Virus record (IMG/VR): IMGVR_UViG_3300019854_000029
Coordinates: 56,360 to 120,359 of that record
Source of the DNA: a virus
Strand: one strand, 5' to 3'
DNA length: 64,000 nucleotides
Shown: positions 1-64,000 of the stretch, piece by piece
Position numbering within the stretch: the first letter of the stretch is position 1
Layout: each line of letters begins with the position of its first letter
Made by a program: the position numbers and the translations under genes
The notes under the pieces: generated by a model
Told to the model about the DNA's origin: nothing
What the model saw: the letters and a program-made list of their open reading frames with translations, nothing else
Databases searched by the model: none

Positions 1-1
1 C

Positions 2-1495
2 ACCTCCGGCATTCGTCGCACGTTCACGAAGTACGTTGTCGGCTGGGGCGTGCAGGAAACACTGTCCTACGGTGACCGTAACGCTGCTGCCGACCCCGAA
101 GAGGTTGAGAAGCCTACTCGCAAGTGGAACGTCATCTTTGACTTCCAGCCCGAAGGCACCTCGAACGTCGGTGAATCAAAGTACACCGACGGCAAGAACA
201 TTTCCGACACCCTGACCGCTTCCGCTAAGAAGGATTACGGTGACGGTAAGTGGCTCAAGATCGACGGCAAGAACGTCCCCGTCAAGTACGAAGGCACTGC
301 CTACTACACTGGCGAGAACGCTCCCACCGCCGCTAACGAGGTTCCCGCCGACGCTAAGGCCATTGGTACCGCAACCCTGACGTTCGACGGTGAAGGCACC
401 CAGACCGCCACCGTCACCCCCACCGAAGAACTCAAGCCCGGTTTCGTCACTTGGGTTTGGAAGGTCACCAAGAACAATCAGGGCGACTACTCGAAGTACA
501 TCCACGAGGACTGGACTGACGGTTACGCTGCCGCCAACGAGACGAACAGCTTCCGCCACAAGGCCAAGATCAACACTGCTGCGTCTATCCGCACCACTCA
601 GGGCGGCACCTACATGGTGGACGACATGTGGGTTGACGGCCTGCCCACCAACCACGGTGAGTTCACCGGCAACGCCGAGTTCGATAAGGACGGCGCAACC
701 CTGAAGCAGGACCTCTTGTTCTTCCCCAAGGGCACTGAGGTTAAGGAAGCCAACAAGGACAAGGCCGAGGTCATTTCCTCGACCACCATCCCCGCCAAGA
801 ACGGTTTCTACCCGTCGATTGGCACCAACGGCTTCAAGCTGAAGGAAGGCGCTTCCGGCACTTACGTGTTCGTCACCTCGTTCGAGGGCGACAGCCGCGT
901 TGAGGCTTACACCTCTAGCGTTGAGGACGTGACCGAACAGTACACGGTCGATACCCCCGAAGAGACCCCGACCATCGGAACCACCGCCACCGACACCAAG
1001 GATGGCGACAAGGAAATCAACCCCACCGGCCCCGTGTCGATCACTGACCGCGTGTGCTACGAGAACCTGAAGCCCGGTAAGGAATACACCCTGACCGGCA
1101 CTCTGATGGACAAGACCACTGGTGAGGCTTTCCGTAACGAGAAGGGTGAGGACATTTCGTCCTCGACCACTTTCACCGCTAAGGAAGCTAAGGGCTGTGA
1201 GAACGTTGTTTTCGAGACCACTGGTGAGACCCTGAAGGGCCACGACACTGTTGTTTTCGAGAACATGTTCTCTGACAACAAGCGCATCGCTGTCCACGCT
1301 GACATCAACGACGAGGGCCAGACCGTTCACCCGAAGGTCACCCCCTCGACCACTGCTCCTGCTGCTCCTGCCCCCAAGGGCGGTAAGCTCGCACACACTG
1401 GTGCTATCACTGGTGGCGTGCTCGCTGTTGCGGGTGCCTCCGCTATTGGTGGTGGCGTTCTGCTCATGAAGCGTCGCCGCAACGAGGAGGACTGA
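2..1495 (+). CDS. Cell-wall-anchored adhesin, C-terminal portion (5' end lies upstream of the window); Thr-Gln ester-bond / VaFE-type repeat plus LAHTG sortase signal
   Basis: The frame is open from nt 2, so the GTG at 50 in the ORF track is probably internal. The repeat IGTTATD...YENLKPGKEYTLTG...TVVFENMF...HADINDEGQTV carries the HxDxxDxxQ signature of ester-bond domains. The C-terminus is LAHTG + hydrophobic helix + KRRRNEED. Antisense ORF 176-1396 is treated as a shadow. Confidence 0.75.
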   Translation, partial: TSGIRRTFTKYVVGWGVQETLSYGDRNAAADPEEVEKPTRKWNVIFDFQPEGTSNVGESKYTDGKNISDTLTASAKKDYGDGKWLKIDGKNVPVKYEGTAYYTGENAPTAANEVPADAKAIGTATLTFDGEGTQTATVTPTEELKPGFVTWVWKVTKNNQGDYSKYIHEDWTDGYAAANETNSFRHKAKINTAASIRTTQGGTYMVDDMWVDGLPTNHGEFTGNAEFDKDGATLKQDLLFFPKGTEVKEANKDKAEVISSTTIPAKNGFYPSIGTNGFKLKEGASGTYVFVTSFEGDSRVEAYTSSVEDVTEQYTVDTPEETPTIGTTATDTKDGDKEINPTGPVSITDRVCYENLKPGKEYTLTGTLMDKTTGEAFRNEKGEDISSSTTFTAKEAKGCENVVFETTGETLKGHDTVVFENMFSDNKRIAVHADINDEGQTVHPKVTPSTTAPAAPAPKGGKLAHTGAITGGVLAVAGASAIGGGVLLMKRRRNEED

Positions 1496-1530
1496 GCTGA
1501 GGTAATCTCAGTTCTGAGAATCAGTTAAAG

Positions 1531-1580
1531 GGAACGCCCCGCTTACGTCTTTGTGAGCGGGGCGTTCCTGTATCTTCATT
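1531..1580 (+). terminator. Rho-independent-type terminator after the adhesin gene
   Basis: 13-bp perfect stem GGAACGCCCCGCT (1531-1543) / AGCGGGGCGTTCC (1556-1568), followed by a T-rich tail TGTATCTTCATT. Confidence 0.7.
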
Positions 1581-1656
1581 AAACCACTGGTTGTTGCGCG
1601 CGCACCCATAGAGGGAACGGCCCCCGCGAGTGGCCTACTGCGCGGGCAAACCCTAC

Positions 1657-1696
1657 GTGACACGCTCGGGCCATACTGCTACTATTTAGGTACAAC
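1657..1696 (+). promoter_or_regulatory. Promoter module copy P1 (GTGACA-N17-TACTAT followed by TTAGGTACAAC)
   Basis: The core GCCATACTGCTACTATTTAGGTACAAC is nearly identical to 50374-50399. TGc precedes the -10 (extended -10). It lies ~100 nt upstream of the ATG at 1797. Confidence 0.6.
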
Positions 1697-1796
1697 ACAA
1701 ACCCGTAGGGCGCACCAACATCAACACAAACCCTTAAAACGCGCCACCAACACGCATTCCTTAAACACATCACACCCAACAGGACAGGACACGGCA

Positions 1797-2654
1797 ATGA
1801 ACGTTTCGTTCCAGTTAGTACACTTCTCAGGCCACCGCGTAGACGCGGAAGCCGCAATCACCGCTAACGCGCTCAATGCAAGAGTCGATAAAGAGATCGT
1901 CCTACAAGGCACCATTGACTCGATAGCCTGCCGTAGTGACGGGGAGTTCGTAGACTCTCCCGTGCCGTTCACCGTGCAATACGTTGAGATCGCCGCCGTC
2001 ATCCCCGCATACATCATCCGCGTCTATGACAACGAACACCGCATTCTCCTCAAAGACCTGCAAGACGGGCGGCTCACAACAGGCTCAGAAGAACACCTAG
2101 TGCGCCTGCTCGTAGAACGCGCGGGAGAAACGTATCTACAGTGGGCCGACGACCCGCGTAAGCATCACTACTACAGGGGACTGCCCTACAAGGACACTTA
2201 CCGGGTACTTGATGGTAAGCTCGCGCAGGCGTGCCTCGTGCGCTACGGGAAGTCATTGCACCGCACTCTACGAGCCAACACGGGACTACACCATCAGGTC
2301 GTCACATGCCTGCTCACTATCCATAACCTCATGAGCGGCACGAAGAGTGACCTAGAGAAAGAACGCTACTGCCTGAGCCTCGTGCGCATCTACCAAGGCA
2401 AAGCACAAGTCATCCCCTACGGGAGCCGCGCCTACAACAACCCGCCAGCCGGTTCCATCGACATCGACTACGCGCTCATTCACACGCTGCCAATCCTGAA
2501 ATACTCCGCGCCAGTTGACCCACACGAACGCGGAACAGTCTCGATCATCCACAAGTACAAAGCACTCGGATACTCCAAGACCGATATCGCTTTCATCCTC
2601 GGCCTAGACGAAACCAGCGTCGAAAACGCGCTCAAAGAACAACCACGCTACTGA
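1797..2654 (+). CDS. Hypothetical protein, member 1 of a three-gene tandem paralog family with a C-terminal HTH-like segment
   Basis: 285-aa ORF. The C-terminus ...IIHKYKALGYSKTDIAFILGLDETSVENALKE aligns with the C-termini of the next two ORFs. Confidence 0.6.
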   Translation: MNVSFQLVHFSGHRVDAEAAITANALNARVDKEIVLQGTIDSIACRSDGEFVDSPVPFTVQYVEIAAVIPAYIIRVYDNEHRILLKDLQDGRLTTGSEEHLVRLLVERAGETYLQWADDPRKHHYYRGLPYKDTYRVLDGKLAQACLVRYGKSLHRTLRANTGLHHQVVTCLLTIHNLMSGTKSDLEKERYCLSLVRIYQGKAQVIPYGSRAYNNPPAGSIDIDYALIHTLPILKYSAPVDPHERGTVSIIHKYKALGYSKTDIAFILGLDETSVENALKEQPRY

Positions 2655-2684
2655 CCAAACCCAACCACAACAACAGGAAAAACA

Positions 2685-3548
2685 ATGCAAACACAAACCA
2701 CAAGCACGCCGTATGACCTCTATATGACGCTCTCCGAAATAGAGCTTTATTCAATAAGGGGGCAAATCCATTCATTCGTCAATCTCCGCACTGGCGTAAG
2801 GTCTCGACCTAAGCGCAACCTATACTTCACAGCTCGACGGGAAGATCGTTATGGGTTTACAACATGGGTTGTATCCTTGCGCACAGAAACCCCTCACTCA
2901 AAGACATTCTGGCGCATGAGCTTCAGTCCTCACCCCGGACACATGTATGAGCCGAGTAGCTACGAATCCCTCCAAGAGGCAAAAACGGCAGTTACCAAAG
3001 CATTTTCAGCGTTCATGGACATGGGTGACCATACTGCCACCGGACACGCAAAGTGGGGCCTGTGCTACACCAACGTCCGAGTGCTCCTTAAAGCCAAGAT
3101 TTTGCAGATGATTGCCCCTCAAGATGAGGTCGCAGCAAACATCAACAGCTCGATAGTTCAGCGCCTTAGAGAAGATGCTCTCTCTGAAATTGTTGAAAAG
3201 CTCGAACAAGTAGCGCGCTACACCAGAGAACCATCAGGGCTTCCCACCCGGAAGGCTATGTACCGTGCGCTGGGAGTACGCATTACAGCCGACGGCAAAA
3301 TCTCCGTCATCGGGGCCAGCCAACAGCAAACAAGAAATAAGAAACTTGGAATCGACTTCCGTTACGGCGAAGTCATGGACACGCCTATATATGCACTAGG
3401 CTGCTCTGACACCGACACAAGCATTTGGGCGTACACAAAAGAAGGGTATGCCGCGTCAGATATCTCCGCCGTACTCGGCCTCCCTACCGTGGCGGAAGTG
3501 AAGCGCATACAAAAACTTCCCGGCCTCACATGGAAGATGGGGGAGTGA
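2685..3548 (+). CDS. Hypothetical protein, tandem paralog 2 (C-terminal HTH-like)
   Basis: 287 aa. It shares the block EDRYGFTTWVVSL with NDRFGFTTWVITI of the next ORF, and the C-terminus YTKEGYAASDISAVLGLPTVAEVKRIQ. Confidence 0.65.
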   Translation: MQTQTTSTPYDLYMTLSEIELYSIRGQIHSFVNLRTGVRSRPKRNLYFTARREDRYGFTTWVVSLRTETPHSKTFWRMSFSPHPGHMYEPSSYESLQEAKTAVTKAFSAFMDMGDHTATGHAKWGLCYTNVRVLLKAKILQMIAPQDEVAANINSSIVQRLREDALSEIVEKLEQVARYTREPSGLPTRKAMYRALGVRITADGKISVIGASQQQTRNKKLGIDFRYGEVMDTPIYALGCSDTDTSIWAYTKEGYAASDISAVLGLPTVAEVKRIQKLPGLTWKMGE

Positions 3549-3552
3549 AACC

Positions 3553-4368
3553 GTGATTCGCATTGAAGATACTCAACGCTACACGTGCCAGCTCGGCCCT
3601 ATCGCGCAACGCTGCGGGCTTTACGAAGCGCCTATTGAAAGTTTCTGCGATACAGAAACCGGACTCAACGTCCGCCCCAATCAGAACAACACGCTATCGC
3701 TTGTCGCTAAGAGAAACGACCGATTCGGGTTCACAACATGGGTAATCACTATTAAGCGGAACAGAAAAATAGCGTTCCGAATGGGAGTCACCCCTCAGTT
3801 CCTAAGTGCGGTCAGCGACAAGAGACCCACCCTCGCAGAAAACGCCGATACCCTGCACCAGTGCGTGAACTTTGTGTTCAACACATACGTTCACGTAGCA
3901 AGTCGTGGAGAACTGAAAGCGATTCTTCTTTACGAAAACCCGCAGCTCCTATGGGAAGAAAAAGTACGCGCATATAGCACTCCCCGATATGCGCACCTCT
4001 TAGACGCTCCCCTCGGTGATTCCACCCCGCTAGAACAAATCGCCACGATCATGCGCGAAACGGCTGATGCGCTCTCAAACACCCCGAGAAGCAGGAACAC
4101 AAAGAAGCGCGCCACGCTACTAAGCGCCGGATGTGCTTTAGGGATAGACGGTTCACTGCTCCGTATTTTCAATCCCCTCACCCCCACAAGTAACGCACAC
4201 CTTGGCATCTACCAATACGGGCATGTTGTACGTGCTCCCATCCTTGCTGTGGGGTGCCCGAACGCTAAAGCAAGTGTCTTTGCGTTCGCAAAAGAAGGCT
4301 ACGGAAGAAGAATGATCTCTACACTAACCGGTATTCCTCTTAGCACTATCAGCGATTTCCTGCGTTAG
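3553..4368 (+). CDS. Hypothetical protein, tandem paralog 3 (C-terminal HTH-like)
   Basis: 271 aa with a GTG start 4 nt after the previous stop, preceded by GGGGGAG. The C-terminus is FAKEGYGRRMISTLTGIPLSTISDFLR. Confidence 0.65.
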   Translation: MIRIEDTQRYTCQLGPIAQRCGLYEAPIESFCDTETGLNVRPNQNNTLSLVAKRNDRFGFTTWVITIKRNRKIAFRMGVTPQFLSAVSDKRPTLAENADTLHQCVNFVFNTYVHVASRGELKAILLYENPQLLWEEKVRAYSTPRYAHLLDAPLGDSTPLEQIATIMRETADALSNTPRSRNTKKRATLLSAGCALGIDGSLLRIFNPLTPTSNAHLGIYQYGHVVRAPILAVGCPNAKASVFAFAKEGYGRRMISTLTGIPLSTISDFLR

Positions 4369-4380
4369 GCTAAGCGAAAT

Positions 4381-4425
4381 GGCCCTACTGCTTTTCGTTG
4401 CAGTGGGGCCGTTTTGGTTTATTTC
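4381..4425 (+). terminator. Rho-independent-type terminator after the paralog triplet
   Basis: 11-bp stem GGCCCTACTGC (4381-4391) / GCAGTGGGGCC (4400-4410, one G-U pair), followed by GTTTTGGTTTATTT. Confidence 0.7.
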
Positions 4426-4452
4426 GGCCTAGTTTTTCGGCGTTTTCAACGC

Positions 4453-4740
4453 CTTGGTCATGAACATTTTTCTTGGTCATATAGTTGTGTTTCTTGGTTA
4501 TGGAAATCGCGTTCCTTGGTTATGGGAATTATTTCCTTGGTTATATAGTTTCCATTTTTCACGCGGTCGTGTTTTTGGGGCGTGTTTTACGGCTTGGTCA
4601 TGAAGTTTCACTTCTTGGTCATGAAGATTCATTCCTTGGTCATATAGTTTCCGGTTTGTAGCACGATGCTTCGGTTGGTCACGTTTTGAGCGTCTAGTCC
4701 ACGTTTTGAGACGCTATAGCACGCTCGGCGGCTTGGTCAC
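4453..4740 (+). repeat. Iteron array: 8 exact CTTGGTYAT boxes plus 2 degenerate boxes, mostly at 19-22 bp spacing
   Basis: Exact boxes start at 4453, 4472, 4493, 4515, 4536 (cluster 1) and 4593, 4614, 4635 (cluster 2). Degenerate boxes are GTTGGTCAC at 4674 and CTTGGTCAC at 4732. The extended units are TYCTTGGTYAT followed by GAA, ATAGTT or GGRAA. CACGTTTTGAG also occurs twice (4680, 4700). Confidence 0.85.
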
Positions 4741-4816
4741 GGTCTCCCTTTTACAGCACGCTACCCCTAGAGACCTGTTTCGTTGGGAACACTAGCATCC
4801 CGGCGTGTTGATGACG

Positions 4817-4981
4817 TTTTTTGATGACTGATGTAAACTGATGTAAGAAAACTGATGAAAAACACCATCAGAAAACCCCCGCAACGACTTCCCAAACACC
4901 GGAGGTCTCCGAAAACACGGGGGTAAGACCAAACACCCGCCCCCGGTTGATGTGTTTTGACGACGAAAACCATCAACAAAA
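4817..4981. repeat. Left arm (IR-L) of a 165-bp inverted repeat; its partner is at 63836-64000
   Basis: The reverse complement of 63836-64000 matches 4817-4981 with about 6 mismatches by eye. The arm is rich in TGATG words and internal palindromes (CTGATG-N8-CATCAG; GTTGATG-N18-CATCAAC). It ends 25 nt upstream of the ATG at 5006. Confidence 0.9.
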
Positions 4982-5005
4982 TAGGCTACGAAAGACGCAA
5001 AACCC

Positions 5006-5404
5006 ATGAGTGAAGAGCTAGAAGAAACACCTGAGTACGGTTACATCGTCGGTTCGGGGGACGCGCGGCAAGAGCTGCGCTGGCGGTTCATCGTCGCTTT
5101 GGGCGCGTCCATGTCTAAAAACCCGCGTCGAGAACTAGCTGCCTACTGTCGCACGGTCGTTAAGAACGGGGAAGAGGCATTGACTGGTTCGAGCACGTTG
5201 CGTCTCCACCTGCTTGCTAGTGGCGTGGATGTTCTGCGTGAGTGTTTAGCCGATGAGGTCGATAGCGTGGAGACGTTAACTGGGGTCCTCATGGAAGCGA
5301 TGCCCGGTGGGCCGGAGTGTTGGAAGGCGTGGGATAAGACTGCGACAGGTGTTGACGGGGCGCGTAGCGTGGTCCCGTTGCTTTTGCGTGCGTTGCTTTT
5401 GTGA
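5006..5404 (+). CDS. Hypothetical protein (132 aa), first gene downstream of IR-L
   Basis: ATG ORF with GAAAGA upstream. No recognisable motif. Confidence 0.6.
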   Translation: MSEELEETPEYGYIVGSGDARQELRWRFIVALGASMSKNPRRELAAYCRTVVKNGEEALTGSSTLRLHLLASGVDVLRECLADEVDSVETLTGVLMEAMPGGPECWKAWDKTATGVDGARSVVPLLLRALLL

Positions 5405-5491
5405 CCGGCCTCGTTCGGCTGGCGCGTGGTGAGCGTTTAACTTAACTGTCGTGCGCGCGCGTAGTAAATGTTTCTTATCCAGTGAGGCTAA

Positions 5492-6334
5492 GTGTCGTTA
5501 GATCATGGAAGGACTTTTACTGTGTCGAGCGCGAATGTCATGCCGCCGTATATGCAGATGCAAGAGTGGGACCTTGATGAGCAAGACAAGGTTATTAAGC
5601 GCGCGTTTCGCGTGTGGAAGGAAACTCGTCCCTCAAGGTACTTGCAGAGCTTGTCGATGATTGTCCCGCAAGTGACACCGGAGGTGTTGCCTCCTGATAT
5701 GCGTCACCCGCGTGTGGAGATTAAAGAGACGTGGGATGAGTCCATTCACCCGGACTATAAGAAACTACTCGGTGCTCCTGCCGTGCTGTATGACGGGCCA
5801 CTGCTGCGCCCTAAGTTCAATGAGTATCGGAAGTACTTGGGGGATGAGGAAGTCCGTTGCCCGTCTGGTAGCGTCGCTGTACTGTCTGTTGATATTGGGC
5901 TTTCGCCCGAACAGTTTAAGAACCCGCCCGAGGGATACATGTATGTTCGCGCGGTCGGCCCGAACGCTGAGTATCCCGGTGGCGGCTGGGTGTACTGTAT
6001 TCCGAAAGTTTTCGTGAAAGAACAACCCCAGTACGCACTGTTCTTGTCTCGCCACACTCTGTCGGACACTGTTGACTCCTACAAGGTGTATATCGACGGG
6101 TATAGCGAGATGGTGTACTTGTCTATTGTCCGACAGTCCCCATACACAACTCGTTATGCGACTAAAGCTCCTATCGCTATTGCTGGGAGCTACGATCCGA
6201 ACGTTGTTCTCGCTTACGCTGAGGAAGTTCTACGCGGTTGGGAAGCGCATGGGATTATCCCCCCGCGAGCGCGATACACGCTTTCCACGCAAGAGTGCTT
6301 GTCGGTGTCTCACGCGAAACAGTTGGACGCTTGA
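5492..6334 (+). CDS. Hypothetical protein (280 aa)
   Basis: GTG start preceded by GAGG at 5 nt spacing. The overlapping frames 5712-6017 (+) and 5755-6069 (-) are shorter shadows. Confidence 0.65.
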   Translation: MSLDHGRTFTVSSANVMPPYMQMQEWDLDEQDKVIKRAFRVWKETRPSRYLQSLSMIVPQVTPEVLPPDMRHPRVEIKETWDESIHPDYKKLLGAPAVLYDGPLLRPKFNEYRKYLGDEEVRCPSGSVAVLSVDIGLSPEQFKNPPEGYMYVRAVGPNAEYPGGGWVYCIPKVFVKEQPQYALFLSRHTLSDTVDSYKVYIDGYSEMVYLSIVRQSPYTTRYATKAPIAIAGSYDPNVVLAYAEEVLRGWEAHGIIPPRARYTLSTQECLSVSHAKQLDA

Positions 6335-6360
6335 TGCAAGACGGCTTCTAGTTTCCTGAG

Positions 6361-6400
6361 AAAACCCGCTAGTGGTGGCATACGCGGCTGGCGGGTTTTT
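6361..6400 (+). terminator. Terminator-like hairpin with a T-run
   Basis: AAACCCGC (6362-6369) pairs with GCGGGTTT (6391-6398), followed by TTT. A second 8-bp hairpin, GTGGCGCT (6467-6474) / AGCGCCAC (6490-6497), lies in the leader of the next gene. Confidence 0.55.
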
Positions 6401-6578
6401 ATACTAATTAACAGGCACATGGGTAATGCCCTCCTTTCTGGTTGTTGTGCTTTTGGTTTGGAGCATGTGGCGCTGTCCTCTCAAGGGATAGCGCCACAGC
6501 TGTTTATGCGGCAGTGTGGTCGCGAGGTGGCGTTCTAAGCGTGAGTGTTGTTCCAAGCCGAGGAAGGAAAAGAGAAAA

Positions 6579-7688
6579 ATGGAACTGCTGATGATGGTTG
6601 TTCACCCGACTGCCACTAAGGATTACTTGGCTGTGTGGCGACTGTCGGGCGTTAACGCCTCGAAAGAGATCACGCCTGACAACGTGAGGGCTGCTGCGCT
6701 CAAGCACAAGGATGAGGCTTCTGGTGACGCGAAGAAAGTGATTGACGTTGTTGCTGACATTGAGGGCGCGGAAAGTGAAGTGCTTGGTGCCGGAGTACTG
6801 TTCACGCCTCAAGCTGTTAAGGGCATTGCCGAGAGCCACTTGAAGGAGCGCCCCGACTACGAGGAGTGCGTCGTCGTTGACTACTGTTCTTCCACGCTCC
6901 TTTGGGGCAAGGACGGCGAGTGGGAGACCATGCCGCTATTCACGGACGACGCGGGTAACGCGGACGACGCATCGGACACGCCCCTCGCTGAGCTATTGAA
7001 GCGCGTCGAGGTCTCAGACCTGACCGCGTTCACTGGCGAGAAGGCTCGTATTCGCACAGAACGATCAGTGAAGCGCCACTGGCCTTACGTGTTGAAGGTC
7101 AAGAAGGTCCGCGAGGTTCCCGATGAGGAACTTACCGGCCTGCGTAAAGACATTAAGGGCCTGCGCCTGTTGGATATTGCGCTTGAGACCGGCGTTGTTC
7201 ACCTGCTTGTCCCTAACTGTAAGGACGTGCGCGGGGGAGAGGCGCAACGTTACTTGTGGCATAAGCAACTGGCGCGCGCCATCTACGCTTTCGAGCGAGA
7301 TAGGGTTGCTCAAAAGAAGATGCAAGCCGGTCAGGAGAAAATCTTGATTCGCTACGGTGAGTCAGAAAACCCGGTGTGTGTGGCGATCACAGCGGAAGCG
7401 TTGAAGCGGGAGCTTACTATCGACGGCGAACCCGAAAAGGGCGCTACGAAGCACGTCTACACGGCAGATGGCATCACGATCATTCGCTACGGTGAGCGTG
7501 GCTGGGAATGGAGTTACTTCGATATTGGGGAGGGGAAGCACCTAGTGCAGCGCACCGGCCAGAACGGTGAAGGGATATTCGTTCTCAAACAGAGCGCATG
7601 GTGTCTGCTACGGGATGCCGTGGACTTCAAGGCCCCCGCAACCGAGGAAGAAATGCTCGCCTACATTCTCCGGTCGTTGAACAGCTAA
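6579..7688 (+). CDS. Hypothetical protein (369 aa)
   Basis: I prefer the ATG at 6579 (MELLMMVV...) because AGGAAGGAAAAGAG lies directly upstream. The ORF-track start at 6516 lacks an RBS. Confidence 0.65.
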   Translation: MELLMMVVHPTATKDYLAVWRLSGVNASKEITPDNVRAAALKHKDEASGDAKKVIDVVADIEGAESEVLGAGVLFTPQAVKGIAESHLKERPDYEECVVVDYCSSTLLWGKDGEWETMPLFTDDAGNADDASDTPLAELLKRVEVSDLTAFTGEKARIRTERSVKRHWPYVLKVKKVREVPDEELTGLRKDIKGLRLLDIALETGVVHLLVPNCKDVRGGEAQRYLWHKQLARAIYAFERDRVAQKKMQAGQEKILIRYGESENPVCVAITAEALKRELTIDGEPEKGATKHVYTADGITIIRYGERGWEWSYFDIGEGKHLVQRTGQNGEGIFVLKQSAWCLLRDAVDFKAPATEEEMLAYILRSLNS

Positions 7689-7740
7689 TAAGGCCACTAC
7701 AGCGCCTTGTCGTAAAGCAAGAGGCGGCGAGTAAAAGAGA

Positions 7741-7790
7741 GCGGGCCGAGACAGTCTGTGGTGACTGGTCTCGGCCCGCTCGTTTTTTGT
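7741..7790. terminator. Bidirectional terminator between convergent genes
   Basis: 12-bp perfect stem GCGGGCCGAGAC (7741-7752) / GTCTCGGCCCGC (7768-7779), followed by TCGTTTTTTGTG. Confidence 0.8.
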
Positions 7791-7801
7791 GTCTGCACGG
7801 T

Positions 7802-8101
7802 CTAGCTTGCAATGAGTTCTTGCCTACGAGCAAGAGTTTCACGCATTTCCTTGCGCTCCTTCATGGTGGTTCCACCCCAAATACCGCGTTCCTCGTCCTC
7901 TGAGGTGAGTGCGGCTTCTAGGCACTCGATACGCACGGGGCACTGTGAGCACAGTTCGATTGCCAGTCTGGCTTGTGCGGTCTGTCCCGCGCCGGGGAAC
8001 CAAATGTCCGGGTCAGTTTGGGAGCAGATTCCTTGCTGCCGCCATGATTCTTTGCTGTTGGTGATGATGATGTCGTTAACGAACTTGCGCATTGGTCGCA
8101 T
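7802..8101 (-). CDS. WhiB-like (Wbl) Fe-S transcription factor
   Basis: Four Cys in C-X24-C-X2-C-X5-C (CSQTD...CSQCPVRIEC), followed by the GIWGG turn and a basic tail. The start is set at 8101 (MRPMRKF) to avoid overlap with the HNH gene; the ORF extends to 8149. Confidence 0.8.
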   Translation of the reverse strand: MRPMRKFVNDIIITNSKESWRQQGICSQTDPDIWFPGAGQTAQARLAIELCSQCPVRIECLEAALTSEDEERGIWGGTTMKERKEMRETLARRQELIAS

Positions 8102-8135
8102 AATGGTGGGCTTTCTGGTTTGGGTTTGGTTTGGT

Positions 8136-8513
8136 TTACGCGAGTGCAATGTACGTGTAGGAGCCGTCCGGGAACAGGAAGCGCGGCCCGTCCGGGTAGG
8201 AGACGGGAATATCAGCGGGGTCAGACCATTGGGAGACGGCCCACCCGTGCTCTCGGGCTTCTTCCCGGTGGGTTTCCACGTACCCGTGACATCCGGTGGT
8301 GCCGCTTCCGCATAGGACGATGAGGTTCACGGGACTGTTGATTTCTTCGTCTTTCGTGCCGCCCATGCCACGCGCTTTACGGTGCTGGATAGAGGACTGA
8401 ATGTAGGTGATGTCTTTCCCGCACCGTGCGCACCGCCACCCGTCACGGTTGTACACCAACATGCGGGTTTCAGGGCTGGGGCCGGTAGACCTGTGAGACT
8501 TACGTGAGGCCAT
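8136..8513 (-). CDS. HNH endonuclease
   Basis: RDGWRCARCGK...IQHRKARGMGG...NLIVLCGSGTTGCHG (CxxC, H-N-H core, second Cys/His pair). Its start lies 1 nt after the RecT-like stop. Confidence 0.75.
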   Translation of the reverse strand: MASRKSHRSTGPSPETRMLVYNRDGWRCARCGKDITYIQSSIQHRKARGMGGTKDEEINSPVNLIVLCGSGTTGCHGYVETHREEAREHGWAVSQWSDPADIPVSYPDGPRFLFPDGSYTYIALA

Positions 8514-8514
8514 G

Positions 8515-9798
8515 TCAGATCAGTCCTTCTTCGCCGTCAAGCTCGTTCTCGTCGAGAGCGTCCTCGGGCATGTCTACGCCACCAAAGCCCAAGCGCTCGT
8601 GAATGTTGAGGAGCATCCGGCGCACTGTGTCGTCGTCGAGAGTGTGGACGGGCACGGGGTGTGCGAACCCAAAGTCGGCGTAGAGGTTTTCGGTTTCTAC
8701 GTAGTCGAGGCGCTGATCGAGGAGCTGGGCGAGTTCACGCTGTGCTGCGCTCAAAAGCGGGGGACGCTGCTGCTCGGGAGCTGGGGCGGGCTGGGGTGCG
8801 GGCTGCTGCATGACAGGAGCGGGAGTGGGCATGTTGCGCGGAGGTTGAGGCGCATACCCCTGAACGGGCGCGGGAGCATTGTCTTGCTTTACGGGGACGC
8901 TTTGCGCGTGAGCGCGCTGCTTTTCCATTTCCCTGAGCAATGCTGTTGCTTCACTGGGGCGCATCGTCTCATACGTGCGAGAAGGCGCGACGCACTTCTT
9001 AATGAGCGCGCGCTTAGCGCCGGGGGACATGCCGGTCAACGCTGCGGAGAGCGCTTCAATCTCGGCCTTAATGTCAACGGTTTCCGCCGCGTTGCGCTCG
9101 TGCTCGTAAGAGACAAGGGTGGGGAGGATTTCGGTTGCGAGTTCTTCTGCGGTGCGAGATTGCAGGTCGTCGAGCGTGAACCCGGTGAGGTTTTTGAGGG
9201 TTTCGTCGTCCAACTTGAGGTAGTCGATTTCAGCTTTCACGGGAGCAAATGCGTGCGCGAACTTCTTCTCGTGGTCGGAGGAGACTTCTTCGGGAGTGTA
9301 GATGAGGCCGTTCAGCACGTCGGCTGCGTGACGGCGGCACACTTCAGCGACAGCGCGGTTGGTGAGCATTTCCTGTGTGTGCTGAATCCAGAACGTGCTG
9401 GAACCCCACAAGTGAGCGCGGCGGGCGCGCTGTTCGTCCCACACGCTCGTGTAGGTCTGCTTCTTGGTGCCTGTCGCTGCGGGGCGAGTGAGAGTAACGG
9501 TCGCCGTGTGTGTGGCTTCGTCGTAGGTTTCTTCGAGCGTGAACCCGTGTTTGAGGACTGCTGCGGTCATCATGTTCACGCTGATAGTGGGCTTCACGTC
9601 GCCGGAAGAATCAGGGATGAGGTGGATGCCGTTAAGGACTGCGGAGATGTTAGCGAGTCCGGCGGCTTCGCCCATTTCCATTGCAAAGAGGATTGCGCCC
9701 GCGTTGTGGCGGTAAGCGGTGGGTAGGACGGTGTTGGTGTCTGCGAGAGCGAGGGCGTAGGCGAGACGCTGGTCGAAAGTGAGCTGCGAGAAGTCCAT
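8515..9798 (-). CDS. RecT-family single-strand annealing protein with a long Pro-rich/acidic C-terminal extension
   Basis: ...AILFAMEMGEAAGLANISAVLNGIHLIP...ISVNMMTAAVLKHG... and ...FWIQHTQEMLTNRAVAEVCRRH... resemble conserved RecT blocks. I prefer the start at 9798 (MDFSQL, AGGA upstream); the ORF extends to 9888. Confidence 0.55.
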   Translation of the reverse strand: MDFSQLTFDQRLAYALALADTNTVLPTAYRHNAGAILFAMEMGEAAGLANISAVLNGIHLIPDSSGDVKPTISVNMMTAAVLKHGFTLEETYDEATHTATVTLTRPAATGTKKQTYTSVWDEQRARRAHLWGSSTFWIQHTQEMLTNRAVAEVCRRHAADVLNGLIYTPEEVSSDHEKKFAHAFAPVKAEIDYLKLDDETLKNLTGFTLDDLQSRTAEELATEILPTLVSYEHERNAAETVDIKAEIEALSAALTGMSPGAKRALIKKCVAPSRTYETMRPSEATALLREMEKQRAHAQSVPVKQDNAPAPVQGYAPQPPRNMPTPAPVMQQPAPQPAPAPEQQRPPLLSAAQRELAQLLDQRLDYVETENLYADFGFAHPVPVHTLDDDTVRRMLLNIHERLGFGGVDMPEDALDENELDGEEGLI

Positions 9799-9895
9799 TG
9801 TTTCTGGTCCTAGTGGTTGTTGTGGTTTGGTGTGTGAAAGTTTTGGGGCGGCGGGCGCGCTTTTGGTTTGGGAGAGCACGCCCGCCACAGTGGGT

Positions 9896-10444
9896 TTACT
9901 TGGTGGGGAGTTCGTCGTCGCCCATCTTGAGAGTGGTCAGGAGGGACTTGACGGTGACGGCGGTGTCGAGTGCGTGAGCGCGCTGTTCCTCAGTGAGAGA
10001 GACGCGGAGCGTGCCGCGCATGGCTTCTTCGGACTTGACAGACACGCCTGCGGGGAGTTCCCCGCCTTCGCGTTCGATGATCGAGTCAAGTTCACGGTAT
10101 GCCTTAGATGCTGCGGGGAACGTTACGGTCATGACTGCGCCATGATCGTAAATCTCATGTTCTTCGCACCACGTGGCGAATGCTGCTGCGTCGTCGATCT
10201 TGTACGCGCTTCCGGGGCGAACCCACGTGATCGTGCCGGAGGTTCCCATTCCGTCGCCGCCGAACTTGTAGCCGCCCTTCTGCTTGGTTCCTGCGAAACG
10301 CTCGTCAAGATTGTCGAGGATATAGCCGGAGGCCATAGCGCGCGCGTTCTTCAATGCCTTTTCGAGGACGCTAACGATGATGAGAACCTTGGGTGCGAGG
10401 ATGTCCCACTTCTTAGAGGGACGGAGCTTCTTCACATCGGCCAT
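9896..10444 (-). CDS. Hypothetical protein (182 aa) upstream of the recT-like gene
   Basis: ATG with AAAGGAAA upstream. Its size and position would fit a Gam-like or other recombination accessory protein, but no motif was recognised. Confidence 0.5.
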   Translation of the reverse strand: MADVKKLRPSKKWDILAPKVLIIVSVLEKALKNARAMASGYILDNLDERFAGTKQKGGYKFGGDGMGTSGTITWVRPGSAYKIDDAAAFATWCEEHEIYDHGAVMTVTFPAASKAYRELDSIIEREGGELPAGVSVKSEEAMRGTLRVSLTEEQRAHALDTAVTVKSLLTTLKMGDDELPTK

Positions 10445-10507
10445 GATGATGTTTCCTTTCGATTGAACCGATACAGGTAAACGTATGGGTGTGGGGGAGG
10501 TTGGGAG

Positions 10508-10642
10508 CTAGTTCTTGCCGCCGCGTCGTACTGCGTGGGCTTCGGTCTTGTAAGCCTGAGCTTTCTTGCGGGCAATTGCGATCATGTGTCGCGCTTTTTC
10601 TCGCTCGTAGCGTTCTTGTGCTTTGGTTTGCGTGGTGGTCAT
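10508..10642 (-). CDS. Possible small basic protein (44 aa), not in the ORF track
   Basis: ATG...TAG ORF MTTTQTKAQERYEREKARHMIAIARKKAQAYKTEAHAVRRGGKN, lying between promoter copy P2 and the next gene. The RBS is weak. Confidence 0.3.
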   Translation of the reverse strand: MTTTQTKAQERYEREKARHMIAIARKKAQAYKTEAHAVRRGGKN

Positions 10643-10690
10643 TGGTTTGGTCTTTCGGTTTTTATTGGTGGCGTTGCAACCACCCTTATA

Positions 10691-10716
10691 GTGTACCTAA
10701 ATTATGCGACTATGGC
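10691..10716 (-). promoter_or_regulatory. Promoter module copy P2
   Basis: The minus-strand reading is GCCATAGTCGCATAATTTAGGTACAC (-10 CATAAT). It overlaps the TAG stop of the nuclease gene and lies ~50 nt upstream of 10642. Confidence 0.5.
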
Positions 10717-11462
10717 TAGTCGGTCAGGCCGCATTTTTGGAGCGTGTCAGCCAAGGCTTTCTTCTCAGCACTCGTCACGCTCAGCCCATACTTGGCTTTC
10801 ACTGCGACCTGCCTAGAGGCGTATGTGCAAGCGAACGCCTCGTTGGGGGGCATCCATTGGCTTGCGTCCTTGGAGCCTTTAGCTTGGTTGTCGCTGCCGT
10901 TTACTGCGAGCAGGTTCTCGGGGTCGTTTGCGAGGGCTTCGCGCTGGCCTTGGGTGAGCTTGTCAGCGCCACTACGCCATGCGTTCTCTAGAGCAACAAC
11001 ATGGTCGATTTGGACCTTGGAAGCGTTCTTCTTGGAGAAAACGATTTGGGTGCCCGAGTAGGGGTCTGCGAGGCTACCGGAGACGATGACGCACTTGTTT
11101 GCTTTCTTCGCTTCGTCTGTCCGGTAGGAGATGTTGGTTAGGTCGCGGGCGAGAATGTCATTGCGAGTGTCACACCCGTTGTGGTCTACGTCTTTCCATG
11201 CGGGGCCAAAGTCGGCTACGCGGTCGTATTTCCCGTTTGTTTTGGGGTTGTCTACGACTTTGAGGGAGTCGAGGGTTGAGAGTGTCCCGCCCTGTGCGGG
11301 GGTCGCTTGGATACTGACCGCATTGGTCGGGTTTGCCGTGGGGGTAGGCGAGTGGTGCTCCACTCCGATAGCCCAAAAGATTGCAAGCACGATGATGGCT
11401 GCGAGAGTGAAAACAAGCATTGCTTTCACATTGGACGCGGCAGGGCTTTTCTTTTTGCGCAT
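10716..11462 (-). CDS. Membrane-anchored extracellular DUF1524/HNH-type nuclease
   Basis: N-terminal TM segment (AMLVFTLAAIIVLAIFWAIG). Motifs are DHNGCDTRNDILARDL...DPYSG...QIDHVVALENAWRSGA...LANDPENLLAVNGSDNQAKGSKDASQWMPPN, typical of actinobacterial DUF1524 proteins. Confidence 0.75.
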   Translation of the reverse strand: MRKKKSPAASNVKAMLVFTLAAIIVLAIFWAIGVEHHSPTPTANPTNAVSIQATPAQGGTLSTLDSLKVVDNPKTNGKYDRVADFGPAWKDVDHNGCDTRNDILARDLTNISYRTDEAKKANKCVIVSGSLADPYSGTQIVFSKKNASKVQIDHVVALENAWRSGADKLTQGQREALANDPENLLAVNGSDNQAKGSKDASQWMPPNEAFACTYASRQVAVKAKYGLSVTSAEKKALADTLQKCGLTD

Positions 11463-11578
11463 TGCTTATGCTCCTATGTGGTTGTTGGTTGGTTTGGTGC
11501 CTTTAGACTAACAACCGTGACTGGCAGTTGCGTACAGTTTGAGACGGTTTCTACTGTCTGATATTTCATCCACGTGAT

Positions 11579-12109
11579 GTGCAGCACGCTTTCAGGGATG
11601 GTCCATACTCTGAGCACATGGTCCCACCACTTGAACTGGAAAAGTCTCCCCTCGACTTCCTCTCCCACACGTGCGCCGCACTGTCCGGCGATAGTGACAC
11701 GCTCATTCACTCTGAGGACGAATCCAGCCCAGAATGGCTGTGGCTACGCCTCATCAACGCTTCACCCTCCCCAATCGGGCGGACAGACTTCGCGCCCATG
11801 CTCATACAACAGCTCTGCGATGCTCCCACGGGTAATCCGCTTGGCTTCTACCGTGTCCGTATTCATGGCGGGTCCGTGTACTTCACGTGCGACACCACTA
11901 AGGGAGAAAGCGTCCCACGTCGTGCGGCTGCTGCTATCCGCAAAATGGTGGAAGCCGTAGACAAGGGACTCCCAAATCCTTTTTGGCCCGCTGAGTGGGA
12001 CCACCTTCTCACTCGCGGGGGAATAACGTTCACCCCGTGGGGAGAGTGCGCGCCACGCATGACACAAACATGGGAAGAAGCCATGCAAGACATGACACGG
12101 TGTGCCTAA
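11579..12109 (+). CDS. Hypothetical protein (176 aa), lone plus-strand gene in a minus-strand block
   Basis: Longest ORF in the region. The GTG start is uncertain (alternative ATG at 11618). Competing frames 11574-11960 (+) and 11762-12118 (-) are judged less likely. Confidence 0.45.
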   Translation: MQHAFRDGPYSEHMVPPLELEKSPLDFLSHTCAALSGDSDTLIHSEDESSPEWLWLRLINASPSPIGRTDFAPMLIQQLCDAPTGNPLGFYRVRIHGGSVYFTCDTTKGESVPRRAAAAIRKMVEAVDKGLPNPFWPAEWDHLLTRGGITFTPWGECAPRMTQTWEEAMQDMTRCA

Positions 12110-12215
12110 AAGGTACATTTTTGGCCAGGTGTGCTATTCTTGCGTTTAGTGGACATCCCCCGTCCACTCACACTGGTCTTTATGTCTAGTGGAACATTGT
12201 GATGTGATTGAACTA

Positions 12216-12266
12216 GAAACGGGGCCGTGACGCTTTCCTGTTGTCGTCATGGCCCCGTTTCTTTAT
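12216..12266. terminator. Bidirectional terminator
   Basis: 11-bp perfect stem GAAACGGGGCC (12216-12226) / GGCCCCGTTTC (12251-12261), with inner pairing TGACG/CGTCA and followed by TTTAT. It lies between convergent genes. Confidence 0.75.
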
Positions 12267-12284
12267 GCCCATTTTCCGCTAGTT

Positions 12285-12554
12285 CTAGGCTTTCACGGCC
12301 TCGTAGTATTCCTCAATCACGGCCTGTAAAAGATCGTTGTAGAACTTCTTATCGGTGGGGTGGAACAGTTCGTATTGTTTCCCGTCCGCACTGCGGCCCG
12401 TGGGCATTCTCAGGGAGTATCCGCCTGCGGTGAGTACCAGGCGCACGCCGGTGAGGAGCATGATTCCACTGACGTACACGCACGCTTCGCATAGGTAGTC
12501 ACTGGGGTCGGGGCTGACGTGGGCGATTTTGACTCGTTCAATGGCTGCGCTCAT
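12285..12554 (-). CDS. SpoVG-like protein
   Basis: MSAAIERVKIAHV...CEACVYVSGIMLLTGVRLV...GYSLRMPTGRSADGKQYELFHPTDKKFYNDLLQAVIEEY parallels the SpoVG pattern (V..V......A.a.i....f.v..irv.....g.fv.MPsrr..dG...di.hP......i..av...y). The ATG at 12554 overlaps the upstream stop (ATGA). Confidence 0.5.
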   Translation of the reverse strand: MSAAIERVKIAHVSPDPSDYLCEACVYVSGIMLLTGVRLVLTAGGYSLRMPTGRSADGKQYELFHPTDKKFYNDLLQAVIEEYYEAVKA

Positions 12555-13135
12555 AGGTTGAGTCGCCCCTTGCTCCATCGGACGCGACCGAGTTTGATTT
12601 CTTTCTCAATGGCCCTGCGGGGGAAGAACTGTTCGGCTTCTTGGATGGTTGCTCCGGGGTGTTCTTCTAGGAACGCTCTGAGCGTCGTAGGGGCCGTGTA
12701 CACGCTCTCGGTGACCTTCCGGGCCTCCGGGCGTTCTACGGGCTTCCTAGCGGGCATGTGAGGCTCTGTAGAGGCTTTACGTGCCACTTGCTCTACCGCG
12801 CGCGGTTGGATAGCTGGACGCGGCTTCGACGCTTCCGCCACAAGCTCATCTTCCGACAGTTCCCCAAGGAGCATTGTCAGCATGTCAGGAGTCAACAACT
12901 GTTCTTCTTGAGCCAGACGCAACGGCTTAAGGTACTTACTGCGATCAGCGGGGGTAATGCGACGCGGGTGGGAGAGGAAACTGAACCCTTGGGCGCGTTC
13001 CTTCGCCTCGAACTCAGCGAAAAACGCTGCTTTCACCTCGTCATAGTTCCATGTGCCGATCACGCGGCCCAGATGATACGGGCCTTGAAGATCGTTCAAG
13101 CGCTTACCCACCGTAGGGTCGAGTTCAAGATTCAT
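12551..13135 (-). CDS. Hypothetical protein (194 aa)
   Basis: The start is set at 13135 (MNLELDP), giving an ATGA overlap with the stop of the FtsK-like gene. Confidence 0.6.
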   Translation of the reverse strand: MNLELDPTVGKRLNDLQGPYHLGRVIGTWNYDEVKAAFFAEFEAKERAQGFSFLSHPRRITPADRSKYLKPLRLAQEEQLLTPDMLTMLLGELSEDELVAEASKPRPAIQPRAVEQVARKASTEPHMPARKPVERPEARKVTESVYTAPTTLRAFLEEHPGATIQEAEQFFPRRAIEKEIKLGRVRWSKGRLNL

Positions 13136-15288
13136 TGCAGGAGTCCCCAAATGCTAGACGAGTCCAGTTTTTCTGCGTCCGAGGCGCTGATCGCTGCCTC
13201 TTCCGTGGTCTCAGTGGTTTCTTCGACCAACAGGTCATCTTCTTCTTCCTCATCGTCGTCTGCCATGTCGTAGAACGTTGGCACGGTCATCGGCTGGTTG
13301 GAAGCAGGCTCAAAGCCGAGCTTTTCCCAGTAGGAGGAAATGTAGTCAGAGATCGCCGTGGTCTCGCTCTGGTCGGCTGCGAGCATCGCGGCTTTAATGA
13401 ACGTCGGCGCACCGTCTTGAACGAATGGGAACTTCGCTCCCATGTCGCCGGGATGCGACAAAGCGTAGGGGAACTCGCTTGCCGTGCGAATACCCAAAGC
13501 GCGTACAACGTCCTCAGCAACGTTCGTCCGCAATACTGCTGCTGCGCGTATCTGCTTAATAGCATCAGCGGGGAGGTGAGAGTTCACTGCGCGCTGCGGG
13601 GTCACAATGATGTAGATACCCAGCGACGCGAACGTGTTCGTCACCTTCTTGAACAATGCTTCATACTCAGACAGGTCACTGCCCATGCCGTCACTGATCG
13701 TGGAAAGCTCATCGAAAAGCATGTAAATGAACGGCAACTCCACATCCGGGTTGAGCTTCTTAAAGTCCAGAATGTTCACCTGACCAGACTCAGCAAACAT
13801 CTTGGAACGGCGGGGAACCTCAACGTTGGCAATGAACCGTAGAGTCTCCAAAATATCGCTCGACGTAAACGCCTTGCGGCGAATGTGCGGCAGGTTCAAC
13901 GACGCATAGTCAGAGGCTTCGCCCTTCGCGTCGCAAATAGCGAACTGAATCTCCGTCGGAGGCACATACGCTGCCATCTGGCACACGAGGTTCTTCGCGA
14001 ACACTGACTTACCTGAACGGGTAGGGCCAGCGACAAGAATCGAGTTCAACCCATACAGGGAGCCGTACTGTGGCTTGCCCATACTGTCTACGCCGATCAC
14101 GACAGGGAGCTTGTTTTGGGGGTTGAGAATAAAGTCTCGCACGCCCTTGTCCTGATACAGGTCGCCGGTTGAGAGCATGATTCCACCATCACCCTTGTAC
14201 AGGTGAATGAATGCTTTCGAGCCGGACTTGAAGCCAACGGCGCGCGCGTTCGGGTGTTCTTCCACGCCTCGCTCGTCGTAGCGGTAGATGTCTGCGAGTT
14301 CTTCTGCGAGCTTGTCATGAGACAGTCGAGAGCCGCGCGACACGGTGAACACGTACATGAACTGGTTTTCTTGCGCGCTCAGTAGTTCGGGCATTGAATC
14401 TTCTGGCGTGTTGATCTGCTTTGCTGCGCCGTAAATCATTTCAGCGAAGATGGCCCACTGTGACGTGTCCTTCTGGTAGGTCGTCCACGCGCTGATCGAC
14501 GGGTTGATGCGGGGGAGGATGGCCGAGAACTTCTCAAAGAGGAACCCGCGCGTGTACATGCCTTTCATGCCCTCGGGCACGTCGGCTTCGCGGGGGATTC
14601 CCGTTGAGACGGGCTGAGCGGGCAGGAGGTCACCCCAGCCCAAGTCCTCTTCCTCTGCTTCCACCGTGGGGGCGGCTTCTACTACCGGCTCACTGCTGAA
14701 AGCAGGCTCAACCGGGGCGGGCTGCGGCAAGGGAGCGGGGGTCTCGACAACCGGCTCGGGGGCGGGACGGTTCTTGCGCGCGCGCAATGTGCTTAGCGAG
14801 AACCCGCCAGTGAACAAGAGCGCGCCACACATGGCAGAAAACATGCCGCCCAAGAGGACATACGCGCCAAAAGACAAGACGGGAACAAAGATGCTGAGCA
14901 GCGTGAGGAGAGTGCCCGCAACGCACGTGCCCGCCGAGAACTTGAGCGCACTCAGCCCGGTCTCGGCAACGGTGTCAGCCGTATGGTCCTTGGAAGCCTT
15001 CACGGCTTCTTTCGTGAACTGCCATGAGGCTTGACCTGCTGCCATTGCCGCACGCTCTGCCGTGGACTGTGCGCTCGCGGTCTGGTCTTGCCCAATATGA
15101 GCAAAAGACATGCCGCCGGGTTGCCCTAAGCCGCTGGACGCATAGGGGGCAAGCTGAGGGCCGCTGATAGTCCGCTCAGGCATACCCCAATCCAAGTTAC
15201 TGTCACCCATTCCCGGAGCAAACGTCGGCTGGTGCGTGCGCTGCTGGTAGCGTCGCAACGCTTCATCATCATCAGAGTTAAAAGCCAC
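13132..15288 (-). CDS. FtsK/SpoIIIE-family DNA translocase, probable T4SS coupling protein (TcpA/ConQ-like)
   Basis: N-terminal TM helices, Walker A VAGPTRSGKS and Walker B PFIYMLFDELS. GTG start at 15288 preceded by GGTGAGG. Confidence 0.8.
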   Translation of the reverse strand: MAFNSDDDEALRRYQQRTHQPTFAPGMGDSNLDWGMPERTISGPQLAPYASSGLGQPGGMSFAHIGQDQTASAQSTAERAAMAAGQASWQFTKEAVKASKDHTADTVAETGLSALKFSAGTCVAGTLLTLLSIFVPVLSFGAYVLLGGMFSAMCGALLFTGGFSLSTLRARKNRPAPEPVVETPAPLPQPAPVEPAFSSEPVVEAAPTVEAEEEDLGWGDLLPAQPVSTGIPREADVPEGMKGMYTRGFLFEKFSAILPRINPSISAWTTYQKDTSQWAIFAEMIYGAAKQINTPEDSMPELLSAQENQFMYVFTVSRGSRLSHDKLAEELADIYRYDERGVEEHPNARAVGFKSGSKAFIHLYKGDGGIMLSTGDLYQDKGVRDFILNPQNKLPVVIGVDSMGKPQYGSLYGLNSILVAGPTRSGKSVFAKNLVCQMAAYVPPTEIQFAICDAKGEASDYASLNLPHIRRKAFTSSDILETLRFIANVEVPRRSKMFAESGQVNILDFKKLNPDVELPFIYMLFDELSTISDGMGSDLSEYEALFKKVTNTFASLGIYIIVTPQRAVNSHLPADAIKQIRAAAVLRTNVAEDVVRALGIRTASEFPYALSHPGDMGAKFPFVQDGAPTFIKAAMLAADQSETTAISDYISSYWEKLGFEPASNQPMTVPTFYDMADDDEEEEDDLLVEETTETTEEAAISASDAEKLDSSSIWGLLQ

Positions 15289-15291
15289 GGT

Positions 15292-15444
15292 TCACCTCAC
15301 CAAAAATAGAGACACAAGCACGGTCACAACAGCAATGAGCACGGCGACCACGTAAAAGCTATTCTTCGTGGACTCGTTCATATCAAGAGACTTCACCCAC
15401 GAGATCGACAGGATTAAAAACATCGTGATAAGCGTGACTAACAT
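15292..15444 (-). CDS. Small two-TM membrane protein (50 aa), not in the ORF track
   Basis: MLVTLITMFLILSISWVKSLDMNESTKNSFYVVAVLIAVVTVLVSLFLVR. Its ATG overlaps the upstream stop (TGATG), and its stop lies 4 nt before the FtsK-like GTG. Confidence 0.55.
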   Translation of the reverse strand: MLVTLITMFLILSISWVKSLDMNESTKNSFYVVAVLIAVVTVLVSLFLVR

Positions 15445-16397
15445 CAGCGCGCCCAATCCTTGTACTGGTCAATGATGTAGGACGCGGGGTCAACACCATC
15501 AGAGTCTTTCAGGAGATTGTCGAGGTCCTTGTCGATAGAGACAAGCCACCCGGTGTCTTGCGCGGGGTAACGCTGCACGGTGATATCGAACGACACCTCA
15601 CGCATGGGCACGTCACTATCACTCGTCGTACCGGTCTGAAGATGGTCAATGGACTGCTGGTAAGCGTTCGTCACGTACTGGTAAGCGATCTGCTGGCCTT
15701 TAGCCGAGTCAGCCTCACCCTTCATCGCGTCCTTGAGCTGCGCAAAGAGCTTGTCTTTGTCCTTGAGCCAGAAACTCTTATTGCTCATGTCGATCATCTT
15801 TGCGCGCACCGTGTATGACTCTTTATCGCCCGTAAAGTTCGCGCTACGAGACACGCTCTGCACCTGCAAGGACAGCAAACCAAGACGGTAGCGTTCCCGC
15901 TTGTACTGGTCCTTAAAGTCCGACGTTGACGCGGTAGAAGAATCAAAATAGTCCGCGTAAGTTGTCACGACGCTACTACGACGCGAATAGAACTGCGCGG
16001 TCGAAAAATCCAGCGTATTCAACGCGCGCATGTACGTGTACACGACCTCATCAGGAGCCGTGTCCTTGTTCCCCAACGACAGGGGCGTGCCGTCGGTGTC
16101 CCAAATGAACCCGTCCTTGGGGGTTCCGTACTTTTCGCGTAGTTTGTCTTGCTGGCGCATGAGAACTTGGTCTACGCCTTCGGGGCCGCTCGACGCGGAA
16201 GCATTGCTTTTCGCTGATGCGGACGCTGCGACTTCTGCGCGTACTTTATCGACGTTCGCTTGTGCGCTGCGTGACCTTACGAGACCGTATGTGCCGATCA
16301 ACAGTGCGATCACTAATGCGACGGCAATGCCCGCCGTGGTGCCCCGGTGGGTTTTCACCCACTGACCTACATTGTTTGGCTTTAGTTTCTCGTCCAC
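15444..16397 (-). CDS. Membrane-anchored extracytoplasmic protein (317 aa), T4SS-associated
   Basis: A single N-terminal TM segment (GIAVALVIALLIGTYGLV) is followed by a soluble domain. Its position between VirB4-like and FtsK-like genes fits a VirB8/TcpC-type role, but that is only a guess. Confidence 0.5.
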   Translation of the reverse strand: MDEKLKPNNVGQWVKTHRGTTAGIAVALVIALLIGTYGLVRSRSAQANVDKVRAEVAASASAKSNASASSGPEGVDQVLMRQQDKLREKYGTPKDGFIWDTDGTPLSLGNKDTAPDEVVYTYMRALNTLDFSTAQFYSRRSSVVTTYADYFDSSTASTSDFKDQYKRERYRLGLLSLQVQSVSRSANFTGDKESYTVRAKMIDMSNKSFWLKDKDKLFAQLKDAMKGEADSAKGQQIAYQYVTNAYQQSIDHLQTGTTSDSDVPMREVSFDITVQRYPAQDTGWLVSIDKDLDNLLKDSDGVDPASYIIDQYKDWAR

Positions 16398-16429
16398 TCC
16401 CTTAACCTTTCTAGGACCGTCTGAGATTT

Positions 16430-18706
16430 TTACTCGATGCCATTAAAGAAATCATCAGCACTCGGCTCACTATCGGCCTTATTTGGCATTGCCGCGTGCT
16501 TACCGCGCCCCAAAGCGGAGGGCAGTGTCGGTTCACTTGCGAGAATCTTATCGACTTCGCTTTCCAGAATCGTTGTCTCAAGGTGCGGGCCGTCGTCCAC
16601 GCTTTGCGAGAGTACGCCGTCGAGGACTGTTTCTTCAGGGTCTCGGCTCGTACCGGTCTTGAACAAGCTGCTCTCGGCAATGTAATCGGGGAGCATGACT
16701 TTACCGACCGTGAGGACAGCTTGATTCAGGCAGATGAGGAACGCGCGGTTATACGCACTCGATAGTTCACTGCTGAGACCGTTGTAGGCTTCAGCGGTGT
16801 TTGAGCTTGCTGCGATACGTTCAAGTTCACGTTCGATCACGTCTTGACTGAACCCGTTCTCACCACTGGACAGGGCGTGAGCAAGTCCCTTACGGTCCTC
16901 ACTACTACCCAAGTAACCGATAGCCCACGACTGGATGTTGCCGAGAATATCGAGACCGTTCGCCTTGTCGAGGAACTGGCCCGGCTCGTTGGAAACAATG
17001 AGGTTAATGTCGCCCATCTTTCGGCCACCCGTGAGGGCCGTGCCGATAATTTCCTTCGCACCGGGAATACGCGCCCAACGCTGCAATTCTTCCCACACTG
17101 TCGCGTTGAACTTGCCAGCGGCTTTACACGCCACAGAGCGAGCGTGGTGAACGACCGCCGTGGACAGGTGCGCGATCTGAACGCTGATGTCGTCCATCGT
17201 GTTTGAGGTTCGCGATGCCATACCCAAAGCGACAGACACGAACCGCGCGTCCTTCACGCTCTTGATCGACACTCGGTGGGAGAAGATGTGTCGGCTCGCG
17301 CCGTCTGGCTCAAAGAACTCTGCGAGCTGAGCGCGAATGAACGTGAGTGTTTGAGCGAACGCCGGGTCGGTGAGACGGTAGTCGTCACTGTGACCGCCCA
17401 CGATCATCTCGTGCTGCTGCTTAATGACCGCATACACGTCGAACAGGCTCAACCCTTCACTGCGATGCCACGTGTGCGGTTCAAGGGAGGACACCCCCGC
17501 GCGAGAGTAAGTCGTGGACACCGCGCTTTGGAGAATCTGCCGCGCCCACTCGCTCTCGGAGCCGCGCCCGACGAGTGCTGACAGGTATGCGAGCGTGTAC
17601 TGTGCGGACACGTCGTACATGGACATGTCGTCTGCGATACGGTCCTCAGAAACAGCGATTTCGAGGGGGTCAAAGTACTTCCCGTCATGCCCGCCCATAT
17701 CGACGATCACGACATCTTCCGGGTTTTGCGCGGCATATAGGGCGGCGATTGGTTCGTATTCGCTGCCTTCAACGTCGTTGACGGTGATGCGGATACGCGG
17801 GTCGTTGAGGAACCCGATCAGCCACGTTTTCACGATGTAGGACTTACCGCCACCGGTCTGCGCGATCACGAGAACGTTCTCAGCGCTCATGCCCGAGGCG
17901 TGGAAGAGCTTCAGAATCGGGTAGAGCGTGGAAATATCCGTCGCAATGTACATGCCACGGCTACCGATAATGCCTTGGTCGTAGCCGGAGAAACGGGAAA
18001 TGATCTCATCGGGGAGCGTCATCTTCCCGGTCCTACGGCCAATGCCACGCGACGCGGGACGCAACGCGCTTGAAGCCGACAGGAACGAGGCGATGTCATC
18101 TTCCACGCGGCTAATGTGAAGCCCGCACTCTGCGGCTTCCTTCACGATTGCTTCAAGAGCGCGATCAAAACCTTCCCCACGCGGCCCAGAAAGAGCCATG
18201 TAGGACTGGAACGTAAACACGCTGCGCCCGGCTTCGGTTTCTTCCTTGAAGAATCGCGTGCTGTGTGCGCGGCGGAGCTTACGGGCAACGTCTTGGGCTT
18301 CCTTCTCGGGAAGATTGTTCGTAGACGTTGGCATGTCTACTTTCCCGCTGAGGAGGTTGTCGCTCTGCGTGAGGAGGTTCTTCAATTTGCCTTTAGTCCA
18401 GTCCGCGTCAAACGGCGTGGCGGTCGTGAAGAACGCGAGCGTGTACTGCGAGGAGCCGAGACGCGCGCGGAGCCTGCTGCGCATGAACAGGGGCACCTCA
18501 TGGTCGTATGCGTCAATCGTGTAGAAAACGGTGACGTTTTGGGGGCCGGACATGAGAGCAAGATCGTCCGTGTACAAGGAGTGGTTGCGTGCGGGGAACC
18601 GCCCGGAAATATTACGGTTCGTCGAGCGTTGAATCATCCACTGCCAGAGCTTCCAAAACGGGATTTCTTGGACTTTCTTACGGCGCTTAGGGGTTTTGGT
18701 TGGCAT
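16430..18706 (-). CDS. VirB4-like T4SS ATPase
   Basis: 758 aa, Walker A IAQTGGGKSY and a Walker B-like FNATVWEELQRW. Its size and context (next to an FtsK-like coupling protein and an NlpC/P60 hydrolase) are typical of Gram-positive VirB4/TcpF/ConE. Confidence 0.7.
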   Translation of the reverse strand: MPTKTPKRRKKVQEIPFWKLWQWMIQRSTNRNISGRFPARNHSLYTDDLALMSGPQNVTVFYTIDAYDHEVPLFMRSRLRARLGSSQYTLAFFTTATPFDADWTKGKLKNLLTQSDNLLSGKVDMPTSTNNLPEKEAQDVARKLRRAHSTRFFKEETEAGRSVFTFQSYMALSGPRGEGFDRALEAIVKEAAECGLHISRVEDDIASFLSASSALRPASRGIGRRTGKMTLPDEIISRFSGYDQGIIGSRGMYIATDISTLYPILKLFHASGMSAENVLVIAQTGGGKSYIVKTWLIGFLNDPRIRITVNDVEGSEYEPIAALYAAQNPEDVVIVDMGGHDGKYFDPLEIAVSEDRIADDMSMYDVSAQYTLAYLSALVGRGSESEWARQILQSAVSTTYSRAGVSSLEPHTWHRSEGLSLFDVYAVIKQQHEMIVGGHSDDYRLTDPAFAQTLTFIRAQLAEFFEPDGASRHIFSHRVSIKSVKDARFVSVALGMASRTSNTMDDISVQIAHLSTAVVHHARSVACKAAGKFNATVWEELQRWARIPGAKEIIGTALTGGRKMGDINLIVSNEPGQFLDKANGLDILGNIQSWAIGYLGSSEDRKGLAHALSSGENGFSQDVIERELERIAASSNTAEAYNGLSSELSSAYNRAFLICLNQAVLTVGKVMLPDYIAESSLFKTGTSRDPEETVLDGVLSQSVDDGPHLETTILESEVDKILASEPTLPSALGRGKHAAMPNKADSEPSADDFFNGIE

Positions 18707-18708
18707 GG

Positions 18709-19911
18709 TTAGTCTTTCTGGTGGTGGAGTGAAGCAGCATCAATGCGTCTGTACATGTCGGTCCATTTTGCATAAGCAACGCGGCGCAATTGTTCGTTCG
18801 CCGGGTATTCGACGAGGGCGGGGACTGACAGGAGGAGACTGGGTGCCGCGCCCACGGACGTGAATGTGCGGGATTTGTCGAGTTTCGCGAGCCGGTTTGC
18901 GGTTCCTTCGCTTTCTAGCGCGTACAGGACCTTGCGGCGGTGTGGGCCGACGTGTTCAACGACATGCCAGTTCGCGTGGGTCGTGTAGTCCACGATGATA
19001 GCCGCGTCGAACGCGGTGGATGCGAGGAGCATGTCGTTAATGACGTTGCTTGTCGGGTGCTGGGTGAATACGACGCGGGCCGCGAGTTCGGGGGCTGCGA
19101 CTTCGGTTTCCGGCGTAACCCACGCATAGTTTTTGTACAGGGCCTTGTACGTGATTCCGGGAGGCATGACAAAGATGAGTCTGCATCGCACGTGTTCAGC
19201 GGACTCTAGGTAGTTCTGGAAGCCCATCATGAATGACTTGAGGTACTTCATGGAGCCGAGAACTTTCACGCGGTACAGGGTTTTCGCGCCCGAGTATTCG
19301 ACACGGGGGAATACCTTCACAGACACGGAAGAGTCCGCTGCGCGACCGGTTTTCGTTCGCTTCGCGCTCTGCCTCAGAACAGCGTTTTCTTTTGAGAAGC
19401 GCGCGTATCCGGCTGCGAGTTCAAGAACAGCGTCTAATGCTGCGCTCCCGTCCTCTGTTTGAGTGTCGTCGAGTTTCTTGTATTCGCTGATGAGGGTTTG
19501 GGCTGCGCGTGACAGGTGGGGGGCGATGTCTGTAGCGCCGTTGAGGACGCTGATAGCGCCGTCTGCGGGGCTTTCATTACCGAATAGGGTGACAGCCTCA
19601 AGGAACCCGTTAAGAGCGTCCTCAGAGTCCATGTAGGAGCCGTTAGTGACGATTCCCCCACACGTGGACACGGCGATACGCACCAACGGTGATGGAGTGT
19701 CCGACGGGTAGATGATCGTCGCATCGGGGGCTTCTTTACGCGCGTCGCGCACGAACTGGGCGATGGTTACGGGAGCGTCGTCACTGTGGTGGATGACAAG
19801 TGCGTCCAATGACAGGGAACCCAAGGCGCGTCGCGCGTCCTCCACGTTCGTGTACGTCACCCATGAGGGGAACCCTCTCGCGGGGGCTGTGTTTGAGATG
19901 AGCATTTTCAT
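18709..19911 (-). CDS. Hypothetical protein (400 aa): N-terminal receiver-like segment, coiled coil, C-terminal alpha/beta domain
   Basis: Overlaps its neighbours by 4 nt or less. No intact P-loop. The architecture resembles 19908-21233 and 58093-59358 (see findings). Confidence 0.55.
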   Translation of the reverse strand: MKMLISNTAPARGFPSWVTYTNVEDARRALGSLSLDALVIHHSDDAPVTIAQFVRDARKEAPDATIIYPSDTPSPLVRIAVSTCGGIVTNGSYMDSEDALNGFLEAVTLFGNESPADGAISVLNGATDIAPHLSRAAQTLISEYKKLDDTQTEDGSAALDAVLELAAGYARFSKENAVLRQSAKRTKTGRAADSSVSVKVFPRVEYSGAKTLYRVKVLGSMKYLKSFMMGFQNYLESAEHVRCRLIFVMPPGITYKALYKNYAWVTPETEVAAPELAARVVFTQHPTSNVINDMLLASTAFDAAIIVDYTTHANWHVVEHVGPHRRKVLYALESEGTANRLAKLDKSRTFTSVGAAPSLLLSVPALVEYPANEQLRRVAYAKWTDMYRRIDAASLHHQKD

Positions 19912-21233
19912 GCCGATACCTCGGTGGGTTGTGCGAGGAAGCGGAGCTGGCGGAACATCGGGTCACGGTTCCACACGAACTTTTGCCCAAGCCGCGTAGC
20001 GTTCATTGCGAGTTCTTCACTCGGTTCGCCCGCATACAGCCAGCCATTAGAGGCGACGATTTCTTGGAGGTCGTCGTCAAAGCGCTCGCGTGACACGAAA
20101 TTGTTCAGCATCGTGGCGATTGCTTTAACTCGCGGGGAAGCGTCAAGGAACGCGGTTCCGCTCACCCAGTGGATAGACGCGGGGAACGCTTTAGAGATCG
20201 CTTTGATCTGCGTCGCATAGTCGTTGTCTCCACTGAGGAACACGGGAATGATCGTGTAGTCGAAACGGGGGATGAGGCCGGTGAGTTCATCGAGGCCACC
20301 GGGGGTGAGTGTTTCTCCCGCGTTGGGGCTGGTCACGTACAGGGTTTGTGTCTGCTGGTATGGGGTGCTGATGGGGAGTGAGCGGTGGAACTCGGTGTAA
20401 AAGTCCGGGTTGCTCGTCACGTGGGACAGGAATGCTTCATTGTTGACGGTACTGGCGATGAGCGTGCTGTAACCGCGCTGCGAGTAGTAGTCAGCGAGAG
20501 TGCGCGTGTAGGTGAAGAGCCGGTTCGGTGTGGAGCCGATGATGATGTTGACGCGCGCCCCGGTGTTGAGCACGGGGAACGCCCCGCCTTGGGCTTCAAC
20601 GTAGGTGGGGAACGCTTCAGACAACGCGGGGAAATCGTTGAGCTTTAGTTGCGGGTATTCGCTCAGTTCCGCACTGTCCTCGTCGTCGGAGTCAAAGTAC
20701 ATCGTGTCCGAGTGGGCCACACCCAATGATGCGAAATCCTGCTCTGCGACCATTGTGGGGGCCGCGTACTGGCGGGTTTCTTCGGGGGCCTGCGAGGTGA
20801 TGGTGGGCAGCTCGTTACTGTAGGTCTTGTGTGCGTCTTGGAACTCGACGAACGACATTGACCCCGCGTCCTTGAAGAACTGGGGCCACGACAATGCGGT
20901 GGACTCCAACGCGCACGCCAGCGGGTAGGTGATGCCACGGACGAAACCTAGTGCAACCTGCTCGTTCTGTGCGAAACAGATCACGTCGATCTGCTGGACG
21001 ACGTTTTCACGCTGCGCGTCTGCGAGGTACGTGTCGAGGAGGCGTAGTTCGCTTGCTGCGATTTCCTTGTTTGCGAGGACAAGAATACGGTCGAAAGACT
21101 CGTTCTTGATCGCAATGGTCTCGTAGAACTCTTTGATGGTGTGGTATGCGGAAAACTCTGCTGCGTCAGCGTTGCCGCGCGCAAAGTTGAGTACCTTTTC
21201 GGGCGACATGTCCGCGATGATGCAAATCTTCAC
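19908..21233 (-). CDS. Hypothetical protein (441 aa), possible TadZ/CpaE-like protein with a degenerate P-loop
   Basis: The N-terminus MKICIIADMS...FDRILVLANKE looks receiver-like. The C-terminal RVNIIIGSTPNRLFTYTRTLADYYSQRGYSTLIAST parallels the ParA/MinD strand-loop-helix but lacks GKT. Confidence 0.4.
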   Translation of the reverse strand: MKICIIADMSPEKVLNFARGNADAAEFSAYHTIKEFYETIAIKNESFDRILVLANKEIAASELRLLDTYLADAQRENVVQQIDVICFAQNEQVALGFVRGITYPLACALESTALSWPQFFKDAGSMSFVEFQDAHKTYSNELPTITSQAPEETRQYAAPTMVAEQDFASLGVAHSDTMYFDSDDEDSAELSEYPQLKLNDFPALSEAFPTYVEAQGGAFPVLNTGARVNIIIGSTPNRLFTYTRTLADYYSQRGYSTLIASTVNNEAFLSHVTSNPDFYTEFHRSLPISTPYQQTQTLYVTSPNAGETLTPGGLDELTGLIPRFDYTIIPVFLSGDNDYATQIKAISKAFPASIHWVSGTAFLDASPRVKAIATMLNNFVSRERFDDDLQEIVASNGWLYAGEPSEELAMNATRLGQKFVWNRDPMFRQLRFLAQPTEVSA

Positions 21234-22225
21234 TTTGTAACCCTTCCTTGTGAAGTTTCGTCACCGGTATAACGTTTTTGGCCGCTTGCTGTTTCCACGT
21301 AAATCGGGTGAATGCTCCCAGAGTAGGAAGCGGAAACGGAGCTGTTGAGAGCGTCTGCGACAGAGAAGTTGTCAATCCCGTAGATCGTTTCGGTGAGCTG
21401 ACCGAGGAGCGTGCGATCAAGGGGTTGGACGCTCATCCAGTTACCCCGGCTGATGAGGATAGAAGAGAACGCTCGGTAGCCTTCGATGAGGGCTTCTGCG
21501 GACGCGCGGGAAGCGTCCATTGATAGACAGAACACGTCACTGGGGGTGCGGGAGGCGCGTTGCTCTTCTTCGAGGTTCGCGATGATCGCGGTCCCGATGT
21601 TACGGAAGTCCTCATTGGGGGCTTGTGCGAGGTCGGTGTACATGCGCTCAAAGCGTGGCCGGTCGTCGAGGGTACCCATGAAGTCGATGTGTCGGACGGC
21701 GATGTTGCGTTTACCGGCTTCTTGGTATGCATCGGCTAGTCCGTCCCAGTTCGCGCTCACGTCTCTGCCTTGCGTGCGGCCCACGGTCATGCCTTTGTGG
21801 GCGAGGAGGTAGATGCCGATTTGACCACCTACGAAATAGCAAATGTAGGGAGCGTCGTCGTCGATACGGTAAATGCCCCAGAGTCTACCTTCGGGCATGA
21901 TGAGGTCTCGTTCGTTCATGCCTTTCCATGCGCGGCGCACGGTGCGTTCGTCGAGGAGGAGGAACCGGCAAGCGTAGAGAACAGCGAGGGGAATGATTGC
22001 GAGGAACAAGGGGACTTTAATGAGCGCGGCCATCGGAACCCACGCGAGGCAGGCGAGGCAGACAACGGCGGTCACAGGCATTGCGATCATTGCTGCGATG
22101 CGGCGCTGGTGTTTTGAGTCAGCCATTGTGACTGCTGGCTGAAACTCTAGGCCAAGGGGGATGCGTAGGGTTTCGTCCCCGGTGCGGGGATGGTAGTCGT
22201 ATTGGTCTGTGAGGTTGTCGCTCAT
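21230..22225 (-). CDS. Membrane protein (331 aa), first gene of the VirB4 operon
   Basis: Two TM helices (IAAMIAMPVTAVVCLACLAWV / PLFLAIIPLAVLYACRFLLL) are followed by a cytoplasmic domain. Promoter copy P3 lies upstream. Confidence 0.6.
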   Translation of the reverse strand: MSDNLTDQYDYHPRTGDETLRIPLGLEFQPAVTMADSKHQRRIAAMIAMPVTAVVCLACLAWVPMAALIKVPLFLAIIPLAVLYACRFLLLDERTVRRAWKGMNERDLIMPEGRLWGIYRIDDDAPYICYFVGGQIGIYLLAHKGMTVGRTQGRDVSANWDGLADAYQEAGKRNIAVRHIDFMGTLDDRPRFERMYTDLAQAPNEDFRNIGTAIIANLEEEQRASRTPSDVFCLSMDASRASAEALIEGYRAFSSILISRGNWMSVQPLDRTLLGQLTETIYGIDNFSVADALNSSVSASYSGSIHPIYVETASGQKRYTGDETSQGRVTK

Positions 22226-22283
22226 TCTTATGCTTTCGGTTGATGTGATGGTTCGTTGAGTCTATGTAACATACTAACCTATA

Positions 22284-22309
22284 GTGTACCTATTTTATAG
22301 GAGTATGGC
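22284..22309 (-). promoter_or_regulatory. Promoter module copy P3
   Basis: The minus-strand reading is GCCATACTCCTATAAAATAGGTACAC (-10 TATAAA), ~60 nt upstream of the ATG at 22225. Confidence 0.5.
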
Positions 22310-22450
22310 CGGGTGCGTAGCAGTGGGTTTCCTTTGGGGGCTTCGATGCGGGACGGGATGAACTCTGCGCGTAACTATGCACCATATATGCGCTATCCAA
22401 GGTCTCGGCCCCGTGCATTTTGAGCCTTTTATGCATCTGCGCCTCCATTC

Positions 22451-22466
22451 GCGTATAGCTATACGC
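22451..22466. repeat. Perfect 16-bp palindrome GCGTATAGCTATACGC
   Basis: Located 10 nt downstream of the NlpC/P60 stop, in the 250-bp gap that splits the T4SS genes into two units. It could be an operator or a weak hairpin. Confidence 0.6.
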
Positions 22467-22475
22467 TTCTAGTGG

Positions 22476-23369
22476 TCACTCAAACCGGAGATAATGCGTC
22501 ACCCACTGCGTCAAATACCCCTGCTGGAAGCCAACATCGGAAATATCCTCAGAGTCAGCCGAGGGGCCTTTCTTCACGTGAGCGCCTTGCGTGGAAGCGT
22601 GGCTAATCCACCCGTCACCAATGTAGACACCCACGTGGCCGGGGCCGCTGATAATGTCTCCCGGCTTCAGGGAGTTCACGTCACCGTTGAACGGGCGGGA
22701 CACCGCGCGGAATGTGCCAGACGACGCTGAGAGCTTGCTTGTCACTTGGTCGGCGCTCGACTTGCCGACGATAACGCGGTCTTGGTCAGCGGGAAGCTGC
22801 ACGGCTTTACCGGAGCCGTCCATCGTCCACCCGCTCATGAGGAGAAGGGCGGACACCCAGCCGGAACAGTCGTAACCGTTTGGCCCGCGAGCGCCCCAGT
22901 CGTAGGTGTAGTTTTTCTGGCTGCTTGCCCATTTCGCGTTAGCGGCAATCGCTGAGCCAATCTGATTGGGGGAGGCTGCGACAGCGGGTACGCCTTGCCC
23001 ACTGGAATACTCTCCGCCTTGGTTCCCGCCCTTCTGGCTGCTCTTTACGCCAGCCGACGTGGAACCAAGCTGTTTGAGTACTTCAGGGTCTTGTGTCAGG
23101 AGGAAAACGCTTGTGTTCACTGCGAGGAGCGCTGCCATGACAGCGGCAACGAACGTAAGCCACGAGGCGACAATCAGAGCGTTCAGGGCATCCACGAGGC
23201 GCGAAAAGAACCGTAGGAGCTTCCACACGCCCGCACGAGCACTTCGCAGCACGCCGCTAGGGGCTTGCTCGCCCCCAGCCGCCAAAGCGACGTTAAACGC
23301 CGCTCTGGAAGCTAGGGACGCGCATTTAAGCCCCAGCGACAGGATGAACAATAAGAACGCGATCAGCAC
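22476..23369 (-). CDS. NlpC/P60 (C40) cell-wall hydrolase with N-terminal TM segments
   Basis: Catalytic Cys context GYDCSGWVSALL and His context GPGHVGVYIGDG, with membrane helices at the N-terminus. This is the VirB1/CwlT-type function of Gram-positive T4SS. Confidence 0.8.
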   Translation of the reverse strand: MLIAFLLFILSLGLKCASLASRAAFNVALAAGGEQAPSGVLRSARAGVWKLLRFFSRLVDALNALIVASWLTFVAAVMAALLAVNTSVFLLTQDPEVLKQLGSTSAGVKSSQKGGNQGGEYSSGQGVPAVAASPNQIGSAIAANAKWASSQKNYTYDWGARGPNGYDCSGWVSALLLMSGWTMDGSGKAVQLPADQDRVIVGKSSADQVTSKLSASSGTFRAVSRPFNGDVNSLKPGDIISGPGHVGVYIGDGWISHASTQGAHVKKGPSADSEDISDVGFQQGYLTQWVTHYLRFE

Positions 23370-23371
23370 GG

Positions 23372-26300
23372 TTACGCCTTCTTAAAATCAGCGTTCGACT
23401 GAATGGTCCTACGACCCTTAGAAATACTCGATTCGATGACCTGCTTCTTTTCCTTCTTCTTCGCCGGGTCGTTCGCACTGTCGCCCTTAAGGGTCTGCTT
23501 ATTGAAGTCAGCGGCCTTCGTCTTATCGCGAGGCTCTTCCGACTCAGCTTGGACAGCGGTAGCGGCCTTCACGCGGCTAGAAACACCCTGAGCGCCACGA
23601 ACCGCCGCGCTACCGGCACCACGGCCCGCCGCGACAGCAACGCCAGCGCCAGCCGCCATGCCACCACCGAACGAACGCATACGGCTCATGCCGCTACGTG
23701 CCATGTCAGCGAGGCTTGAACCCGCAGCCGCAAGGCTGGAACCAATGACCTTAGCGGACGCGACAATTTCCTTCGTAGACGCGCGTAGCAGGATGAAATA
23801 GACGATAGAGATAGCCACGTTCAGCGCAGCGACCGTGAGCAGGAGCAACACCGGGTCACCGACAGCGATACTGCTACCCAACTGGCCGGTCACGCCACTC
23901 GCGGGACTACCGATCAGGAGGGAAATAATGCCGACGTGAATGAAACCAATCACGCCGATAGCGAGGATAGGCCGCAACACGTGCTTCCACAGTCCACTTG
24001 TTGCCTTCTCGTCACTCACGCGGCACGCAGAGGCCATAGACCGCAGGATCGCCACCAAAACAATCGCGATGATCGCACCGTACTTGAGGAGCGGAACCAC
24101 GTAGATACTGGTCACGTCCACCGCGAGGAGCATGATAACGGTCGTAATCGACGACTCTTGCATGACCTGTTGGTAGAAGTTCGTATCATTCGACGACAGC
24201 AATGCGGGCTTTTGCAGCGAGTTCGCCAGCATCAGGCGCATGTAAGCGTCGAAACTGAAGTTCTTCAACTCATATGCCTGCGGGTAGAGCTGGCTACCGG
24301 TCTGAACGCCCAAAACAGTAGCGTCTGAGAACACTTGATTGAACTCGAACGTGGTCATCATCGCGGCAGACGAATTGAGCACGTTGTCTTGGAACGTGTA
24401 GTAGTTCAACAGGTCCAAGAACGGGGTCTTAGTGTTCCGCAAGACGCGCATGATGCGAGACTCAACGGGAGTCAGGTCAGACTCGGTAAGACCGTAAGCA
24501 GTCATCTCGGAGGGGGAGAACACCATCGGACGCTCAGCCGGGTAGGAAGCGGGGTCCAAGGGGTCTTTCACCGTGTAGGTCACGCCGTTCGCGTAAACCT
24601 TCGTCGGGGCCGCGTAACCGGCCTCGTACATTTGGTCTACCCACGGACTGTACATCGCCGCGAGCTGCGAGACGTTCACGTTCTGCCAGTACTTTTGACG
24701 GTTCTCGGGATTGTCCTTGTACTCATCGTCGTGGCCCGGCTCGAACGGGAGGTTACTGTAGGTGCGCAGACTGTACTTCTTGTCGTATTCGACAACGACA
24801 TTGTTAGCGGCCTTCAGGTAAGGAATCGTGTAGGTGAACAGTTCCTTCATACCGAGGTAGTCTTTCAACTCCCCGTTATTGTCGATGGTCGCGTCCGCGT
24901 CCTTATCGCCGGACTTGTTGTTGTAGAAGTACCCCTGATCTGGGGCAGACAGCAGCATGTCTTTCCAGCCGTTAGAGGCGTTCGGTGCGGCTGACAGCCC
25001 GTGGTCGAAGTTGTACCACGAGAAGTGGTAGTACGGGGACTCGGTGAACAATCCGAACGCGCCGAGACTGTTGTAGTCAGCGTCCGTATATGGCTCGTTG
25101 TCCGGGTTGTAGCCAGCGGGGTTTTGTTCCTTGATCTGGTCGCGCGCGCTCTTGCCTTGCGTGTACACGCCGAGGCTGAACTGGTATGCGCCGGTGGGGA
25201 TACCCACGTTCTGACCATACGTGAGGTTGTCGAGCTTCGATGCGTCACCGATGTGGTCGTTGACGATCTTGGAAGCCATGACGGGCGTGATGTACGACAG
25301 GGTGGTGGGGTCACTGTTACCGGAGGGCTTGTTCGCGTATCCAGTGCCCGCGTATGCGGTCAACGTGTCCGGGTACTTGTCGTAAGCGTCCTTCATGCTT
25401 TCAGTCCACGTACTCATGTCAGGAGTCTTGTTGTACGCGGCTTTACCGTCACCACGGGTCTTAGAGAGTCCGAGGTACGTGTAGCGGGACTGGTTAGCGA
25501 TATCCACGTAGGAGCGGTACAGGTACGTCGAGTTCGGGTCACTCAGGAACGTTTCACCGCCGTATGCGCTCTGCGTGGAGGACTTCAACAGGCGAGACAG
25601 GGAGTCAGAGGAAGCGACAGCGCGGCTCAGGTCAGAACCGAACTCGACAGCGGTGCGCTTCTTCGGGGACTGCCACTTGAGGAGAATGTTCTCCCCACCA
25701 CGGTTAGAAATCTCGTTTTCTTTCCCGTCGCTACCGTCACTCACCCAGCCGGACATGTCGGCTGCGTTATTGAACACGGTTTGCAGGTAGTTCCCGTAAT
25801 CGTCACCGGTAGCGGCCTTGTCGATTTCAGATGAATACGCTTGATGGGTGACGAGCGCCCAGTAGGTGAACTTCTCGCTGAGAACCTTACCGCTGTAAGC
25901 GTTCGTCTGGTCGATCACGTAGTTCAACGTGGGGATAGCGCCCGCTGCGACGATGAAGAAAATGATGAAGCTCATGACCGCTCGCCGGATGGAAACCATC
26001 TGCACGAGAGCGAACACGCCGAGCATCGCTGCGACGAACACGAGCATGTACGACAAGTATCGGTTGTACAGGGTCACAATCGAGTCAGTCCACGACAAGT
26101 CATGCAGGTTCGGCGTGGACACGTAGCCAGCGAAACCGACGTATTTCGTGGTTCCCTGATTCACGCCGATAGTCTGCGTTCCGGTCATGTCCGAGTGCCA
26201 GCGGAGCATGAAGCTACCGGCGATCATCGTGAGGAGCTGCGACTTGTAGGCCGTGTGGCTCCAATTCGGAGACAACAGGGCAAGCGAGTAGTCAGTCAAG

Positions 26301-28162
26301 TTCGCCAGCTTCTCATTCGCTGCGGTCTGCTCATCGACAGTGAGCTTCAAGTTCGACTGCACGGGAGGCAGGTCACTGTTGTACTTCCAACCGAGCTTCT
26401 GCAAAGCGCTGGTGTCACCAAACGCTGCGAGCACGTAAGACGAGTAGAGGCTGACAGCGGTCGGCTTAGGCATAGCCGATGCGGTTTGCGTGAGATTCGA
26501 CGAGGGGTCAAGAACCTTCTCCCACGCGCTAGACACAGCCTTAGAGTCAATGTCCCTAGCCTTCGCGAACGGCTTCCCGTCGCTACCGATAGCGTCTTGA
26601 TACATGCCGTCAGCGGGGACATCACCCTTGAACGCTTGGATATCGTCGAGGACGATCATCTTGTTCACGGTTTTCACGGGGTCCGAGTTGTTCCCCGGAT
26701 GCGCGCCAACCCACATGATGTCAGAGGGAGTCGTCGAGGACGCACCAGCGCTGGGGGTGAGGACTTCACCGCCGACGCGCAGCATGGTCATAGTGTTGCG
26801 CTTGCCATTAAAAAGGCCGCTAGAAACGTCGTTGAGGCCAGCCTTCTTAAGCTGCTCACCCCAGCCGGTTTTAACTCCGTCCAAGAACGTGTCCCACGAG
26901 TCAGCGCCTTGGAAGAACCACTTATCGTTCGGGAAGTTCCATTCGCTTGTCCCGACCTGAACAGTGGAGTGGAACGCGCCGAAAGGCTTGTATGAGGGCG
27001 CGTCAATGAGGCTTTCCGTAATGCGCTTTTGCGCGTACTCAAGGTTGAACGTGCTCTGCCCACTCGATGCGCTTACCAACTGGATAGCTTGGTTTGAGAG
27101 CACGAGGTTTTGGAAACTGACGGTGTTGTATGCGCCGCCCGGCTTGGAGATGTTCGAGCCTTCCACCTTCATCCACGTGGAGGGGTTCATGGACGCGGGG
27201 ATAGCAACCCACGTGTGGTTGGGGCCGCGATACACGAGGTCACCGAACGGGCTGATCGCCATTTTCCCGCTGTATGCGGTGAGCGCCACGGCTTTGCTTG
27301 CGTCTTGGAAAGCGCTCTTGACAGCTTCAATGTCAATACTGTCGCTCTGCTGGTCTGCGCCCTTCGTGAAGTCGAGGTCACTCTGGTACAAGTCAACGAG
27401 GGAAGAACCATATCCCTGCTTGAGGTTCGCCATAGAGAGCGCCTGATAGAGGGCGATCACGCTGGGGGTGAGGTTCTTACCCGAGGGGTCCCACACGAAC
27501 GCGGGGATGGTCTTACCGCCAGCGTTGTAGACGAGAGCATTCCACTTTGCCTTGTAAGCGGGGGAGTTCTTAGGAAGCACGGTATCTTCCATGACATCCT
27601 CGCCGCCAGCGCCACCGGACACCATAGCGAGGAACGTGCGCCAGTCAGTCGGGTAGTTCTCGGTCGTCCAGTTTGCGTCTGACGCATAGTCTCCGTTCGT
27701 GTAAGCGAACTGTAGGTCTGCGCCGCCCTTCCAGACGTTCCCGATCACATAGTTCGCGACGCTTTCCGCCGCGTCCTTACTCATGCCCACAGTGTTCTGT
27801 AGGGCAGTGGTCATGTTTTCTTTGGTCTTGTCCTGCTGTTCCTTGTCCTTCTTTTGGATACTGCCGTTGTAGTTGAACTGCGACTGGAACGGGACGTAGA
27901 AGTTAGACACGTAAGTGCCGAGAATGCGTAGTTCTTCGGGCTTGAGGTTCGCGACACCGGAGTCAGCGAGGCTCTTATTCTTCGCAAGGTTAATGACCGC
28001 TGCGGTACGGCTCGACGCGCTACCGCCCGTGGGGGCATCGTCCGCGAGCGCGCCGGGGACGATCACCATTCCCAGTGCGATAACTGTTGCGGTTGTTGCG
28101 GTCACCATGCGCACAGCGCCCTTACGGGCCATGCGTAGAGCATTTTTTGCGGTGATATTCAT
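23372..28162 (-). CDS. Giant polytopic membrane protein (1596 aa), candidate VirB6/TcpH/ConG-type channel component
   Basis: Signal-anchor, a ~690-aa extracytoplasmic region, a TM cluster (YLSYMLVFVAAMLGVFALV..FIIFFIVAAGAIPTL), a second large loop and a C-terminal TM cluster. Several long plus-strand ORFs here are antisense shadows. Confidence 0.5.
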   Translation of the reverse strand: MNITAKNALRMARKGAVRMVTATTATVIALGMVIVPGALADDAPTGGSASSRTAAVINLAKNKSLADSGVANLKPEELRILGTYVSNFYVPFQSQFNYNGSIQKKDKEQQDKTKENMTTALQNTVGMSKDAAESVANYVIGNVWKGGADLQFAYTNGDYASDANWTTENYPTDWRTFLAMVSGGAGGEDVMEDTVLPKNSPAYKAKWNALVYNAGGKTIPAFVWDPSGKNLTPSVIALYQALSMANLKQGYGSSLVDLYQSDLDFTKGADQQSDSIDIEAVKSAFQDASKAVALTAYSGKMAISPFGDLVYRGPNHTWVAIPASMNPSTWMKVEGSNISKPGGAYNTVSFQNLVLSNQAIQLVSASSGQSTFNLEYAQKRITESLIDAPSYKPFGAFHSTVQVGTSEWNFPNDKWFFQGADSWDTFLDGVKTGWGEQLKKAGLNDVSSGLFNGKRNTMTMLRVGGEVLTPSAGASSTTPSDIMWVGAHPGNNSDPVKTVNKMIVLDDIQAFKGDVPADGMYQDAIGSDGKPFAKARDIDSKAVSSAWEKVLDPSSNLTQTASAMPKPTAVSLYSSYVLAAFGDTSALQKLGWKYNSDLPPVQSNLKLTVDEQTAANEKLANLTDYSLALLSPNWSHTAYKSQLLTMIAGSFMLRWHSDMTGTQTIGVNQGTTKYVGFAGYVSTPNLHDLSWTDSIVTLYNRYLSYMLVFVAAMLGVFALVQMVSIRRAVMSFIIFFIVAAGAIPTLNYVIDQTNAYSGKVLSEKFTYWALVTHQAYSSEIDKAATGDDYGNYLQTVFNNAADMSGWVSDGSDGKENEISNRGGENILLKWQSPKKRTAVEFGSDLSRAVASSDSLSRLLKSSTQSAYGGETFLSDPNSTYLYRSYVDIANQSRYTYLGLSKTRGDGKAAYNKTPDMSTWTESMKDAYDKYPDTLTAYAGTGYANKPSGNSDPTTLSYITPVMASKIVNDHIGDASKLDNLTYGQNVGIPTGAYQFSLGVYTQGKSARDQIKEQNPAGYNPDNEPYTDADYNSLGAFGLFTESPYYHFSWYNFDHGLSAAPNASNGWKDMLLSAPDQGYFYNNKSGDKDADATIDNNGELKDYLGMKELFTYTIPYLKAANNVVVEYDKKYSLRTYSNLPFEPGHDDEYKDNPENRQKYWQNVNVSQLAAMYSPWVDQMYEAGYAAPTKVYANGVTYTVKDPLDPASYPAERPMVFSPSEMTAYGLTESDLTPVESRIMRVLRNTKTPFLDLLNYYTFQDNVLNSSAAMMTTFEFNQVFSDATVLGVQTGSQLYPQAYELKNFSFDAYMRLMLANSLQKPALLSSNDTNFYQQVMQESSITTVIMLLAVDVTSIYVVPLLKYGAIIAIVLVAILRSMASACRVSDEKATSGLWKHVLRPILAIGVIGFIHVGIISLLIGSPASGVTGQLGSSIAVGDPVLLLLTVAALNVAISIVYFILLRASTKEIVASAKVIGSSLAAAGSSLADMARSGMSRMRSFGGGMAAGAGVAVAAGRGAGSAAVRGAQGVSSRVKAATAVQAESEEPRDKTKAADFNKQTLKGDSANDPAKKKEKKQVIESSISKGRRTIQSNADFKKA

Positions 28163-28214
28163 TAGGTTTATGCCTTTGCTGGTTTAGAGGTTTGTCGCGC
28201 GGAAACTTCTACGT

Positions 28215-29015
28215 TTAGAACATTCCCATGAAAGCGTCGAACATCTTTAATACCCATCCCATGACGGTCAGGAGGCCACCGGATACGAGGAGCGCGGTGA
28301 CGAAGAATGCTGCCATGAGGACCGGGAGGCGTTTCATCGCCCAGTAGGCCATTGGGTTGCGTCCGTTTGCTGCGCCTTCACTGGCCGCGTTGATCGCGGC
28401 GCTACTGAATAGTTTCGACCTGATTTTCCCGCCGTTTTCCCGGTAGGACTGTACGCCGGGGAAAGTCAGATAAGCCATGTCGAGGAGTGCTGACAGGTAG
28501 ATGAGGGCTTCAACGACTAGCGCGATAGCGCCGAGTAGGACTCCGACGGGAGCGAGCCACGGGCGAGCCAGCGTGAGGGCTTGATCTTGGTTGCCGGAGG
28601 CTTCTGCTTTAACGGTGTCAATGCTCTTCGTGATCTTCGTGTCTTGCTGCTTGATGAAGTTGTAGAGCTTTGCTTTGCGGGGGGTTGCGAGGCCGCTTTG
28701 TGCTGTGGCGTTGAGAGCGGTCTGCATGAACTTTGTTTTGTCAGTGTTCGTGAGCTGGTTGTAGGTCGCGTAGTCGAAACTGACGGTACCGGCTTTAGCG
28801 TCGTATTCGAGGATGTTGATGCTGCGCTTTTTCAGCGAGTCGTTACTGATAGAGACGATGCCTTGAATGTTTGCGTCGTTTTGGGCGATAGCGACCACTG
28901 ATTTCACTGCGTCATCAGCGTGTGCGGGGACGCTGGACATGAGGAAGCCGCCCACCATGAGGAGGAGGGCGAGAATGATGCGGGGGAATCGTTGCACTTT
29001 GGTTTGTGTGTTCAT
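28215..29015 (-). CDS. Secreted/membrane protein (266 aa): signal peptide, soluble domain, C-terminal TM helices
   Basis: Signal peptide ILALLLMVGGFLMSSVPAHADD; C-terminal helices WLAPVGVLLGAIALVVEALIYL and LPVLMAAFFVTALLVSGGLL. Confidence 0.6.
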   Translation of the reverse strand: MNTQTKVQRFPRIILALLLMVGGFLMSSVPAHADDAVKSVVAIAQNDANIQGIVSISNDSLKKRSINILEYDAKAGTVSFDYATYNQLTNTDKTKFMQTALNATAQSGLATPRKAKLYNFIKQQDTKITKSIDTVKAEASGNQDQALTLARPWLAPVGVLLGAIALVVEALIYLSALLDMAYLTFPGVQSYRENGGKIRSKLFSSAAINAASEGAANGRNPMAYWAMKRLPVLMAAFFVTALLVSGGLLTVMGWVLKMFDAFMGMF

Positions 29016-29051
29016 GGGATTTGTGGAGCTTTCACCTACATGCGGGTAGCC

Positions 29052-29095
29052 GCATGGCTTCCCCAGTTTCCTGTGCTAAACCGGGGAAGCCATGC
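29052..29095 (-). terminator. Strong intra-operon hairpin (possible attenuator or mRNA stabiliser)
   Basis: 13-bp perfect stem GCATGGCTTCCCC (29052-29064) / GGGGAAGCCATGC (29083-29095), with no clear U-tract. It lies between two co-oriented genes. Confidence 0.4.
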
Positions 29096-29103
29096 GAGGA
29101 AAA

Positions 29104-29976
29104 TCAGCCGATACCCTGACCGATTGAAGTAATCACGTCGATTGCCCAAGCGAAGAACTTGGAGAACATTCCGCTGGTCACGCCAGTGACAATGAAGATC
29201 ACAACGAACGTGGTGATACCCATTTCCTTCACGAGAATCAGGAGGGGGTTCTTGCTGTTCTGGTTGCCCTTCTCGAATGCGCGGGTAGCGAAGTAGCCGA
29301 CCTTCGACACTGCTGTGCCGACCTTGCCGCCGCTACCAATGAAGCCCGAGAGGACAAGGAGGATAGCGAGGTTCCATACCCACAGGAACGACACAAGAGC
29401 CATGACGAAATACACGAGGGCACCCGAACCGGTTGAGATACCACCGAGGAGCGGGAAGATCGCGTTACGACCGTTCTCCAAGTCAACGGGGTTGTAGGAG
29501 CTATTGATCGCGTTCGTCCACGCGGTTGCCATACCGGAAGTGTTCTTCAACTGGCTAATCCAGTTGGACGCGGTTTCCTTGGTCACGCCGTCGCTCTTAG
29601 AAAGCGAGTCATCGTAGCCACGTGCCTGCGGGTTCGTGTAAACCTCAGTGCGAGCGCGGAGGTCACCTGCGAACTTGGTACGAGCATCGCCAGTGAGCCT
29701 GCCAAACATGGCTTCGTTGACGTTGCCTTCAGTGTCAATCAGGTCGCTACCGTTAACGGTTCCGCCACCTTCGAGCGCGTACTTGTTGCCCTGAACTTCC
29801 TTACTGACCGTAGTGCGAAGAGCCTGGTCGGCCTGATCGGAAGCATCCTTGTTGGCTGCGAACGCGCCAACACTGGTCAGGAGAGTGAGGACAATCGCGA
29901 GGATTGTCGTCAGAATCATGGAACGGTAGAGCGCACGAGACTGGTCTCGCCTACTCACCGCAAGAGTCGTAGTCAT
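29104..29976 (-). CDS. Secreted/membrane protein (290 aa): signal peptide, soluble domain, C-terminal TM helices
   Basis: Signal peptide ILAIVLTLLTSVGAFAANKD and several C-terminal TM helices. It has the same topology class as 28215-29015 and 31523-32365. Confidence 0.6.
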   Translation of the reverse strand: MTTTLAVSRRDQSRALYRSMILTTILAIVLTLLTSVGAFAANKDASDQADQALRTTVSKEVQGNKYALEGGGTVNGSDLIDTEGNVNEAMFGRLTGDARTKFAGDLRARTEVYTNPQARGYDDSLSKSDGVTKETASNWISQLKNTSGMATAWTNAINSSYNPVDLENGRNAIFPLLGGISTGSGALVYFVMALVSFLWVWNLAILLVLSGFIGSGGKVGTAVSKVGYFATRAFEKGNQNSKNPLLILVKEMGITTFVVIFIVTGVTSGMFSKFFAWAIDVITSIGQGIG

Positions 29977-29999
29977 TTTCGTTTGGTTTCCTTTCCGGT

Positions 30000-30761
30000 T
30001 CAGACCACTAGAGATGGGAGAGCAAAGCCCGTGAGCTTAGCTACAGTCACAATTAAAAGAACTATGTTGATTGCATGTAACGCATTAAAAACGATCTTTG
30101 TTTCCCACGTGCCGCCCGTTGAGAAAAATCCGGGCTTTCCCTTTTGTGTTGGAGGGACGTGGGGAATGATCTTGATGCGTTCGGGGAGCACATGCTTACG
30201 CAAGATGAACTTGTTGATGAACAAGCCGGTTGCGAACGGTAGTCCTTCTGGTGTGAGTAAATCCAGAATAAGGTGCGCGACGAGACCAAAGCCAATACCC
30301 ATGAGTATGAGCTGCGTCAAAGCCGAGCTGAGGTTCCCCGTTGTTGGGTCGAGTTTTGATAGGAAATAGAGGATTACAGCGAGGGGGAGTTCACTGTGTG
30401 TCTGCCACGAGCGGTGCTTACAGTCGAGGACGCTCACCACTTGGCTTACGCGGCTTCCTTTGGGGAATACGCCGCGTAGGGGCTTAGTGGCGTGGAGGAC
30501 GTGACTGATTGCGCGTGACACTACGTCTTGTGAGGGGAGGGACTGGCCGGAGCGCTGCCCGATGGGCTTGAGTTCGTCCCACAGTCCGCCGGGAGCGTGG
30601 TCGAGGTCTGAGGCTGTTGCTCCCCATACTGCGAACGGGTAGAGGCACGCGAGGGAGGCTACGGGGGCTGCTGCGACGAGCGGGGAGCCAGTGTAGACGA
30701 GGAGTGAGTAGCCTGCGAGGCACGCGGTTACGCCGCCCGCGCGGTGTGTTACACCCTGCAT
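30000..30761 (-). CDS. Polytopic membrane protein, possibly YdjM/DUF457-type metal-dependent hydrolase
   Basis: N-terminal MQGVTHRAGG, ...SDLDHAPGG... and ...LILDLLTPEGLP... are reminiscent of DUF457. The assignment is weak. Confidence 0.35.
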   Translation of the reverse strand: MQGVTHRAGGVTACLAGYSLLVYTGSPLVAAAPVASLACLYPFAVWGATASDLDHAPGGLWDELKPIGQRSGQSLPSQDVVSRAISHVLHATKPLRGVFPKGSRVSQVVSVLDCKHRSWQTHSELPLAVILYFLSKLDPTTGNLSSALTQLILMGIGFGLVAHLILDLLTPEGLPFATGLFINKFILRKHVLPERIKIIPHVPPTQKGKPGFFSTGGTWETKIVFNALHAINIVLLIVTVAKLTGFALPSLVV

Positions 30762-30764
30762 GTG

Positions 30765-31247
30765 CTATTCACCGTCCTCTTCTTCGTTGCGGGCCGTGTT
30801 GTAGCGCTGCCGAATACCCTTGTTAACTTCACAACGGTAGTCGTAGCCTTCCTGCCCATGAACAGCACTGCGGAGGAACCTGAGCGCCCCATCGTCGGTA
30901 ATCCTAAAGACACCAACACCACGCAAGACGAGCTTCTTCTCAGCTTCTAGGGCCTCTAGGCAGGTCTGCGCATAGTAGGAGAGCACCGTTTCCGCCTTGT
31001 GGACGTTGTAGCCGTTTTCGCGGGCGAACTGCTTGTACTGGGCCGCGAGAGGCTGACGATGCGCCAGACCATAGTTCGCTGGGCCGCAAGACATTTCAAC
31101 CAGCCCAAGATAAGAAACGGTTTCCCCACCCTTGAGCACCCTATCGAGCGTCCACTGGGTGTAGGTGGTCAACATGTCCTCAACTTGGACGATGGGGACA
31201 CCCGTTTTCTGGGCTGTTTCCCGCATGTTTAGGTTAATGAAACTCAA
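30765..31247 (-). CDS. Possible HU/IHF-like DNA-binding protein with two HU-like halves
   Basis: ETAQKTGVPIVQVEDMLTTYTQWTLDRVLKGGETVSYLGLVEM and QFARENGYNVHKAETVLSYYAQTCLEALEAEKKLVLRGVGVFRI both follow the HU helix-helix-G.G.F pattern. Confidence 0.35.
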   Translation of the reverse strand: MSFINLNMRETAQKTGVPIVQVEDMLTTYTQWTLDRVLKGGETVSYLGLVEMSCGPANYGLAHRQPLAAQYKQFARENGYNVHKAETVLSYYAQTCLEALEAEKKLVLRGVGVFRITDDGALRFLRSAVHGQEGYDYRCEVNKGIRQRYNTARNEEEDGE

Positions 31248-31519
31248 AGTAGTTCCCTTGTTTGTACAAGAAACTCAGTAGGGTCGTTTTCGCTTTGCTC
31301 GATAATGTAGTTCTGCGTGATTACAGGGTCGTAGAACGCTTCAATCGCATAAGCGAGAACGTCTCGGTCGATACGGATATGCAACGTGTCGCCGGGCTTA
31401 ATGTTGGCTTCTTGGAAGGTTTTCAGAAGGTCAGCGACGATAGCAGCAGCTTTCTGTGCGTCAGCACTGACCGTGGAGACTCGGAAGAATCGGTCTTTAA
31501 CATAATCGACAATCCACAC
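31244..31519 (-). CDS. Hypothetical protein (91 aa)
   Basis: GTG start 4 nt after the upstream stop, with a 4-nt overlap with the downstream gene. Confidence 0.55.
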   Translation of the reverse strand: MWIVDYVKDRFFRVSTVSADAQKAAAIVADLLKTFQEANIKPGDTLHIRIDRDVLAYAIEAFYDPVITQNYIIEQSENDPTEFLVQTRELL

Positions 31520-31522
31520 GGC

Positions 31523-32365
31523 TTAGTGTCCAATCGTGACTTCGACGAGGTAGTCAACGAGGTTCGCGAGGACCGCACCAAGGTTAAGACCGAGGTCTTG
31601 CACGTAGCTGCCAATCACGAACAGGACGATGACAACAACCGTGGCAATAATCGTCTTAAAACGCTTCCGCGCGTAGATCATTGCCGCACTCTTAGCGGAG
31701 CCGTTAGCGCGAGCACCCGGCATTTGCACTTGTCCGCCGGTTTCTGCGAGGTCCACTGCACTGATTGCGTCTGAGGTCACCCACGTAATGCCCTGCTTGC
31801 CGCCAGGTGATGAGGACATTGGCGCGGGGCCACCCATACCGCCAATACCGCCAACGGGCATGGGTGAACCGCCGGAGGCGTTGTGCCCGCCACCAAGGAA
31901 CGAGCGCGTAAAGCCAAAGTTGATGTACACGAGGTCGATCATCGTAATGAGCGCGAACGAGCCAAAGACGAGCGCGACGAGCCAGCCAACGACGTAGCTA
32001 ATCCGCCACAGGGTAGCGTTTCCGCCCGCATAACCTTCGTGGAACTTCTGCTTGTCAATCGCCCCGCCCTTCAGGAACTCTAAGTCCTTCTTGTACTTGT
32101 CGTCGGTCTTAACAAGCGGGGTACGTGAGGGGTTTGAGCGCAGGTCAACGCTCATAGGGCTGCGGCTCGACTGTGGGGTCGCCTGCTGGGTGGGGGCCTG
32201 CGGGGCGGGTGTCGTGTCAGCGTCGCTCGTGTAGTCCACTCGGACAATCCCCGCGTCAACGGGAGTTTGTGCCGCGTAGGACGTTTGAGCGAGACCAACG
32301 AACGCTGTTAGGGCAATGCCCGCCGACAGCATGGGAGCTGCCACCTTGTGCATGATGGTTTTCAC
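31523..32365 (-). CDS. Secreted/membrane protein (280 aa)
   Basis: Signal peptide MLSAGIALTAFVGLAQTSYA, a Gly-rich segment and TM helices (ISYVVGWLVALVFGSFALITMI; IIATVVVIVLFVIGSYV). Confidence 0.6.
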   Translation of the reverse strand: MKTIMHKVAAPMLSAGIALTAFVGLAQTSYAAQTPVDAGIVRVDYTSDADTTPAPQAPTQQATPQSSRSPMSVDLRSNPSRTPLVKTDDKYKKDLEFLKGGAIDKQKFHEGYAGGNATLWRISYVVGWLVALVFGSFALITMIDLVYINFGFTRSFLGGGHNASGGSPMPVGGIGGMGGPAPMSSSPGGKQGITWVTSDAISAVDLAETGGQVQMPGARANGSAKSAAMIYARKRFKTIIATVVVIVLFVIGSYVQDLGLNLGAVLANLVDYLVEVTIGH

Positions 32366-32411
32366 GGCTGTGCCTTTCGTGGAAGAACTCGGTTACTGGT
32401 GAAACGTTTGG

Positions 32412-33089
32412 TCAGTCAACGTCTGGGAGGGTAATCCCCAAAGTGTTGCGCGTATAGTCAGCGAGCTTATTGGCTGCTTCTTCCGCGAGCGCGCGCCGAC
32501 GCTCTTCGGGGGTGCGTGCGGAACCAGCCGAGTAGGGGCCGCGTCGAAGAGCGAGAGGAGCGAACTTCGTGCCCTCAAACTCGGGGGCGAGATCGCGCTT
32601 CACGCGCATGTTAACTGCGCCCACAGCATCATCGAGGGGGATGCGCTCACAGGTGAGAACGTTGATCTTCGGGTAGGTGGAGCGCACAGACCGGAATACA
32701 CTGCCGCGTGCGGGAGCGAGCTTCACGGCGGGGATGCCGCCGCGTTCACGCAACACGACAGACAAGTGCTGTTCTACGCCGATCTCAGGGTTCTGGCCGT
32801 CGATAGAGCAACTGATTTCAGGCAGGGACGCAAAGATGATGAGTTCATACAAGGTGAGGTCAAAATCTTCGCCCGCGTTGACGGTGCGCCACTGGTCTTG
32901 ATTCTCGTAGTCGTACAGGTTGTTGAGGCTGAACGCGCCAGTGGTCCCAAAGTTGGGGACTCGGGGGAGGTCTCGGATTGCGTGGAAGCGGTATCCAACG
33001 ATGTTGGGTTCTGCTCCGCGTCGCGCGCGTGAGGGGTCCACAAGGAGGGCCTTCAAGTACACGCTGTCAGAGAGTGCGAACTTTTCCAT
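32412..33089 (-). CDS. Hypothetical cytoplasmic protein (225 aa)
   Basis: ATG ORF directly downstream of promoter copy P4. No motif recognised. Confidence 0.6.
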   Translation of the reverse strand: MEKFALSDSVYLKALLVDPSRARRGAEPNIVGYRFHAIRDLPRVPNFGTTGAFSLNNLYDYENQDQWRTVNAGEDFDLTLYELIIFASLPEISCSIDGQNPEIGVEQHLSVVLRERGGIPAVKLAPARGSVFRSVRSTYPKINVLTCERIPLDDAVGAVNMRVKRDLAPEFEGTKFAPLALRRGPYSAGSARTPEERRRALAEEAANKLADYTRNTLGITLPDVD

Positions 33090-33125
33090 GTCTTAACTTG
33101 ATGCTTTCTTTCTTACAGGCAGGTG

Positions 33126-33151
33126 GTGTGCCTGAATTATCGGATAATGGC
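33126..33151 (-). promoter_or_regulatory. Promoter module copy P4
   Basis: The minus-strand reading is GCCATTATCCGATAATTCAGGCACAC. The -10 GATAAT overlaps the TAA stop of 33137-33964 and lies ~47 nt upstream of the ATG at 33089. Confidence 0.5.
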
Positions 33152-33964
33152 AATGTTACCGTGCTGGTCTACTCGGTAGGTGACTTCAATGAGGTCCCCG
33201 GACTTATAGCCGTCGTATTGGCCCTTGGGGATGACGTAGTTAATCGTTGGCCGATTGCTGTCTGGGACAGACAGGTGGACGGTGAACATGAGGTTCCCGC
33301 CGGTTTCCATGATCGACTTTGATACCACGAGGCCCGTAACTGTCTTAGGTTCAGAGAACTGTAGCGAGTCGGGGTCGATGGTGGCCCGGTCGGTCGGGGA
33401 TGCGGGCTGTGGGGACGTGCTCACGGTCGGAGTTGCCGCCTGCGTAGTGGGGGCCGCTGTAGTGGTTTCTACCGGCTTAGGAGTAGGAGTCGGGGTAGTT
33501 GCGGGGGCTTGCGTCGTAGGAGACGCACACTCGGTGACAACAACACTCGGAGTCGCGTCTTGTGTTGCCTGATGGTTCTTCACGGCGACAAAACATGTTG
33601 CGAGGAGCGCGCACACTGCGATCACACCCAAGCTCCCAGCGATAACCTTGCCCGGTTCGTTCGGTTGGGACTGGTCTACTGCTGGGGCGGGTTCTGCCGT
33701 GGGCTGTGGGGCCTGTGACTGGGGTGCCGCACTGGCCTGCGGGGCTTCTTCCGCGTAGTAGCGGGGCCGGTAGGGTTCATCGTCCTCGCCGTACCCGGCG
33801 CGCTCAGCGTAACGCCTGCGACGCATAGGGCTTTCGCGGGGAAAATAGGGTTCGTCCCCGCCAGAGTCGTCGGTATCGTCTGAAAAGCCGGGTTCAGAGA
33901 ACGTTTCTTCGTCGTCACCGTCGTCAGAGATTCCCGAAACCTTGTTCCAAAAATCGTCATCCAT
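33137..33964 (-). CDS. Single-pass membrane protein (275 aa) with a Pro/Thr-rich linker and a C-terminal beta-rich domain
   Basis: Acidic/Pro-rich N-terminus, TM segment GVIAVCALLATCFVAV, then a PT-rich linker. The start overlaps the upstream stop (TGATG). Confidence 0.6.
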   Translation of the reverse strand: MDDDFWNKVSGISDDGDDEETFSEPGFSDDTDDSGGDEPYFPRESPMRRRRYAERAGYGEDDEPYRPRYYAEEAPQASAAPQSQAPQPTAEPAPAVDQSQPNEPGKVIAGSLGVIAVCALLATCFVAVKNHQATQDATPSVVVTECASPTTQAPATTPTPTPKPVETTTAAPTTQAATPTVSTSPQPASPTDRATIDPDSLQFSEPKTVTGLVVSKSIMETGGNLMFTVHLSVPDSNRPTINYVIPKGQYDGYKSGDLIEVTYRVDQHGNIAIIR

Positions 33965-34239
33965 CAGTGGCTCACTTTCACTCGCGTGGCTTGGGTGGGC
34001 TTGGGGGTGAGTCGCCCGTATCTACGTTGTTTGCGGCTTTCTTCGAGGTATTCTTCCCACGCTTTGTCGCGTAGCTGCGCTCGCGGGTCGATGCGCGCTT
34101 CAGGGGAGAGAACTTCGAGGGCTTCCACGAGTTCTGGGACGCTGCCTTGTTCTTCGGCTGCGATTCCCGGTAGGTCATGTTCGACGAGGCGTGCGACGTA
34201 TAGTGACGCGGTTTGTTTCTTCAATTCCTCTGGTGTCAT
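33964..34239 (-). CDS. Hypothetical protein (91 aa)
   Basis: I use the ATG at 34239 (MTPEELKK), 5 nt after the upstream stop. The ORF-track version (to 34458) would overlap the upstream gene by >200 nt. Confidence 0.55.
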   Translation of the reverse strand: MTPEELKKQTASLYVARLVEHDLPGIAAEEQGSVPELVEALEVLSPEARIDPRAQLRDKAWEEYLEESRKQRRYGRLTPKPTQATRVKVSH

Positions 34240-34243
34240 GGGG

Positions 34244-35008
34244 TTAGTCCTTCCTGTATTCGGTGATCGCCATTTGGGTTTGCAAGAATCGAATGACTTG
34301 CTCGCTTGTCGTGTAGTCACGGTGAGACAGTGCGATAGCGGCGAGGATGGGCAGGGGGATAGGTCGTTCCCCGGTGGACATTCCTTCCACCCATGCGCTG
34401 AACGTGTACTCTTCCCTGCGGTAGTACGCCAAGCTGAGGACTTCCCGGTCTGTGGCATCTTCTAGCGTCGCGCACCTGACTCCACTCTCGATGAGCGCGT
34501 TGAGTTGGCCTTGGAGAGACTGGGCAACGATTTCGCGTCGCTTTGAGGACATGAACGCCCACTTCAGCAAGTCGCGTTCTAATGCGAGGACTGGTTCAGC
34601 CATGTCCGCCCACGTGAACAACCCGGCGTAGGTTCCTTCCAATACTTGGCCGAGGAGCGCGCTCATGGCTTCGTGGTAGTAGGAGCCGACGGGCGCGGTG
34701 GCTCGGGGGACAAACCCGGTTGGGAGTCCAACGAGGCTTCCGCTGTTGCGTTCAAGGAAGTAGAACTCGCCGCGTAGGAGTGCTGTTGCTTCACCGTAGG
34801 GGCGTGCTTGAACGTCGAGGACGGCTTCTTGGGCTTTGAGGAGCGCCTGAGTGTCCTTCTTGTCGTTGTGGGCCGCTGCGGGCGTTAGGAGGCGCTTAGA
34901 GGCCGTGTCGCTCACCTTGAGGGCCGGGAGCTGGGTGTCAGTAGTTAAGGGACGCATACTGCCTCTCTGTTGCTTCAACGGGCATCGTGTAAACGATGAT
35001 TCTGTCAT
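34244..35008 (-). CDS. Hypothetical protein (254 aa; alternative start at 34957)
   Basis: Long ORF co-oriented with its neighbours. Either start overlaps the 3' end of the upstream gene (by 20 or 71 nt). Confidence 0.55.
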   Translation of the reverse strand: MTESSFTRCPLKQQRGSMRPLTTDTQLPALKVSDTASKRLLTPAAAHNDKKDTQALLKAQEAVLDVQARPYGEATALLRGEFYFLERNSGSLVGLPTGFVPRATAPVGSYYHEAMSALLGQVLEGTYAGLFTWADMAEPVLALERDLLKWAFMSSKRREIVAQSLQGQLNALIESGVRCATLEDATDREVLSLAYYRREEYTFSAWVEGMSTGERPIPLPILAAIALSHRDYTTSEQVIRFLQTQMAITEYRKD

Positions 35009-36005
35009 CCTCAGACTGAGGGGGAACAGTGACCTGTCGGAACTCGATAGGTAGATCGTCTACCGGTTCCGCGTCACCGCTTTCCCCCGTTAAATCGAGG
35101 TCTTTAACGGATACTTCTAAATTGCCAAGTTCTAGTGAAATAGGGCCTAAACTCAGGTTTCCCACGAGGCCCATGTTGACGAACGGGGGTTCTCCAAACA
35201 GGTCAGCCGAGGGGAGTGTGGACGCGCGGGCGGGGAACGCTACGAGTTCGCGTCCCCGCGTGGGGTCAATCTGCCAGTAGCCGCCCGTCGTGTACCAGCA
35301 GCCCTCTGGGGTGAGGTTACCGAGTTGGAGGTCACGATTTTGGTAGTAGGCTTCCACCCATTTGGTCCACGACTTACCGGTGAGGTTCATCCATTCGACA
35401 GAGGCCCGCGTCACCGGGTGGTCGAGGCCCATGTTGTACTCTCCGTCGAGACTGTTCCACATGTCCCACTTGGGGTGGGCGTTCACCCAGTCTTGGAGAG
35501 ACTGATTGTCTTTACCGATAGTGTCAAAGAACAAGGCTTGGATGTCTGGAATGTCCCACATGGAGTGGAACACGGGCATTCCTTCCCCGAACGTGCGGTT
35601 TTCAGTAACCCAGATCAGGTTCGCGTCGTTTTCCGTATAGCGTTTGAGCCTGCTCTTTTCCCCGGCTTCATCTTCGAGGGTTTCAACGAGGAGTTCACGC
35701 CAAAAAGCCGCTTCGCAAATGTAGGTGAGAATGTCTTTGTTTTCCCCGTCTATGGGGAACATTTCGTCGAGTGCTGCTCGCGCGGTGAGTCGGAGGTGGC
35801 GGGGGTTAAGTGTTGCGGTGCCGTCGAGCTTCCATGCGCAGACGGGCGCTAGGTCATTGAGTGTTTGGTATAGGGCCGCTTCATCCCACGCATAGGGGAG
35901 AGCCTGAACGTAATGGGAGTACAAGCGCGTCAACGCGAGCTTGTAACGCCCGATATACGTCAGGGTGCTGATTGTGCGCTTTTCGCGCACCTGCGGGGTA
36001 AGCAT
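34938..36005 (-). CDS. Hypothetical protein (355 aa), first gene after the adhesin terminator
   Basis: ATG preceded by TAGGAAAC. Trp-rich, with no recognisable motif. Confidence 0.6.
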   Translation of the reverse strand: MLTPQVREKRTISTLTYIGRYKLALTRLYSHYVQALPYAWDEAALYQTLNDLAPVCAWKLDGTATLNPRHLRLTARAALDEMFPIDGENKDILTYICEAAFWRELLVETLEDEAGEKSRLKRYTENDANLIWVTENRTFGEGMPVFHSMWDIPDIQALFFDTIGKDNQSLQDWVNAHPKWDMWNSLDGEYNMGLDHPVTRASVEWMNLTGKSWTKWVEAYYQNRDLQLGNLTPEGCWYTTGGYWQIDPTRGRELVAFPARASTLPSADLFGEPPFVNMGLVGNLSLGPISLELGNLEVSVKDLDLTGESGDAEPVDDLPIEFRQVTVPPQSEDDRIIVYTMPVEATERQYASLNY

Positions 36006-36047
36006 CGTTTCCTATGGTCTGCGTTATTGGTTTGGTTTGGTATGAGT

Positions 36048-36093
36048 TGAGGCAGGTACCGGCTGGACTTGCTGGTTGCCGGTACCTGCCTCA
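36048..36093 (-). terminator. Strong hairpin downstream of the giant surface-protein gene (terminator without a U-tract)
   Basis: 16-bp perfect stem TGAGGCAGGTACCGGC (36048-36063) / GCCGGTACCTGCCTCA (36078-36093). Confidence 0.6.
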
Positions 36094-36195
36094 CTTCGTA
36101 GCCTACCATAGGCATGAGCATGGTGTATGCGGTTACATCATGTTTTTATCGTCTAAAACACGATGTTACGCGATGCGCACGCATGTACTTCACGC

Positions 36196-39100
36196 TCATT
36201 CTTCGTCATCACCACGCTTCTTGCGGGCCGCAAGGAGAATCCAACCCGCAACGAGGGCCATCACGCCGAACAATCCGCCCGCGACGATACCGATGTGGCG
36301 ACCAGTCCAGTTAAGGGCCTGACGGAACCACGAGGCGTTCACGTACACGTCCTTCACGGTGACCTCGCTGACGTTGCCAGCCTGATCGGTTGCCTTGAAG
36401 TGGACGTTATGCGCGGATGCGGACTGAGGAATGATGAGCGTGTACGTGTCATCCCCGCTCTTGGTTGCCTTCACGTCCTTACCGTCAAGGGTTGCAATGA
36501 GTTCCGTTGCGGTCATGTCACGCAAAGTCACTGTGGCAGTAACCTGAGTCTTACGGTACGAGCCGCCGTCAGTGATTCCACTGACCTGAATCTCAGGCTT
36601 CACGCTATCGACAACGAACGAGTAGGACAGGCGCGAAAGCTGGTCTTTGCCGCCCTCGGTTTGGGAGAACACCTGAACCGTGTAGGCACCGTCCTCCTTG
36701 AACACGCTCTTGTCCACGTGGTAGTGGTACACGTAATCCCCGTTTTCGCCTCCGGTGACGGTGACGCTCACGGCGTTCTTGGGTACCTCAATGGTCTTAC
36801 CGTTCAAGGTGACGCGGATTTCGAGCTTGTCATCGCGGAGTTTTTCAACGGTGATTTCGCTCAGGTCCACGTCGATAGGGGCCTTCACGTACTTGCCTTG
36901 GTAGGACGTTCCTTCAACGTCCACGGTGGAGCCGAAACGGTTCAAGATGAACTGGACTTTAGCGGTGTTACTGTTGCCCGCGAGGTCGGATACGGCTGCG
37001 TCCATCGTGTAGAGGTCGTCGGACTTGGCTTCATTGGGAATGACAGACAAGTCGAGGTGGCCGTTGACGACGGGGACCTTGAATGTGGTGCCTTTACGTC
37101 CCGTGAGAGTGACCGAGAGGCTACCGAGATCAAGGTTCGTATCCGAGTAGGACAAGCGAATCTCAGGGGTCTGGTAGTAGGCCGCTCCCTGAGTCACGCC
37201 TTCGATAGACAGCTCGGGCTTCGTCGTATCGACAACGAACTCTGGTTCGTTCACCGCGTTCGACTCATTGCCAGCCTGATCGGAGCTTGTTACGGCGAAC
37301 GTGTTCACTCCCTCGGGGAATGAAACGGTGGCCGTGTGAATGTTGCCCGCGTGCGACCAGCCGGAGACGAGGCCGGTGCCCGTGAAGCGCACGAGCGAGG
37401 GGTCAAAGTGGTCCTCAGTGATGGTCACTGTCGCACTGCGGGGCTGGTTGTAGTAGCGGCCCGAACGCGCGTCGTAGGTGTTCCACGATACTGCGATAAC
37501 CGGGGGAACCTTATCGACCGTGAACTGCTCAGAGTGGAAGCCCTGCGCCGCGTGTCCAACGGTGTCGGAAGCGTCCAGAGAGAACTCGTAGTCACGGTTG
37601 TCTGCGAACGTCATGGTGTTGGTCCACATGTCGCCGGTCTGGGTCCATGCGCCAAGCTCACCGGCCTGCCCGCTGATCTTGAACAGGTCGGGGCTGAAGT
37701 TCGCGTCCAAGACCTTGATCGTCGCGTGGCGGTCGGTGTTGTACATGTTGTTCGCGTTGTTCACGTCGAACGTGACGCTCATTTCGGGGGCGGTAGCGTC
37801 GATAGAGAACTGGACTCGCTTCTCAGCGGAGCCGCCAGCGTTATCTTCTACGCGCACCCATGCTTCAGTGTTCTCGTGGTCGCCGTTCACTTCGAGGGGG
37901 ATAGTGATGCCGGTGACGAGGTTCTTGTCTGTGCGAGTGACGTGTACTTGCGGGTTGGACACGTGGCCGTCAATGTCTACGGTCGCGTCCCCGAGAGTGT
38001 CAGCGCCAATACCCCAAGCGACGTGACGTAAACCGGAGTGGCCTGCGCTCGCTTCGAGGTTTGCCTTCACACTGTCGCGGTACAAGCCAAGCCCACTGCG
38101 GGTGTGAGTAACCGGCTCGGGGAGGGCAATGTTCACGTCGTTAGCGGTGATGGTCGTGTTCCCGTTTTCAGACACGAGACCGTCAGGCTGGGCGACGAGA
38201 GACAGGTTGCGCGCCTTGTCGGAGGCCACTGCTGAAACGAATCCCTTGAACCCGTCAGGAATGTCGATAGTGGCACCTTCGGCGGCTTCCACAGTGTGAG
38301 TCGTGCCGTCCGAGGAGCGGAGCGTGTAGGTGATCTTGTCTACGCCGGAACCGGTTTCAGTAACGTGCGCTGCGACCTTCATTTTTCCGGTGACAAAGAA
38401 CCCGTAACGAGAATCAGAGCCGCCGATGGTCTTACCGGGCGCATACGTCGGGTCAGTGATCGTGAACCCAGAGACAACGGGAGGAGTGCTGTCAATGGTG
38501 ACGGTGGCGATACTGGTCGAGGTTGAGCCAGCAAGGTTAGTGACATCAAACGTGATCTGGTACGTGCCGTCGGGCAGTCCCGCTGCACGCGCATAATCCA
38601 AAGTGACCTGCTTGACAGGGACAGGCTTGTTTTCTTCCGCACTGGGCTTACCTTCAGCGAGGGTAATACCGTTGACGGACACCTTGAACTTCTTGATGCC
38701 CTTCGCGTCACGCATGGTCGCCGTCTTAGGGGCGAAATCCACGAGGGACTTCGCATACGGGAGGTAACTGTCACTATCGAGGCTGAACGTGGGAGCGTTC
38801 GACGAGTAAATGAACTTGTGGGGCCAGCCGAGAATGTCACCAATGTTGAGGCGCTTTTCGCGTCCCACAGCGTCACGGACAGTAACCTCAACATTGTCCA
38901 CGTCCCCGTTATGGATGGTGAGCGTGTTCCCACTGATGTCAAGGTTTGCGCCCTGATTCTTCACGCCGCTCGCGTCTTTCAGCGTGTACGGCATGGGGGA
39001 ACCGTCAGTGGGAGTGAACGTCACGCTAATGCCCTTCTTGTTCGTGTACACGCCCCACGGGGTAGGGGTGAACACGTCACTAGAGCCTGTCGTGAGCTTG

Positions 39101-40221
39101 TAGTCCGACTGTGCGGGCGAGTACGCGAGGTTCGCGCTCCATGAGACAGTGTTTCCCGCACGATCATGGCCGGTGAATGAGAGCACGTGAGCGTGCTTAT
39201 CTTCCAGCGTGGACTGGGGAACCTTGAACTTGTACTCGGTTGCACTTGCTCGCTCGGGGGTGAGGGCAACACCGTCAAGGGTGAACGTCATGTACGAGGG
39301 CTTGAGGGCACCATCGTCGTGGAACTTGAACTCAAGGTCGCCAGTGAGCTGGTCGGTAATGTACTTCACGCCGTCAATTTCGCGTGCGCCAGCGACCTGC
39401 GCGGGCAAGTCGAGAACGGGGTTCACTGCGTCCGGGGGAATGACTTGGCCTTGCGGGAAGTCGATGGTGGATTCCTTACCCGCGTTGTCGAATGCTCGGA
39501 CCTTGTAGGAGCCGGGAGCGGTGATGGACAGGCTTGTGACCTTATCAGTGTTGCCAGACAGGTCTACGGTCTGGACAACGTTCCCGTCTTTCAAGAGTTC
39601 GGCTCGGGCGAGGCCAGATGAGCCGGTGGTTGATGCGTCGTTGACGCGCACAGTCCACGTGACAGCAGAGGTGGAGAGTTCACAGTCGTCCGCGTTGTTT
39701 GCGCCGCACCCACTGGCCGAGATGCTGCTGATGGTGGGGGCAATCGTGTCGTACATGTGGCCGATAGCGGTACTCAGCGTCCACTTGAGGTTCGCTCGTT
39801 TGGGCAGACCGCCAGCGGTCGTGGTGGTGTGTACGGCGATAGCTGCTTCATCAAAGTTCTGGATGGGAGCGTTAGCGAGGTTCACGGTCACCGTGTCGCC
39901 GTCTACGGGCAGCGGGTTTTCGTCCCCGTTGAATGTGACCTTGGACAGGGTTTGCCCTGCGGGGAGCGTGAGTTTGACCTTCAGCGTGGGGGCTTGCGCG
40001 TATGCGGTGAGCGGGGCCGCTGGCGCGTCGGGGGTCACGTCGGTAATGGTGCCGACCACGCCGTTGTCTGTTGCTGTGCGCGCTGTTTCAGGCGTGGATG
40101 GGGCGCTTGCGGGCGCTAGGCCGAACGCGGTGGTTGCGGGGAGCGCGGTCGCGGGTAGCGTGGTTGCGACTGTGGCGAAAAGTGCGAGCGCCGCTGTGGT
40201 GCGCGTCGAGTACTTCATCAT
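36196..40221 (-). CDS. Giant surface protein (~1340 aa) with ~9-10 bacterial Ig-like repeats and a C-terminal membrane anchor
   Basis: Signal peptide MMKYSTRTTAALALFATVATTLPATA. A recurring D.AGN motif ends the repeats (FDNAGKES, HDRAGNTV, SDQAGNES, SDLAGNSN, TDQAGNVS...). The C-terminus is LNWTG-like + a hydrophobic helix + ARKKRGDDEE. I prefer the start at 40221 (AAGGAC upstream). Confidence 0.7.
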   Translation of the reverse strand: MMKYSTRTTAALALFATVATTLPATALPATTAFGLAPASAPSTPETARTATDNGVVGTITDVTPDAPAAPLTAYAQAPTLKVKLTLPAGQTLSKVTFNGDENPLPVDGDTVTVNLANAPIQNFDEAAIAVHTTTTAGGLPKRANLKWTLSTAIGHMYDTIAPTISSISASGCGANNADDCELSTSAVTWTVRVNDASTTGSSGLARAELLKDGNVVQTVDLSGNTDKVTSLSITAPGSYKVRAFDNAGKESTIDFPQGQVIPPDAVNPVLDLPAQVAGAREIDGVKYITDQLTGDLEFKFHDDGALKPSYMTFTLDGVALTPERASATEYKFKVPQSTLEDKHAHVLSFTGHDRAGNTVSWSANLAYSPAQSDYKLTTGSSDVFTPTPWGVYTNKKGISVTFTPTDGSPMPYTLKDASGVKNQGANLDISGNTLTIHNGDVDNVEVTVRDAVGREKRLNIGDILGWPHKFIYSSNAPTFSLDSDSYLPYAKSLVDFAPKTATMRDAKGIKKFKVSVNGITLAEGKPSAEENKPVPVKQVTLDYARAAGLPDGTYQITFDVTNLAGSTSTSIATVTIDSTPPVVSGFTITDPTYAPGKTIGGSDSRYGFFVTGKMKVAAHVTETGSGVDKITYTLRSSDGTTHTVEAAEGATIDIPDGFKGFVSAVASDKARNLSLVAQPDGLVSENGNTTITANDVNIALPEPVTHTRSGLGLYRDSVKANLEASAGHSGLRHVAWGIGADTLGDATVDIDGHVSNPQVHVTRTDKNLVTGITIPLEVNGDHENTEAWVRVEDNAGGSAEKRVQFSIDATAPEMSVTFDVNNANNMYNTDRHATIKVLDANFSPDLFKISGQAGELGAWTQTGDMWTNTMTFADNRDYEFSLDASDTVGHAAQGFHSEQFTVDKVPPVIAVSWNTYDARSGRYYNQPRSATVTITEDHFDPSLVRFTGTGLVSGWSHAGNIHTATVSFPEGVNTFAVTSSDQAGNESNAVNEPEFVVDTTKPELSIEGVTQGAAYYQTPEIRLSYSDTNLDLGSLSVTLTGRKGTTFKVPVVNGHLDLSVIPNEAKSDDLYTMDAAVSDLAGNSNTAKVQFILNRFGSTVDVEGTSYQGKYVKAPIDVDLSEITVEKLRDDKLEIRVTLNGKTIEVPKNAVSVTVTGGENGDYVYHYHVDKSVFKEDGAYTVQVFSQTEGGKDQLSRLSYSFVVDSVKPEIQVSGITDGGSYRKTQVTATVTLRDMTATELIATLDGKDVKATKSGDDTYTLIIPQSASAHNVHFKATDQAGNVSEVTVKDVYVNASWFRQALNWTGRHIGIVAGGLFGVMALVAGWILLAARKKRGDDEE

Positions 40222-40235
40222 GTCTGGTTTGTCCT

Positions 40236-40817
40236 TTAGTTTGCGGTCCAACTGGACAGTTCTTCTATTAGTAATACGCGCTCAAGGGGATTCTCGGGAG
40301 TTACGTGAGCGCTTTCGTCAAGGAAGTTCGTGTGTTCTTCTTCATTCCCTACGCCTTGTGGGGCTTCTAGGAACGAGGTGGGGAGTTCTTCGTAATCGCT
40401 TGGGGTCTCCTCTTGCACTGGGACGGTTGTTGGCTTGGGTTCGGGTTGCACCTGCGGTTCAGGCACGGACTGTACCTGCACGGGCGGGAGCGTGGGTTCT
40501 ACCCGTGGAGGCTCTTGCTGCGGGATAGTGACGACGGGCGGAGGCGTGATGTCACCGGTCGTGGGGGCAAGATTGCCTGTTGTCAGGTGAGGCATTTGCT
40601 CACCCGCGCTGCGTGCCGCGAGCCGCGTGTACGTGTCGGTTGCGCTTTGGGTTTGCACCATGCGCGTAATGTCGCTGACTGCATCACGGTATGTTGCGCC
40701 AGAAATGCGCTTACGCATGGCTTTAAGGTCCCAGCGGATACTGAGGAACGCTGCCGTGAACAAGAACGCGAGAGCGAGGAATACGAGGATGAGCGCCGTG
40801 ATCGTGTAGGTCGTCAT
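40236..40817 (-). CDS. Single-pass membrane protein (193 aa) with a Pro-rich region
   Basis: N-terminal TM segment ALILVFLALAFLFTAAFL. 4-nt overlap with the kinase gene. Confidence 0.6.
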   Translation of the reverse strand: MTTYTITALILVFLALAFLFTAAFLSIRWDLKAMRKRISGATYRDAVSDITRMVQTQSATDTYTRLAARSAGEQMPHLTTGNLAPTTGDITPPPVVTIPQQEPPRVEPTLPPVQVQSVPEPQVQPEPKPTTVPVQEETPSDYEELPTSFLEAPQGVGNEEEHTNFLDESAHVTPENPLERVLLIEELSSWTAN

Positions 40818-42520
40818 TTTTGGTCCCCGTTCTCTTGGAAGAGCGTCGCAATGGTTGCTTTCGTCTTGTCGATCTTCCCCGCGAGTTCTTTAGCGAGTTC
40901 TTGGGGGCGACCGGCCTTAAAACCTTGGTGCTGCGAGAGGTAGGTTTGCGCTCGCTGCATTTGCTTGTCCATATCGTCCTTCGTCACGCCGTCACTTTTA
41001 AGACCATACGGGTTAGAGGTGATGGAGTCGAGAATATAGTTCAACACCGTGAGCTGGATGACCTCACTACTTGAGGACGTGTCGAGGCCCGTGAGGTTGT
41101 TCCAATACGTGCGGTACATGCCGGTGTCGCCGCCGGTTTGTACGGCTGAGGCGATATCACGGTTGAACGAGGCGAGGTTGTACAGGGCGGTTGCCTGCTG
41201 CGTGTTGTATCCGCCGTCGATAGCGTCCTTGAACCACGGTGCCGACAAGGTGAGACCGGAGGCTCCGCCGTCCCCTTGGTAGAAGAACCAATATGCCTCT
41301 CCGATACGGTATGCGAGTTCGGGGTAGCGCTTGTTCTTTTGGATTTCGTTCACGTTGTCGCGGACGAGGGGGATGAGGGTGCTTTCTTCTTGTGACGTGA
41401 AAACGCCGTCCCCTTGGATTGCCGCGTCGATAGCGTGGAAATAATTGTCAATGTCGCCGGGCTTAGCTTCAATGGCTTTCGCCCATCCGTCTACGGTTCC
41501 AGCTTTCTCGGCGGACGCGACGAGGGCCGTGTAGGAACTGGATTCCACGCTGTACCCATAGGCGAGGGACGCGCCCGCGCCACCAAAGCACAGTAAGCCA
41601 GCCACGGCGAACGCGATGATCGCGCGCACGCGGCTTTTCGCTGCTTTCACATGCTTTTCGTCGGTCTGCTTGTAGGTGGAGAGCGCGGCGACGACTTCCG
41701 TCATGGACTGGTAGCGTCGTTCGGGCTGCGTTGCGACGCACCGTGCGATGACGCGCGACAGTGCGGGGGACACGTTGGGGTTGATGACGCTCGCGTTCAC
41801 GGGGCCAAGAGGAACACCTTGAGCATCCATCTGCGGGAGACGGCCCGTGAGGAGCACGAACATCGTCATGCCGAACGCATAAATGTCACTACGCGGGTCT
41901 AGTGGTGCGCCGGTTGTCCGCTGTTCGGGGGGCGCGTACCCGCGAGTTCCGACAGCTTGGGGGTTCGTGTAGTTGTTTGGGGTGATCTGCTCGCTGATAC
42001 CAAAGTCCAAGAGCTTGATCGCACCGTTGTCGAGCATGACGTTACCGGGTTTGAGATCGCGGTAGATGATCGGCTCGGGCAGTGAGTGTAGGTAGATCAA
42101 GATGAGCGCGAGCTGCGTCATTTTGGAGACGACGAAATCTTCGGGGAGTTGCCCACCGGGAGCGTTTTTTGCGACCTTATCGAGGGAGGTTCCCGCAACA
42201 AAGTCCATGAGGACGCTGTACAAGCCGCCCGGCGTGTTGGTGTCGTCTTGCACGTCGATGATGTGGGGGATTCCCGCGTGGGAGAGTCCCTGCATGAGCT
42301 GGGTTTCAGCTTTCAGACTGTCGAGGACTTTCTGGGCTTGGAGGAGTTGCCGCCCACGGTAGGAGCCGTCGGGGGCTGCGACTTCTTTGAGTGCGACGGG
42401 TTTTTGGAGTTTCGTGTCGTAAGCACGGTAAACGCGGCTGAACGTGCCGTCGTGCATGAGCGCGTCGATCTGGTAGCGCCCGTGGAGGAACGTTGTTCCT
42501 ACTTGTCTCGGCGTGGTCAT
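40814..42520 (-). CDS. Hanks-type Ser/Thr protein kinase with a TM segment and a ~250-aa extracytoplasmic domain
   Basis: VALKEV (catalytic Lys), YRDLKPGNVML, LLDFGIS, GTRGYAPPE. TM segment AIIAFAVAGLLCFGGAGASLA followed by a helical-repeat-looking C-terminal domain. Confidence 0.85.
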   Translation of the reverse strand: MTTPRQVGTTFLHGRYQIDALMHDGTFSRVYRAYDTKLQKPVALKEVAAPDGSYRGRQLLQAQKVLDSLKAETQLMQGLSHAGIPHIIDVQDDTNTPGGLYSVLMDFVAGTSLDKVAKNAPGGQLPEDFVVSKMTQLALILIYLHSLPEPIIYRDLKPGNVMLDNGAIKLLDFGISEQITPNNYTNPQAVGTRGYAPPEQRTTGAPLDPRSDIYAFGMTMFVLLTGRLPQMDAQGVPLGPVNASVINPNVSPALSRVIARCVATQPERRYQSMTEVVAALSTYKQTDEKHVKAAKSRVRAIIAFAVAGLLCFGGAGASLAYGYSVESSSYTALVASAEKAGTVDGWAKAIEAKPGDIDNYFHAIDAAIQGDGVFTSQEESTLIPLVRDNVNEIQKNKRYPELAYRIGEAYWFFYQGDGGASGLTLSAPWFKDAIDGGYNTQQATALYNLASFNRDIASAVQTGGDTGMYRTYWNNLTGLDTSSSSEVIQLTVLNYILDSITSNPYGLKSDGVTKDDMDKQMQRAQTYLSQHQGFKAGRPQELAKELAGKIDKTKATIATLFQENGDQK

Positions 42521-43230
42521 AGGAGTTCTCCGGCGTTGATGAGGATTGCTGTGATGTTGTCGCTTTCCCCGTTCGCAATGGCCCTGCCTGCGAGGGTTTC
42601 AAGGCCGGTTTGCGCATTGCCGGGGAGGTAGTTGTTTTCTCGCTCAAACTCATGCCAGAACCCGTCCGAACACAGGAGGAAACTATCGCTGGCAGAGTAT
42701 TCACCGACGTAGGTGTCGGGTCGGGCTTTCTCACTGTTACGGTGGCCGAGGCCACGGGTGATGCTACTGCGGTATTTCGCGTGAATCTGGGGGGTGATTT
42801 CAACGCCGCGTTCACGTAGTTCAGCGAGTTTACTGTGGTCTCGGGTGAGTTGGAGGGCTTGGCTACCTGCTTTAAGCATGTATGCGCGCGAGTCTCCAAC
42901 ATGAACGATGGTGTAGCGGCCCATGTAAGCACGCAACACGGTCAGGGTCGTGTTCCCGGCTGCTTCGCGTGCTTTCTGGTGCGCGCGGGCGACAGCTTGG
43001 ACGAGTTGCCCGTCTGAGACGTTCCCGGTTGCTACGAGGTCGAGGAATGTTTGCCCCGCGCCGATGGACGCGAGGCGACCGTTGGGACCTTCACCACCAA
43101 CACCGTCTGCGACGAGCGCGACTATGCCGGTATGCCCTGCGGCCTCAAACAGTGCTGCCGCGTAACTGTCTTGGTTTTCTCGCCTGCCGTTAACGTTCGT
43201 GTAGGTGGAGACAATGTCGGTGATGCTCAC
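42517..43230 (-). CDS. PP2C-family Ser/Thr phosphatase
   Basis: NQDSY..., ALVADGVGGEGPNGRLAS, VHVGDSRAYM, LLCSDGFW, SDNITAILI. ATGA overlap with the kinase gene. Confidence 0.85.
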   Translation of the reverse strand: MSITDIVSTYTNVNGRRENQDSYAAALFEAAGHTGIVALVADGVGGEGPNGRLASIGAGQTFLDLVATGNVSDGQLVQAVARAHQKAREAAGNTTLTVLRAYMGRYTIVHVGDSRAYMLKAGSQALQLTRDHSKLAELRERGVEITPQIHAKYRSSITRGLGHRNSEKARPDTYVGEYSASDSFLLCSDGFWHEFERENNYLPGNAQTGLETLAGRAIANGESDNITAILINAGELL

Positions 43231-44318
43231 AGTTCCTCCATGATCTCGAATGGGATGTCTCCAAGAAGAAGAGAGTGTACGGGGAGACTGGTTTCCACGG
43301 GCACGTTGGGGGAGAGCACGTGTGAGCCGAGTTTCGTTTTGTTCGTGGAGCCAAGGTCGGTGATCGTGATGGTTCCGCGCTGGGGGTTGATGTCGAGGCG
43401 CGCGTGGTGGCGGCTGATGACTCGCTTCGCGTCACCGTGTCCGACGGGGATTTCACTGGACGTGGGGGAACGTCCGATGATCGCCGGGTGCGTGGGAACC
43501 GGGTAGGTTTCCCCGGTGACGAGGTTGCGGAGCACCCACTGTGAAGTGTCTGCTTCTTCGTCGAGGAACCCGGTGAGTTCGTCTGCGTCGCTGTAGGTGA
43601 CGGGCGCGGGCTGCGGGGGTGGCATGTGGATGGGCATGTCGGTGGGTGCGGGCATCACGGGAACCTGCGGGGTGGGTGCTGTTGCCGGTTCCACCACCGG
43701 CTGAGGCATGGGAGGTGCCTGTTCGATGACGGGTTCAGGTACCACGACGGGGGCTTCTTCAACCACGGGCATCATGGGTTGCGGGGGCATGATAGGCTCC
43801 GGCTCTACCACAGGCATAGGCTCGGGCTGTGGGGGCATAACAGGTTCCGGCTCGGGTTCCATCACGGGCATAGGAGCGGGCTGCATGGGTTCTTGCGGGG
43901 CGGGGCCACCGTAAGCTGCGATGAGGTTCGCCGGAGCGCACGCGGGGAACGTTTGGATGGGCATATCGACAACGAGGTCACTGATGGACGCGGGAGAGGG
44001 CGCATCGAGGAGGGGCTTGCGCTTATTGCGCGCAAGATACTTCGTGATGCTGTCCCACTGGGCTGCGATGTCTTTGGAAATGAAGTCCCACAGGTCGAAT
44101 CCTGTGTTCGCGCCGGGGTTGACGACAACCCACACGTGGCCTTCACTGTTGGCTGCGAAACCTACTGCGTCACGCCAGTTCCCGCCTTCCTTACGGAAAG
44201 CGTTCCATGCTGCGACGACACTGTTCAGTGCGTCGGGTGTGGGGCATCCGTTGATGGGGGTGAGGCCAATGTTTCGCGCGTCTTTGGCGAGTACTGCGGT
44301 GTTGATGGGAGCGTTCAT
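43227..44318 (-). CDS. FHA-domain protein (unknown N-terminal domain, Pro-rich repeat linker, C-terminal FHA)
   Basis: The C-terminal ...AIIGRSPTSS...VISRHHARLDINPQRGTITITDLGSTNKTKL... is a canonical FHA core. The linker repeats PEPxMPPQPxMPVVE. Confidence 0.8.
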   Translation of the reverse strand: MNAPINTAVLAKDARNIGLTPINGCPTPDALNSVVAAWNAFRKEGGNWRDAVGFAANSEGHVWVVVNPGANTGFDLWDFISKDIAAQWDSITKYLARNKRKPLLDAPSPASISDLVVDMPIQTFPACAPANLIAAYGGPAPQEPMQPAPMPVMEPEPEPVMPPQPEPMPVVEPEPIMPPQPMMPVVEEAPVVVPEPVIEQAPPMPQPVVEPATAPTPQVPVMPAPTDMPIHMPPPQPAPVTYSDADELTGFLDEEADTSQWVLRNLVTGETYPVPTHPAIIGRSPTSSEIPVGHGDAKRVISRHHARLDINPQRGTITITDLGSTNKTKLGSHVLSPNVPVETSLPVHSLLLGDIPFEIMEEL

Positions 44319-44323
44319 CGGTG

Positions 44324-44527
44324 TTAGTCCTTTTCCGTTTGGACGACGGTTAGGAGCTTTTCTGGGTCGATGTCAGCTTCCCTGTAGTACCAATGCCCTC
44401 CGGGGGACTGGTATGCGGTGAGTTTTCCTTGTCGAGTCCAGTTTTTAAGTGTCTCTCGACTGATTCCTAGTTTTTCGGCTGCTTCCGCGACGGTGAGCAG
44501 GCCCTCAAAAAGTTGTGCCATGCCCAC
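44324..44527 (-). CDS. Excisionase/MerR-type helix-turn-helix DNA-binding protein (67 aa)
   Basis: LLTVAEAAEKLGISRETLKNWTRQGKLTAYQSPGGHWYYREADID matches the excisionase-family HTH pattern. Confidence 0.7.
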   Translation of the reverse strand: MGMAQLFEGLLTVAEAAEKLGISRETLKNWTRQGKLTAYQSPGGHWYYREADIDPEKLLTVVQTEKD

Positions 44528-44569
44528 AATGTTAGCAACAGATGGTAGTGTTTTGCGGTTTTTGCAGTT

Positions 44570-45655
44570 TTAGGCGGCGACGGGTGTTTTCGCGAGGTGT
44601 TCGGCAACGAGAATGTTCGCCGCTGCGCCCACACGGCGGGGCGACATAGAGGGGTTAGCGGAGCGTACTTGCTCATAGAACATGTCGAACAGTCGGCTGC
44701 GTTCACGCGATTCTGCGTCCTCTTCGGCATCGAGCATGGCTTCTACGGCAGCGTCTTGCCTGCTGCGAGCTTCTTCTGCCTGCTTGCGGGCCGCTTCCTG
44801 CTTCTGGGCGGGCGACACGTCGGGGTTGATCTTGTTTTCCATGCGGAAACGGAGGAAAGCGAACATGTTATGCACGTTGGACGGCATACCCTCGCTGAGG
44901 ATTGACGCGATTTCTACGTGCATCCACCCGATGTTGAGGCGAGCTTGGACAAGCTGGTACATTTCCTCGATCTGCGTGTCAGTCCACGCTTCTACGCCCA
45001 CGCCTTGAGGCATACACGAGGCGACGATCTCACGCTTAGAACGCCCATTACGGGCACGGGCCTGCATCGCTGCTTCCGCTTTGAGAACACGTTCACGCTT
45101 ACGAGCATTCATACGCTTTTCGCGCTTACGGGCACGGGCTTCCTTAATCGCCGCGCGCTCTTCGCTAGTGGAGCGAACGTAGGCAACAGCGTCACGAACA
45201 GTGGAAGCAACCTGCTCAATGGGAGACTCGATCTCTTCCTCAGCAACAGGCTCAAGGAGAATAAGCTCAGGGGCTTGCGGTTCCCACGGGCCGAAACGGT
45301 TAATGGTTACAGGCTTACGGGTAGAGCCGTCATAACGGTAGCCTTCAAGCCACATTTCAATGGTCGGAATGTGAATCGTGTGTACTGCGCTAGTGCGGTG
45401 CTTCACGCCGCGAGCGTCCGTCCAGTACCGGTGCTGGGTGTGCATGAGACCGAGTTCCCTGAAGCGCTTGAGTACTTTCTCAAGGTAGCTTTTTGAGCAT
45501 CCGATCTCGCGGGACATCGTGTCTAGGCTCTTCCAAATCTGCCACGAGTTCTCGTTAGCGTTTTTAACGAGATAGAAGAGAATATCTTGTTCCTTGAACG
45601 TCATTGCGATGACGGTGACGATGCTTTTAGCTGCACGGATTAGTGCGCGGGACAT
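44570..45655 (-). CDS. Winged-helix DNA-binding protein (361 aa), candidate replication initiator or replication-relaxation protein
   Basis: AAGGAG RBS. The N-terminal domain ...SREIGCSKSYLEKVLKRFRELGLMHTQHRYWTDARGVKHRTSAVHTIHIPTIEMWLEGYRYDGSTRKPV is paralogous to 46181-46597. The function is inferred from architecture and position only. Confidence 0.4.
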   Translation of the reverse strand: MSRALIRAAKSIVTVIAMTFKEQDILFYLVKNANENSWQIWKSLDTMSREIGCSKSYLEKVLKRFRELGLMHTQHRYWTDARGVKHRTSAVHTIHIPTIEMWLEGYRYDGSTRKPVTINRFGPWEPQAPELILLEPVAEEEIESPIEQVASTVRDAVAYVRSTSEERAAIKEARARKREKRMNARKRERVLKAEAAMQARARNGRSKREIVASCMPQGVGVEAWTDTQIEEMYQLVQARLNIGWMHVEIASILSEGMPSNVHNMFAFLRFRMENKINPDVSPAQKQEAARKQAEEARSRQDAAVEAMLDAEEDAESRERSRLFDMFYEQVRSANPSMSPRRVGAAANILVAEHLAKTPVAA

Positions 45656-45750
45656 AAAAAATACTCCTTGGTATTAAGAAGAATCATTGCGTGCTTCATA
45701 GGCTATAGCCGCTCTCCCGGTCTGTCAAACACGGGGAGGAAAAAATTTTT

Positions 45751-45816
45751 AGGCCCAGTTGGAATGAACCAACCGGGCCTAACGCAAATTCTTCTTAACT
45801 CACGAGGAGTTAAGAA
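45751..45816. other. Two adjacent strong hairpins in the divergent intergenic region (ori/oriT candidate)
   Basis: AGGCCCAGTTGG (45751-45762) / CCAACCGGGCCT (45769-45780), 12 bp with 1 mismatch. TTCTTAACTC (45792-45801) / GAGTTAAGAA (45807-45816), 10 bp perfect. Confidence 0.6.
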
Positions 45817-46054
45817 AATAATCCCACGTAACCACAGTGTTTGCAACTGTTACCACGCGATTCCAGCTAAGAGTTTCCTGCAATCTGCCATGACGAGACC
45901 TTGACGCGCGCCACTACCTGTTCGCCAACTCTAAAAGCATTTGAGAAAATATTTCCCCCGCCGTTAGGCGGTAGATCTATCAGTCGCACTGCGTCCACAC
46001 ATGGGGGGAGGGGGTTATTCTTCATTATTCTTCTTCTATTCACTAAAGGTATAT

Positions 46055-46090
46055 ATAGTGCTCTTCCCTATAGTGCTCTTCCCTATAGTT
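46055..46090 (+). repeat. Tandem 15-bp direct repeat ATAGTGCTCTTCCCT x2.4, preceded by an AT-rich ATTCTTC-repeat tract
   Basis: Copies at 46055-46069 and 46070-46084, plus a partial copy at 46085-46090. The upstream 46016-46040 reads TTATTCTTCATTATTCTTCTTCTATTC. Confidence 0.8.
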
Positions 46091-46180
46091 CTACTCCGGT
46101 TTTACCAGTTGTCCCAATAAAAACACGCGACTAATCCGCCCCGTGTAAACACGTAACAACAGTCAGTAAGGAAGTACCCC

Positions 46181-46597
46181 ATGTGCGTACAACAGCTCAT
46201 CAACGCGGGTGAACTAGCTCCATATATCGGACTAAGGCCACGACTCACTAGGCTCTTAGAACTTCTTGCTAAATATGCCGGTGAAAAAACACAACAGCTT
46301 TGCTGTAGCCAAGAAACCCTCGCCGCGCACCTGTCATGCTCTGTTAGGACTATTTCTCGCGACCTTCACACGCTTTCGTCTCTAGGTCTCATCCACGTGC
46401 AGCCCCGGTACTTGGAGGATCGTAAGCACGTTAAGCACCGCACGACTGATGTCATCACGGTTCATATCCCTACCGTCGCTGAGTGGGACGCGGGCGTTCG
46501 CTATGACGGTTCTACTAGGCCAGCAATTAAAAACGCTAACTACTGGCGTGCTGGCGCTCCCGACATCATTGAAGTTCCTATGGCTCCCGAGAAATAA
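46181..46597 (+). CDS. Winged-helix DNA-binding protein (138 aa), paralog of the N-terminal domain of 44570-45655
   Basis: AAGGAAG RBS. ...LSCSVRTISRDLHTLSSLGLIHVQPRYLEDRKHVKHRTTDVITVHIPTVAEWDAGVRYDGSTRPA aligns with the Rep-like protein on the other side of the intergenic region. Confidence 0.6.
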   Translation: MCVQQLINAGELAPYIGLRPRLTRLLELLAKYAGEKTQQLCCSQETLAAHLSCSVRTISRDLHTLSSLGLIHVQPRYLEDRKHVKHRTTDVITVHIPTVAEWDAGVRYDGSTRPAIKNANYWRAGAPDIIEVPMAPEK

Positions 46598-46853
46598 ACA
46601 GACCCCCTCGCAACGCGAAACCTAATCGCACACAAACTAAGGGGCCGTTCGACACGAAACCGAACAGCCCCTGTAAGTATTACCTTTACCTTTCTAGTCG
46701 CCTCTGTAGCTTGTAGCAGATTAGGAAAAACTCTTACAAGTAGCTACACCGCGTTCTCATCGCTCAATGCGTGAACGGGCATCGAGATAAAAAGAACCGC
46801 CCGGCACGAAAACATCTTGAAAATAGCGCGCTAATATGCTTCGCTTCTATATA

Positions 46854-46926
46854 GCGGCTGTAGTTCAGTTGGTAGAGCACCCGGATATGGACCGGGAGGT
46901 CGCGGGTTCGAGTCCCGCCATCCGCG
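46854..46926 (+). tRNA. Atypical tRNA gene; anticodon reads AUG (His codon CAU) in a manual cloverleaf
   Basis: Acceptor GCGGCTG/CATCCGC (C5-U68 mismatch), D stem GTTC/GAGC, anticodon stem CCCGG/CCGGG with loop ATATGGA, variable AGGTC, T arm GCGGG-TTCGAGT-CCCGC, discriminator G, no encoded CCA. Confidence 0.6.
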
Positions 46927-46980
46927 CTGATGAAAGTCTCAAAGCCTTTGCAACGATTACAAGCAAAGACCGCTGTTCGC

Positions 46981-47385
46981 CTACATCTTTTTACCGGCTA
47001 GGGCCTCTAGCATCCGCAGCATTTCTTCTTCAGAGACCTCGGCTTCTTTTGCGATTGCCTTAAACTCCTCCGTGTTACCTGCGGCGTAGTCGAGGAGGAG
47101 CCGCGCACCTTTCGGGGTAATCTGCACCATTTCTTCGCAGCGGATACTCTCGTGGAAGGAATCGGGCAGTTCAATCCTTCCGCGTTTTTCGAGGCTGAGG
47201 AGCGCTTCGATCACATCATGTTCAGTACTGCCAATTACTCGCGCGATATCTTCCGGGTGGTCAAGGATGCGGGTGAACGAGCCAGTTGAGCCTCCGGTTA
47301 GATAGTAGAGGACTCTTTCTTCGACTGGCGAGAGCGGTGACTGTGGGCGGCGGGCGCGGTTTTTACGTGAGGGGCGCACTGACAT
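46981..47385 (-). CDS. Winged-helix (MarR/ArsR-like) transcription regulator (134 aa)
   Basis: LSPVEERVLYYLTGG...FTRILDHPEDIARVIGSTEHDVIEALLSLEKRGRIEL follows a wHTH pattern. It is divergent from 47543-47959. Confidence 0.45.
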   Translation of the reverse strand: MSVRPSRKNRARRPQSPLSPVEERVLYYLTGGSTGSFTRILDHPEDIARVIGSTEHDVIEALLSLEKRGRIELPDSFHESIRCEEMVQITPKGARLLLDYAAGNTEEFKAIAKEAEVSEEEMLRMLEALAGKKM

Positions 47386-47507
47386 TGAGGTTCCTTTTCT
47401 TGCGAAAGCGGTGTCTTTATTGAATGTTACGTGGCGTGTCAGTGAGGTTTCTAAACGCTAACTGCTTATTGCGAGAGGCTTGTGTTGAAACGAGTCAACG
47501 AATAGTG

Positions 47508-47536
47508 TTGCACGTTCCTATAACTGGTAGTATCAT
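47508..47536 (+). promoter_or_regulatory. Sigma-70-type promoter TTGCAC-N17-TATCAT, positioned for a leaderless transcript
   Basis: The -10 ends 6 nt before the ATG at 47543, so the expected start site falls at or next to the start codon. No SD is present. Confidence 0.5.
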
Positions 47537-47542
47537 GAGCGT

Positions 47543-47959
47543 ATGAGCCGAAACCGAAACCACACTAACCAGCAAATTAAAGCGTGGGTACTCGCCTACT
47601 ACAAGGCCTACGGATGCTGGCCCACCCAACGCGAAACGCGCGTCGCACTCCGATGCTCTATTGATCGCGCAGTCATTGCGATCAAGGAAGCTAAAAACGA
47701 CCTCGCTAACGGGGCGGAACAAAGGTTCGCTAAAGCCCTTGCCATATACGCCGGGTTCCGTAGCTTAGAGGACGCTTTTACACACATTGACACTTTGACC
47801 GAGAAGCCGGTAAGTCGCCAGAGAAAGAACGACCTGCGGGCCTTAGTCACAATCCTCACTGGCACTGCCCCAAGTTACAGCCTCACCAGCGAGGAGCTGC
47901 GCGACATAATCCGTGCCAATACCAAACCAACACCAATAACCAACACTGAACAGGAATAA
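47543..47959 (+). CDS. Hypothetical protein (138 aa), possible DNA-binding regulator
   Basis: First gene of the plus-strand accessory block. N-terminal QQIKAWVLAYYKAYGCWPTQRETRVALRCSIDRAVIAIKEAK is vaguely LexA-N/wHTH-like. Confidence 0.5.
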   Translation: MSRNRNHTNQQIKAWVLAYYKAYGCWPTQRETRVALRCSIDRAVIAIKEAKNDLANGAEQRFAKALAIYAGFRSLEDAFTHIDTLTEKPVSRQRKNDLRALVTILTGTAPSYSLTSEELRDIIRANTKPTPITNTEQE

Positions 47960-47963
47960 AACC

Positions 47964-48479
47964 ATGTCCCTGACAACTATCTTCTTCCCACCGCAGCCGG
48001 TGCTACTCGGTCTCACTATCGCGCTCCCAATTCTCGTGCTGGTCGCGTTCGTCTCGCGGAAGATCGCCGTAAATCTCAATGAGAAGCAAGAAGCGCCGTC
48101 CATCGCAGAAGTGATCTTGTATGGCATTTCCTCTGTCAGCAAGCTGCTGGTAGCGCCGCTCGCAGTGTACGTTCTCTACACTGGTGGGTTCTGGCTATTC
48201 ACGAACGCTAGTACCGATTTCTGCCACACACTTGGTCAAATCGGCAGAGTCTTGTTGGTACTACTTTTTGCAGCAGCTCTAGTTCTATCAGTTGTAGCGG
48301 CCTCCGTGGGTGCGGGGTTGCACAACATTGAGGCGGATGCAGAGCTTGAGGACTTGGAAAACAACCGCGAATACAAAGCCCTAAAGGCCATAGATAAGGC
48401 TCTTCCTCCCGTAGAGGTGCGCGTGAGCGCAGCTCTTGCTCTCGGCCCGCTTTTCTTTGCCATTGTCGCCGTATTTTAA
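47964..48479 (+). CDS. Small polytopic membrane protein (171 aa)
   Basis: About four hydrophobic helices. It starts 5 nt after the upstream stop. Confidence 0.6.
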   Translation: MSLTTIFFPPQPVLLGLTIALPILVLVAFVSRKIAVNLNEKQEAPSIAEVILYGISSVSKLLVAPLAVYVLYTGGFWLFTNASTDFCHTLGQIGRVLLVLLFAAALVLSVVAASVGAGLHNIEADAELEDLENNREYKALKAIDKALPPVEVRVSAALALGPLFFAIVAVF

Positions 48480-48499
48480 CCACTAAAGGACACTAAAAA

Positions 48500-48826
48500 A
48501 TGAGTCGCCGTAAATACACGAACCTGATGATCGTCACCTCGATCAAGCAGTTAATCTCTTCCCGCGTCTCGCGGCCCACACCTGAGCTTGTCGCTGAGAC
48601 AGAACGCTTCCTCAAACAGTGGCGTGACCCGGAAGAAATCGAACCAGCCGAAGGGCTACTTCTCAGCCGGGAAAAGCTCTATGCAATCCGCGCAGCCTAC
48701 AAGCGCAGTGGTTACGCGGGGCCGCTCATCGGCTTGTTCGACGAACTGGAACGCAACGTTGAGGCCGCTTTCAACGTCAAGCGAGGGAAGAAGGGACTAC
48801 CAGCATGGGTGCTAGGCGCGGCATAG
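48500..48826 (+). CDS. Hypothetical protein (108 aa)
   Basis: ATG preceded by AAAGGA. No motif recognised. Confidence 0.55.
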   Translation: MSRRKYTNLMIVTSIKQLISSRVSRPTPELVAETERFLKQWRDPEEIEPAEGLLLSREKLYAIRAAYKRSGYAGPLIGLFDELERNVEAAFNVKRGKKGLPAWVLGAA

Positions 48827-49284
48827 CCCGCGAACTCCACGCTTACAGTGCCGACAGTGAGTTCACTGACCTGCTGAAAGGCCGCTACATCACTGACATT
48901 GTTGACGATGAAATCCTCGTCCTCGACAACGGCATGTGGCTCCACATTCAGACAGAGAATGAGGACTGTAAGGGTGGCACGTTCATCCAGTACCTCAACA
49001 TTTGTGGCAGGAATGATGCGCGTATCATGTCCGCGCGCCTCGTCGATGACTACGAGGAAAACTCGCGCTCGTTCACCACAGATTTAGTGACATATACGTT
49101 GTTCGTCATGGTCAACGACATGGAACGCCCCGTCCTCAAAATCGCCCGAGAGGACGCGCCCTACTACCCGCGTGGCTTCACGATCACCGCCTACGTCTCC
49201 CAAGACGCTTACATAGATCGCTGGTACCACATGCGCGAACACTCCAACACGTCGAGCAGCCGTTTCAAGTGGCTGAAACGCTAA
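48805..49284 (+). CDS. Hypothetical protein (159 aa), paralog of the N-terminal domain of 54879-55943
   Basis: LLKGRYITDIVDDEILVLDNGMWLHI...DARIMSARLVDD...YTLFVMV...GFTITAYV aligns with LLRGRYVTSIDNDVITLDNGIELHI...KARIMSAYVDCD...YTIFVIV...GFTLTATI. Confidence 0.6.
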   Translation: MGARRGIARELHAYSADSEFTDLLKGRYITDIVDDEILVLDNGMWLHIQTENEDCKGGTFIQYLNICGRNDARIMSARLVDDYEENSRSFTTDLVTYTLFVMVNDMERPVLKIAREDAPYYPRGFTITAYVSQDAYIDRWYHMREHSNTSSSRFKWLKR

Positions 49285-49300
49285 ACCGAAAGCACCCAGA

Positions 49301-49780
49301 ATGTTTTTCCCTACGCTCGCGACAGAAACACGCATTTTCCTCACTGTGAGCATCATGCTCCTCGGACTAGCAGGCACACTATCGCTGGCAAACGTCTACC
49401 ACTTGTATGACCAGAAAGACGTGGCGTGGACGCTCAATAACTTCCACATGCCGCTTAATCTAACGAGCAAGATCACGGCGGTATTGATCTGGTTGGGAAT
49501 CGTCCTAAACGCAGTGTATCTAGTGCTAACGTACCGGACTAACGCGGGCGTGCCGGGAGAAAACCTGTCCCACATTTCCATGATCGCCGCGCTCACGTGT
49601 TTCGCTGTCCCGCCAGCGTTAACTCGGCTACTGATCGACCTCACCGCAAAGCGCAGTAAGCACGTGAAGCAGTGTTTCGAGTTCCCGAAATGGTTGAACT
49701 GGCTGGCTTACGCGCCCTCCGTCATCATCACAACAGCAGCGTATGTGACTCTCTGGTTCGCATACCTGCACGAAATCTAA
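49301..49780 (+). CDS. Small polytopic membrane protein (159 aa)
   Basis: Four hydrophobic helices. Confidence 0.6.
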   Translation: MFFPTLATETRIFLTVSIMLLGLAGTLSLANVYHLYDQKDVAWTLNNFHMPLNLTSKITAVLIWLGIVLNAVYLVLTYRTNAGVPGENLSHISMIAALTCFAVPPALTRLLIDLTAKRSKHVKQCFEFPKWLNWLAYAPSVIITTAAYVTLWFAYLHEI

Positions 49781-49811
49781 ACCAAACAAAACCCGGAAAG
49801 GACAACCAATC

Positions 49812-50300
49812 ATGACTCTCTCTGTTAAGCGTCGTGACGACATTCGCGTCTCTAATCTCGTTGAGATGCTGCCGCTCATCGAAATTCCGGACACCGAACC
49901 GCTGTGGGACGACCTAAAGAAAGCGCGTCTAATCGACTCAATCTTGAACAATATTCCCATCGGCCAGATTTTCCTCATGCCCCATCCGCGTCAAACCATC
50001 GGCCCAAGCGGCTGGGCGTATGAGTATCGGATTCTCGACGGCCACGACCGACTCAACGCCATTGCAGACTTCGTGAACGGAAACCTCCTATTGGAGGACG
50101 ACTTCAAGCTCTTTGAGAATGAGTTCGTCCAAGCGCGAGGAATGACGTTCAAGGACCTCAAGGAGGCATATCCGAGGCTTGCAACGCGCTTCGTGAACTA
50201 CCAGCTCGATATTCAGGTCGTTGAAGCGAGTAGCAAGCTCGAAATCGCCCGCATGTTCGAGCGAATGGGCATCGACAGTTACTGTTTTGGACGAGAGTAG
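49812..50300 (+). CDS. DUF262 (ParB/GmrSD N-terminal)-like protein, 162 aa
   Basis: ...WDDLKKARLIDSILNNIPIGQIFLM...YRILDGHDRLNAIADFVNG... matches the DUF262 pattern with DGQQR changed to DGHDR. No DUF1524 partner domain is present. Confidence 0.5.
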   Translation: MTLSVKRRDDIRVSNLVEMLPLIEIPDTEPLWDDLKKARLIDSILNNIPIGQIFLMPHPRQTIGPSGWAYEYRILDGHDRLNAIADFVNGNLLLEDDFKLFENEFVQARGMTFKDLKEAYPRLATRFVNYQLDIQVVEASSKLEIARMFERMGIDSYCFGRE

Positions 50301-50360
50301 ACAAGGGGAGCCGTCGTGAGAGATCGCGGCGGTCCTCTTGGTTTTGCTGCTAAAAGACAT

Positions 50361-50399
50361 TTGCTTGCACGCTGCCATACTGCTACAATTTAGGTACAC
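50361..50399 (+). promoter_or_regulatory. Promoter module copy P5 (TTGCTT-N17-TACAAT followed by TTAGGTACAC), the best copy
   Basis: Near-consensus -35/-10 with TGc as an extended -10. The core GCCATACTGCTACAATTTAGGTACAC (50374-50399) is shared with five other operon heads. Confidence 0.65.
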
Positions 50400-50460
50400 G
50401 GCTAGTGTAAAGAAAGCCGATAAACTCAATCCACGCAAACCACATAAAGGCAATAAGACC

Positions 50461-50682
50461 ATGAGCGACACCCCCAAGCCCGAGCGCCACATCGAGGTAA
50501 AACTCATTAACTCAGGCCGCGTCCTCCGCACTCAAGCACTAGGTGAATACGCCGACAAGATGTTCGATTCTATGATGAGGAGCATTCTTAACCTGTCCAT
50601 GCTCCACGGCCCAGCGTGCGACCTGGGGGACATTTTTATTCCGGCTCACGCTATCGAGTGGATTGAAATCGTCGAGGATTAA
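50461..50682 (+). CDS. Small protein (73 aa), paralog of 51889-52128
   Basis: I use the ATG at 50461 (MSDTPKPERHIEVKLINSGRVLRT...HAIEWIEIVED). It aligns with MYHIEIGIIGSSRVIRT...HAVAWVQIVKD. The ORF-track start at 50338 lies upstream of the promoter. Confidence 0.6.
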   Translation: MSDTPKPERHIEVKLINSGRVLRTQALGEYADKMFDSMMRSILNLSMLHGPACDLGDIFIPAHAIEWIEIVED

Positions 50683-50713
50683 AAAGTGAACGCGGCAAGT
50701 AGTTGCCGCAAAT

Positions 50714-50786
50714 GCTCCTATAGCTCAACTGGCAGAGCAACGGACTTTTAATCCGTGGGTTCAGGGTTCAAGTCCCTGTGGGAGCA
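50714..50786 (+). tRNA. tRNA-Lys (anticodon UUU)
   Basis: Acceptor GCTCCTA/TGGGAGC (one G-U), D arm GCTC-AACTGGCA-GAGC, anticodon stem ACGGA/TCCGT with loop CTTTTAA, variable GGGTT, T arm CAGGG-TTCAAGT-CCCTG, discriminator A followed by CC. Confidence 0.85.
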
Positions 50787-50831
50787 CCGCCACAAACCAA
50801 AACATAAAACAACAACAGGAAAGAGAAGATC

Positions 50832-51326
50832 ATGGACTACTACACGACACTCAGGCGCGAAACCGTTAAATCAGCTCGCTTTGACCCGCTTATTTTCTTA
50901 TATGCACACCTCGGGGATGAAGGCGCGTTCGACGGTCACGTTTTCTCTCCTAACCTAAAAAACGTTCCGGTACTCATGCGTCTAACAAACGACGACCACA
51001 TTTCCTTGTCCATCACCGAGTGGTACGACGAAATAAGCGTTTTTGATAAGCACACAAGCACGGCGCACAGTACCCCAGTTGAAAGCGGAGAACTTCTGTG
51101 GGAATTTGACGGCGATGCTTGGGAACGCAGCGACTACATGCCAGACAGTGCAGAACGATTCTCGGAGGAAATTATGATCGCCAACGCCCTCAGTGATTGG
51201 GAAAACCTCGTATGCAGGCTCGACGCTCGCAAAGGCCCGGAAGAACACGCATGGTTCTTCCCGCTCGGACTTGAATCGGCCTCAAAGCACCCGGGGCTGA
51301 TGATGTACACCAGTAACCGAAACTAA
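50832..51326 (+). CDS. Hypothetical protein (164 aa), paralog of 51360-51860
   Basis: MDYYTTLRRETVKSARFDPLIFLYAHLGDEGAFDGH...AWFFPLGL... versus MDYQTLKRDTIEQARRDPASFLYAMLGKEGAFDGH...AWFFPVGL... Confidence 0.65.
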   Translation: MDYYTTLRRETVKSARFDPLIFLYAHLGDEGAFDGHVFSPNLKNVPVLMRLTNDDHISLSITEWYDEISVFDKHTSTAHSTPVESGELLWEFDGDAWERSDYMPDSAERFSEEIMIANALSDWENLVCRLDARKGPEEHAWFFPLGLESASKHPGLMMYTSNRN

Positions 51327-51359
51327 CAGCCCAGAAAACGCGGAAAGAAAACCAGACCA

Positions 51360-51860
51360 ATGGACTACCAGACACTCAAACGCGACACTATCGAACAGGC
51401 CCGCCGAGACCCCGCTAGTTTCCTGTACGCAATGCTCGGGAAAGAAGGCGCATTTGACGGCCATGCTCCCGCCTCATCAGTGGGCTACCAGCCGACGATC
51501 ATGCATGTAGTGGACGACGGCGACCACGTTTCACTATCTGTCACCGTATGGAAAGAAGCAAAGTTTCTTACTTTCGAGAAAACCACATACAAAGCACACA
51601 GCGTGCTAAGCGAAAACGGGGCGATTTCATGGGAGTTCGACGAGCGTACCTGCGCCCGTGGCTATGACTACGAATACAACGAGGCAGAACGCTTTACGGA
51701 CAAGCTCATCCTCGGTGAAGCCTTCAGCGAGTGGGAGGACCTTGCGAATAGCGTCGCGGCCCGCGAAGATTCCCAAGAATACGCATGGTTCTTCCCTGTC
51801 GGGCTAAATGCAGCATTTAAGCTCTCGGGCATGACAATGTTCGCCAGTAACCAAAACTAA
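51360..51860 (+). CDS. Hypothetical protein (166 aa), paralog of 50832-51326
   Basis: See the previous feature; roughly 40 percent identity by eye. Confidence 0.65.
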   Translation: MDYQTLKRDTIEQARRDPASFLYAMLGKEGAFDGHAPASSVGYQPTIMHVVDDGDHVSLSVTVWKEAKFLTFEKTTYKAHSVLSENGAISWEFDERTCARGYDYEYNEAERFTDKLILGEAFSEWEDLANSVAAREDSQEYAWFFPVGLNAAFKLSGMTMFASNQN

Positions 51861-51888
51861 CAACGGAGAGGAACACGGAGGCTAAACA

Positions 51889-52128
51889 GTGAACAGTGAA
51901 AGCGAAAACATGTACCACATTGAGATTGGAATTATCGGCTCAAGCCGCGTCATTCGCACTTTGTCAATGGAACAGTACAAAGCAAACGTTAAGTATGCTG
52001 ACATCTGCTATGGCATCTCGTGCAGGCGTGGAATATTTGAGATTTGTGAGGATGGGTCTCGCGTTTCTATTCCAGATCACGCCGTCGCGTGGGTGCAAAT
52101 CGTAAAAGACGAAGAACAAGCAGACTAG
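51889..52128 (+). CDS. Small protein (79 aa), paralog of 50461-50682
   Basis: GTG start preceded by GGAGG at 7 nt. Confidence 0.6.
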   Translation: MNSESENMYHIEIGIIGSSRVIRTLSMEQYKANVKYADICYGISCRRGIFEICEDGSRVSIPDHAVAWVQIVKDEEQAD

Positions 52129-52182
52129 CTATAGAACATAGGCCATACGAAAAAACAGCCACACCAAGCAAGGAAGGCGATC

Positions 52183-52614
52183 ATGCACACCTACTACGCA
52201 AACAAAGTCCGTCACCAATTACAAGACGTGCTACGCATGACCGATGCAAACCCGGCATTTGTGACAGCTTGGGCAGAGGCCATAGCCTATGCGGCAAGGA
52301 ATGAGGGTGACACTCTTACGGCTCGCCGCATTGAGCATCATGGCGTATTGGTCGATAGAGATGGAACGATCTACGGCTACACGGAATCAACGCCGCTCGT
52401 AGGTGAACTTGGAAGTATTAGGTGGAGCGGCTACACGCTCACGCCAGAGACATGCTTAGCAATTGGGGTATCTCCTACACGACGCATAAGCGCAGGTCGC
52501 GGCTACTGGTTCAAGCACCCCAATCTCGCAGGAGGCCGCTCGCTCGCACACGTGAAGTTCTCCGAGGTCGGTATGGGGTCAGCCCTTGATGAACGAGGCA
52601 AGCTGAGGCGGTAG
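52183..52614 (+). CDS. Hypothetical protein (143 aa)
   Basis: ATG preceded by AAGGAAGG. No motif recognised. Confidence 0.6.
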   Translation: MHTYYANKVRHQLQDVLRMTDANPAFVTAWAEAIAYAARNEGDTLTARRIEHHGVLVDRDGTIYGYTESTPLVGELGSIRWSGYTLTPETCLAIGVSPTRRISAGRGYWFKHPNLAGGRSLAHVKFSEVGMGSALDERGKLRR

Positions 52615-52617
52615 TAA

Positions 52618-53142
52618 ATGCATATCACGCTAGTAGCCGCGCTCACTGTCGCGATGGTGGTTTGCCTGTTAATCTCACTCGCCACTGAGGAAGCAGCCAA
52701 CAGGCTAGAGGAAAATGCGGAAGCACATGTTAAAAGCGAAACAGCGTTACGTGTCGCCCACTTTCTTGCTTACGCGGCAGCGGTCCTCATCCTCCCCGTG
52801 CTATTGATATTGCTCATTGACGAAAACCTCCCATTGAGTCCAAGCGAGGAAACGCTAGGAAACGCAGGTAATCGTGGGAACGTTTTCTTGCAACTACTGT
52901 GCGCAGCAGGAATCGCGCTTCTTGCGTCTGATGTTGCGGTCCACAATCGCGCGTTGAAAGAAAAGCGGCCCCGAGTTTTTCGTGTCCTAACCAACGTGCG
53001 TGAGGTATGCGGAGTGGTGGTCGTTGCGGCAATTGCCGGACTTGTTGCTTGGTACATATCGGACACACTCATACAGTGCCTGATCGACACGCACGAAAAG
53101 TTTTCACAAAGCATCAGCCAATACTGCAAAGGCGCGTGCTAA
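52618..53142 (+). CDS. Small polytopic membrane protein (174 aa)
   Basis: Four hydrophobic helices. It starts 4 nt after the upstream stop. Confidence 0.6.
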   Translation: MHITLVAALTVAMVVCLLISLATEEAANRLEENAEAHVKSETALRVAHFLAYAAAVLILPVLLILLIDENLPLSPSEETLGNAGNRGNVFLQLLCAAGIALLASDVAVHNRALKEKRPRVFRVLTNVREVCGVVVVAAIAGLVAWYISDTLIQCLIDTHEKFSQSISQYCKGAC

Positions 53143-53193
53143 CACAACACGCTTAACCCAATCCATCAGACCAAACCAGAGGAGCACACTGAA

Positions 53194-53589
53194 ATGGGCG
53201 CATTGATTAGTACAGTCGTATGGGTTGCGATAACTCTACTAGGAGTATTTGTTCTTGTTAATACCGTAGCTTCAGTACGTAATGGTGATACTGATGCCGT
53301 GCGTAATGGGCTTCTGCTGGACATCGTGTATTTGCTCTTACTGTTGCTACTAAAGATGTACGGCCCGACCGTGCAATGGGGAGAAAGCATTGAAGAAGTA
53401 AAAACGTTCTTTGCCCAACATCTAGTTTTTACCACCGTTTGCATGTGGACGGTTTTCCTACTAGAAGCGTTCGCTTTCGTTGATTTCTTTGTCGCAGCCC
53501 ACCGCACTGACCCAAAGAGGCTAAAACGCGACGTTTATTTGTTGCTCTTTACAGGGCTGCTTTCAGTGTTGCTACTTAGCACCATGTAA
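53194..53589 (+). CDS. Small polytopic membrane protein (131 aa)
   Basis: Four hydrophobic helices with a GAGGAG RBS. Local GC is ~40-47 percent in the two 60-nt lines I counted. Confidence 0.6.
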   Translation: MGALISTVVWVAITLLGVFVLVNTVASVRNGDTDAVRNGLLLDIVYLLLLLLLKMYGPTVQWGESIEEVKTFFAQHLVFTTVCMWTVFLLEAFAFVDFFVAAHRTDPKRLKRDVYLLLFTGLLSVLLLSTM

Positions 53590-53646
53590 CTAATCGCTTT
53601 TAAGACAAGCACTCTTCCCTAGTGCGACGGAAAGAAGATACCGAAA

Positions 53647-53880
53647 ATGCGTGATTTTGTTATCACCTATCCGGCGGTCAGTATTGCCGCTGGCCTCACG
53701 CTGCTTACAGCAATGGTGCTTAGCGATGTGGCGATCATGGCACCGTTCTGGTTCTCAGAAAAACGGCTGAAAACATTCACTCGCTGTTTGACTGTTAGTC
53801 GCGTCGCGGCAGTGGCTACTGCTCTGGTTTTCGCTATCGCATTTTTCGCGTTCACAGTAAATAAGCTCATCCAAGGCTAG
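53647..53880 (+). CDS. Small membrane protein (77 aa)
   Basis: Two hydrophobic helices. Confidence 0.55.
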   Translation: MRDFVITYPAVSIAAGLTLLTAMVLSDVAIMAPFWFSEKRLKTFTRCLTVSRVAAVATALVFAIAFFAFTVNKLIQG

Positions 53881-53899
53881 AGGAAGGAAGGGCCTCGAA

Positions 53900-54247
53900 A
53901 TGTTTACCGCTGTTATCCTCACCGCTACCGGTATCGTGTCCGTGTTCTTTATGTGTATGGCCTACGCTGCGAACACTGACAGTAAGACGAATGCTTACGA
54001 GATCGCGTGCTCTGTCACCGTCATCGCTGGCGTAACGATCATGGTCTACTTCCAAGCTGCCATGCACCTACACCACATGGCAGCTTACGACCTAGCGTCC
54101 ATTGTCATGCTTACAAGCGCCACAGCATTGGTCTTAAAGCGCCCCATTAAAGGCGATCTAACCGTTTTGGGACTGCGTGCCGCGATCCTCGTCATCTGTC
54201 TACCGGCAATCGCCTGCCTCCTGCTCAGCTTCAGTATCCACGTCTAA
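53900..54247 (+). CDS. Small polytopic membrane protein (115 aa)
   Basis: Three to four hydrophobic helices, with GGAAGGAAGG upstream. Confidence 0.6.
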   Translation: MFTAVILTATGIVSVFFMCMAYAANTDSKTNAYEIACSVTVIAGVTIMVYFQAAMHLHHMAAYDLASIVMLTSATALVLKRPIKGDLTVLGLRAAILVICLPAIACLLLSFSIHV

Positions 54248-54308
54248 CCCGAGACGACGAAACAAAAAATAAAGAAACTAACCTAACAACCATCGAAAGG
54301 ACCGCTTT

Positions 54309-54404
54309 ATGCAGCGCTTACTGCCCGCCCTAATCGCTGACCTGCTCCTATGCCTACTCCTTCCCTCATACGTCATCTTTATCGTCATTCACAATCTTCT
54401 TTGA
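54309..54404 (+). CDS. Possible 31-aa hydrophobic peptide, not in the ORF track
   Basis: MQRLLPALIADLLLCLLLPSYVIFIVIHNLL, with AAAGGA 8 nt upstream. It continues the run of membrane proteins. Confidence 0.3.
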   Translation: MQRLLPALIADLLLCLLLPSYVIFIVIHNLL

Positions 54405-54441
54405 TCTAAGCCACGCCAAAGCGCACAAAAGGAGGTGCCTT

Positions 54442-54855
54442 ATGGTTACGAAAACCGTGCGGCGTGTGGCCCTCATGTCCATTCACCCGCGCTACGCGCA
54501 CGCTATCCTCGACGGGCGCAAAGCCGTTGAGTTCCGTAAGCGTCCTCTCGCTTCTGACGTGTCGCATGTCGTTGTTTACTCCACGGCTCCCGATCAGAAA
54601 GTTCTTGGCTACTTTGAGATCGACAAGCAGGTTGAGCTGTCTCCCGAAGCCTTGTGGGAACAATACGGAAACCAAGGAATCATCGAGAAAGACCGTTTCT
54701 TCTCCTACTACGAGGGCAGAGAAACAGGCGTGGGCATCCTAGTTAAGCGAGTATTCCGGTGTGAACAGTCGCGTTCTTTAAGTGACATCGGCGTGGCAAC
54801 GCCGCCCCAAAGTTTCCAGTACCTCTCTGAGGACGCACTACAAGTTCTCGCTTAA
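54442..54855 (+). CDS. ASCH (PUA-like) domain protein
   Basis: VALMSIHPRYAHAILDGRKAVEFRKRP...HVVVYSTAPDQKVLGYFEI follows the ASCH N-terminal pattern. AAGGAGG RBS. Confidence 0.6.
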   Translation: MVTKTVRRVALMSIHPRYAHAILDGRKAVEFRKRPLASDVSHVVVYSTAPDQKVLGYFEIDKQVELSPEALWEQYGNQGIIEKDRFFSYYEGRETGVGILVKRVFRCEQSRSLSDIGVATPPQSFQYLSEDALQVLA

Positions 54856-54878
54856 AACCTGATTAAGGACCGACCAAC

Positions 54879-55943
54879 ATGACCACCAGAGAAATCACGC
54901 TAAACCAGAGCAGTAGCGACGGCTTCTACACGAAGCTCCTTCGAGGCCGCTACGTCACCAGCATCGACAACGATGTAATTACCCTCGATAACGGGATAGA
55001 ACTCCACATTTGGGGTAACGACGGCTGCATGAACTGCGCGAACGGCAGCTATTGGCTCGAACAGGTTTTCAAGCGCGGCAGTAGCAAAGCGCGCATCATG
55101 AGCGCCTACGTGGACTGCGACGAAGATGACGGAAACCCCTCAACCGTGTACACGATTTTCGTGATAGTGGACGGAAACCCCCATCACCTGCCTCTCGCAA
55201 CCGTCAGGGGTGATGACGGTAATGGCTACTACGGCACCGGGTTCACGCTCACTGCCACCATTGAAACATCCTCAGCGCCGCCCACCACGGTCACGCCCCG
55301 TGACATTATCAACGCGGTCGCGGGCGGGAAAACACCCCCGCCTATCCCCGGTATTTCTGACCGCGAAAGCCTTCTCAACGCTGTTGCCTACACTATCCAG
55401 CAAACGCGAGGCTTCGACTCACCTCTACGCATTACCGGCCCCGAAGCTCAGCTTTTCCACAAGCTAACCGCTGTCCCATACGGCGGGCAGTATGGTCCTT
55501 ACTACGCGCTCAATTGGAGTGGCTTTAATCAAAAAACCCTGTTCTGGTTCGCTGACATGGAGGACGGCGTATCTTTCGTCCTGCGTGATCTCTCCAACGG
55601 GACGGAAGCCTACGCCGCGAAACTACGCGCCTTCACAGACCGAGTGCGCGCTTCCGAGGGCGCCATTAAGACTTTCGTCACCGACTACGCGCTGAAGGGT
55701 AATACGGCCACCATCAACGGAGTCCGAGTGCCCGCCACCGACTTCCTTCTCTCTGAAGTTTGCGGCTTCCACGGGAACAAAATTGGCCCCAAGTGGACCT
55801 ACATCCACGACTACTACTTCTTTAGCTACGCGAGCTACAGTGCGCGCATTATTAAGCATCGTGAAGGTGGGCGCGGAGACGTTGTGATCTGGTCAGACTC
55901 CCAGAACGTGTGGGCAGTAAACCCGCAAGTAAGCCGTTCGTAA
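54879..55943 (+). CDS. Hypothetical protein (354 aa); its N-terminal domain is paralogous to 48805-49284
   Basis: See 48805-49284. The C-terminal ~200 aa are unique. Confidence 0.65.
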   Translation: MTTREITLNQSSSDGFYTKLLRGRYVTSIDNDVITLDNGIELHIWGNDGCMNCANGSYWLEQVFKRGSSKARIMSAYVDCDEDDGNPSTVYTIFVIVDGNPHHLPLATVRGDDGNGYYGTGFTLTATIETSSAPPTTVTPRDIINAVAGGKTPPPIPGISDRESLLNAVAYTIQQTRGFDSPLRITGPEAQLFHKLTAVPYGGQYGPYYALNWSGFNQKTLFWFADMEDGVSFVLRDLSNGTEAYAAKLRAFTDRVRASEGAIKTFVTDYALKGNTATINGVRVPATDFLLSEVCGFHGNKIGPKWTYIHDYYFFSYASYSARIIKHREGGRGDVVIWSDSQNVWAVNPQVSRS

Positions 55944-55950
55944 CTAAAAA

Positions 55951-55992
55951 ACTGAAGCGCCCTCACGGAATGTCTTGTGGGGGCGCTTCAGT
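55951..55992. terminator. Bidirectional terminator between convergent blocks
   Basis: 12-bp perfect stem ACTGAAGCGCCC (55951-55962) / GGGCGCTTCAGT (55981-55992), with an A-run on the 5' side. Confidence 0.7.
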
Positions 55993-56034
55993 ATCCATCC
56001 GAGAGTGGTTGGCTCTCTGTTATGAGTCTACCGA

Positions 56035-57579
56035 TTATTTTGCTGCGAGGACCTTGAACCACACGGGGTTCATGTCTCTGGGGAAGTCGCTTCCCCAAAT
56101 CAGGTAGAGGCTTTCTAGGCGCGTCGAGGATGTCCATGACTCTAACTGTCCACTCTCGCCGGGTTTGAGCGTGAGAGACGTTTTCAGGCCGTACACGGTG
56201 CCTGTGCGGACGCTTACTGTCCGGTTAGCGTCTACGAGAGCGTCCCTACTGGTAATAGTCACCTCCTTGTCGGAGAGGTTACGCACCGTGAAAGCGTAGT
56301 AAGCGTATTTCACGTCGCTGGTCGGGCTGAATCCACGGTTCTGTTCGCTCTTTTGTTCCATGATTTGATGAGCGTCTGTTCCGATCACGAACTTTGAGAG
56401 CGTCACTTCGATGGGCTGTTTCTGGTCGCCGTCAATGTAGCTGGTGACAATCGGCGTGCCTAAGCCTGCTGGCTGGTTGAATGAGCCGTCTCCTACGTGC
56501 GGCATTACAGCGCCGTCCGTACTGGTTTCCATCTTGTGAGCGCCAATCCACGGTTCGAGATACCTGTTCGCGTCGAACTTACGTTCACCGTTGTTGGGAA
56601 CGATCTGAATCGTCTCATGCTTAGCGTCGAGGATAGACGCGGCTTGTTCAGCGAACTGGTCTTGCAACGAGGACAGTTCAGGCGCGGCAAACAACGTGTC
56701 GTCCATGTACACGTCCTCATCAGTGGACAAGGCGCACGAGGACTTCACGCCCACACCATTGCACGTGAACGCGGGCGCACGGTTCACGGTTTTCGTCGGC
56801 AAATCGCTCTGCGCGGCAATGTAGGAAGCGAAAGCGTCCGTGAGCTTCTTCTGATACTCCACGTCTTTCGCATCCTGCAAACCGGCGGCTGCGAGAGCGG
56901 TTTTCACTTGGGACACGTCGAGCTTGATCTTGCTGTAATCCACGACCTGTAGGCTCACGCTTTCCCCGTTGTTCAGCGTGGACGGGGCTTGAGTGATCTT
57001 CCACGTGAACGGGCTGCGGTGCGCGGTGTTTCTCCACGTGAGCTGCGGACTGTCAGGCACAGAGTAAGACACCGCGCCGGTAATGGCCTGCACGGCTTTA
57101 ATGCGCGTCTGATTACCGTTCAAGTACGCGGATTCTTTCGCAACATACGAGTCGGGGATAACCGAGTTCAACCCGTCAGCGTTAAACCCAGCGAGAGCCG
57201 TCATGTACGCGCTGTACGAGGTGATACCACGGTTCTCGGCGGGAATGTCTTTCACCGGGGGAACGAGGAAACCGAAATAGAACGCGAGCACGCTCAGGGT
57301 CGCGGTCCCCGCAATGACGGGACGCGCCCACCGACGCTTCTTTTTAGGTTTCGTCTGTTGGCCCCATGCTGCGCCGCCGAGACCGACCTGCCCCATAGCT
57401 TCACCCCACGACTGGGTTTGAGTGGGGGCGGGTTCACCCCACCCTCCGGTGTCACTGTTACCCCACGCGGGGGTGGTGGTTTGGTTTGCGGGGGCGGGTT
57501 CTTCACCCCAGCCGCCGCCCCAGCTTTGAGGCTGTGGGCTTCCGGTGGGTTCCATGCCCCACCCGTAATCGTTACTCAT
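56035..57579 (-). CDS. Single-pass membrane protein (514 aa): disordered GW-rich cytoplasmic N-terminus and a large extracytoplasmic domain
   Basis: Repeated GWG/SWG motifs, TM segment VIAGTATLSVLAFYFGFLV, and a beta-rich C-terminal domain. Confidence 0.6.
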   Translation of the reverse strand: MSNDYGWGMEPTGSPQPQSWGGGWGEEPAPANQTTTPAWGNSDTGGWGEPAPTQTQSWGEAMGQVGLGGAAWGQQTKPKKKRRWARPVIAGTATLSVLAFYFGFLVPPVKDIPAENRGITSYSAYMTALAGFNADGLNSVIPDSYVAKESAYLNGNQTRIKAVQAITGAVSYSVPDSPQLTWRNTAHRSPFTWKITQAPSTLNNGESVSLQVVDYSKIKLDVSQVKTALAAAGLQDAKDVEYQKKLTDAFASYIAAQSDLPTKTVNRAPAFTCNGVGVKSSCALSTDEDVYMDDTLFAAPELSSLQDQFAEQAASILDAKHETIQIVPNNGERKFDANRYLEPWIGAHKMETSTDGAVMPHVGDGSFNQPAGLGTPIVTSYIDGDQKQPIEVTLSKFVIGTDAHQIMEQKSEQNRGFSPTSDVKYAYYAFTVRNLSDKEVTITSRDALVDANRTVSVRTGTVYGLKTSLTLKPGESGQLESWTSSTRLESLYLIWGSDFPRDMNPVWFKVLAAK

Positions 57580-57617
57580 GGGTTGTCCTCACTCTTTGGT
57601 TTAGCGTTTCGTTTCGA

Positions 57618-58124
57618 TTACTCGAAGCTATCGAGGCCAGCGAAGAAACTGTCCATCGCATCTGCATCTTCTAGGTCGATATCAATGTTGTATCCGTCCG
57701 TATCGACGGTTTCTTCCACGGGCGGGAGCGTCGGCCCCACAGTCTCAACGGGAGCTTCTTCCCGAGGCTCTACAGTGGGTTCTTCTTCCACTGGTTCAAC
57801 ACTGTCAGCGTCTACCGTGGGGACAAGACCACCTTGCGCAACGAGAGTAGCCATCCACGCGCGAATATCCGCGAGTTCCGCTTCCAACTGCTCAACGTTC
57901 GACACGGCGGGGGCACTTGCCGCAACCTGCTCAACGCTAGGTTCAGTGCTTGTCCCGAGAGCTTTCTCCACGTAAGCGCGCACGCCCTCATCGTTTTGGT
58001 AGCCCTCAAGGAGAGCAATCACAAGACGAGTGAGACGCTTGCTTGACGCGAACGGCACAAGCACCTCGCTTGCGAGACGCGGGGGGACGTTACTAATGGT
58101 GATAGTCCAACGGTTTTTGCTCAT
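57618..58124 (-). CDS. Possible ribbon-helix-helix DNA-binding protein with an acidic tail (ParR-like adaptor candidate)
   Basis: The N-terminal WTITISNVPPRLASEVLVPFASSKRLTRLVIALLEGY has a beta-alpha-alpha pattern. The C-terminal half is very acidic. AGGAAGG RBS; 32-nt overlap with the upstream gene. Confidence 0.4.
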   Translation of the reverse strand: MSKNRWTITISNVPPRLASEVLVPFASSKRLTRLVIALLEGYQNDEGVRAYVEKALGTSTEPSVEQVAASAPAVSNVEQLEAELADIRAWMATLVAQGGLVPTVDADSVEPVEEEPTVEPREEAPVETVGPTLPPVEETVDTDGYNIDIDLEDADAMDSFFAGLDSFE

Positions 58125-59358
58125 TTCCGGGCCTTCCTAAAGTCTGTACTTGAACGGTTTTCACGAACTCTTGATATGCACTCGGCCTGCCCTCAGTATT
58201 CTTCAACGCTTGGGGGTGTACAACGTCCAAGACCACTGTCTCGGGACGGTACTGCAACGCGGGGATAGTGAGGAACGCGAGACGGAAGAACTGCGTGAAC
58301 CGCATGGTCGTCGCCGCAACGTAAGGGCGGGACACCCCACCCAGAGCGTTGTAGAGCGCTCGCGGGATATCGTGCGTGAGAGGCCCGCCGACAACGACAA
58401 CGTGATACCCGTCAGCGACGATCTGAGAGAGCCGCGCGTTCCAGTCAACGTTTAACAGTGTGCCTTCAGTGAAAGCGATTCCCTCCGCTGCGACGAGCAA
58501 CATGAGGTCCTTTTCTTTCGTGAGAGCATACGGGGGGTTCCCCACGCCATTCACGAGCCAGTCAGCGCACGACGAGGCGCGCGAACCGAGCTTATAAGTA
58601 GCGATACTCTCCGGGTTCACATCGAGCACGCACACGCGCTCAGCGTTGATCTTTGGCAGCACGTAGGACGTGAGAGACCGATACAGCATGTCACCCAAAG
58701 TCCCATCGTTCCCGGCGAACAAGAAAGTAACTTTCGCCCGGTCAATCTGAGACACAGCGAGCGCCACCGACGGGAACTGCGTAGGGGACTGGACTGCGTT
58801 CGCATAGCGGGGCAGCATGAAACTCACGCTACGCGGCCCACTGTCACCCGTGGGCTGCTGACGCTTAAGATCAAGGTTTTCTTTCGTCAAGCGAGCGTTT
58901 TGCACCTGTAGTGACCTGATCTCATCGACCTGTGTCTTACTGGTTTTCAACGCGGTTGCGAGTTCAGCTTTAACGCGCTCAAGTTCATCAAAATCAGCGG
59001 TCGTTGCGCCCGCCCCAAGTCCCTTTGCGAGCAGCGCAAGCAGAGCTTCGGTATCAACCTTCACGCCGCCCGTAGACGCGGGAGGCTCAAGGGACGCGCC
59101 CCGCGCGTTCAACGATTCAACGAGCTTCGCGTCCCCCACGTAGGGGATAGTCACCCCACTGTCAGAGGACACGTACTGTTCGGGGGCGACAAGGAACACG
59201 ACGTTCGCGCGGTTCATGTTCGCGGCAGCTTGGAGAGCTGAAACGCTCACTTCCATGACGCTCACGTTCCCAGCGCCGTAAATCTGATCGCACGCTTGGC
59301 TAAGCAAGTCAACAGCAGTCTTTGGAAGCCCAGCGTGTAGGGCCTTAAATGTTCCCAC
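58093..59358 (-). CDS. Hypothetical protein (421 aa): N-terminal domain, coiled coil, C-terminal ParA/TadZ-like fold with a degenerate P-loop
   Basis: GTG start with AAAGGTGG upstream. Coiled coil ELERVKAELATALKTSKTQVDEIRSLQVQNARLTKENLDLKRQ. AKVTFLFAGNDGTLGDMLYRSLTSYVL lies where a deviant Walker A would be. Confidence 0.4.
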   Translation of the reverse strand: MGTFKALHAGLPKTAVDLLSQACDQIYGAGNVSVMEVSVSALQAAANMNRANVVFLVAPEQYVSSDSGVTIPYVGDAKLVESLNARGASLEPPASTGGVKVDTEALLALLAKGLGAGATTADFDELERVKAELATALKTSKTQVDEIRSLQVQNARLTKENLDLKRQQPTGDSGPRSVSFMLPRYANAVQSPTQFPSVALAVSQIDRAKVTFLFAGNDGTLGDMLYRSLTSYVLPKINAERVCVLDVNPESIATYKLGSRASSCADWLVNGVGNPPYALTKEKDLMLLVAAEGIAFTEGTLLNVDWNARLSQIVADGYHVVVVGGPLTHDIPRALYNALGGVSRPYVAATTMRFTQFFRLAFLTIPALQYRPETVVLDVVHPQALKNTEGRPSAYQEFVKTVQVQTLGRPGNEQKPLDYHH

Positions 59359-59380
59359 GGTTTCACCACCTTTCTGGGAA

Positions 59381-59430
59381 GCTCACGCGCGCCCACTACT
59401 GAGTGAGGGACGCGGCAGGCGCGCGTGAGC
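59381..59430 (-). terminator. Strong intra-operon hairpin after the actin-like gene
   Basis: 13-bp perfect GC-rich stem GCTCACGCGCGCC (59381-59393) / GGCGCGCGTGAGC (59418-59430), with no U-tract. Confidence 0.4.
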
Positions 59431-59445
59431 GGCTAGGGGGAAGGC

Positions 59446-60621
59446 TTACTTCTTCGCCTTCAGTTTCTTAGCGAGCTTGACGCGCGCCGCGTTCGCTGCG
59501 CCTCGAATATTGAGCAACCGCACGTCCGTAGACGAGTAAGGGAACAACTCAATGTAAGGGGCAATAGAACGCAATTCCTCAACGACCGCTTCAGCGAACG
59601 ACGTGTCAGCCTTACCGCGCGGGAGGCTACCACCGCCAACAATCAGCACGTAGTTGAGTTCTTGCGGGTCAATACTGATACGAGTGAACGTCTGCTTAAT
59701 CTGAGCAGCAGCCTTCGCGACAGTCTCACGAGTAGCAGACTCAATGAGCGGAGTAATGTCATCACGCTTAGACGCACCAGACGTGAGATACCCAGTAGAG
59801 AGAGCTTCTTCAAGCGCGTGACGAGATACGCGCCGCCCGAGCTTCAAGTCGATCAAGTTAGCGACGCGGCTCGCGATATTGTTTCCGCCAATCGGATACG
59901 AGTCGTAACTACCGGCGACCGGCTGCATCTGGTCAATGAACGTCAGGTCGGTAGTGCCCGCACCCACGTCAATGACGAGAATCTTCGAGTCCGCGTACTT
60001 TGAGCGTTCACTTGCCGGGGTGCCGTTCGTGAATGCAAGCGCAGCGAACGCCATCATTCCCTCGGGGCGGACAGTGAGACTATCAATGTCGATAGGGATA
60101 GTCAGGGTTGAGGGGCATGACACGGTGAACGAGTCGGTCTTAGTGAACAACGCGCGGAACATATCAGCGTGATCGCGACTGGTTTCTGTAGCGGGGGCAA
60201 GAATCGTCACGTCCCACGTGACATGAAGATTCCCAACAGCGCGCTTCACGACAGCAGCGATCTGCTTTTGCGCGACATACAGGGCGTAGCGGAACGACAG
60301 GAGCGTTGCGTGAGCCGCGTACTTGCGGCTTGTTGCGGTCGGTCGGATAGCTTCGACAGCGAACTCTCGCTCGACAATCGGCCCGGCGGCGAACCGGACG
60401 ATAGGAGCATCGTCCGCTAGGGAAGCGGGAGCATCAAAAACGATAGATTCCAGCGGCCCGGACGTGTACTGGTCGGGGACAACGTAATCATCGGGGAGCT
60501 GTGCGAAGGCGTTCGACAATCGCACGATCTCTTGGAGGGACGCGCGGTGCAGGCTGCATACGCGGGTCTCGGAGTTACCGAAATCAATGATGATTCCAGC
60601 ACTGGTCTTTTCCTCACTCAT
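59446..60621 (-). CDS. Actin-like ATPase (ParM/Alp family)
   Basis: Phosphate-1 IIIDFGNSETRV, phosphate-2 ILVIDVGAGTTDLTF, adenosine motif YVLIVGGGS. 391 aa. Confidence 0.75.
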   Translation of the reverse strand: MSEEKTSAGIIIDFGNSETRVCSLHRASLQEIVRLSNAFAQLPDDYVVPDQYTSGPLESIVFDAPASLADDAPIVRFAAGPIVEREFAVEAIRPTATSRKYAAHATLLSFRYALYVAQKQIAAVVKRAVGNLHVTWDVTILAPATETSRDHADMFRALFTKTDSFTVSCPSTLTIPIDIDSLTVRPEGMMAFAALAFTNGTPASERSKYADSKILVIDVGAGTTDLTFIDQMQPVAGSYDSYPIGGNNIASRVANLIDLKLGRRVSRHALEEALSTGYLTSGASKRDDITPLIESATRETVAKAAAQIKQTFTRISIDPQELNYVLIVGGGSLPRGKADTSFAEAVVEELRSIAPYIELFPYSSTDVRLLNIRGAANAARVKLAKKLKAKK

Positions 60622-60677
60622 ATTTCATTTGCCTTTCTGGGCTGACAACGGTCTGTTGTAATCTAATAATACTTGTG

Positions 60678-60703
60678 CTGTACCGAAATTATCGGTTAAT
60701 GGC
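60678..60703 (-). promoter_or_regulatory. Promoter module copy P6
   Basis: The minus-strand reading is GCCATTAACCGATAATTTCGGTACAG. The -10 GATAAT overlaps the TAA stop of 60689-61525 and lies ~65 nt upstream of the ATG at 60621. Confidence 0.5.
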
Positions 60704-61525
60704 CGGTTTCGATAACCGCTGGTTCAAGATGATGTCGTTCACCAGCGACGCGGACAAGGTTGGCTCAAGCAGCGGACCAACGTCTAACCCTTCCTCGCAC
60801 GCTTCTTGCACTCTTTGCATGTGGAACGCGCTGTAAATGAACGCGCCCGTTTCGTCTTGTGCGCTCAGGGCTTCCACGATGTCGCGGTGTTTGACGTACA
60901 TGTCGCTTTGGTAGATGTCCGCGAGCGCTTCGAGTGCGTCTGCTTGGGTTGCGCGCGTGAGAGTCAGGTATGACAGTGCGGGCGCGCGGCTGATAGCGGA
61001 TAACTGTTCCTCAGTGAGGTTCTTGCTCAGGAGCGAGGGGCGCGCTAAGCGGAGGAGGGACTGTAGGGCAGCGTTGCTGGCTGCGCCGCTCTTGAGGTAG
61101 GGGCGAATGTCGATGCCTTGCGCGAGAGCCGACTCGTAGAGGGGGATTTGGCTGCGCTTCATTCCCCTGAAGTCACAGTCTTGAATGGGGTAGCCGCGTC
61201 GCGCCCACGTGATGATCGCGCTCAATGCTTCCTCAGACAAGCCTTGCGTGACGAATGGTTTGAGGACGTTGAGGTTGAGTCCTTCTTGCATATACTCGCG
61301 TACTTGCTTCAACACGGGGGCGGGGAGGACAAAAAACACGTCTGGGACGGTTTCGATCATCGCGAGCCTGATCTGATGCAAGTCCTCTGGGGAGCGCTCA
61401 ATGTAGGGCAGGATTGGTGTCCCACGAAACAGTGCGCTTCTGATTTCTTCGCGAGTGTCGAGACTATACCCGGCAAAGATTGCGTCGAGGTTTTCTAGCG
61501 TGATTTCACGGCCACAGTATTCCAA
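60689..61525 (-). CDS. Hypothetical helical-repeat protein (278 aa)
   Basis: Apparent TTG start. It contains an internal repeat G(L/I)(N/D)(L/I/V)..(L/Y)L(K/E) three times. Confidence 0.55.
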   Translation of the reverse strand: MEYCGREITLENLDAIFAGYSLDTREEIRSALFRGTPILPYIERSPEDLHQIRLAMIETVPDVFFVLPAPVLKQVREYMQEGLNLNVLKPFVTQGLSEEALSAIITWARRGYPIQDCDFRGMKRSQIPLYESALAQGIDIRPYLKSGAASNAALQSLLRLARPSLLSKNLTEEQLSAISRAPALSYLTLTRATQADALEALADIYQSDMYVKHRDIVEALSAQDETGAFIYSAFHMQRVQEACEEGLDVGPLLEPTLSASLVNDIILNQRLSKPAINR

Positions 61526-62216
61526 GGGTGATGCCTTTCTGTGTGGATAGGATTTTGGGGAGCATGGGGACAGAGCGCGAGACTTTCATGAGCCTACGCA
61601 AAGACTTATCAGAGGGAGGATGCCCGAGGGCTTGCAACCAGCCGGTGCTGGCGGCGGGTTTCCCGGAGGGCATGACCATGAGGGACGCTAAACCCATCTG
61701 GTCGAGTGTCGCCTGATAGGAGGCGTTCGCCGCCATTATCGGGAGACGATAGTAGGACGCTGACACCACGTGGCCCACGCCGAGCGGCCCCGCGTATTGG
61801 AACCGGAAGCCGCCTTGAGTGACGAATGCTTCCACGCTGGTCATGTCAAGCACGATGGAGTCAAACAATATGCCGCCCGACGTTGAGGGACGCGCCCGGT
61901 AATGCTCGTTGTCTACGGGCACCCCGTATGTTGCCGACAATCCGGTGCGACGGTTCTGGATGCAACACAAGGCGTGCTGGAAGTACACGGCACTGCGCGT
62001 CCCGCGAGAATCTATACGCGGCAGAGGGATGATGCACAGTTGGTTTAATGCTTCCAGCCAGCGGTGCTGGTCGTCTTTACGTGAGCCAATCCGATACCTG
62101 CGGAACACGTTGTCCTCGCTGCGCGCGTAGATGATTTCCCGGCGCTGCGGGTCTACCTGATAGTAGGACAAGCACATTTGTTCCATGATCGCGCTCACCG
62201 TCATGGCCCTACGCAT
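61506..62216 (-). CDS. Hypothetical protein (~236 aa)
   Basis: I prefer the start at 62216 (MRRAMTV, GAAGGAA upstream). Alternatives are 62204 or the ORF-track 62333. Confidence 0.5.
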   Translation of the reverse strand: MRRAMTVSAIMEQMCLSYYQVDPQRREIIYARSEDNVFRRYRIGSRKDDQHRWLEALNQLCIIPLPRIDSRGTRSAVYFQHALCCIQNRRTGLSATYGVPVDNEHYRARPSTSGGILFDSIVLDMTSVEAFVTQGGFRFQYAGPLGVGHVVSASYYRLPIMAANASYQATLDQMGLASLMVMPSGKPAASTGWLQALGHPPSDKSLRRLMKVSRSVPMLPKILSTQKGITLGILWP

Positions 62217-63162
62217 AGAAGCGTGTTCCTTCAAGGACGAGCGCACGCCTCTGGGTTTCGTCGATACTCTCCCCGCAGGTCTCCCACGAGGGGGACGCGA
62301 GGTTGTACTCGCGCTTAAAGCGTTCATCGTCAAATGGGATACCTCGCTGTTTGAGAATCCAATACATGCCGTCCGGCTCAGTGAACGTTCGACTCACCGG
62401 CTCGCCGCCGCTGGTCACGATCATTTCCACGCTCACCGTCTCATCTAGGGGAGTGACGAGGAATGGTTCTTGGTAGCCCAAGAAGTTAATAGCCGTGTCC
62501 CTGAAGTCGAATGTTTTCTCACTGCCCTCAACGGGAGCCGCCACGATATCGACAAACGAACTCGCGGTCTCAGGACTGCGGGCAAGAAGTTCGCGATATG
62601 CTGCCATGTCCTCTTCGAGCGTGTACATCACCGGGTAAGCCAAGCCAGTGAACCCACTGTCAGTCACCGACGATACGACCATGACAACAGAGGAGAAGAT
62701 TTGCCCGATAGCGTTCTCCCCGGCGCGTATCTGCTTACGAGAATGAACGACGACGACGCTACCCGGCCCAAACCAAGCGGCCTCGCGTTTTTCTTTCACG
62801 CTCGCCACACGAAACAAGCCATGTAGTCGCGCCCGTTCGATATGAAGCCGGTAGTCCATGTCCGTTGAACGCTTCGTGTCATCCTCAACGATGAACACGC
62901 CGCCGGTTTCAACGCACGCCGCTTCAATGGGATACACGAACGACGGTAGGCGCTTTTGTTCATCGTCCAACTCGACAACGAGCGGCTTGTCTTTCCCCGC
63001 TGCTTCCCACTGGGCGATCCCCGTCAGGTATCGGAACACTGCTTCCGAGGACGTGTCAGACGGAACCGTGAGCGCATAGTTGTCGCCCACGTCGAGCGCC
63101 ACCACATCACCAACGGCAGTGAGTTCATCTGCACGCTTACGCGCGTCCTCCCACATACTCAT
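62209..63162 (-). CDS. Hypothetical protein (317 aa)
   Basis: I prefer the ATG at 63162 (MSMWEDARK), 5 nt after the upstream stop. The ORF-track TTG at 63243 overlaps the upstream gene. Confidence 0.55.
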   Translation of the reverse strand: MSMWEDARKRADELTAVGDVVALDVGDNYALTVPSDTSSEAVFRYLTGIAQWEAAGKDKPLVVELDDEQKRLPSFVYPIEAACVETGGVFIVEDDTKRSTDMDYRLHIERARLHGLFRVASVKEKREAAWFGPGSVVVVHSRKQIRAGENAIGQIFSSVVMVVSSVTDSGFTGLAYPVMYTLEEDMAAYRELLARSPETASSFVDIVAAPVEGSEKTFDFRDTAINFLGYQEPFLVTPLDETVSVEMIVTSGGEPVSRTFTEPDGMYWILKQRGIPFDDERFKREYNLASPSWETCGESIDETQRRALVLEGTRFYA

Positions 63163-63166
63163 CTGG

Positions 63167-63814
63167 CTACGCCTGCTTCGGAGCGGACTTAATGAATGCC
63201 CGGTAGTCCTCAACCTGACTGGACGAACCGATCTCACCCTCAAGGAGCTTCAACGCGAACGCCAACTGAACGGGCGGAACCTTTTCAAGCGTGGCAAGGA
63301 ACACGCTCTTACGAGCATCAGCAAGGAGCTGCATACCGGCAATGGCCTCAACGTGACTCATCGACTCACTCACCGGAGTATCACCCGCACGGAAACGAAT
63401 CTCTTGCAGCATGTACGGGTCAAACAAATCCGACAAGTCCTCGCGCCCCGTGTTCTCACACGCATCTAACGCGCGCTCACACGCATCCCACGCGCTACCC
63501 CCATTAAGGAAGTCACGGAAGAACCCAGCACCGAGCTTACGGGATGCTTCACGCAACCCAGCATCCCTGAGCTGGCGAACCGTGTTCGGCTTACGGCCAA
63601 CAGCTTGAGCGAGAGCATCAACGTCCGTGTAGCCGTCAAGATAAAGCGAGATGACTTGACGATAGAGCGGCTTGTCATAGTAAGAGCCGCCTCGAATGAA
63701 CGCGAGCGTGCGCTTCGCGATCTTCTGACCGCGTGCGCCCACGAGCGGTTTGCCGTCCGTATCGACCTCAGCGATCTTGAATCGCATTGCGTCGATATCC
63801 TGCCTGATACCCAT
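63167..63814 (-). CDS. Protein with a sigma-70 region-4-like HTH (215 aa), first gene downstream of IR-R
   Basis: ...YRQVISLYLDGYTDVDALAQAVGRKPNTVRQLRDAGLREASRKLG resembles region 4.2 of ECF-type sigma factors. No region 2 was recognised. Confidence 0.35.
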   Translation of the reverse strand: MGIRQDIDAMRFKIAEVDTDGKPLVGARGQKIAKRTLAFIRGGSYYDKPLYRQVISLYLDGYTDVDALAQAVGRKPNTVRQLRDAGLREASRKLGAGFFRDFLNGGSAWDACERALDACENTGREDLSDLFDPYMLQEIRFRAGDTPVSESMSHVEAIAGMQLLADARKSVFLATLEKVPPVQLAFALKLLEGEIGSSSQVEDYRAFIKSAPKQA

Positions 63815-63835
63815 TTCATCCTCTCTTTCACCCTG

Positions 63836-64000
63836 TTTTGTTGATGGTTTTCGTCGTCAAAACACATCAACCGGGGGTGTGTGTTTGGTCTAACCCCCGT
63901 GTTTTCGGAGACCTACCGGGTTTGGGAAGTCGTTGCGGGGGTTTTCTGATGGTGTTTTTCATCAGTTTTCTTACATCAGTTTACATCAGTCATCAAAAAA
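63836..64000. repeat. Right arm (IR-R) of the 165-bp inverted repeat (cut by the window end)
   Basis: Reverse complement of 4817-4981 with ~6 mismatches. It ends 22 nt upstream of the ATG at 63814 (minus strand). Confidence 0.9.

Follow-up and report, generated by a model that had tools for sequence, protein, structure and literature searches.

Architecture of the locus

The window, i.e. the whole 64-kb stretch of DNA that was analysed, carries three paralogous genes (1797-4368, + strand; 285, 287, and 271 aa) whose products bear a C-terminal HTH and which read toward a 637-bp non-coding region (4369-5005). In the preliminary description, this region was presented as the longest non-coding stretch of the window, a plausible view given that the rival gap at 53590-54441 holds ORFs of 77 and 115 aa. 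The three-paralog operon ends in a terminator-like hairpin (4375-4425, + strand), already recognised upstream of the array at that stage and made of a 17-pair stem at 4375-4416, with nine GC pairs, followed by a T-rich tail. Its sequence is kept in the related loci L001-L004, and it lies just outside a repeated module of 556 bp, the first copy of which (copy A, 4440-4995, + strand) comprises an array of short repeats, then a conserved promoter/leader block. When positions 4000-5600 were compared by BLAST with related loci, the loci carrying the second copy (copy B) matched 4440-4995 only, which sets the limits of the module. Copy A ends about 10 nt upstream of the ATG at 5006, where an operon encoding proteins of 132, 280, and 390 aa with no known domains begins (5006-7688, + strand).

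The array is built on the 9-mer CTTGGTYAT, of which the eight exact copies reported earlier were retrieved in the window, each on the + strand (starts at 4453, 4472, 4493, 4515, 4536, 4593, 4614, and 4635), compared to shuffles that gave 0.63 copies on average and never more than 3. The two degenerate copies noticed at the same time, GTTGGTCAC at 4674 and CTTGGTCAC at 4732, are real as well, and their offsets are kept in every relative. The array therefore consists of ten same-strand sites in clusters of 5 + 3 + 1 + 1, with site-to-site distances of 19, 21, 22, 21 / 57 / 21, 21 / 39 / 58 bp, in agreement with the initially proposed 19-22 bp within clusters and 57 bp between them. Such a series of same-strand direct repeats, ten sites far above chance, is what is looked for in a parC, and the within-cluster spacing of 19-22 bp corresponds to the direct repeats of ~17-22 bp, about two helical turns, by which iterons are recognised. 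In a scan of the window with a position-weight matrix derived from 121 units, nine of the ten sites scored at least 14.4 bits and the tenth (4672/4674) 7.7 bits, while no score in the rest of the window was above 8.8 bits.

Cluster 1 (4453-4550, + strand) holds five sites spaced by 19-22 bp, in which the CTTGGTYAT core is prolonged by an extension of ~6 nt, and cluster 2 (4593-4649, + strand) the three sites at 4593, 4614, and 4635, spaced by 21 bp. The spacer between the two clusters (4551-4592, + strand) contains a conserved block, GTTTTTGGGGCGYGTTTTACG, with two CGTGTTTT motifs, and is possibly a site for a second factor. The degenerate sites (4674-4740, + strand) flank twin CACGTTTTGAG repeats and a near-invariant block, TCCACGTTTTGAGACGCTATAGC. 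As for the three flavours of extended unit that had been distinguished, they do exist but do not occupy fixed positions, since site 4 is GGGAAT, ATAGTT, or GAAGTT depending on the relative.

The promoter/leader part of the module includes an ultra-conserved block (4801-4900, + strand), with 97-100% identity between the two copies of one element, five direct TGATG motifs, a hairpin, CTGATGAAAAACACCATCAG, and 70% A+T at 4816-4875; it is presumed to correspond to a promoter/operator and to the start of a shared leader. Just 5' of the start codon, an inverted repeat, GTTGATGTGTTT..AAAACCATCAAC (4946-4977, + strand), may act as an operator or as a hairpin of the leader. Compared to shuffled sequences, the leader has a more stable fold on the + strand (z = -3.1), and an Rfam search of the array/module region returned no credible family.

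Only the inner 177 bp of copy B (63824-64000, - strand; 94% identical to copy A) are found before the window end, its array lying past position 64000; complete copies B are present in L012, L014, L007, and L025. Copy B reads into a 215-aa gene (63167-63814, - strand), the first one behind it, in which a sigma-70 region-4-like HTH is visible in the sequence and whose L127 homologue gives sub-threshold Pfam matches to Sigma70_r4 and HTH_38. The module promoter/leader is common to the operons of copies A and B. On the other side of copy B, past the window end, the position held by the three paralogs near copy A is taken by three longer paralogs (~495 aa) and an Xre-type HTH gene. The two module copies are oppositely oriented and ~59-60 kb apart, splitting the circle into nearly equal halves. 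Because the window end at 64000 cuts the second copy, the inverted repeat had first been seen as 4817-4985 only; the array was placed between the terminator and the left arm of the repeat, which is wrong, as it is part of the inverted repeat and makes up its outer half.

Conservation within the element family

The host element is a plasmid-like circle of ~122 kb that belongs to uncultured actinobacteria of the oral cavity. Related metagenomic contigs of 109-123 kb each carry two modules ~60 kb apart, are circular or permuted, one of them being demonstrably circular through a 47-bp end overlap, and are devoid of host flanks. The search of related elements for the 9-mer array, as first suggested, was successful: among 12 module copies from about 7 elements, ten show the ten sites at identical offsets (14, 33, 54, 76, 97, 154, 175, 196, 235, 293), and the remaining two differ by one duplicated cluster (cluster 2 of L018, reaching 13 sites in total) and by one missing 22-bp unit (L004), respectively, all other spacings being unchanged. 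Besides, invariant positions are more frequent in the core (72/90) than in the spacers (134/216; Fisher p = 0.002). These data point to a genuine, selected array of predicted binding sites.

Within one element, the two module copies are 86-90% identical. The A and B copies mix in the tree and fixed A/B differences are confined to the inner edge, indicating that the copies exchange sequence over evolutionary time, while the 10-14% difference within an element shows that ongoing homogenisation is absent.

Outside this family, pattern matches in the viral contigs L006, L011, L013, L015, L016, and L021 were rejected as unrelated repeats, and the 74 matches to a three-unit pattern in genome contigs, none of which is titled actinobacterial, are presumably of the same kind. 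A megablast of window positions 1-12000 against plasmids and phages gave zero matches, and nothing relevant to this element was found in the literature.

The actin-like gene cluster and its homologous arrays

As looked for in an element bearing a parC, an actin-like (ParM/Alp-type) ATPase is encoded on the strand of copy B, 3.2 kb further downstream (59446-60621, - strand). It matches Pfam MreB-like_C (7e-9) and Alp7A_like_C as well as a PHROG partition protein (4.5e-22), and is 27% identical to the annotated ParM/StbA of 350-kb B. thuringiensis plasmids. Two genes downstream of the ATPase lies the candidate centromere-binding adaptor (57618-58124, - strand; 168 aa), a 421-aa gene (58093-59358, - strand), with homologues in the distant relatives L112 (E 2e-15), L127, and L123, being always found between the two. 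The 168-aa protein starts with a conserved N-terminal part of ~55 aa, continues with an acidic linker of variable sequence, and ends in a tip that is again conserved, a layout which, as judged from the sequence, is ParR-like. Its N-terminal ~55 aa are conserved across all classes of relatives (30-36% identity, E 1e-8 to 3e-8), and the AF2 model places there a strand (6-13) and two helices (15-25 and 29-41), with low confidence (pLDDT 53); no match to an RHH family or to a solved structure was obtained in Pfam, NCBIfam, and the PDB sequences.

The repeats expected of a parC at the promoter of the actin gene are not seen in the window: the region upstream of that gene (60610-60760) holds no array site above 6 bits, the 67-bp spacer before it has a different, promoter-like motif, and the nearest array is found 3.2 kb away, four genes upstream, copy A itself being ~55 kb from the actin-like gene.

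Distant relatives, whose actin-like ATPases fall into a 40% and an about 28-30% identity class, nevertheless link homologous arrays to this cluster. In the 40% class (L122-L127), an array of ~22 units, phased by 21-22 bp and with the motif RGGTTRYACC / CTTGGTAC, occupies the same place and is followed by the sigma-r4-like gene, the 344-aa and 278-aa homologues, the actin-like gene, the 421-aa homologue, the adaptor, and the 514-aa homologue. There, a single array, tandemly duplicated, is apparently present; two exact probes found no second module copy, although a diverged one might escape them. In the ~28-30% lineages, arrays of 8-16 units with 21-bp phasing lie in the same gene cluster, with TTAGTC (L112), TTTTCCGAA (L128), and ATTTCYGAA (L113) as motifs, and the large array of these three adjoins a UvrD-type helicase gene; a RecJ-like gene is also present in the clusters of distant relatives. 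Further, the array motif is found before the actin-like gene itself, as 4-6 units 50-175 bp upstream of the ATG in L112 and as two units, 21-22 bp apart, directly before the gene in L128 and L113, similar paired units being visible upstream of the actin-like ATG in L129 and L134. This suggests that one protein reads both sites, a behaviour typical of centromere-binding proteins. In addition, the array motif and the N-terminus of the 168-aa adaptor change together between classes, TTAGTTATATGAT of L112 resembles TTGGTTATATAGT of the window, and a special unit, TAGTCCACG, occurs in both the window and L112, and as AGGTCCACACG in L127. The repeats, their conservation, and their duplication are observed facts, and so is, across deep divergence, the association of homologous arrays with the actin-like cluster.

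The only cultured relatives found are the 350-kb B. thuringiensis plasmids (e.g. NZ_CP045024.1), which have the size of pXO16 of serovar israelensis. In addition to the 27% identical ParM/StbA, they share a VirB4-like ATPase (31% identical) and the order of the actin-like gene and of genes for proteins of ~580, ~270, and ~690 aa. In contrast to the element studied here, they belong to a firmicute host, are three times larger, and have no large phased array within 9 kb of parM, where at most three AAACTAG-like units, 21-22 bp apart, precede the gene.

Candidate functions of the array

On the basis of these comparisons, we tentatively favour the view that the array works as a parC-like centromere, and probably also as an operator, of a type II (ParM/Alp-type) segregation system of the element, with the 57618-58124 adaptor as its ligand. 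Adaptor dimers would bind the ten same-strand CTTGGTYAT sites cooperatively, about every two helical turns, and would thereby wrap ~300 bp into a segrosome able to capture the ends of growing actin-like filaments, which would move the copies of the ~122-kb circle apart. Since the array is physically fused to the ultra-conserved promoter/leader, its occupancy probably also tunes the operon behind it. Through the inverted duplication of the 556-bp module, copy B heads the actin-operon cluster, and copy A an unrelated three-gene operon. Both the identity of the binding protein and partition as the outcome are inferences. The preliminary description had hesitated between an oriV and a centromere: the latter, with the 57618-58124 protein as partner of the ATPase, has the best comparative support, whereas no recognisable initiator gene is adjacent to sustain the former. 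Some features nevertheless speak against a centromere, among them the lack of sites directly before the actin-like gene of the window, the distance of both array copies from that gene, and the failure of the adaptor, modelled with low confidence, to match any RHH family or solved structure. The conserved unit of 9-15 bp alternates with 6-12 variable bases, whereas parC units are usually contiguous 6-20-bp repeats, a unit followed by a variable spacer being more typical of plasmid iterons, and the helicase gene beside the L112, L128, and L113 arrays would fit a replication role. As to the adaptor, other conserved proteins of the cluster travel with the arrays and could bind them, the foremost candidate being the 344-aa homologue (62209-63243 in the window), which is always a neighbour of the array.

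ParR proteins are known to bind direct repeats 5' of parM (PMC9426499), and the parC of R1 consists of two sets of five iterons (PMC2241845). The ParMRC family (R1, pB171, pSK41, pCW3) has, like the present element, same-strand direct repeats, often in two clusters (5 + 5 in R1; here 5 + 3 + 2); the ParMRC repeats are bound cooperatively by a small adaptor encoded after the actin-like ATPase and also regulate transcription (PMC2241845, PMC9426499). The likeness extends to the actin-like ATPase, to the small conserved adaptor-like protein downstream, and to the mini-arrays before the actin-like gene of the relatives. Unlike in ParMRC, the units are spaced by 21-22 bp with variable spacers instead of being contiguous 6-20-bp repeats, the extra 421-aa gene separates the ATPase from the adaptor, the array is 3.2 kb (copy A ~55 kb) from the ATPase gene rather than at its promoter and is duplicated in inverted orientation, and the adaptor is without a detectable RHH signature.

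In the same line, the actinobacterial prophage CGP3 of Corynebacterium glutamicum has AlpC and AlpA with repeated alpS sites in the alpAC promoter, a system linked to efficient replication and transport of the element DNA (PMC5539076). Both elements are mobile, come from actinobacteria, and combine an actin-like protein with a non-ParR adaptor and a short motif repeated in the promoter region of the operon; alpS, however, is TTAAnnG, in seven promoter repeats, and no inverted duplication is described. Finally, omega/parS of pSM19035, ParG/parH-OF of TP228, and sopC of N15 also show one repeat motif at several loci of the replicon, and their promoter-region centromere sites join partition to global regulation. 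These systems rely on ParA-type ATPases and contiguous 4-7-bp or palindromic units, whereas the present element has an actin-like ATPase and units that recur every two helical turns.

Compared to the centromere, an iteron-type replication origin in two copies, in which an initiator would bind the repeats and the A+T-rich TGATG block would melt, appears unlikely. Its appeal comes from the classical iteron look of the array, with a 21-22-bp phasing, a conserved unit of 9-15 bp, variable spacers, and 5 + 3 + 1 + 1 clusters, as known from RK2, P1, F, and pPS10. Theta-plasmid iteron origins (RK2 oriV, P1 oriR/incA, F oriS/incC) similarly have ~22-bp-phased clustered repeats and an adjacent A+T-rich region, RK2 showing clusters of 5 + 3 + 1, with extra clusters found elsewhere on the replicon; and the oriS of herpes simplex virus lies, like the proposed twin origins, in an inverted repeat. 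The segment 4816-4875, just inside the array, ranks with its 70% A+T in the first four of all 60-mers of the window, and the invariant TAGTCCACG is DnaA-box-like, agreeing at 7 of 9 positions with TTGTCCACA. The UvrD-type helicase gene beside the large array of distant relatives and the RecJ-like gene of their cluster point in the same direction. Nevertheless, no recognisable initiator was detected beside either copy in Pfam, PHROGs, and NCBIfam, whereas a cognate Rep gene is expected next to an oriV. The sole Rep-like gene (44570-45655), which encodes a wHTH protein with an O-like PHROG match (6e-5) and a sub-threshold Pfam match to RP-C, is 40 kb off and varies independently of the array: among close relatives, changes in the Rep-like protein (66-98% identity) are accompanied by changes in the 15-bp tandem repeats upstream of its gene, but not in the CTTGGTYAT core. 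It is also this gene, and not the array, that adjoins the least stable and most A+T-rich DNA of the window (46015-46094), so that the unwinding-element argument does not discriminate. Moreover, short arrays of the same motif at the promoter of the actin-like gene in relatives would be unexpected for an initiator and unlike iteron origins. The first inner-side genes of both copies were also seen to deviate from the usual coding-strand GC3 skew in the direction fitting divergent forks; this argument was discarded, as third-position skew mostly follows the gene strand and the local anomaly, confounded by gene orientation, spans 2-3 kb only and is too short.

It is likewise doubtful that the array is purely transcriptional, i.e. 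an operator or enhancer-like array through which the HTH paralogs or the sigma-region-4-like 215-aa protein would switch both operons of the 59-kb segment together. The duplicated unit is exactly the array with its promoter/leader, stopping ~10 nt before two unrelated start codons, as would a copied regulatory cassette. Besides, three HTH paralogs, whose C-terminal HTH is supported, stand on the array side of both copies, the three unit flavours equal in number the three paralogs per side, and, in the window class as in the 40% class, the gene that immediately follows the ancestral copy codes for an HTH protein. The paralogs had initially been put forward as the obvious binders; their C-terminal HTH is real, but they are unlikely to be the conserved binder, because they are restricted to the close lineage, with only 19 family members among 1.84 billion representative proteins, and are absent beside the homologous array of L127. 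Indeed, no paralog was found in the 2.9 kb before the array of L127, the only array flank inspected in the 40% class, and a tblastn search of the 15-21-kb loci of L123, L128, and L112 detected none. A tblastn of paralog 3 against plasmids gave no match. The AF2 model of paralog 1 is poor (pLDDT 66), and the fold search with it matched the C-terminal HTH only (2x48), with no whole-protein match. Nor was the sigma-like gene detected beside the arrays of L112, L128, and L113, and the flavours vary in position among relatives. Furthermore, bacterial promoters normally use far fewer sites than such arrays, in which 10-22 phased sites extend over 300-490 bp, at 250-550 bp from the start codon. A transcriptional role would in any case not exclude a centromere, since centromere-binding proteins usually also regulate.

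That the 556-bp module would be a dual-purpose cassette, combining a centromere or origin with an early promoter in two inverted copies opposite on the circle, seems quite improbable. If so, the ~20 sites of a genome would be distributed over two segrosomes or twin origins, the shared promoter/leader would drive a different operon at each copy, and the six HTH paralogs, which are ORFans, would modulate site occupancy in this lineage, e.g. as incompatibility or exclusion factors. A comparable layout is that of the herpesvirus inverted repeats, with oriS and the shared promoters of US1 and US12; to our knowledge, it is otherwise not known from bacterial plasmids.

Finally, a recombination or DNA-transfer site is very hard to reconcile with the data, whether it would serve to flip the 59-kb segment in the style of 2-micron or the P1 C-segment, act as transposon-like ends with several transposase sites, or form a clt/oriT-like array for a translocase. 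Although two inverted copies that exchange sequence over evolutionary time cut the circle into nearly equal halves, flip-flop inversion was rejected in view of the 10-14% divergence of the copies within an element and of junctions that are constant in all copy-spanning contigs (short paralogs with the 132-aa gene, long paralogs with the 215-aa gene); neither the two isomers nor the identical repeats of a 2-micron-type system are found. The apparently single, tandemly duplicated array of the 40% class further implies that what is conserved is a function other than inversion. Genes for a recombinase or a relaxase were looked for beside the module without success, and both inter-copy segments are conserved parts of one circle, in contigs that are circular or permuted and devoid of host flanks, unlike what Tn7- or Mu-type transposon ends would delimit. 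As regards transfer, an FtsK/SpoIIIE-family ATPase is encoded at 13132-15288, but no gamma domain was detected in it, whereas the TraB of Streptomyces recognises arrays of 8-bp direct repeats via its wHTH gamma domain.

The present element is a member of a large family, hardly annotated so far, of extrachromosomal elements of 100-230 kb. These elements, none of which has a defined origin or centromere, occur commonly in oral metagenomes from humans and are distant relatives of the 350-kb B. thuringiensis plasmids. The conserved array, phased at two helical turns and tied to an actin-like ATPase, is a concrete and testable cis site, for which the conserved adaptor candidate, the 344-aa neighbour, and the HTH paralogs are candidate trans factors; it could also be used as a marker for incompatibility or typing and to build a shuttle vector for actinobacteria of the mouth. 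For a bacterial replicon, it is unusual that a centromere-like array and a promoter/leader are duplicated together in inverted orientation. The ~20 sites per genome form two inverted copies in the present element, a single array with a tandem duplication in the 40% class, and one large plus one small array in L112; these elements offer a natural series on the evolution of segrosome architecture.

The array and its inverted-repeat module

The window contains eight copies of the motif CTTGGTYAT, always on the + strand (at 4453, 4472, 4493, 4515, 4536, 4593, 4614 and 4635), against a mean of 0.63 and a maximum of 3 in dinucleotide-preserving shuffles, and the degenerate copies GTTGGTCAC (4674) and CTTGGTCAC (4732) extend it to a series of ten sites spaced by 19, 21, 22 and 21 bp, then 57, then 21 and 21, then 39 and 58 bp. 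Scored with a matrix derived from 121 units of the window's element and related elements, nine of the ten sites reach at least 14.4 bits and the tenth (4672/4674) 7.7 bits, the best score outside the array being at most 8.8 bits in the 64 kb. Pattern count, shuffles and matrix thus confirm the eight exact and two degenerate units of the preliminary description, and the terminator that it had placed ahead of them is present as a strong terminator-like hairpin with a 17-pair stem at 4375-4416, followed by a T tail.

The array had, however, been located between this terminator and one arm of an inverted repeat (IR-L), while it actually lies inside the repeat. A window-wide repeat search shows that 4817-4985 is 96% complementary to 63832-64000, where the match is cut by the window end, and BLAST of 4000-5600 against related loci gives two classes of match, termed copy A, which extends from the paralog gene upstream through the array into the 132-aa gene downstream, and copy B, which is restricted to 4440-4995. 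Since the copy B loci match only this stretch, the repeated unit is 556 bp long, running from 13 bp ahead of the first site to about 10 nt short of the ATG at 5006. Copy B starts at window position 63824 and reads leftward into a 215-aa gene (63814-63167), its array lying beyond 64000; the genes behind the two copies (132 and 215 aa) are unrelated, with no mutual similarity. Because positions 4801-4900 are 97-100% identical between module copies and carry five direct TGATG motifs and a hairpin, the module consists of the array and a very constrained promoter/leader, ending just ahead of two unrelated genes.

In a conservation table of 12 module copies from about seven elements, 10 copies show all ten sites at the same offsets (14, 33, 54, 76, 97, 154, 175, 196, 235 and 293). 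The other two copies deviate by entire units, cluster 2 being duplicated in locus L018 (13 sites) and one 22-bp unit being absent from locus L004, with the spacings of the remaining sites unaltered in both. The two copies within a single element are only 86-90% identical, no closer than copies from other elements; A and B copies intermingle in the tree, and fixed A/B differences are confined to the inner edge. Invariant positions amount to 72 of 90 in the core versus 134 of 216 in the non-core array (p = 0.002). The array is real and functional, and richer than first described.

A circular element with two modules

Scanning IMG/VR with a three-unit pattern retrieved five contigs of 109-123 kb, each with a pair of oppositely oriented arrays separated by about 60 kb, as at 9.6 kb (+) and 69.7 kb (-) in a contig of 120.4 kb, or at 41.1 kb (-) and 101.6 kb (+) in another of 123.0 kb. 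Two contigs (62.6 and 64.4 kb) have both ends inside arrays, and the related contigs are mutually permuted. The end of one contig (122,138 bp) overlaps its start exactly over 47 bp, inside copy B, and the molecule is therefore circular. Short-read assemblies often break within the array or module or at its margin (contig ends of the related loci L001, L003, L019, L023, L027, L028, L030 and L031), and both ends of the 62.6-kb contig lie 66 bp inside an array. Assemblies of the element are thus fragmented by the two-copy repeat, and half-genome contigs are likely to be taken for complete elements.

The genes include a LAHTG-anchored T-Q-ester adhesin, FtsK/SpoIIIE and DUF87/VirB4-like ATPases, a Ser/Thr kinase, RecT, HNH, WhiB, SSB and the actin-like ATPase (59446-60621, -), which is the content of a conjugative plasmid of Gram-positive, actinobacterial type and not of a phage. 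No nucleotide match was found in phage or plasmid collections and no host genome among 185,579 species representatives; the only cultured relatives found are 350-kb B. thuringiensis plasmids, with a VirB4-like protein 31% and a ParM/StbA protein 27% identical. IS605-family tnpB insertions (L002, 14094-15218; L004, 241-1779, also with tnpA; L007, 8523-9653) occupy sites that differ between element copies, which shows recent IS activity within the element family. GC3 skew mostly tracks gene strand, with a small deviation beside both module copies, where the inner-side first genes (5006-7688 and 62209-63814) alone have, symmetrically, a G3-rich or neutral coding strand instead of a C3-rich one.

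Between 46181 and 55943 lie about 13 small + strand genes of 131-174 aa, alike in size, with two tRNA genes among them (46854-46927, called His, anticodon ATG, and 50714-50788, Lys-TTT). Six operons, including those of the first HTH paralog and of the actin-like gene, are preceded by a promoter-like motif of 26-30 nt, GCCATA..ATAATTTAGGTACACTATA, at 1670-1694 (+), 50374-50398 (+), 10687-10716 (-), 22280-22309 (-), 33122-33151 (-) and 60674-60703 (-). Its core resembles the promoters of SP6/T7 single-subunit RNA polymerases; no gene for such a polymerase was seen in the 64-kb window. A Rep-like wHTH gene (44570-45655, - strand, 361 aa) has a 525-bp upstream region with the most A+T-rich and least stable DNA of the window (46015-46094), and a 15-bp tandem repeat (..GCACTATAGGGAAGAG.. 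on the gene's strand) that looks like a T7 promoter.

Paralogs beside the copies and arrays in distant relatives

The array side of copy A is occupied by three short HTH-type paralogs (285, 287 and 271 aa; 1797-4368, +), and that of copy B, outside the window, by three long ones of 495-498 aa and then an Xre-type HTH gene (loci L014, 3193-8214, and L007, 2778-7477). The C-terminal ~270 residues of the long paralogs align with the short ones, with the HTH in common; each element has six members of this ORFan family, three per module copy, all reading toward the array. Their last ~40 residues match HTH proteins (PDB 2x48, SdiA and sigma-H region 4 by profile, 2x48 by fold), the remainder having no match in profile or fold searches; the structure model, made for the first paralog, is poor (pLDDT 66). 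The family is tiny, since only 19 of 1.84 billion representative proteins matched its profile, and the matches traced to contigs (P0061 and P0067), like those known from an earlier search, all belong to this element lineage.

Alignment of the actin-like proteins led to loci at three further divergence levels. Relatives whose ATPase is about 40% identical to the window's (L122-L127; GC 62%) keep the gene order found behind copy B, namely the array, a sigma-region-4-like gene, homologues of the 344-aa and 278-aa proteins, the actin-like gene, and homologues of the 421-aa protein, the 168-aa adaptor and the 514-aa protein; a motif related to GCCATA..ATAATTTAGGTACACTATA precedes their actin-like gene. 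Their array, apparently single-copy, covers about 490 bp and consists of some 22 RGGTTRYACC / CTTGGTAC units with a 21-22-bp phase, about 235 bp of it being tandemly duplicated, and no HTH paralog was found in the 2.9 kb ahead of it in L127. In lineages at about 28-30% identity, a large array is flanked by the 344-aa homologue on one side and a UvrD-type helicase gene on the other, with about 16 TTAGTC units in L112, about 9 TTTTCCGAA units in L128 and about 8 ATTTCYGAA units in L113, each in a 21-bp register. More units of the same motif stand directly ahead of the actin-like gene in these three loci, 4-6 in L112 (-175 to -50) and two, 21-22 bp apart, in L128 and L113, and similar paired units precede the actin-like ATG in L129 and L134. 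The motifs show kinship, TTAGTTATATGAT of L112 resembling TTGGTTATATAGT of the window, and the odd unit TAGTCCACG being common to both, with AGGTCCACACG in L127; the number of sites per genome is also similar (10 + 10 in the window's element, ~22 in L127, ~16 + 5 in L112). An unrelated 9-kb viral contig (L021, IMGVR_UViG_3300031867_007193) has three ACCTTGGTCATTT units at 433-484, 21-22 bp apart, which form a small iteron array of independent origin that shares its core with the motif of the window.

Function of the array

Of the two functions first proposed, oriV or centromere, the latter is the better supported, and we tentatively read the array as a centromere/operator, at somewhat less than even chances. 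An iteron-type oriV is improbable: although spacing and unit/spacer pattern resemble those of plasmid iterons, a block of A+T-rich repeats borders the array, and the UvrD-type helicase gene adjoins the large array of distant relatives, no initiator is adjacent, and the only Rep-like gene lies 40 kb off, beside the window's least stable DNA. Moreover, the Rep-like protein varies from 98% to 66% identity among close relatives, together with its own tandem repeat (GTCCGGTATAGG, GTCCACTATAGG), whereas the CTTGGTYAT core is constant; the Rep-like locus (44570-46180) would be an alternative origin or an immunity/specificity locus. A purely regulatory array is just as doubtful. The paralogs, named among the obvious binders in the preliminary description, strikingly lie at both copies and could well bind the array in this lineage; even so, they cannot explain the conserved function of arrays in relatives that lack them. 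The purely regulatory reading also overlaps the centromere model, since centromere proteins regulate too. An inversion, transposon-end or clt/oriT site is unlikely, given identical junctions in every spanning contig, copies that differ by 10-14% within an element, the apparently single array of the 40% class, and a circular element with no host flanks.

In the centromere/operator model, one binder would read both the large array and the actin-gene promoter in several lineages, as the centromere-binding proteins of type II systems do. ParR proteins are autoregulatory and recognise direct repeats that precede parM (PMC9426499), the iterons of R1 parC come in two sets of five (PMC2241845), and the adapter AlpA of the actinobacterial prophage CGP3 binds repeated alpS sites (alpAC promoter; PMC5539076). 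Whereas strict parC has its repeats at the actin-gene promoter, the window's element has no such sites there, and it is therefore ranked as working like parC. We infer that, among the candidates for the binder, the 168-aa protein (57618-58124, -) ranks first. Its N-terminal ~55 residues are conserved across all classes (30-36% identity), with a strand-helix-helix pattern predicted at low confidence (AF2), and it shares the layout of ParR, in which an acidic linker joins a conserved N-terminus to a C-terminal tip that is likewise conserved; it has no sequence match to an RHH family or structure. The binder could also be another conserved uncharacterised protein of the cluster, above all the 344-aa protein that always adjoins the array. 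The conserved partner of the proposed centromere would thus be the 168-aa protein, the RHH-like one of the preliminary description, and not the paralogs. A phased array would have belonged to the gene cluster with the actin-like operon since ancient times as a conserved cis element, while its motif turned over from lineage to lineage, as one expects if a specific binder co-evolves with it.

Follow-up and report, generated by a model that had tools for sequence, protein, structure and literature searches.

The DNA analyzed here was a window of 64 kb, and a repeat search over the whole stretch found one inverted pair of sequences in it: positions 4817 to 4985 match positions 63832 to 64000 on the opposite strand over 169 nt with 96% complementarity, and these two arms are separated by 58,846 nt. 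A base-by-base comparison located 7 mismatches between the arms, at positions 4898, 4900, 4902, 4925, 4937, 4939, and 4982. An earlier note on this DNA had reported about 6 clustered mismatches for the interval from 4817 to 4981, and 6 of the 7 indeed fall there, clustered as described. The start codons named in that note, ATG 5006 on the plus strand and ATG 63814 on the minus strand, were also found to be correct; between the end of the sequence shared by both arms and the start codon there are 20 nt on the left and 17 nt on the right. One module stands at the head of two convergent operons, as the note had proposed. The operons and their genes are located at the following positions.

5006 to 7688, plus strand: left operon, three genes for proteins of 132 aa (5006-5404), 280 aa (5492-6334), and 390 aa (6516-7688)
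56035 to 63814, minus strand: right operon, eight genes, with the gene of the 215-aa protein as the first
63167 to 63814, minus strand: right operon, 215-aa protein
62209 to 63162, minus strand: right operon, 317-aa protein
61506 to 62216, minus strand: right operon, 236-aa protein
60689 to 61525, minus strand: right operon, 278-aa protein
59446 to 60621, minus strand: right operon, ParM-like actin of 391 aa, assigned by family hits
58093 to 59358, minus strand: right operon, 421-aa protein
57618 to 58124, minus strand: right operon, 168-aa protein with a ribbon-helix-helix-like N-terminus and an invariant acidic tail
56035 to 57579, minus strand: right operon, 514-aa protein

The proteins of the two operons are unrelated and not paralogous to each other, and those of the left operon (132, 280, and 390 aa) had no match to known families. 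The ParM-like protein of the right operon matched MreB-like_C (7e-9) and the PHROG "partition protein" (4.5e-22), and the NCBIfam ParM model with 1.6e-7, which is below the cutoff of this model. A tblastn search aligned it to ParM/StbA genes of Bacillus thuringiensis plasmids (27% identity, 91% of the query covered). Among known plasmids, the pXO16-type 350-kb plasmid of B. thuringiensis is the only related one; the ParM-like gene there lies within a long array of unknown genes and has its role by annotation only. The right arm is separated from the ParM-like gene, which lies downstream of it, by 3.2 kb and four genes, and the 421-aa gene stands between the ParM-like gene and the gene of the 168-aa protein, the candidate adaptor. 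In this 168-aa protein, a conserved N-terminus with a strand-helix-helix pattern is followed by an acidic linker that varies and by a C-terminal tail that is invariant, and the protein had no Pfam or PDB match. The sequence pattern, together with an AlphaFold model of low confidence (pLDDT 41), makes it a candidate ribbon-helix-helix protein. Neither the 215-aa nor the 132-aa protein matched a Rep family, and the model of the 215-aa protein (pLDDT 80) had no fold match in the PDB (best E-value 1.9). A candidate replication initiator with winged-helix domains (HTH_36 and an RP-C N-terminal domain) is encoded elsewhere, among Rep-like proteins at 44.5 to 46.6 kb, and is accompanied by its own repeats.

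Extent and anatomy of the repeated module

The 132-aa protein (5006-5404) and the ParM-like protein (59446-60621) served as queries in exact-protein look-ups for relatives of the window, and long contigs from several human metagenome studies were returned. These contigs showed that the repeat runs past the end of the window, as had been suspected: the homology extends outward to about position 4440, and the total length is about 547 bp. The 165-bp module of the earlier note is a real inverted repeat, but it is the inner part of a unit that covers 4440 to 4985 of the window and includes an iteron array. In every right-arm locus (L007-L014 and others), blastn and alignment placed the counterpart of this region in front of the 215-aa gene. 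Full right arms were seen in L007-L014, L016, L019, L020, and L025, and the second iteron array, which the note had proposed to look for past the window end, is present in the right arms of these relatives. Both arms, each with unique flanks, recur in independent assemblies from several studies (about 36 arms). The features of the module are as follows.

4375 to 4416, plus strand: terminator-like hairpin (17-pair stem, then a T-run) ending the upstream gene 3553-4368
4440 to 4985, plus strand: left arm, the full module of about 547 bp, delimited by blastn and alignment with right-arm loci
4453 to 4556, plus strand: iteron cluster A, five direct repeats with the core YTTGGTYAY
4593 to 4657, plus strand: iteron cluster B, three direct repeats starting at 4593, 4614, and 4635 (21-bp spacing)
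4657 to 4765, plus strand: box region with TAGCACG three times, CACGTTTTGAG twice, and TTGGTCACG twice, from repeat families and conservation
4806 to 4875, plus strand: AT-rich (37% GC) stretch of TGATG words with GTTGATGAC, TTGATGAC, CTGATGTAA twice, and CTGATG-N8-CATCAG
4876 to 4945, plus strand: GC-rich (65%) leader segment with two hypervariable patches, 4898-4906 and 4935-4945
4946 to 4977, plus strand: palindrome GTTGATG-N18-CATCAAC just upstream of the ribosome-binding site, conserved, without compensatory changes
63832 to 64000, minus strand: right arm, inner 169 nt only; the remaining 380 bp or so with the iterons lie past the window end

In this lineage, the left arm is bounded on its outer side by the hairpin at 4375 to 4416, and the homology to the right arm begins at about 4440. 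Among the approximately 36 arms, the module holds 8 to 9 iterons with a spacing of 21 to 22 bp, the box region, the AT-rich stretch of TGATG words, and finally a GC-rich leader reaching almost to the ribosome-binding site. The iterons of cluster A start at 4453, 4472, 4493, 4515, and 4536, with a spacing of 19 to 22 bp, and an identical lead-in of 32 nt precedes clusters A and B. One of the TTGGTCACG copies in the box region represents a ninth iteron-like core, at 4732. The box region also contains AGTCCACG, the sole DnaA-box-like motif and a weak match (7 of 9 positions) to the actinobacterial DnaA-box consensus TTGTCCACA. All iteron cores of the arm are on the plus strand, none of them between 4742 and 5006, and 9 of the 10 core matches in the window are inside the left arm, compared to 1.7 expected for the whole window. 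A search of the arm for an inverted half-iteron operator near the start codon was negative, as was a consensus scan for a sigma-70 promoter.

The enrichment of TGATG words described in the earlier note held up, with 8 occurrences of TGATG or CATCA in 191 nt versus 0.52 expected, which is the top count for a stretch of this kind in the window. About 60 nt of the TGATG-word stretch are invariant in nearly all arms. Two of the palindromes listed in the note, CTGATG-N8-CATCAG and GTTGATG-N18-CATCAAC, were confirmed and are conserved in every arm; the third, CGGAGGTCTCCG, has to be given up as a feature since it falls into a hypervariable patch and is not conserved. The last 191 nt of the module showed zero insertions or deletions among 25 arms, while the number of iterons varies, with one unit fewer in L001 and L004 and about 100 bp extra in L021 and L128. 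A hidden small open reading frame on the minus strand was considered and rejected: the variable sites are distributed 15/15/12 over the codon positions, without bias. Since the variable sites have no codon periodicity, the arm is noncoding.

The element of about 120 kb and its relatives

The IMG/VR contigs that carry the arm have sizes of 109 to 123 kb. Two of them start and end within one arm, with overlaps of 47 and 77 nt, and this indicates circles of approximately 122.1 and 117.1 kb. Measured between the arm midpoints, one circle is divided into arcs of 59.1 and 62.9 kb and the other into arcs of 57.5 and 59.6 kb; contigs of 120.4 and 123.0 kb gave similar values. The arms are thus almost opposite each other, 48 to 50% of a circle of 117 to 123 kb apart. 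The suggestion that they might be terminal or flanking repeats was not upheld, as the sequence of contigs continues past both arms into unique DNA and two assemblies can be closed to circles.

The gene content comprises an FtsK-like coupling protein, a VirB4/HerA-like ATPase, an NlpC/P60 hydrolase, LPXTG/TQ surface proteins, WhiB (in relatives), a kinase/phosphatase/FHA cluster, and the ParM-like actin, which points to a conjugative plasmid of a Gram-positive host with a high GC content. TnpB genes inserted in relatives are closest to those of Bifidobacteriaceae (70 to 75%). The element is probably a conjugative plasmid of Bifidobacteriaceae-like Actinobacteria, with the host suggested by TnpB similarity, WhiB, and LPXTG only. 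The FtsK-like and ParM-like proteins had their best or only plasmid matches, with 27 to 29% identity, on the 350-kb plasmid of B. thuringiensis israelensis. An exact 29-mer of the arm was absent from the species-representative genomes, and blastn of positions 4400 to 6400 against phage and plasmid collections returned no match. Phage structural families were not hit either, PHROG scans of the large central genes included, so that the label "viral" in IMG/VR is doubtful. The element consists almost wholly of orphan genes and is without relatives among deposited phages. It is common in human metagenomes: in the assembly collection, the index has 191 blocks for one of its proteins and 368 for another.

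Searches with the 215-aa, 168-aa, and 278-aa proteins returned almost only this element family. No homolog of the 215-aa protein below 94% identity was obtained in an indexed search, and an exhaustive search yielded four, with about 30% identity. The search with the 278-aa protein revealed a sister clade, represented by L113 and eleven IMG/VR contigs of up to 144 kb, in which the gene order of the right operon is retained as 219-340-216-279-ParM-like-453-208 aa. One module of about 900 bp precedes this operon. Its architecture is the same, but the iterons, about 15 units of 21 bp, have another sequence (GATAGAGGTTGCACCTA); they are accompanied by a C-rich stretch, by GATG words, and by a palindrome ahead of the ribosome-binding site. 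TGATG words were not significantly enriched in the sister clade, and the DnaA-box-like motif AGTCCACG occurs there as well. Three independent motif scans detected only one module site per contig of this clade, with the reservation that an exact motif missed one arm in the clade of the window. Seven iterons of about 21 bp, with yet another sequence, stand before a more distant homolog of the 215-aa gene (in L112), and another distant relative (L110) has a gene for a UvrD-type helicase inside the homologous operon. The module heads the same operon in the sister clade, and iterons also precede the distant homolog, which means that the module belongs to the right operon and coevolves with it. This comparison places the ancestral module at the right arm, and the left arm would most simply be an inverted copy of later origin at the head of an unrelated operon. 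Loss of a second copy in the sister clade would be the alternative, which is less simple.

A comparison of 24 full arms revealed a mean identity of 0.894 between left arms, 0.892 between right arms, and 0.890 between left and right arms. The 189 variable sites included 0 fixed differences between left and right and 119 sites that were polymorphic on both sides, indicating that the arms exchange sequence over evolutionary time. Concerted evolution within one element was considered as an explanation and rejected, because the two arms of one element are 87 to 90% identical, the same range as between elements; the arms of an element are thus not quickly homogenized. The iteron part of the arms has an average identity of 87%, compared to about 95 to 96% in the flanking genes, and within it the iteron cores are invariant or nearly so while the spacers vary (24 arms). 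Invariant cores with variable spacers are what the footprint of protein-binding sites would look like. Since both arms are equally constrained, with 0 fixed differences, the iterons of the left arm also appear to have been kept functional and not to have decayed.

Possible functions of the arms

Among the proposals of the earlier note, one regulator acting on two operons turned out to be the best-supported reading, because the sequence common to the arms includes the whole leader as far as the ribosome-binding site and because conservation of the iteron cores is as strong in one arm as in the other. The module probably puts the two operons under one DNA-binding protein, and since the shared unit spans the whole leader, coregulation would be the minimal consequence of the duplication.

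What the module does beyond this may be explained by a centromere/operator-type iteron platform that is fused to a promoter and a leader and was duplicated to coregulate two operons. We favor this explanation tentatively, with a little less than an even chance of being correct. Each arm would be a complete cis-acting control module, in which the arrays of 21- to 22-bp iterons would serve as the binding platform for an element-encoded protein and would form one unit with the promoter and leader of the downstream operon. Such a module would be ancestral to the operon of the ParM-like actin at the right arm, and an inverted copy of the whole module would have arisen in this lineage on the opposite side of the approximately 120-kb circle, where this left copy would drive the unrelated three-gene operon. 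By analogy to parC of R1 and the omega-bound parS of pSM19035, the bound arrays may be a centromere-like partition complex and, at the same time, an operator keeping the embedded promoter in check. A single autoregulatory loop would in this case include both operons, and two equivalent arrays for binding would be present on the plasmid. Candidates for the binding protein are the 168-aa protein with its ribbon-helix-helix-like N-terminus and the 215-aa protein encoded by the first gene of the right operon.

A centromere/operator is favored because the module accompanies ParM-like genes in both clades, because a candidate adaptor is encoded downstream of the ParM-like gene, and because a separate candidate initiator with its own repeats exists, so that the arms need not be the origin. 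The extension of the shared unit from the iterons through the leader, the fixed length of the last 191 nt, the invariant iteron cores between variable spacers, the equal constraint on both arms, the concentration of the iterons in the arm, the occurrence of iterons also before the distant homolog of the 215-aa gene, and the presence of a ParM-family ATPase in the operon also count for such a platform. Against it count the negative sigma-70 promoter scan and the single core of about 12 bp per 21 to 22 bp, which resembles the iterons of Rep proteins more than the 10- to 11-bp units of ParR. The distance of the arrays from the ParM-like gene, the intervening 421-aa gene, the low-confidence fold of the 168-aa protein, the 215-aa protein without a recognizable fold, and the annotation-only role of the ParM-like gene on the pXO16-type plasmid argue in the same direction.

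The parC site of R1 consists of two sets of five iterons (PMC2241845). The module described here is similar to the parC/ParR/ParM systems of R1 and pSK41 in that arrays of direct repeats head an operon with an actin-like ATPase and that a small downstream protein has a DNA-binding-like N-terminus and a conserved acidic tail. The operon promoter of R1 is located within the repeats, and the centromere doubles as operator. It differs in the unit, which is 21 to 22 bp with a single core here but 10 to 11 bp there, in the position of the arrays four genes upstream of the actin gene and of a 421-aa gene before the candidate adaptor, and in the presence of two arrays per plasmid, inverted and about 60 kb apart. 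To our knowledge, no type II partition system with two centromeres on one plasmid has been described.

The repeat arrays of pSM19035 overlap three promoters and are operators as well as centromeres, with six sites in total (PMC9499535). The likeness to this omega/parS system of the inc18 family lies in one DNA-binding protein that recognizes arrays overlapping the promoters of several operons. However, the unit there is a 7-bp heptad, and the protein is a proven ribbon-helix-helix protein working with a ParA ATPase, whereas the motor here is actin-like. The parS sites of pSM19035 are three distinct sites, each present twice owing to long inverted repeats, and this inverted duplication covers most of the plasmid, whereas only the 547-bp module is duplicated here.

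The centromere/operator platform is held short of an even chance because the 21- to 22-bp phasing with a single core, the order of AT-rich and GC-rich DNA, and the helicase of the relative would fit an iteron origin or a copy-control array about equally well. Arms acting in replication are the main rival explanation, possible but unlikely overall. The right arm would be an origin before a rep-containing operon, and the left arm either a second origin or an array similar to incA/incC that is placed opposite and titrates the initiator or mediates handcuffing. Clusters of 17- to 22-bp direct repeats with a phasing of about 22 bp, with AT-rich and then GC-rich DNA alongside, are present in RK2 oriV, P1 incC/incA, F ori2/incC, and R6K, and these iteron plasmids also carry a second iteron array controlling initiation. 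The direct repeats of the arm in two clusters (5 plus 3, plus 1 further core, with spacings of 19 to 22 bp) agree with this pattern, and the 21-bp phasing is kept in the sister clade despite the different sequence. An AT-rich stretch (37% GC, 4800-4875) with short direct repeats is followed by the GC-rich segment, an order that resembles RK2 oriV, and the weak DnaA-box-like motif occurs in both clades. The iteron sequence changes along with the lineage-specific protein of the first gene in three lineages, a UvrD-type helicase is encoded in the homologous operon of the distant relative, and near-opposite arms (48 to 50% arcs) would suit balanced replication arms. In contrast to the known iteron origins, however, the arms are without a recognizable adjacent Rep, an inverted half-iteron operator near the start codon, or a good DnaA box; the cores are all on one strand, and the second array is a full copy with promoter and leader at a distance of 60 kb. 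The 215-aa protein, although confidently modeled, has neither a Rep-family match nor a PDB fold match, and the protein encoded at 44.5 to 46.6 kb is a more conventional candidate initiator. GC skew was rejected as an origin marker since the third-position skew tracks the coding strand, which reflects codon usage and gives no origin signal. Moreover, two identical iteron origins on one molecule are normally inhibitory.

A purely transcriptional duplication, in which operator, promoter, and leader were copied without any role in partition or replication, is improbable. The iterons may in this case bind an activator or repressor, for example, the Xre-type protein of 76 aa that is encoded just outside the right arm in many relatives. 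The repeat stops exactly at the ribosome-binding sites, the promoter-proximal 191 nt are fixed in length and highly conserved, an HTH_3 gene ends about 60 nt before the right arm in L007, L010, and L011, and HTH-tailed paralogs are found just outside the left arm, all of which would agree with such a duplication. Eight to ten phased 21-bp sites across 300 bp, however, would be unusually elaborate for a simple operator, and the Xre-type gene and the HTH-tailed paralogs are missing in many relatives that keep the arms.

A replicon with two poles, in which two equivalent functional iteron loci, either origins or centromeres, are selected to be about 180 degrees apart and remain interchangeable by recurrent gene conversion, is decidedly improbable. 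We know of no description of a dual-origin or dicentric plasmid design in bacteria.

The promoter-proximal 165 to 190 nt may act mainly as RNA, as a shared structured 5' leader or as an antisense counter-transcript ending at the minus-strand hairpin 4871-4852 with its subsequent T-run; this is very unlikely. The plus strand folds better than shuffled sequence (z = -4.1), the minus strand has the terminator-like hairpin, and the segment is of fixed length. On the other hand, compensatory changes were observed in 0 of 43 predicted pairs with a covariation term of -0.69, from sequences too similar for a fair test, and the Rfam matches were subthreshold and due to chance only. The hairpins are made of TGATG words that also occur unpaired, which argues for recognition of the sequence rather than of a structure.

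It is extremely unlikely that the arms mainly serve as recombination substrates that flip the segment of about 59 kb, another proposal of the earlier note, as in the yeast 2-micron circle or in invertible segments. The 2-micron circle and chloroplast genomes are similar in that two inverted repeats of at least about 0.5 kb split a circle into near-equal halves. Their repeats recombine, and both isomers coexist. The arms are inverted repeats of 547 bp with 87 to 90% identity that exchange sequence between the sides (0 fixed differences, 119 shared polymorphisms), a RecT-like gene is located near the left arm at 8515 to 9888, and some assemblies break exactly at both arms into contigs of 57.7 and 63.3 kb. 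Such breaks are expected at a 547-bp repeat in any case and are no sign of isomers. In contrast to the 2-micron circle and the chloroplast genomes, only one isomer was seen: about 30 of the approximately 36 arms could be typed on both sides, and the left outer flank was always connected to the left operon and the right outer flank to the right operon, with 0 swapped flanks, although assemblies report only the majority form and rare isomers could escape this typing. A dedicated recombinase adjoining either arm was not found in the window, and resolvase genes in relatives belong to insertions of the IS605/IS607 type elsewhere. The arms of one element are also no more alike than arms of different elements, which argues for patchy gene conversion or recombination between elements and not for frequent flipping. 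Arms as ends of an insertion sequence or a composite transposon were rejected as well, being noncoding, without an adjacent transposase, and with backbone genes in both halves of the circle. Finally, contigs often end within the arms, but an assembly artifact in the form of a chimeric or collapsed contig is practically ruled out by dozens of independent assemblies from different assemblers and studies that have the same gene order and both arms uniquely flanked, two of them circles.

Meaning for the element family

Iterons, centromeres embedded in promoters, regulator sites at several places on a plasmid, and circles divided by inverted repeats are each known already. New is their combination, a complete iteron-promoter-leader module of 547 bp in two mirror copies about 180 degrees apart on an uncharacterized element of about 120 kb, together with an exchange between the arms without visible inversion and a single copy in the sister clade. 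The arms are the most conspicuous noncoding feature of this element and a natural entry to its replication, partition, and regulatory proteins. If the arrays are only operators, they would be a clean natural case of an operon rewired by copying a whole control region. If they are centromeres or origins, two opposed mirror-image copies would be an unusual plasmid layout, and the interest in the arms would rise sharply should both arrays prove to be active in this role. The clades with one and with two copies represent a ready-made evolutionary experiment.

Surroundings of the arms

A variable cassette of two paralogous genes is located just outside the left arm:

2685-3548, + strand: first gene of the cassette
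3553-4368, + strand: second gene of the cassette

The two genes were 30% identical to each other, and the C-terminal ends of both proteins, as judged by eye, resembled helix-turn-helix motifs. Across related loci, L001, L003, L004 and L149 among them, the cassette genes were missing from some, and a different paralogue was present in their place in L149, the left arm of which retained about 45 nt more of the right-type outer boundary. Roughly 3.5 kb separate the left arm from a further gene:

8515-9888, - strand: 457-aa protein (PHROG "RecT-like ssDNA annealing protein," 2e-15)

This RecT-like protein might contribute to sequence exchange between the arms.

Immediately downstream of both arms, in 5006-8315 (+) and 62209-63814 (-), the GC skew at the third codon position of the sense strand was positive or neutral; that of nearly all remaining genes of the element was strongly negative, between -0.1 and -0.5. 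A short repeat was located within the coding sequence of the right operon's 215-aa gene:

63455-63495: tandem repeat, 2 copies of 21 bp, 90% match

Candidate replication region, tRNA genes, kinase cluster and insertions

The region 44570-47385 is a candidate for the replication region of the element, and the following features were located there:

44570-45655, - strand, and 46181-46597, + strand: winged-helix paralogues (HTH_36, 3.6e-9; RP-C N-terminal domain, 7.8e-4)
46054-46089: perfect tandem repeat of TATAGTGCTCTTCCC, 2.4 copies of 15 bp
46981-47385, - strand: further HTH protein

Two tRNA genes were called on the element, one for tRNA-His with the unusual anticodon ATG and one for tRNA-Lys(TTT):

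46854-46927, + strand: tRNA gene
50714-50788, + strand: tRNA gene

Also aboard was a cluster at 40814-44318 (-) whose products are a Ser/Thr protein kinase of 568 aa, a PP2C phosphatase of 237 aa and an FHA-domain protein of 363 aa. Insertions of the IS605/IS607 type (TnpB/OrfB, Y1 transposase, resolvase) were present at various positions in the relatives L001 to L014, and their number and position varied among elements that were otherwise about 95% identical. One of these relatives was part of a 244-kb scaffold with chromosome-like genes, among them a RarA/MgsA-like gene.

Likeness to a Bacillus thuringiensis megaplasmid

Three genes encode proteins with matches on a 350-kb plasmid of B. thuringiensis israelensis (pXO16 type):

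13132-15288, - strand: FtsK-like protein
59446-60621, - strand: ParM-like protein
56035-57579, - strand: 514-aa protein

This plasmid was the best or only match in the plasmid database for the FtsK-like and ParM-like proteins, and it carries a homologue of the 514-aa protein three genes after its ParM gene. Taken together, these matches and the position of the homologue near ParM suggest an old backbone common to the Firmicute megaplasmid and the actinobacterial element.

Follow-up and report, generated by a model that had tools for sequence, protein, structure and literature searches.

A kinase, phosphatase, FHA and Ig-repeat gene module related to predicted T7SSd/e components in a pXO16-like conjugative element

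The window analyzed here (64,000 nucleotides; positions 56,360 to 120,359 of IMG/VR record IMGVR_UViG_3300019854_000029) contains seven minus-strand ORFs that run from 45655 to 36196, at the coordinates given in the initial annotation. In this order, they encode a Rep-like winged-helix protein (44570–45655; weak Pfam match to RP-C, E 8e-4, below the cutoff, and weak PHROG match to 'replication initiation O-like', 6e-5), a small HTH_17 (excisionase/MerR-like) DNA-binding protein (44324–44527; Pfam, 1.3e-15), an FHA protein (43227–44318; Pfam FHA at aa 280–341, 3.9e-9), a PP2C/PPM Ser/Thr phosphatase (42517–43230; Pfam PP2C_2 and PP2C), a bitopic Hanks-type Ser/Thr kinase (40814–42520; Pfam Pkinase, 3.7e-33), a small single-pass membrane protein of 193 aa (40236–40817; no Pfam family) and a giant Ig-repeat surface protein of 1341 aa (36196–40221; Pfam Big_13, Big_3_3 and Big_3_2). 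The HTH and FHA genes are separated by 5 nt, and the FHA/PP2C (GTGA), PP2C/kinase (ATGA) and kinase/193-aa (ATGA) junctions overlap by 4 nt, so that the translational coupling proposed earlier holds. For the Ig gene, the ATG at 40221 is the most likely start codon, as first annotated (the ORF reaches 40251), which leaves a 14-nt gap. All seven genes are bracketed by hairpins at 36048–36093 and 45749–45782. The former, located 3′ of the Ig gene on the minus strand, has a 16-bp perfect stem and is strong (dG −37.3 kcal/mol versus −15.8 ± 2.9 for shuffles, z −7.5); it lacks a T-tract, which rules out a canonical intrinsic terminator. The latter, just upstream of the Rep-like gene, is terminator-like and has a T-run.

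Kinase residues K45, D155, K157, N160, D172, G174, P198 and E199 are invariant across 20 family members. The protein consists of a cytoplasmic kinase domain, one transmembrane segment (aa 301–319) and a C-terminal ectodomain of about 245 aa that is all-helical and TPR-like (a TPR motif is found by profile). An AF2 model of this ectodomain (pLDDT 93.4) has no significant fold match in the PDB, the EssB/YukC ectodomain included, and the ectodomain family comprises 243 clusters, nearly all of one architecture. The phosphatase retains the PPM motifs RRENQD (16–21), DGVGG (42–46), GDSR (112–115), SDG (188–190) and DN (224–225), and matches the NCBIfam Stp1/IreP-type model below its cutoff (101 bits). 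In the FHA protein, the pThr-binding residues GR (aa 282–283), SRHHA (302–306) and STNKT (324–328) are kept, and the linker is length polymorphic between copies. Because the catalytic residues of the kinase are complete and a phosphatase and an FHA reader are encoded alongside, real phospho-signalling is expected from this locus.

The 193-aa protein has an N-terminal transmembrane segment (aa 9–27) followed by a basic stretch and a Thr- and Pro-rich tail that is probably cytoplasmic. Its sequence similarity is detectable only in sister elements; in all relatives, the interval between the kinase and Ig genes holds an ORF of 140–260 aa without Pfam matches. The Ig giant has a signal-peptide-like N-terminus and a transmembrane segment at aa 1312–1330. 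Its C-terminal ~550–800 aa are conserved with kinase-adjacent Ig giants of T7SS-linked loci, pXO16 and IMG/VR elements, and its N-terminus is variable among relatives. The kinase, PP2C and Ig giant occur together in nearly every relative examined, which bears out the earlier grouping of the triad with the giant Ig protein.

The closest known relative of this FHA–PP2C–kinase–small membrane protein–Ig giant set is that of T7SSd and T7SSe, which are bioinformatically defined and so far only predicted variants of type VII secretion (Garrett 2024, microLife, PMC11217815). Their predicted core components include the TsdD/TseD kinase, TseF PPM phosphatase, TseJ DUF6382-FHA protein, TsdH/TseH and the TsdI/TseI Ig giant (PMC11217815). 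The window proteins agree with the published descriptions in their architectures: a bitopic active Ser/Thr kinase with a helical ectodomain (TsdD/TseD-like), a PPM phosphatase (TseF-like), a separate FHA protein (TseJ-like by position), a single-pass protein with an unstructured tail (TsdH/TseH-like by position and architecture) and an Ig-like giant with a Sec signal and a C-terminal transmembrane segment (TsdI/TseI), all in the same local order. Homology is demonstrable for three of the five, as the window kinase, PP2C and Ig C-terminus match T7SS-linked loci at E values of 1e-12 to 1e-72. Full-length kinase relatives sit in loci with EssC, WXG100 and YukD, including those of H. murintestinalis (FHA–PP2C–STK–145 aa–Ig 2349 aa–66 aa–EssC), A. 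rectalis and a Coriobacteriaceae MAG. In contrast to T7SSd/e, the window lacks the TsxC (EssC) ATPase, the WXG100 protein TsxA and the ubiquitin-like TsxB, its plasmid-type kinase belongs to a separate clade, and its genes sit on a conjugative megaplasmid that has a tip-type T4SS. Its FHA protein also differs from TseJ in having an N-terminal domain other than DUF6382.

The pXO16 'tip'-type conjugation block of the window lies at 12285–30761, also on the minus strand, and is defined by Pfam and by collinear tblastn matches to the tip region of pXO16. It starts with a YdjM-like hydrolase (30000–30761), followed by membrane proteins of 290 and 266 aa, a 1596-aa polytopic giant (23372–28162), an NlpC/P60 cell-wall hydrolase (22476–23369), proteins of 331, 441 and 400 aa, a VirB4-like ATPase (16430–18706), a 317-aa protein, a single-domain FtsK/EssC-like ATPase (13132–15288) and SpoVG (12285–12578). 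This gene order is the same in metagenomic relatives. pXO16 is a plasmid of Bacillus thuringiensis sv. israelensis (PMC9673590, PMC6199540), whose 25-kb tip locus was reportedly delimited by bioinformatics and experiment and whose cell-wall hydrolase TipB is reported to be needed for efficient transfer (PMC9673590). The genes from 13132 to 30761 are collinear with that locus. The FHA, PP2C, kinase and Ig giant genes and a ParM-like block are shared as well, as is an adhesin domain, and these together with the T4SS are the only genes common to the window and pXO16; in both, genes are mostly co-oriented and a relaxase is not recognizable. However, protein identity between the two is just ~20–34%, pXO16 measures 350 kb as against ~120–130 kb for the element in the window, its FHA protein carries DUF6382, and its cassette, split by intervening genes, is ~150 kb away from tip. 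The kinase cassette is not mentioned in the searchable open-access literature on pXO16.

The initial annotation placed the cassette directly upstream of the conjugative T4SS. This describes the window, where ~5.4 kb with eight unannotated ORFs intervene, as well as close relatives, but not distant ones. Seven of seven near-identical copies keep the triad linked, and in these and in a sister element of 53% identity its order and orientation relative to VirB4 are the same, whereas the distance between cassette and T4SS is 50–160 kb in distant relatives, pXO16 included. The linkage is for this reason one of the element, not of the operon. At that level, the proposed connection with conjugation is supported: in pattern-seeded scans over fragmentary IMG/VR contigs, at least 33 of 47 contigs with this kinase family also bear a tip-type VirB4, as does pXO16; the kinase was not seen on 22 of 55 VirB4 contigs, where it may be absent or may have been missed. 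The plasmid-borne kinases, that of pXO16 among them, form one separate clade. pXO16-like conjugative megaplasmids with the module are a large family of about 100–350 kb; near-identical copies of the module number in the hundreds, and it persists in relatives down to ~30% identity, including pXO16 of Bacillus.

A type VII motor does not accompany these copies. EssC, WXG100, LXG, YukD and immunity-type families have no Pfam match in the window, which represents about half of a ~120-kb element. Among the ~47 IMG/VR kinase loci, a single one, on a short T7SS contig, has EssC within ±10 kb, and over the same distance neither an EssC-type ATPase, a WXG100 protein nor a YukD-like protein was found near plasmid-like relatives, with that one exception; the small size and divergence of WXG100 and YukD proteins could hide them from Pfam and tblastn. 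A scan of the kinase contigs for the EssC D1 Walker-A motif matched only the positive control, and annotation and tblastn revealed none of these T7SS parts in complete pXO16. As judged by gene content, the module in the window is thus not part of a type VII system, since the EssC-type motor, WXG100 substrate and YukD-like protein are missing.

We favor, with moderate confidence, the view that this is a phospho-regulated envelope module of T7SSd/e type, retained as a backbone component of pXO16-like conjugative megaplasmids, with a probable role in controlling or building the mating apparatus. Such modules had so far been predicted for type VII secretion alone; in the window and dozens of large plasmids related to it, the module accompanies a conjugation machine and lacks a T7SS motor, and because it travels with the DNA-transfer machine, threonine phosphorylation may act as a gate on conjugation. 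A literature search found no paper that describes a Thr-phosphorylation switch for Gram-positive conjugation, in line with the initial annotation, which knew of none.

In the proposed mechanism, for which we infer the signal, the targets and the link to transfer alike, the bitopic kinase would reside in the membrane beside the point where the Ig giant is anchored by its C-terminus; the conserved membrane-proximal stalk of the giant would span the wall with the variable tip directed outward. The TPR-like ectodomain may receive a signal, such as envelope state or cell contact, leading to Thr phosphorylation of cytoplasmic tails; candidate targets are the 193-aa protein, in its Thr/Pro-rich tail, the kinase itself, in its juxtamembrane region, and the FtsK-like ATPase, in its disordered N-terminus. 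These marks could then be read by the FHA protein, which would recruit the mating apparatus or permit it to assemble, with PP2C resetting the switch. Pfam finds no FHA domain in the FtsK-like ATPase of the window, so that the logic of T7SSe, in which the kinase acts on FHA domains of the ATPase, is not directly transferable. Roles in adhesin display or T4SS firing, raised in the initial annotation, are purely speculative.

Backbone status could equally reflect a role in maintenance, exclusion or host interaction. A possible but rather doubtful alternative is a self-contained envelope sensor and surface fibre with no input to the T4SS. Such a device might serve entry or surface exclusion or host-niche adhesion, or form a plasmid-encoded circuit that senses envelope stress or phage and regulates display of the Ig giant through Thr phosphorylation. 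The five genes from FHA to Ig are closely packed and translationally coupled, with hairpins of their own on either side, they do not keep a fixed position with respect to the T4SS, and adhesin, pilin and sortase genes follow the Ig gene in sister elements, all of which would suit such a device. The kinase domain and HTH also match the defense-system models PD-T4-6, mad6 and mad1; however, these matches cover the generic kinase or HTH fold only, and other parts of MADS or PD-T4 systems are absent. In addition, the conserved part of the Ig giant is not the tip but the C-terminal stalk common to secretion systems, which suggests a machine component over a simple adhesin. pXO16 has separate giant LPXTG adhesins with a sortase, and these would seem to match its described aggregation locus better than the Ig giant does.

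The plasmid kinase, phosphatase, FHA protein and Ig stalk might instead plug in trans into the T7SSd/e ATPase of the host chromosome, altering the secreted cargo or the targeted neighbor in interbacterial competition, independently of conjugation. All characterized non-plasmid contexts of this protein set are T7SS loci with EssC, WXG100 and LXG/TNT toxins, the Ig tip is variable, as a targeting part should be, and only about half of the element is covered by the window. We nevertheless consider this improbable, as the plasmid kinases are an old clade of their own and are not nested among host T7SS kinases, and as the module persists in pXO16 and in at least 33 metagenomic elements with no T7SS motor or substrate nearby. 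A decaying, now functionless remnant of a plasmid-borne T7SS, to which the missing motor and substrates might point, is strongly disfavored and hardly credible given the intact catalytic and pThr-binding residues, the full-length, translationally coupled ORFs and the wide retention of the module.

Compared with other systems, the envelope module favored here shares with T6SS PpkA/PppA/Fha1 and actinobacterial PknB/PstP/FhaA, the comparators initially named, the logic of a membrane-bound Hanks kinase combined with a PP2C phosphatase and an FHA reader, which could control how an envelope machine is assembled. T7SSd/e is closer: Pfam detected no T6SS family among the large and most of the small ORFs of the window, the kinase ectodomain has no PASTA domains, and FtsW/PBP neighbors are lacking. 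The likeness is at the domain level only, and both pathways are analogous rather than related. The EssB-like bitopic pseudokinase TraF of pIP501 is an interaction hub essential for Gram-positive conjugation, and its authors point out that TsxD kinases are bitopic in a similar way (PMC13037476); YukC binds FHA domains of the T7SSb ATPase (PMC13037476, PMC9600267). The window kinase resembles TraF and EssB/YukC in joining a cytoplasmic (pseudo)kinase domain, one transmembrane segment and an extracellular domain, but differs in being catalytically complete, in its accompanying phosphatase and FHA reader, and in its TPR-like ectodomain; moreover, the tip and pIP501 T4SS types are unrelated. Cooperation of T7SS-type and T4SS-type parts in plasmid transfer has a precedent in monoderm/mycolate hosts, where mycobacterial conjugative plasmids such as pRAW need both T4SS-like and T7SS (ESX) loci (Ummels 2014, as summarized in PMC13037476). 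pRAW-type plasmids have a complete ESX (EccC, Esx substrates), whereas the window has the kinase/phosphatase/FHA/stalk subset alone.

The seven-gene run is real and co-oriented, but its first two genes lie outside the conserved unit. The Rep-like gene is 65–98% identical among copies that are otherwise 95–99% identical, and the HTH_17 gene is element-specific, being present in the near-identical copies but missing from sister elements. In sister elements, FHA directly follows a ParM-like/three-gene block, at which point the window has an 11.7-kb insertion: the Rep-like and HTH genes and a divergent, plus-strand accessory island (45668–55943; HTH_36, small paralogous ORFs, GmrSD_N/NsnA-like, ASCH, DUF7448) separate FHA from this block. 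The block itself (56035–60621, minus strand), also conserved in pXO16 (242.5–248.4 kb), consists of a ParM/actin-like gene (59446–60621; ParM/PRTRC_D-like) followed by genes for proteins of 421, 168 and 514 aa, the last of which is bitopic with an extracellular domain.

All seven minus-strand ORFs of the tightly packed run described in the initial annotation are present exactly as described, and the three 4-nt overlaps joining the FHA, PP2C, kinase, and small membrane-protein genes are confirmed (GTGA, ATGA, and ATGA). Pfam assigns the minus-strand genes to HTH_17 (44324–44527), FHA (residues 280–341 of the protein encoded at 43227–44318), PP2C (42517–43230), Pkinase (40814–42520; E 4e-33), and the Ig-like repeats Big_13/Big_3 (36196–40251, in which the start of the Ig giant is most plausibly the ATG at 40221); the ORF for the 193-aa protein (40236–40817) has no Pfam family. 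The Rep-like ORF (44570–45655) matches RP-C in Pfam and the PHROG family "replication initiation O-like," all at sub-threshold levels. The kinase has one transmembrane (TM) segment (residues 301–319), the 193-aa protein (25 Thr in total) has an N-terminal TM segment followed by a Thr/Pro-rich tail, and the N-terminus of the Ig giant resembles a signal peptide, with a TM segment at the opposite end. The hairpin at 36048–36093 is likewise real, with a perfect 16-bp stem (ΔG −37.3 kcal/mol, z −7.5) and no T-tract, and a terminator-like hairpin with a T-run is located at 45749–45782, just upstream of the Rep-like gene. When the 8.3-kb region was compared with plasmid sequences by megablast, nothing matched.

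The conserved module consists of five genes, from FHA to the Ig giant, rather than all seven of the run. In sister elements, the FHA gene directly follows a co-oriented series encoding a ParM-like protein and proteins of ~450, ~210, and ~490 aa, whereas the homologous ParM block of the window (56035–60621) lies 11.7 kb away from FHA, and the gap is filled by the HTH_17 and Rep-like genes together with an accessory island on the plus strand. When IMG/VR copies of the element are compared, genes flanking the Rep-like gene show 95–99% identity but the Rep-like gene itself only 65–98%, and it looks like a hot spot of recombination or diversification. The contiguity in the sister elements, the separation in the window, and the variability of the Rep-like gene together place the boundary of the module at FHA.

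The residues required for phosphorylation, dephosphorylation, and phosphothreonine (pThr) reading are intact. In an alignment of 20 family members, kinase Lys45, Asp155 (HRD-Asp), Lys157, Asn160, Asp172/Gly174 (DFG), and Pro198/Glu199 are invariant; the window kinase itself has YRD155, DFG172–174, and PPE198–199 at the position where APE is expected. The PP2C protein carries the PPM metal-binding motifs RRENQD (16–21), DGVGG (42–46), GDSR (112–115), SDG (188–190), and DN (224–225), and the pThr pocket of the FHA domain is canonical (GR 282–283, including Arg283; Ser302-Arg-x-His305; Asn326). Given established knowledge of these families, the cassette is expected from these residues to conduct genuine phospho-signaling.

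Full-length relatives of the kinase, with the ectodomain included, occur in gut Clostridia, Coriobacteriia, and Bacillus plasmids, and their neighborhoods fall into two classes: chromosomal type VII secretion loci, and large mobile elements without a T7SS motor, the class to which the window belongs. In Hominisplanchenecus murintestinalis, the gene order is HTH, DUF6382-FHA, PP2C, kinase, 145-aa protein, Ig giant (2349 aa), 66-aa protein, and EssC; in Agathobacter rectalis, it is Ig giant, PP2C, kinase, small protein, and FHA, followed by WXG100, EsxB, TNT toxin, Imm59, YukD, FHA, and EssC; and in a Coriobacteriaceae MAG, it is kinase, 163-aa protein, Ig giant, and WXG100. The A. rectalis record (NZ_CP143948.1, "plasmid unnamed1," 252 kb) carries rplA, rplK, nusG, secE, rpmG, fliD, and a methionyl aminopeptidase gene, and thus resembles a chromosomal segment, so its T7SSe locus is to be treated as chromosomal. 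On the Thermocaproicibacter melissae chromosome, the cassette consists of FHA, PP2C, kinase, proteins of 179 and 162 aa, and an Ig giant of 1992 aa; after it come another DUF6382-FHA protein, a protein of 344 aa, and, in place of EssC, a TraG/VirD4-like ORF of only 251 aa. This last neighbor, of the T4SS coupling-protein type, is possibly another T4SS-type pairing. A scan of genome contigs seeded on kinase motifs returned mostly generic kinases, with loci L006–L011 as the only family members.

The gene set of the chromosomal type VII loci corresponds exactly to that of T7SSd and T7SSe, variants defined by bioinformatics (Garrett et al. 2024, PMC11217815). T7SSd (Actinomycetota) comprises TsdA, C, D, H, and I, to which T7SSe (Bacillota) adds TseA2, B, F, J, and K (PMC11217815). 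In the authors' description, TsxD is a catalytically active kinase of the membrane whose ectodomain is helical, TseF a PPM phosphatase, and TseJ a DUF6382-FHA protein; TsxH, encoded beside the kinase, has one TM helix and a short, unstructured stretch in the cytoplasm, and the Ig-like giant TsxI, with a Sec signal and a C-terminal TM segment, is proposed to span the wall like EsaA (PMC11217815). Like TsxD, the window kinase is a Ser/Thr kinase of the membrane, its active site is conserved, and its extracellular C-terminal domain is helical; the PP2C protein matches cytoplasmic TseF, and the Ig giant matches TsxI in its Sec signal, Ig-like domains, and C-terminal TM segment; the kinase, the PP2C protein, and the C-terminal 500–800 residues of the Ig giant match the type VII loci at E 1e-12 to 1e-72. 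The 193-aa protein is a candidate TsxH by architecture and position, but its sequence similarity is detectable only to sister elements. In TseJ, DUF6382 is N-terminal and FHA C-terminal, whereas the window protein has FHA without DUF6382; DUF6382 is present in the FHA proteins of pXO16 (a plasmid of B. thuringiensis) and of T7SS-linked loci. A divergent DUF6382 in the N-terminal domain of the window FHA protein is ruled out (absent by Pfam at E ≤ 1; hhalign probability 0.1%), and the AF2 model of this domain (pLDDT 38) is unusable because only near-identical homologues could be retrieved. Among near-identical copies, the Pro-rich linker of the FHA protein is polymorphic in length (proteins of 279 to 374 aa).

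T7SSd/e require an EssC/EccC-type multi-domain FtsK ATPase (TsxC) with N-terminal FHA domains, whereas the only FtsK-family gene in the window, which covers about half of the element, encodes a 718-aa single-domain ATPase without FHA. They also require WXG100 (TsxA) and, for T7SSe, the ubiquitin-like TseB, whereas Pfam scans covering every large ORF and most small ORFs of the window detected no WXG100, LXG, YukD, or EssC. In 46 of 47 IMG/VR relatives, no EssC was found within ±10 kb of the kinase locus, the sole exception being a 16.5-kb T7SS contig. A DNA pattern for the EssC D1 Walker A motif matched 53 IMG/VR contigs, none of which carries the cassette except that T7SS contig, the positive control; an earlier EssC alignment scan of IMG/VR, with uninformative patterns, found only the same contig. 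With queries from related T7SS loci, tblastn for WXG100 and YukD, of limited sensitivity for such small proteins, was negative on the IMG/VR loci and pXO16, and the complete pXO16 record contains no EssC, WXG100, or YukD by annotation or tblastn.

The systems to which the initial annotation had likened the kinase–phosphatase–FHA triad fit less well. Linkage to T6SS core genes (TssM, etc.), as expected for PpkA/PppA/Fha1, is not seen, and no T6SS family appeared in Pfam scans of the window ORFs examined; the context is Gram-positive, with LPXTG and sortase substrates. The likeness to PknB/PstP/FhaA likewise fails, as the ectodomain, built of helices throughout and TPR-like, lacks the PASTA repeats of that module, and there are no FtsW/PBP neighbors. 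The AF2 model of the ectodomain (14 helices; pLDDT 93.4, pTM 0.90) had no significant match in PDB by Foldseek (best E 0.1, TM-scores ≤ 0.45), and is therefore neither PASTA nor recognizably the EssB/YukC ectodomain. An EssB/YukC-like fold was thus rejected on a high-confidence model, leaving only a TPR-like resemblance: the non-significant Foldseek matches are all TPR or helical-repeat proteins, and a sequence profile detects one TPR-like motif. EssB, YukC, and TraF have a degenerate kinase site and an EssB-type ectodomain, whereas the active site of the window kinase is intact and only the topology is shared. Phmmer with the ectodomain against 1.84 billion representatives retrieved only 243 clusters, nearly all of 530–600 aa with the layout kinase-TM-ectodomain.

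The element also carries a T4SS block at 13132–30761. It encodes a YdjM-like hydrolase and two membrane proteins, then a polytopic giant of 1596 aa, an NlpC/P60 hydrolase, and three unknown proteins, and finally a VirB4-like DUF87 ATPase and a single-domain FtsK-like ATPase with a 317-aa protein between them; the gene for the FtsK-like ATPase is followed by SpoVG (12285–12578). By far the best plasmid-database matches of these genes are in pXO16 (350 kb; VirB4-like ATPase, 31% identity over 89%, E 6e-91; FtsK-like ATPase, E 3e-43), and nine window genes are collinear with the region around the origin of the pXO16 record (E 8e-4 to 4e-127). This region is the tip locus, whose collinear set of VirB4-like and FtsK-like ATPases, cell-wall hydrolase, polytopic giant, and accessory membrane proteins is found again in the window. 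Tip has been described as a new kind of T4SS, with ATPases and a hydrolase that act in the transfer of pXO16, and neither a relaxase nor oriT has been identified (PMC9673590). Self-transfer has been demonstrated for pXO16 only (PMC9673590); no relaxase was recognized in the window element. The FtsK-like ATPase (13132–15288) matches EssC/EccC ATPase-domain models at 8e-9 and 2e-8, versus 9e-7 for FtsK, all far below cutoff, and there is a weak hint that the tip coupling ATPase may belong to the T7SS branch. EssC-like FHA domains in this ATPase are ruled out, its N-terminus being disordered and rich in Ser, Thr, and Gly, followed by TM segment(s).

The cassette is present on pXO16 too, with DUF6382-FHA at 127.9 kb, PP2C at 130.4 kb, the kinase at 142.1 kb, and an Ig giant of 2402 aa at 144.8–152.0 kb. 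The four pXO16 proteins have, in this order, the accessions WP_000508139.1, WP_000464419.1, WP_000175465.1, and WP_000410278.1. Protein identity between the two elements is only ~20–34% and their hosts are very different; the window genes with pXO16 homologues are only the T4SS block, the cassette, the ParM-like gene with the downstream 514-aa protein, and a TQ-ester adhesin domain, which makes the cassette one of four gene sets surviving between them. In IMG/VR scans, the tip VirB4 was found on 55 contigs and the kinase family on ~47, with 33 contigs common to both lists (7 copies of the window element, 5 of a ~137-kb sister element, and 21 more distant elements of 77–284 kb); these counts are lower bounds because the scans were pattern-seeded and many contigs are fragments. 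PP2C is upstream of the kinase at all IMG/VR kinase loci, and an Ig giant is downstream at nearly all. The linkage of cassette and T4SS genes seen in the initial annotation is retained in the sister element, in which order and orientation are unchanged (~28 kb apart; identity 53% for the kinase and 40% for VirB4), but proximity is lost in the 21 distant elements, in which the kinase and the tip VirB4 are 50–160 kb apart.

The element (GC about 57%, with LPXTG proteins) is highly prevalent in human metagenomes. Complete examples include IMGVR_UViG_3300045988_181246, of 123 kb, and the ~137-kb sister element represents a complete relative. Its proteins form 90%-identity clusters of 150–800 members, and one YdjM-like variant is found on 661 contigs; the longest contigs cluster at 117–136 kb. 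The element is catalogued as viral in IMG/VR, yet there was no PHROG virion match among ten large unknown proteins.

A tentative reading is that Gram-positive conjugation machines of the pXO16/tip type are T4SS–T7SS hybrids, in which a module derived from T7SSd/e could be an integral, phospho-gated part of the DNA-transfer apparatus. The module would comprise an active bitopic kinase, PP2C, an FHA reader, a small tail protein, and a wall-spanning Ig stalk, with the VirB4-like ATPase and the single-domain EssC/FtsK-like ATPase as its partners. In T7SSb, the pseudokinase EssB docks on the FHA domains of EssC, while EsaA reaches across the wall; in pIP501, conjugation depends on the EssB-like TraF, with which most Tra proteins are recovered in pull-downs (PMC13037476). 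By analogy, the Ig giant, through its C-terminal anchor, may join the kinase in a membrane hub; threonine phosphorylation of disordered cytoplasmic tails, candidates being the 193-aa protein and the Ser/Thr-rich N-terminus of the FtsK-like ATPase, would create docking sites for the FHA protein, and PP2C would reset the system.

It is rather doubtful that the cassette is instead a self-contained sensor and surface-fiber module for exclusion, adhesion, or defense; against a defense role, PADLOC matched nothing beyond generic folds (kinase, HTH, and PP2C). It is improbable that the cassette acts in trans on a T7SS of the host; in a neighbor-joining tree (no bootstrap), the plasmid-borne kinases, including that of pXO16, form one clade apart from the T7SS-linked chromosomal kinases, with one exception (L167/L168). 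That the cassette is a decaying remnant is most improbable, as conservation and intact motifs strongly disfavor it.

A module of the cassette type is already known, as a prediction only, and one published precedent exists for a bitopic (pseudo)kinase in a Gram-positive T4SS. A literature search found no description of conjugative megaplasmids of the pXO16 type whose backbone includes a complete, active set of kinase, PP2C, FHA protein, and stalk without a motor. The survey of Garrett et al. was anchored on EssC, so such a module could not be seen there, and by the authors' own account it is not known whether plasmids carry the new variants (PMC11217815). Apparently, one module can serve both protein secretion of type VII and DNA transfer of type IV, or has been exchanged between the two, and the cassette extends the TraF/EssB observation from a pseudokinase to a full phospho-signaling set. 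How Gram-positive conjugation crosses the thick wall and is switched on is poorly understood, and pXO16 is without a known relaxase, oriT, or most structural parts; a cassette common to this Bacillus plasmid and a prevalent ~120-kb element of the human microbiome offers a testable regulatory and structural component. If the hybrid reading is true, it would provide the first threonine-phosphorylation checkpoint for conjugation and the first functional handle on the uncharacterized TsxD/F/H/I/J proteins. As pXO16 is genetically tractable, the conjugation hypothesis is directly testable.

Equating the cassette with the aggregation (agr) locus of pXO16 is probably wrong, as a separate region of ~25 kb (NZ_CP045024.1, 263.7–289.5 kb) appears to fit the published agr description better. 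This region encodes a 2560-aa VaFE-repeat surface protein and a 3526-aa isopeptide-forming fimbrial protein, both giants being LPXTG/isopeptide proteins, in addition to Ig-like proteins, a C39 peptidase, and a class A sortase. The TQ-ester LPXTG protein of the window (50–1495) matches repeats of the same region.

The ParM/actin-like gene and the three proteins encoded with it (56035–60621) are conserved in sister elements and in pXO16 (242.5–248.4 kb); the last of them, a bitopic protein with WG repeats, has ~400 residues in its outside domain, and the block could serve partition or belong to the envelope apparatus. The plus-strand island between this block and the cassette (45668–55943) may be a defense or accessory insertion. 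It consists of divergently oriented small ORFs and includes the paralogue pairs 48805/54879 (DUF7448), 50832/51360 (44% identity), and 50338/51889, a GmrSD_N/NsnA-like ORF (49812–50300), an ASCH ORF, and an HTH_36 regulator, and a separate GmrSD_C ORF is located on the minus strand at 10716–11462.
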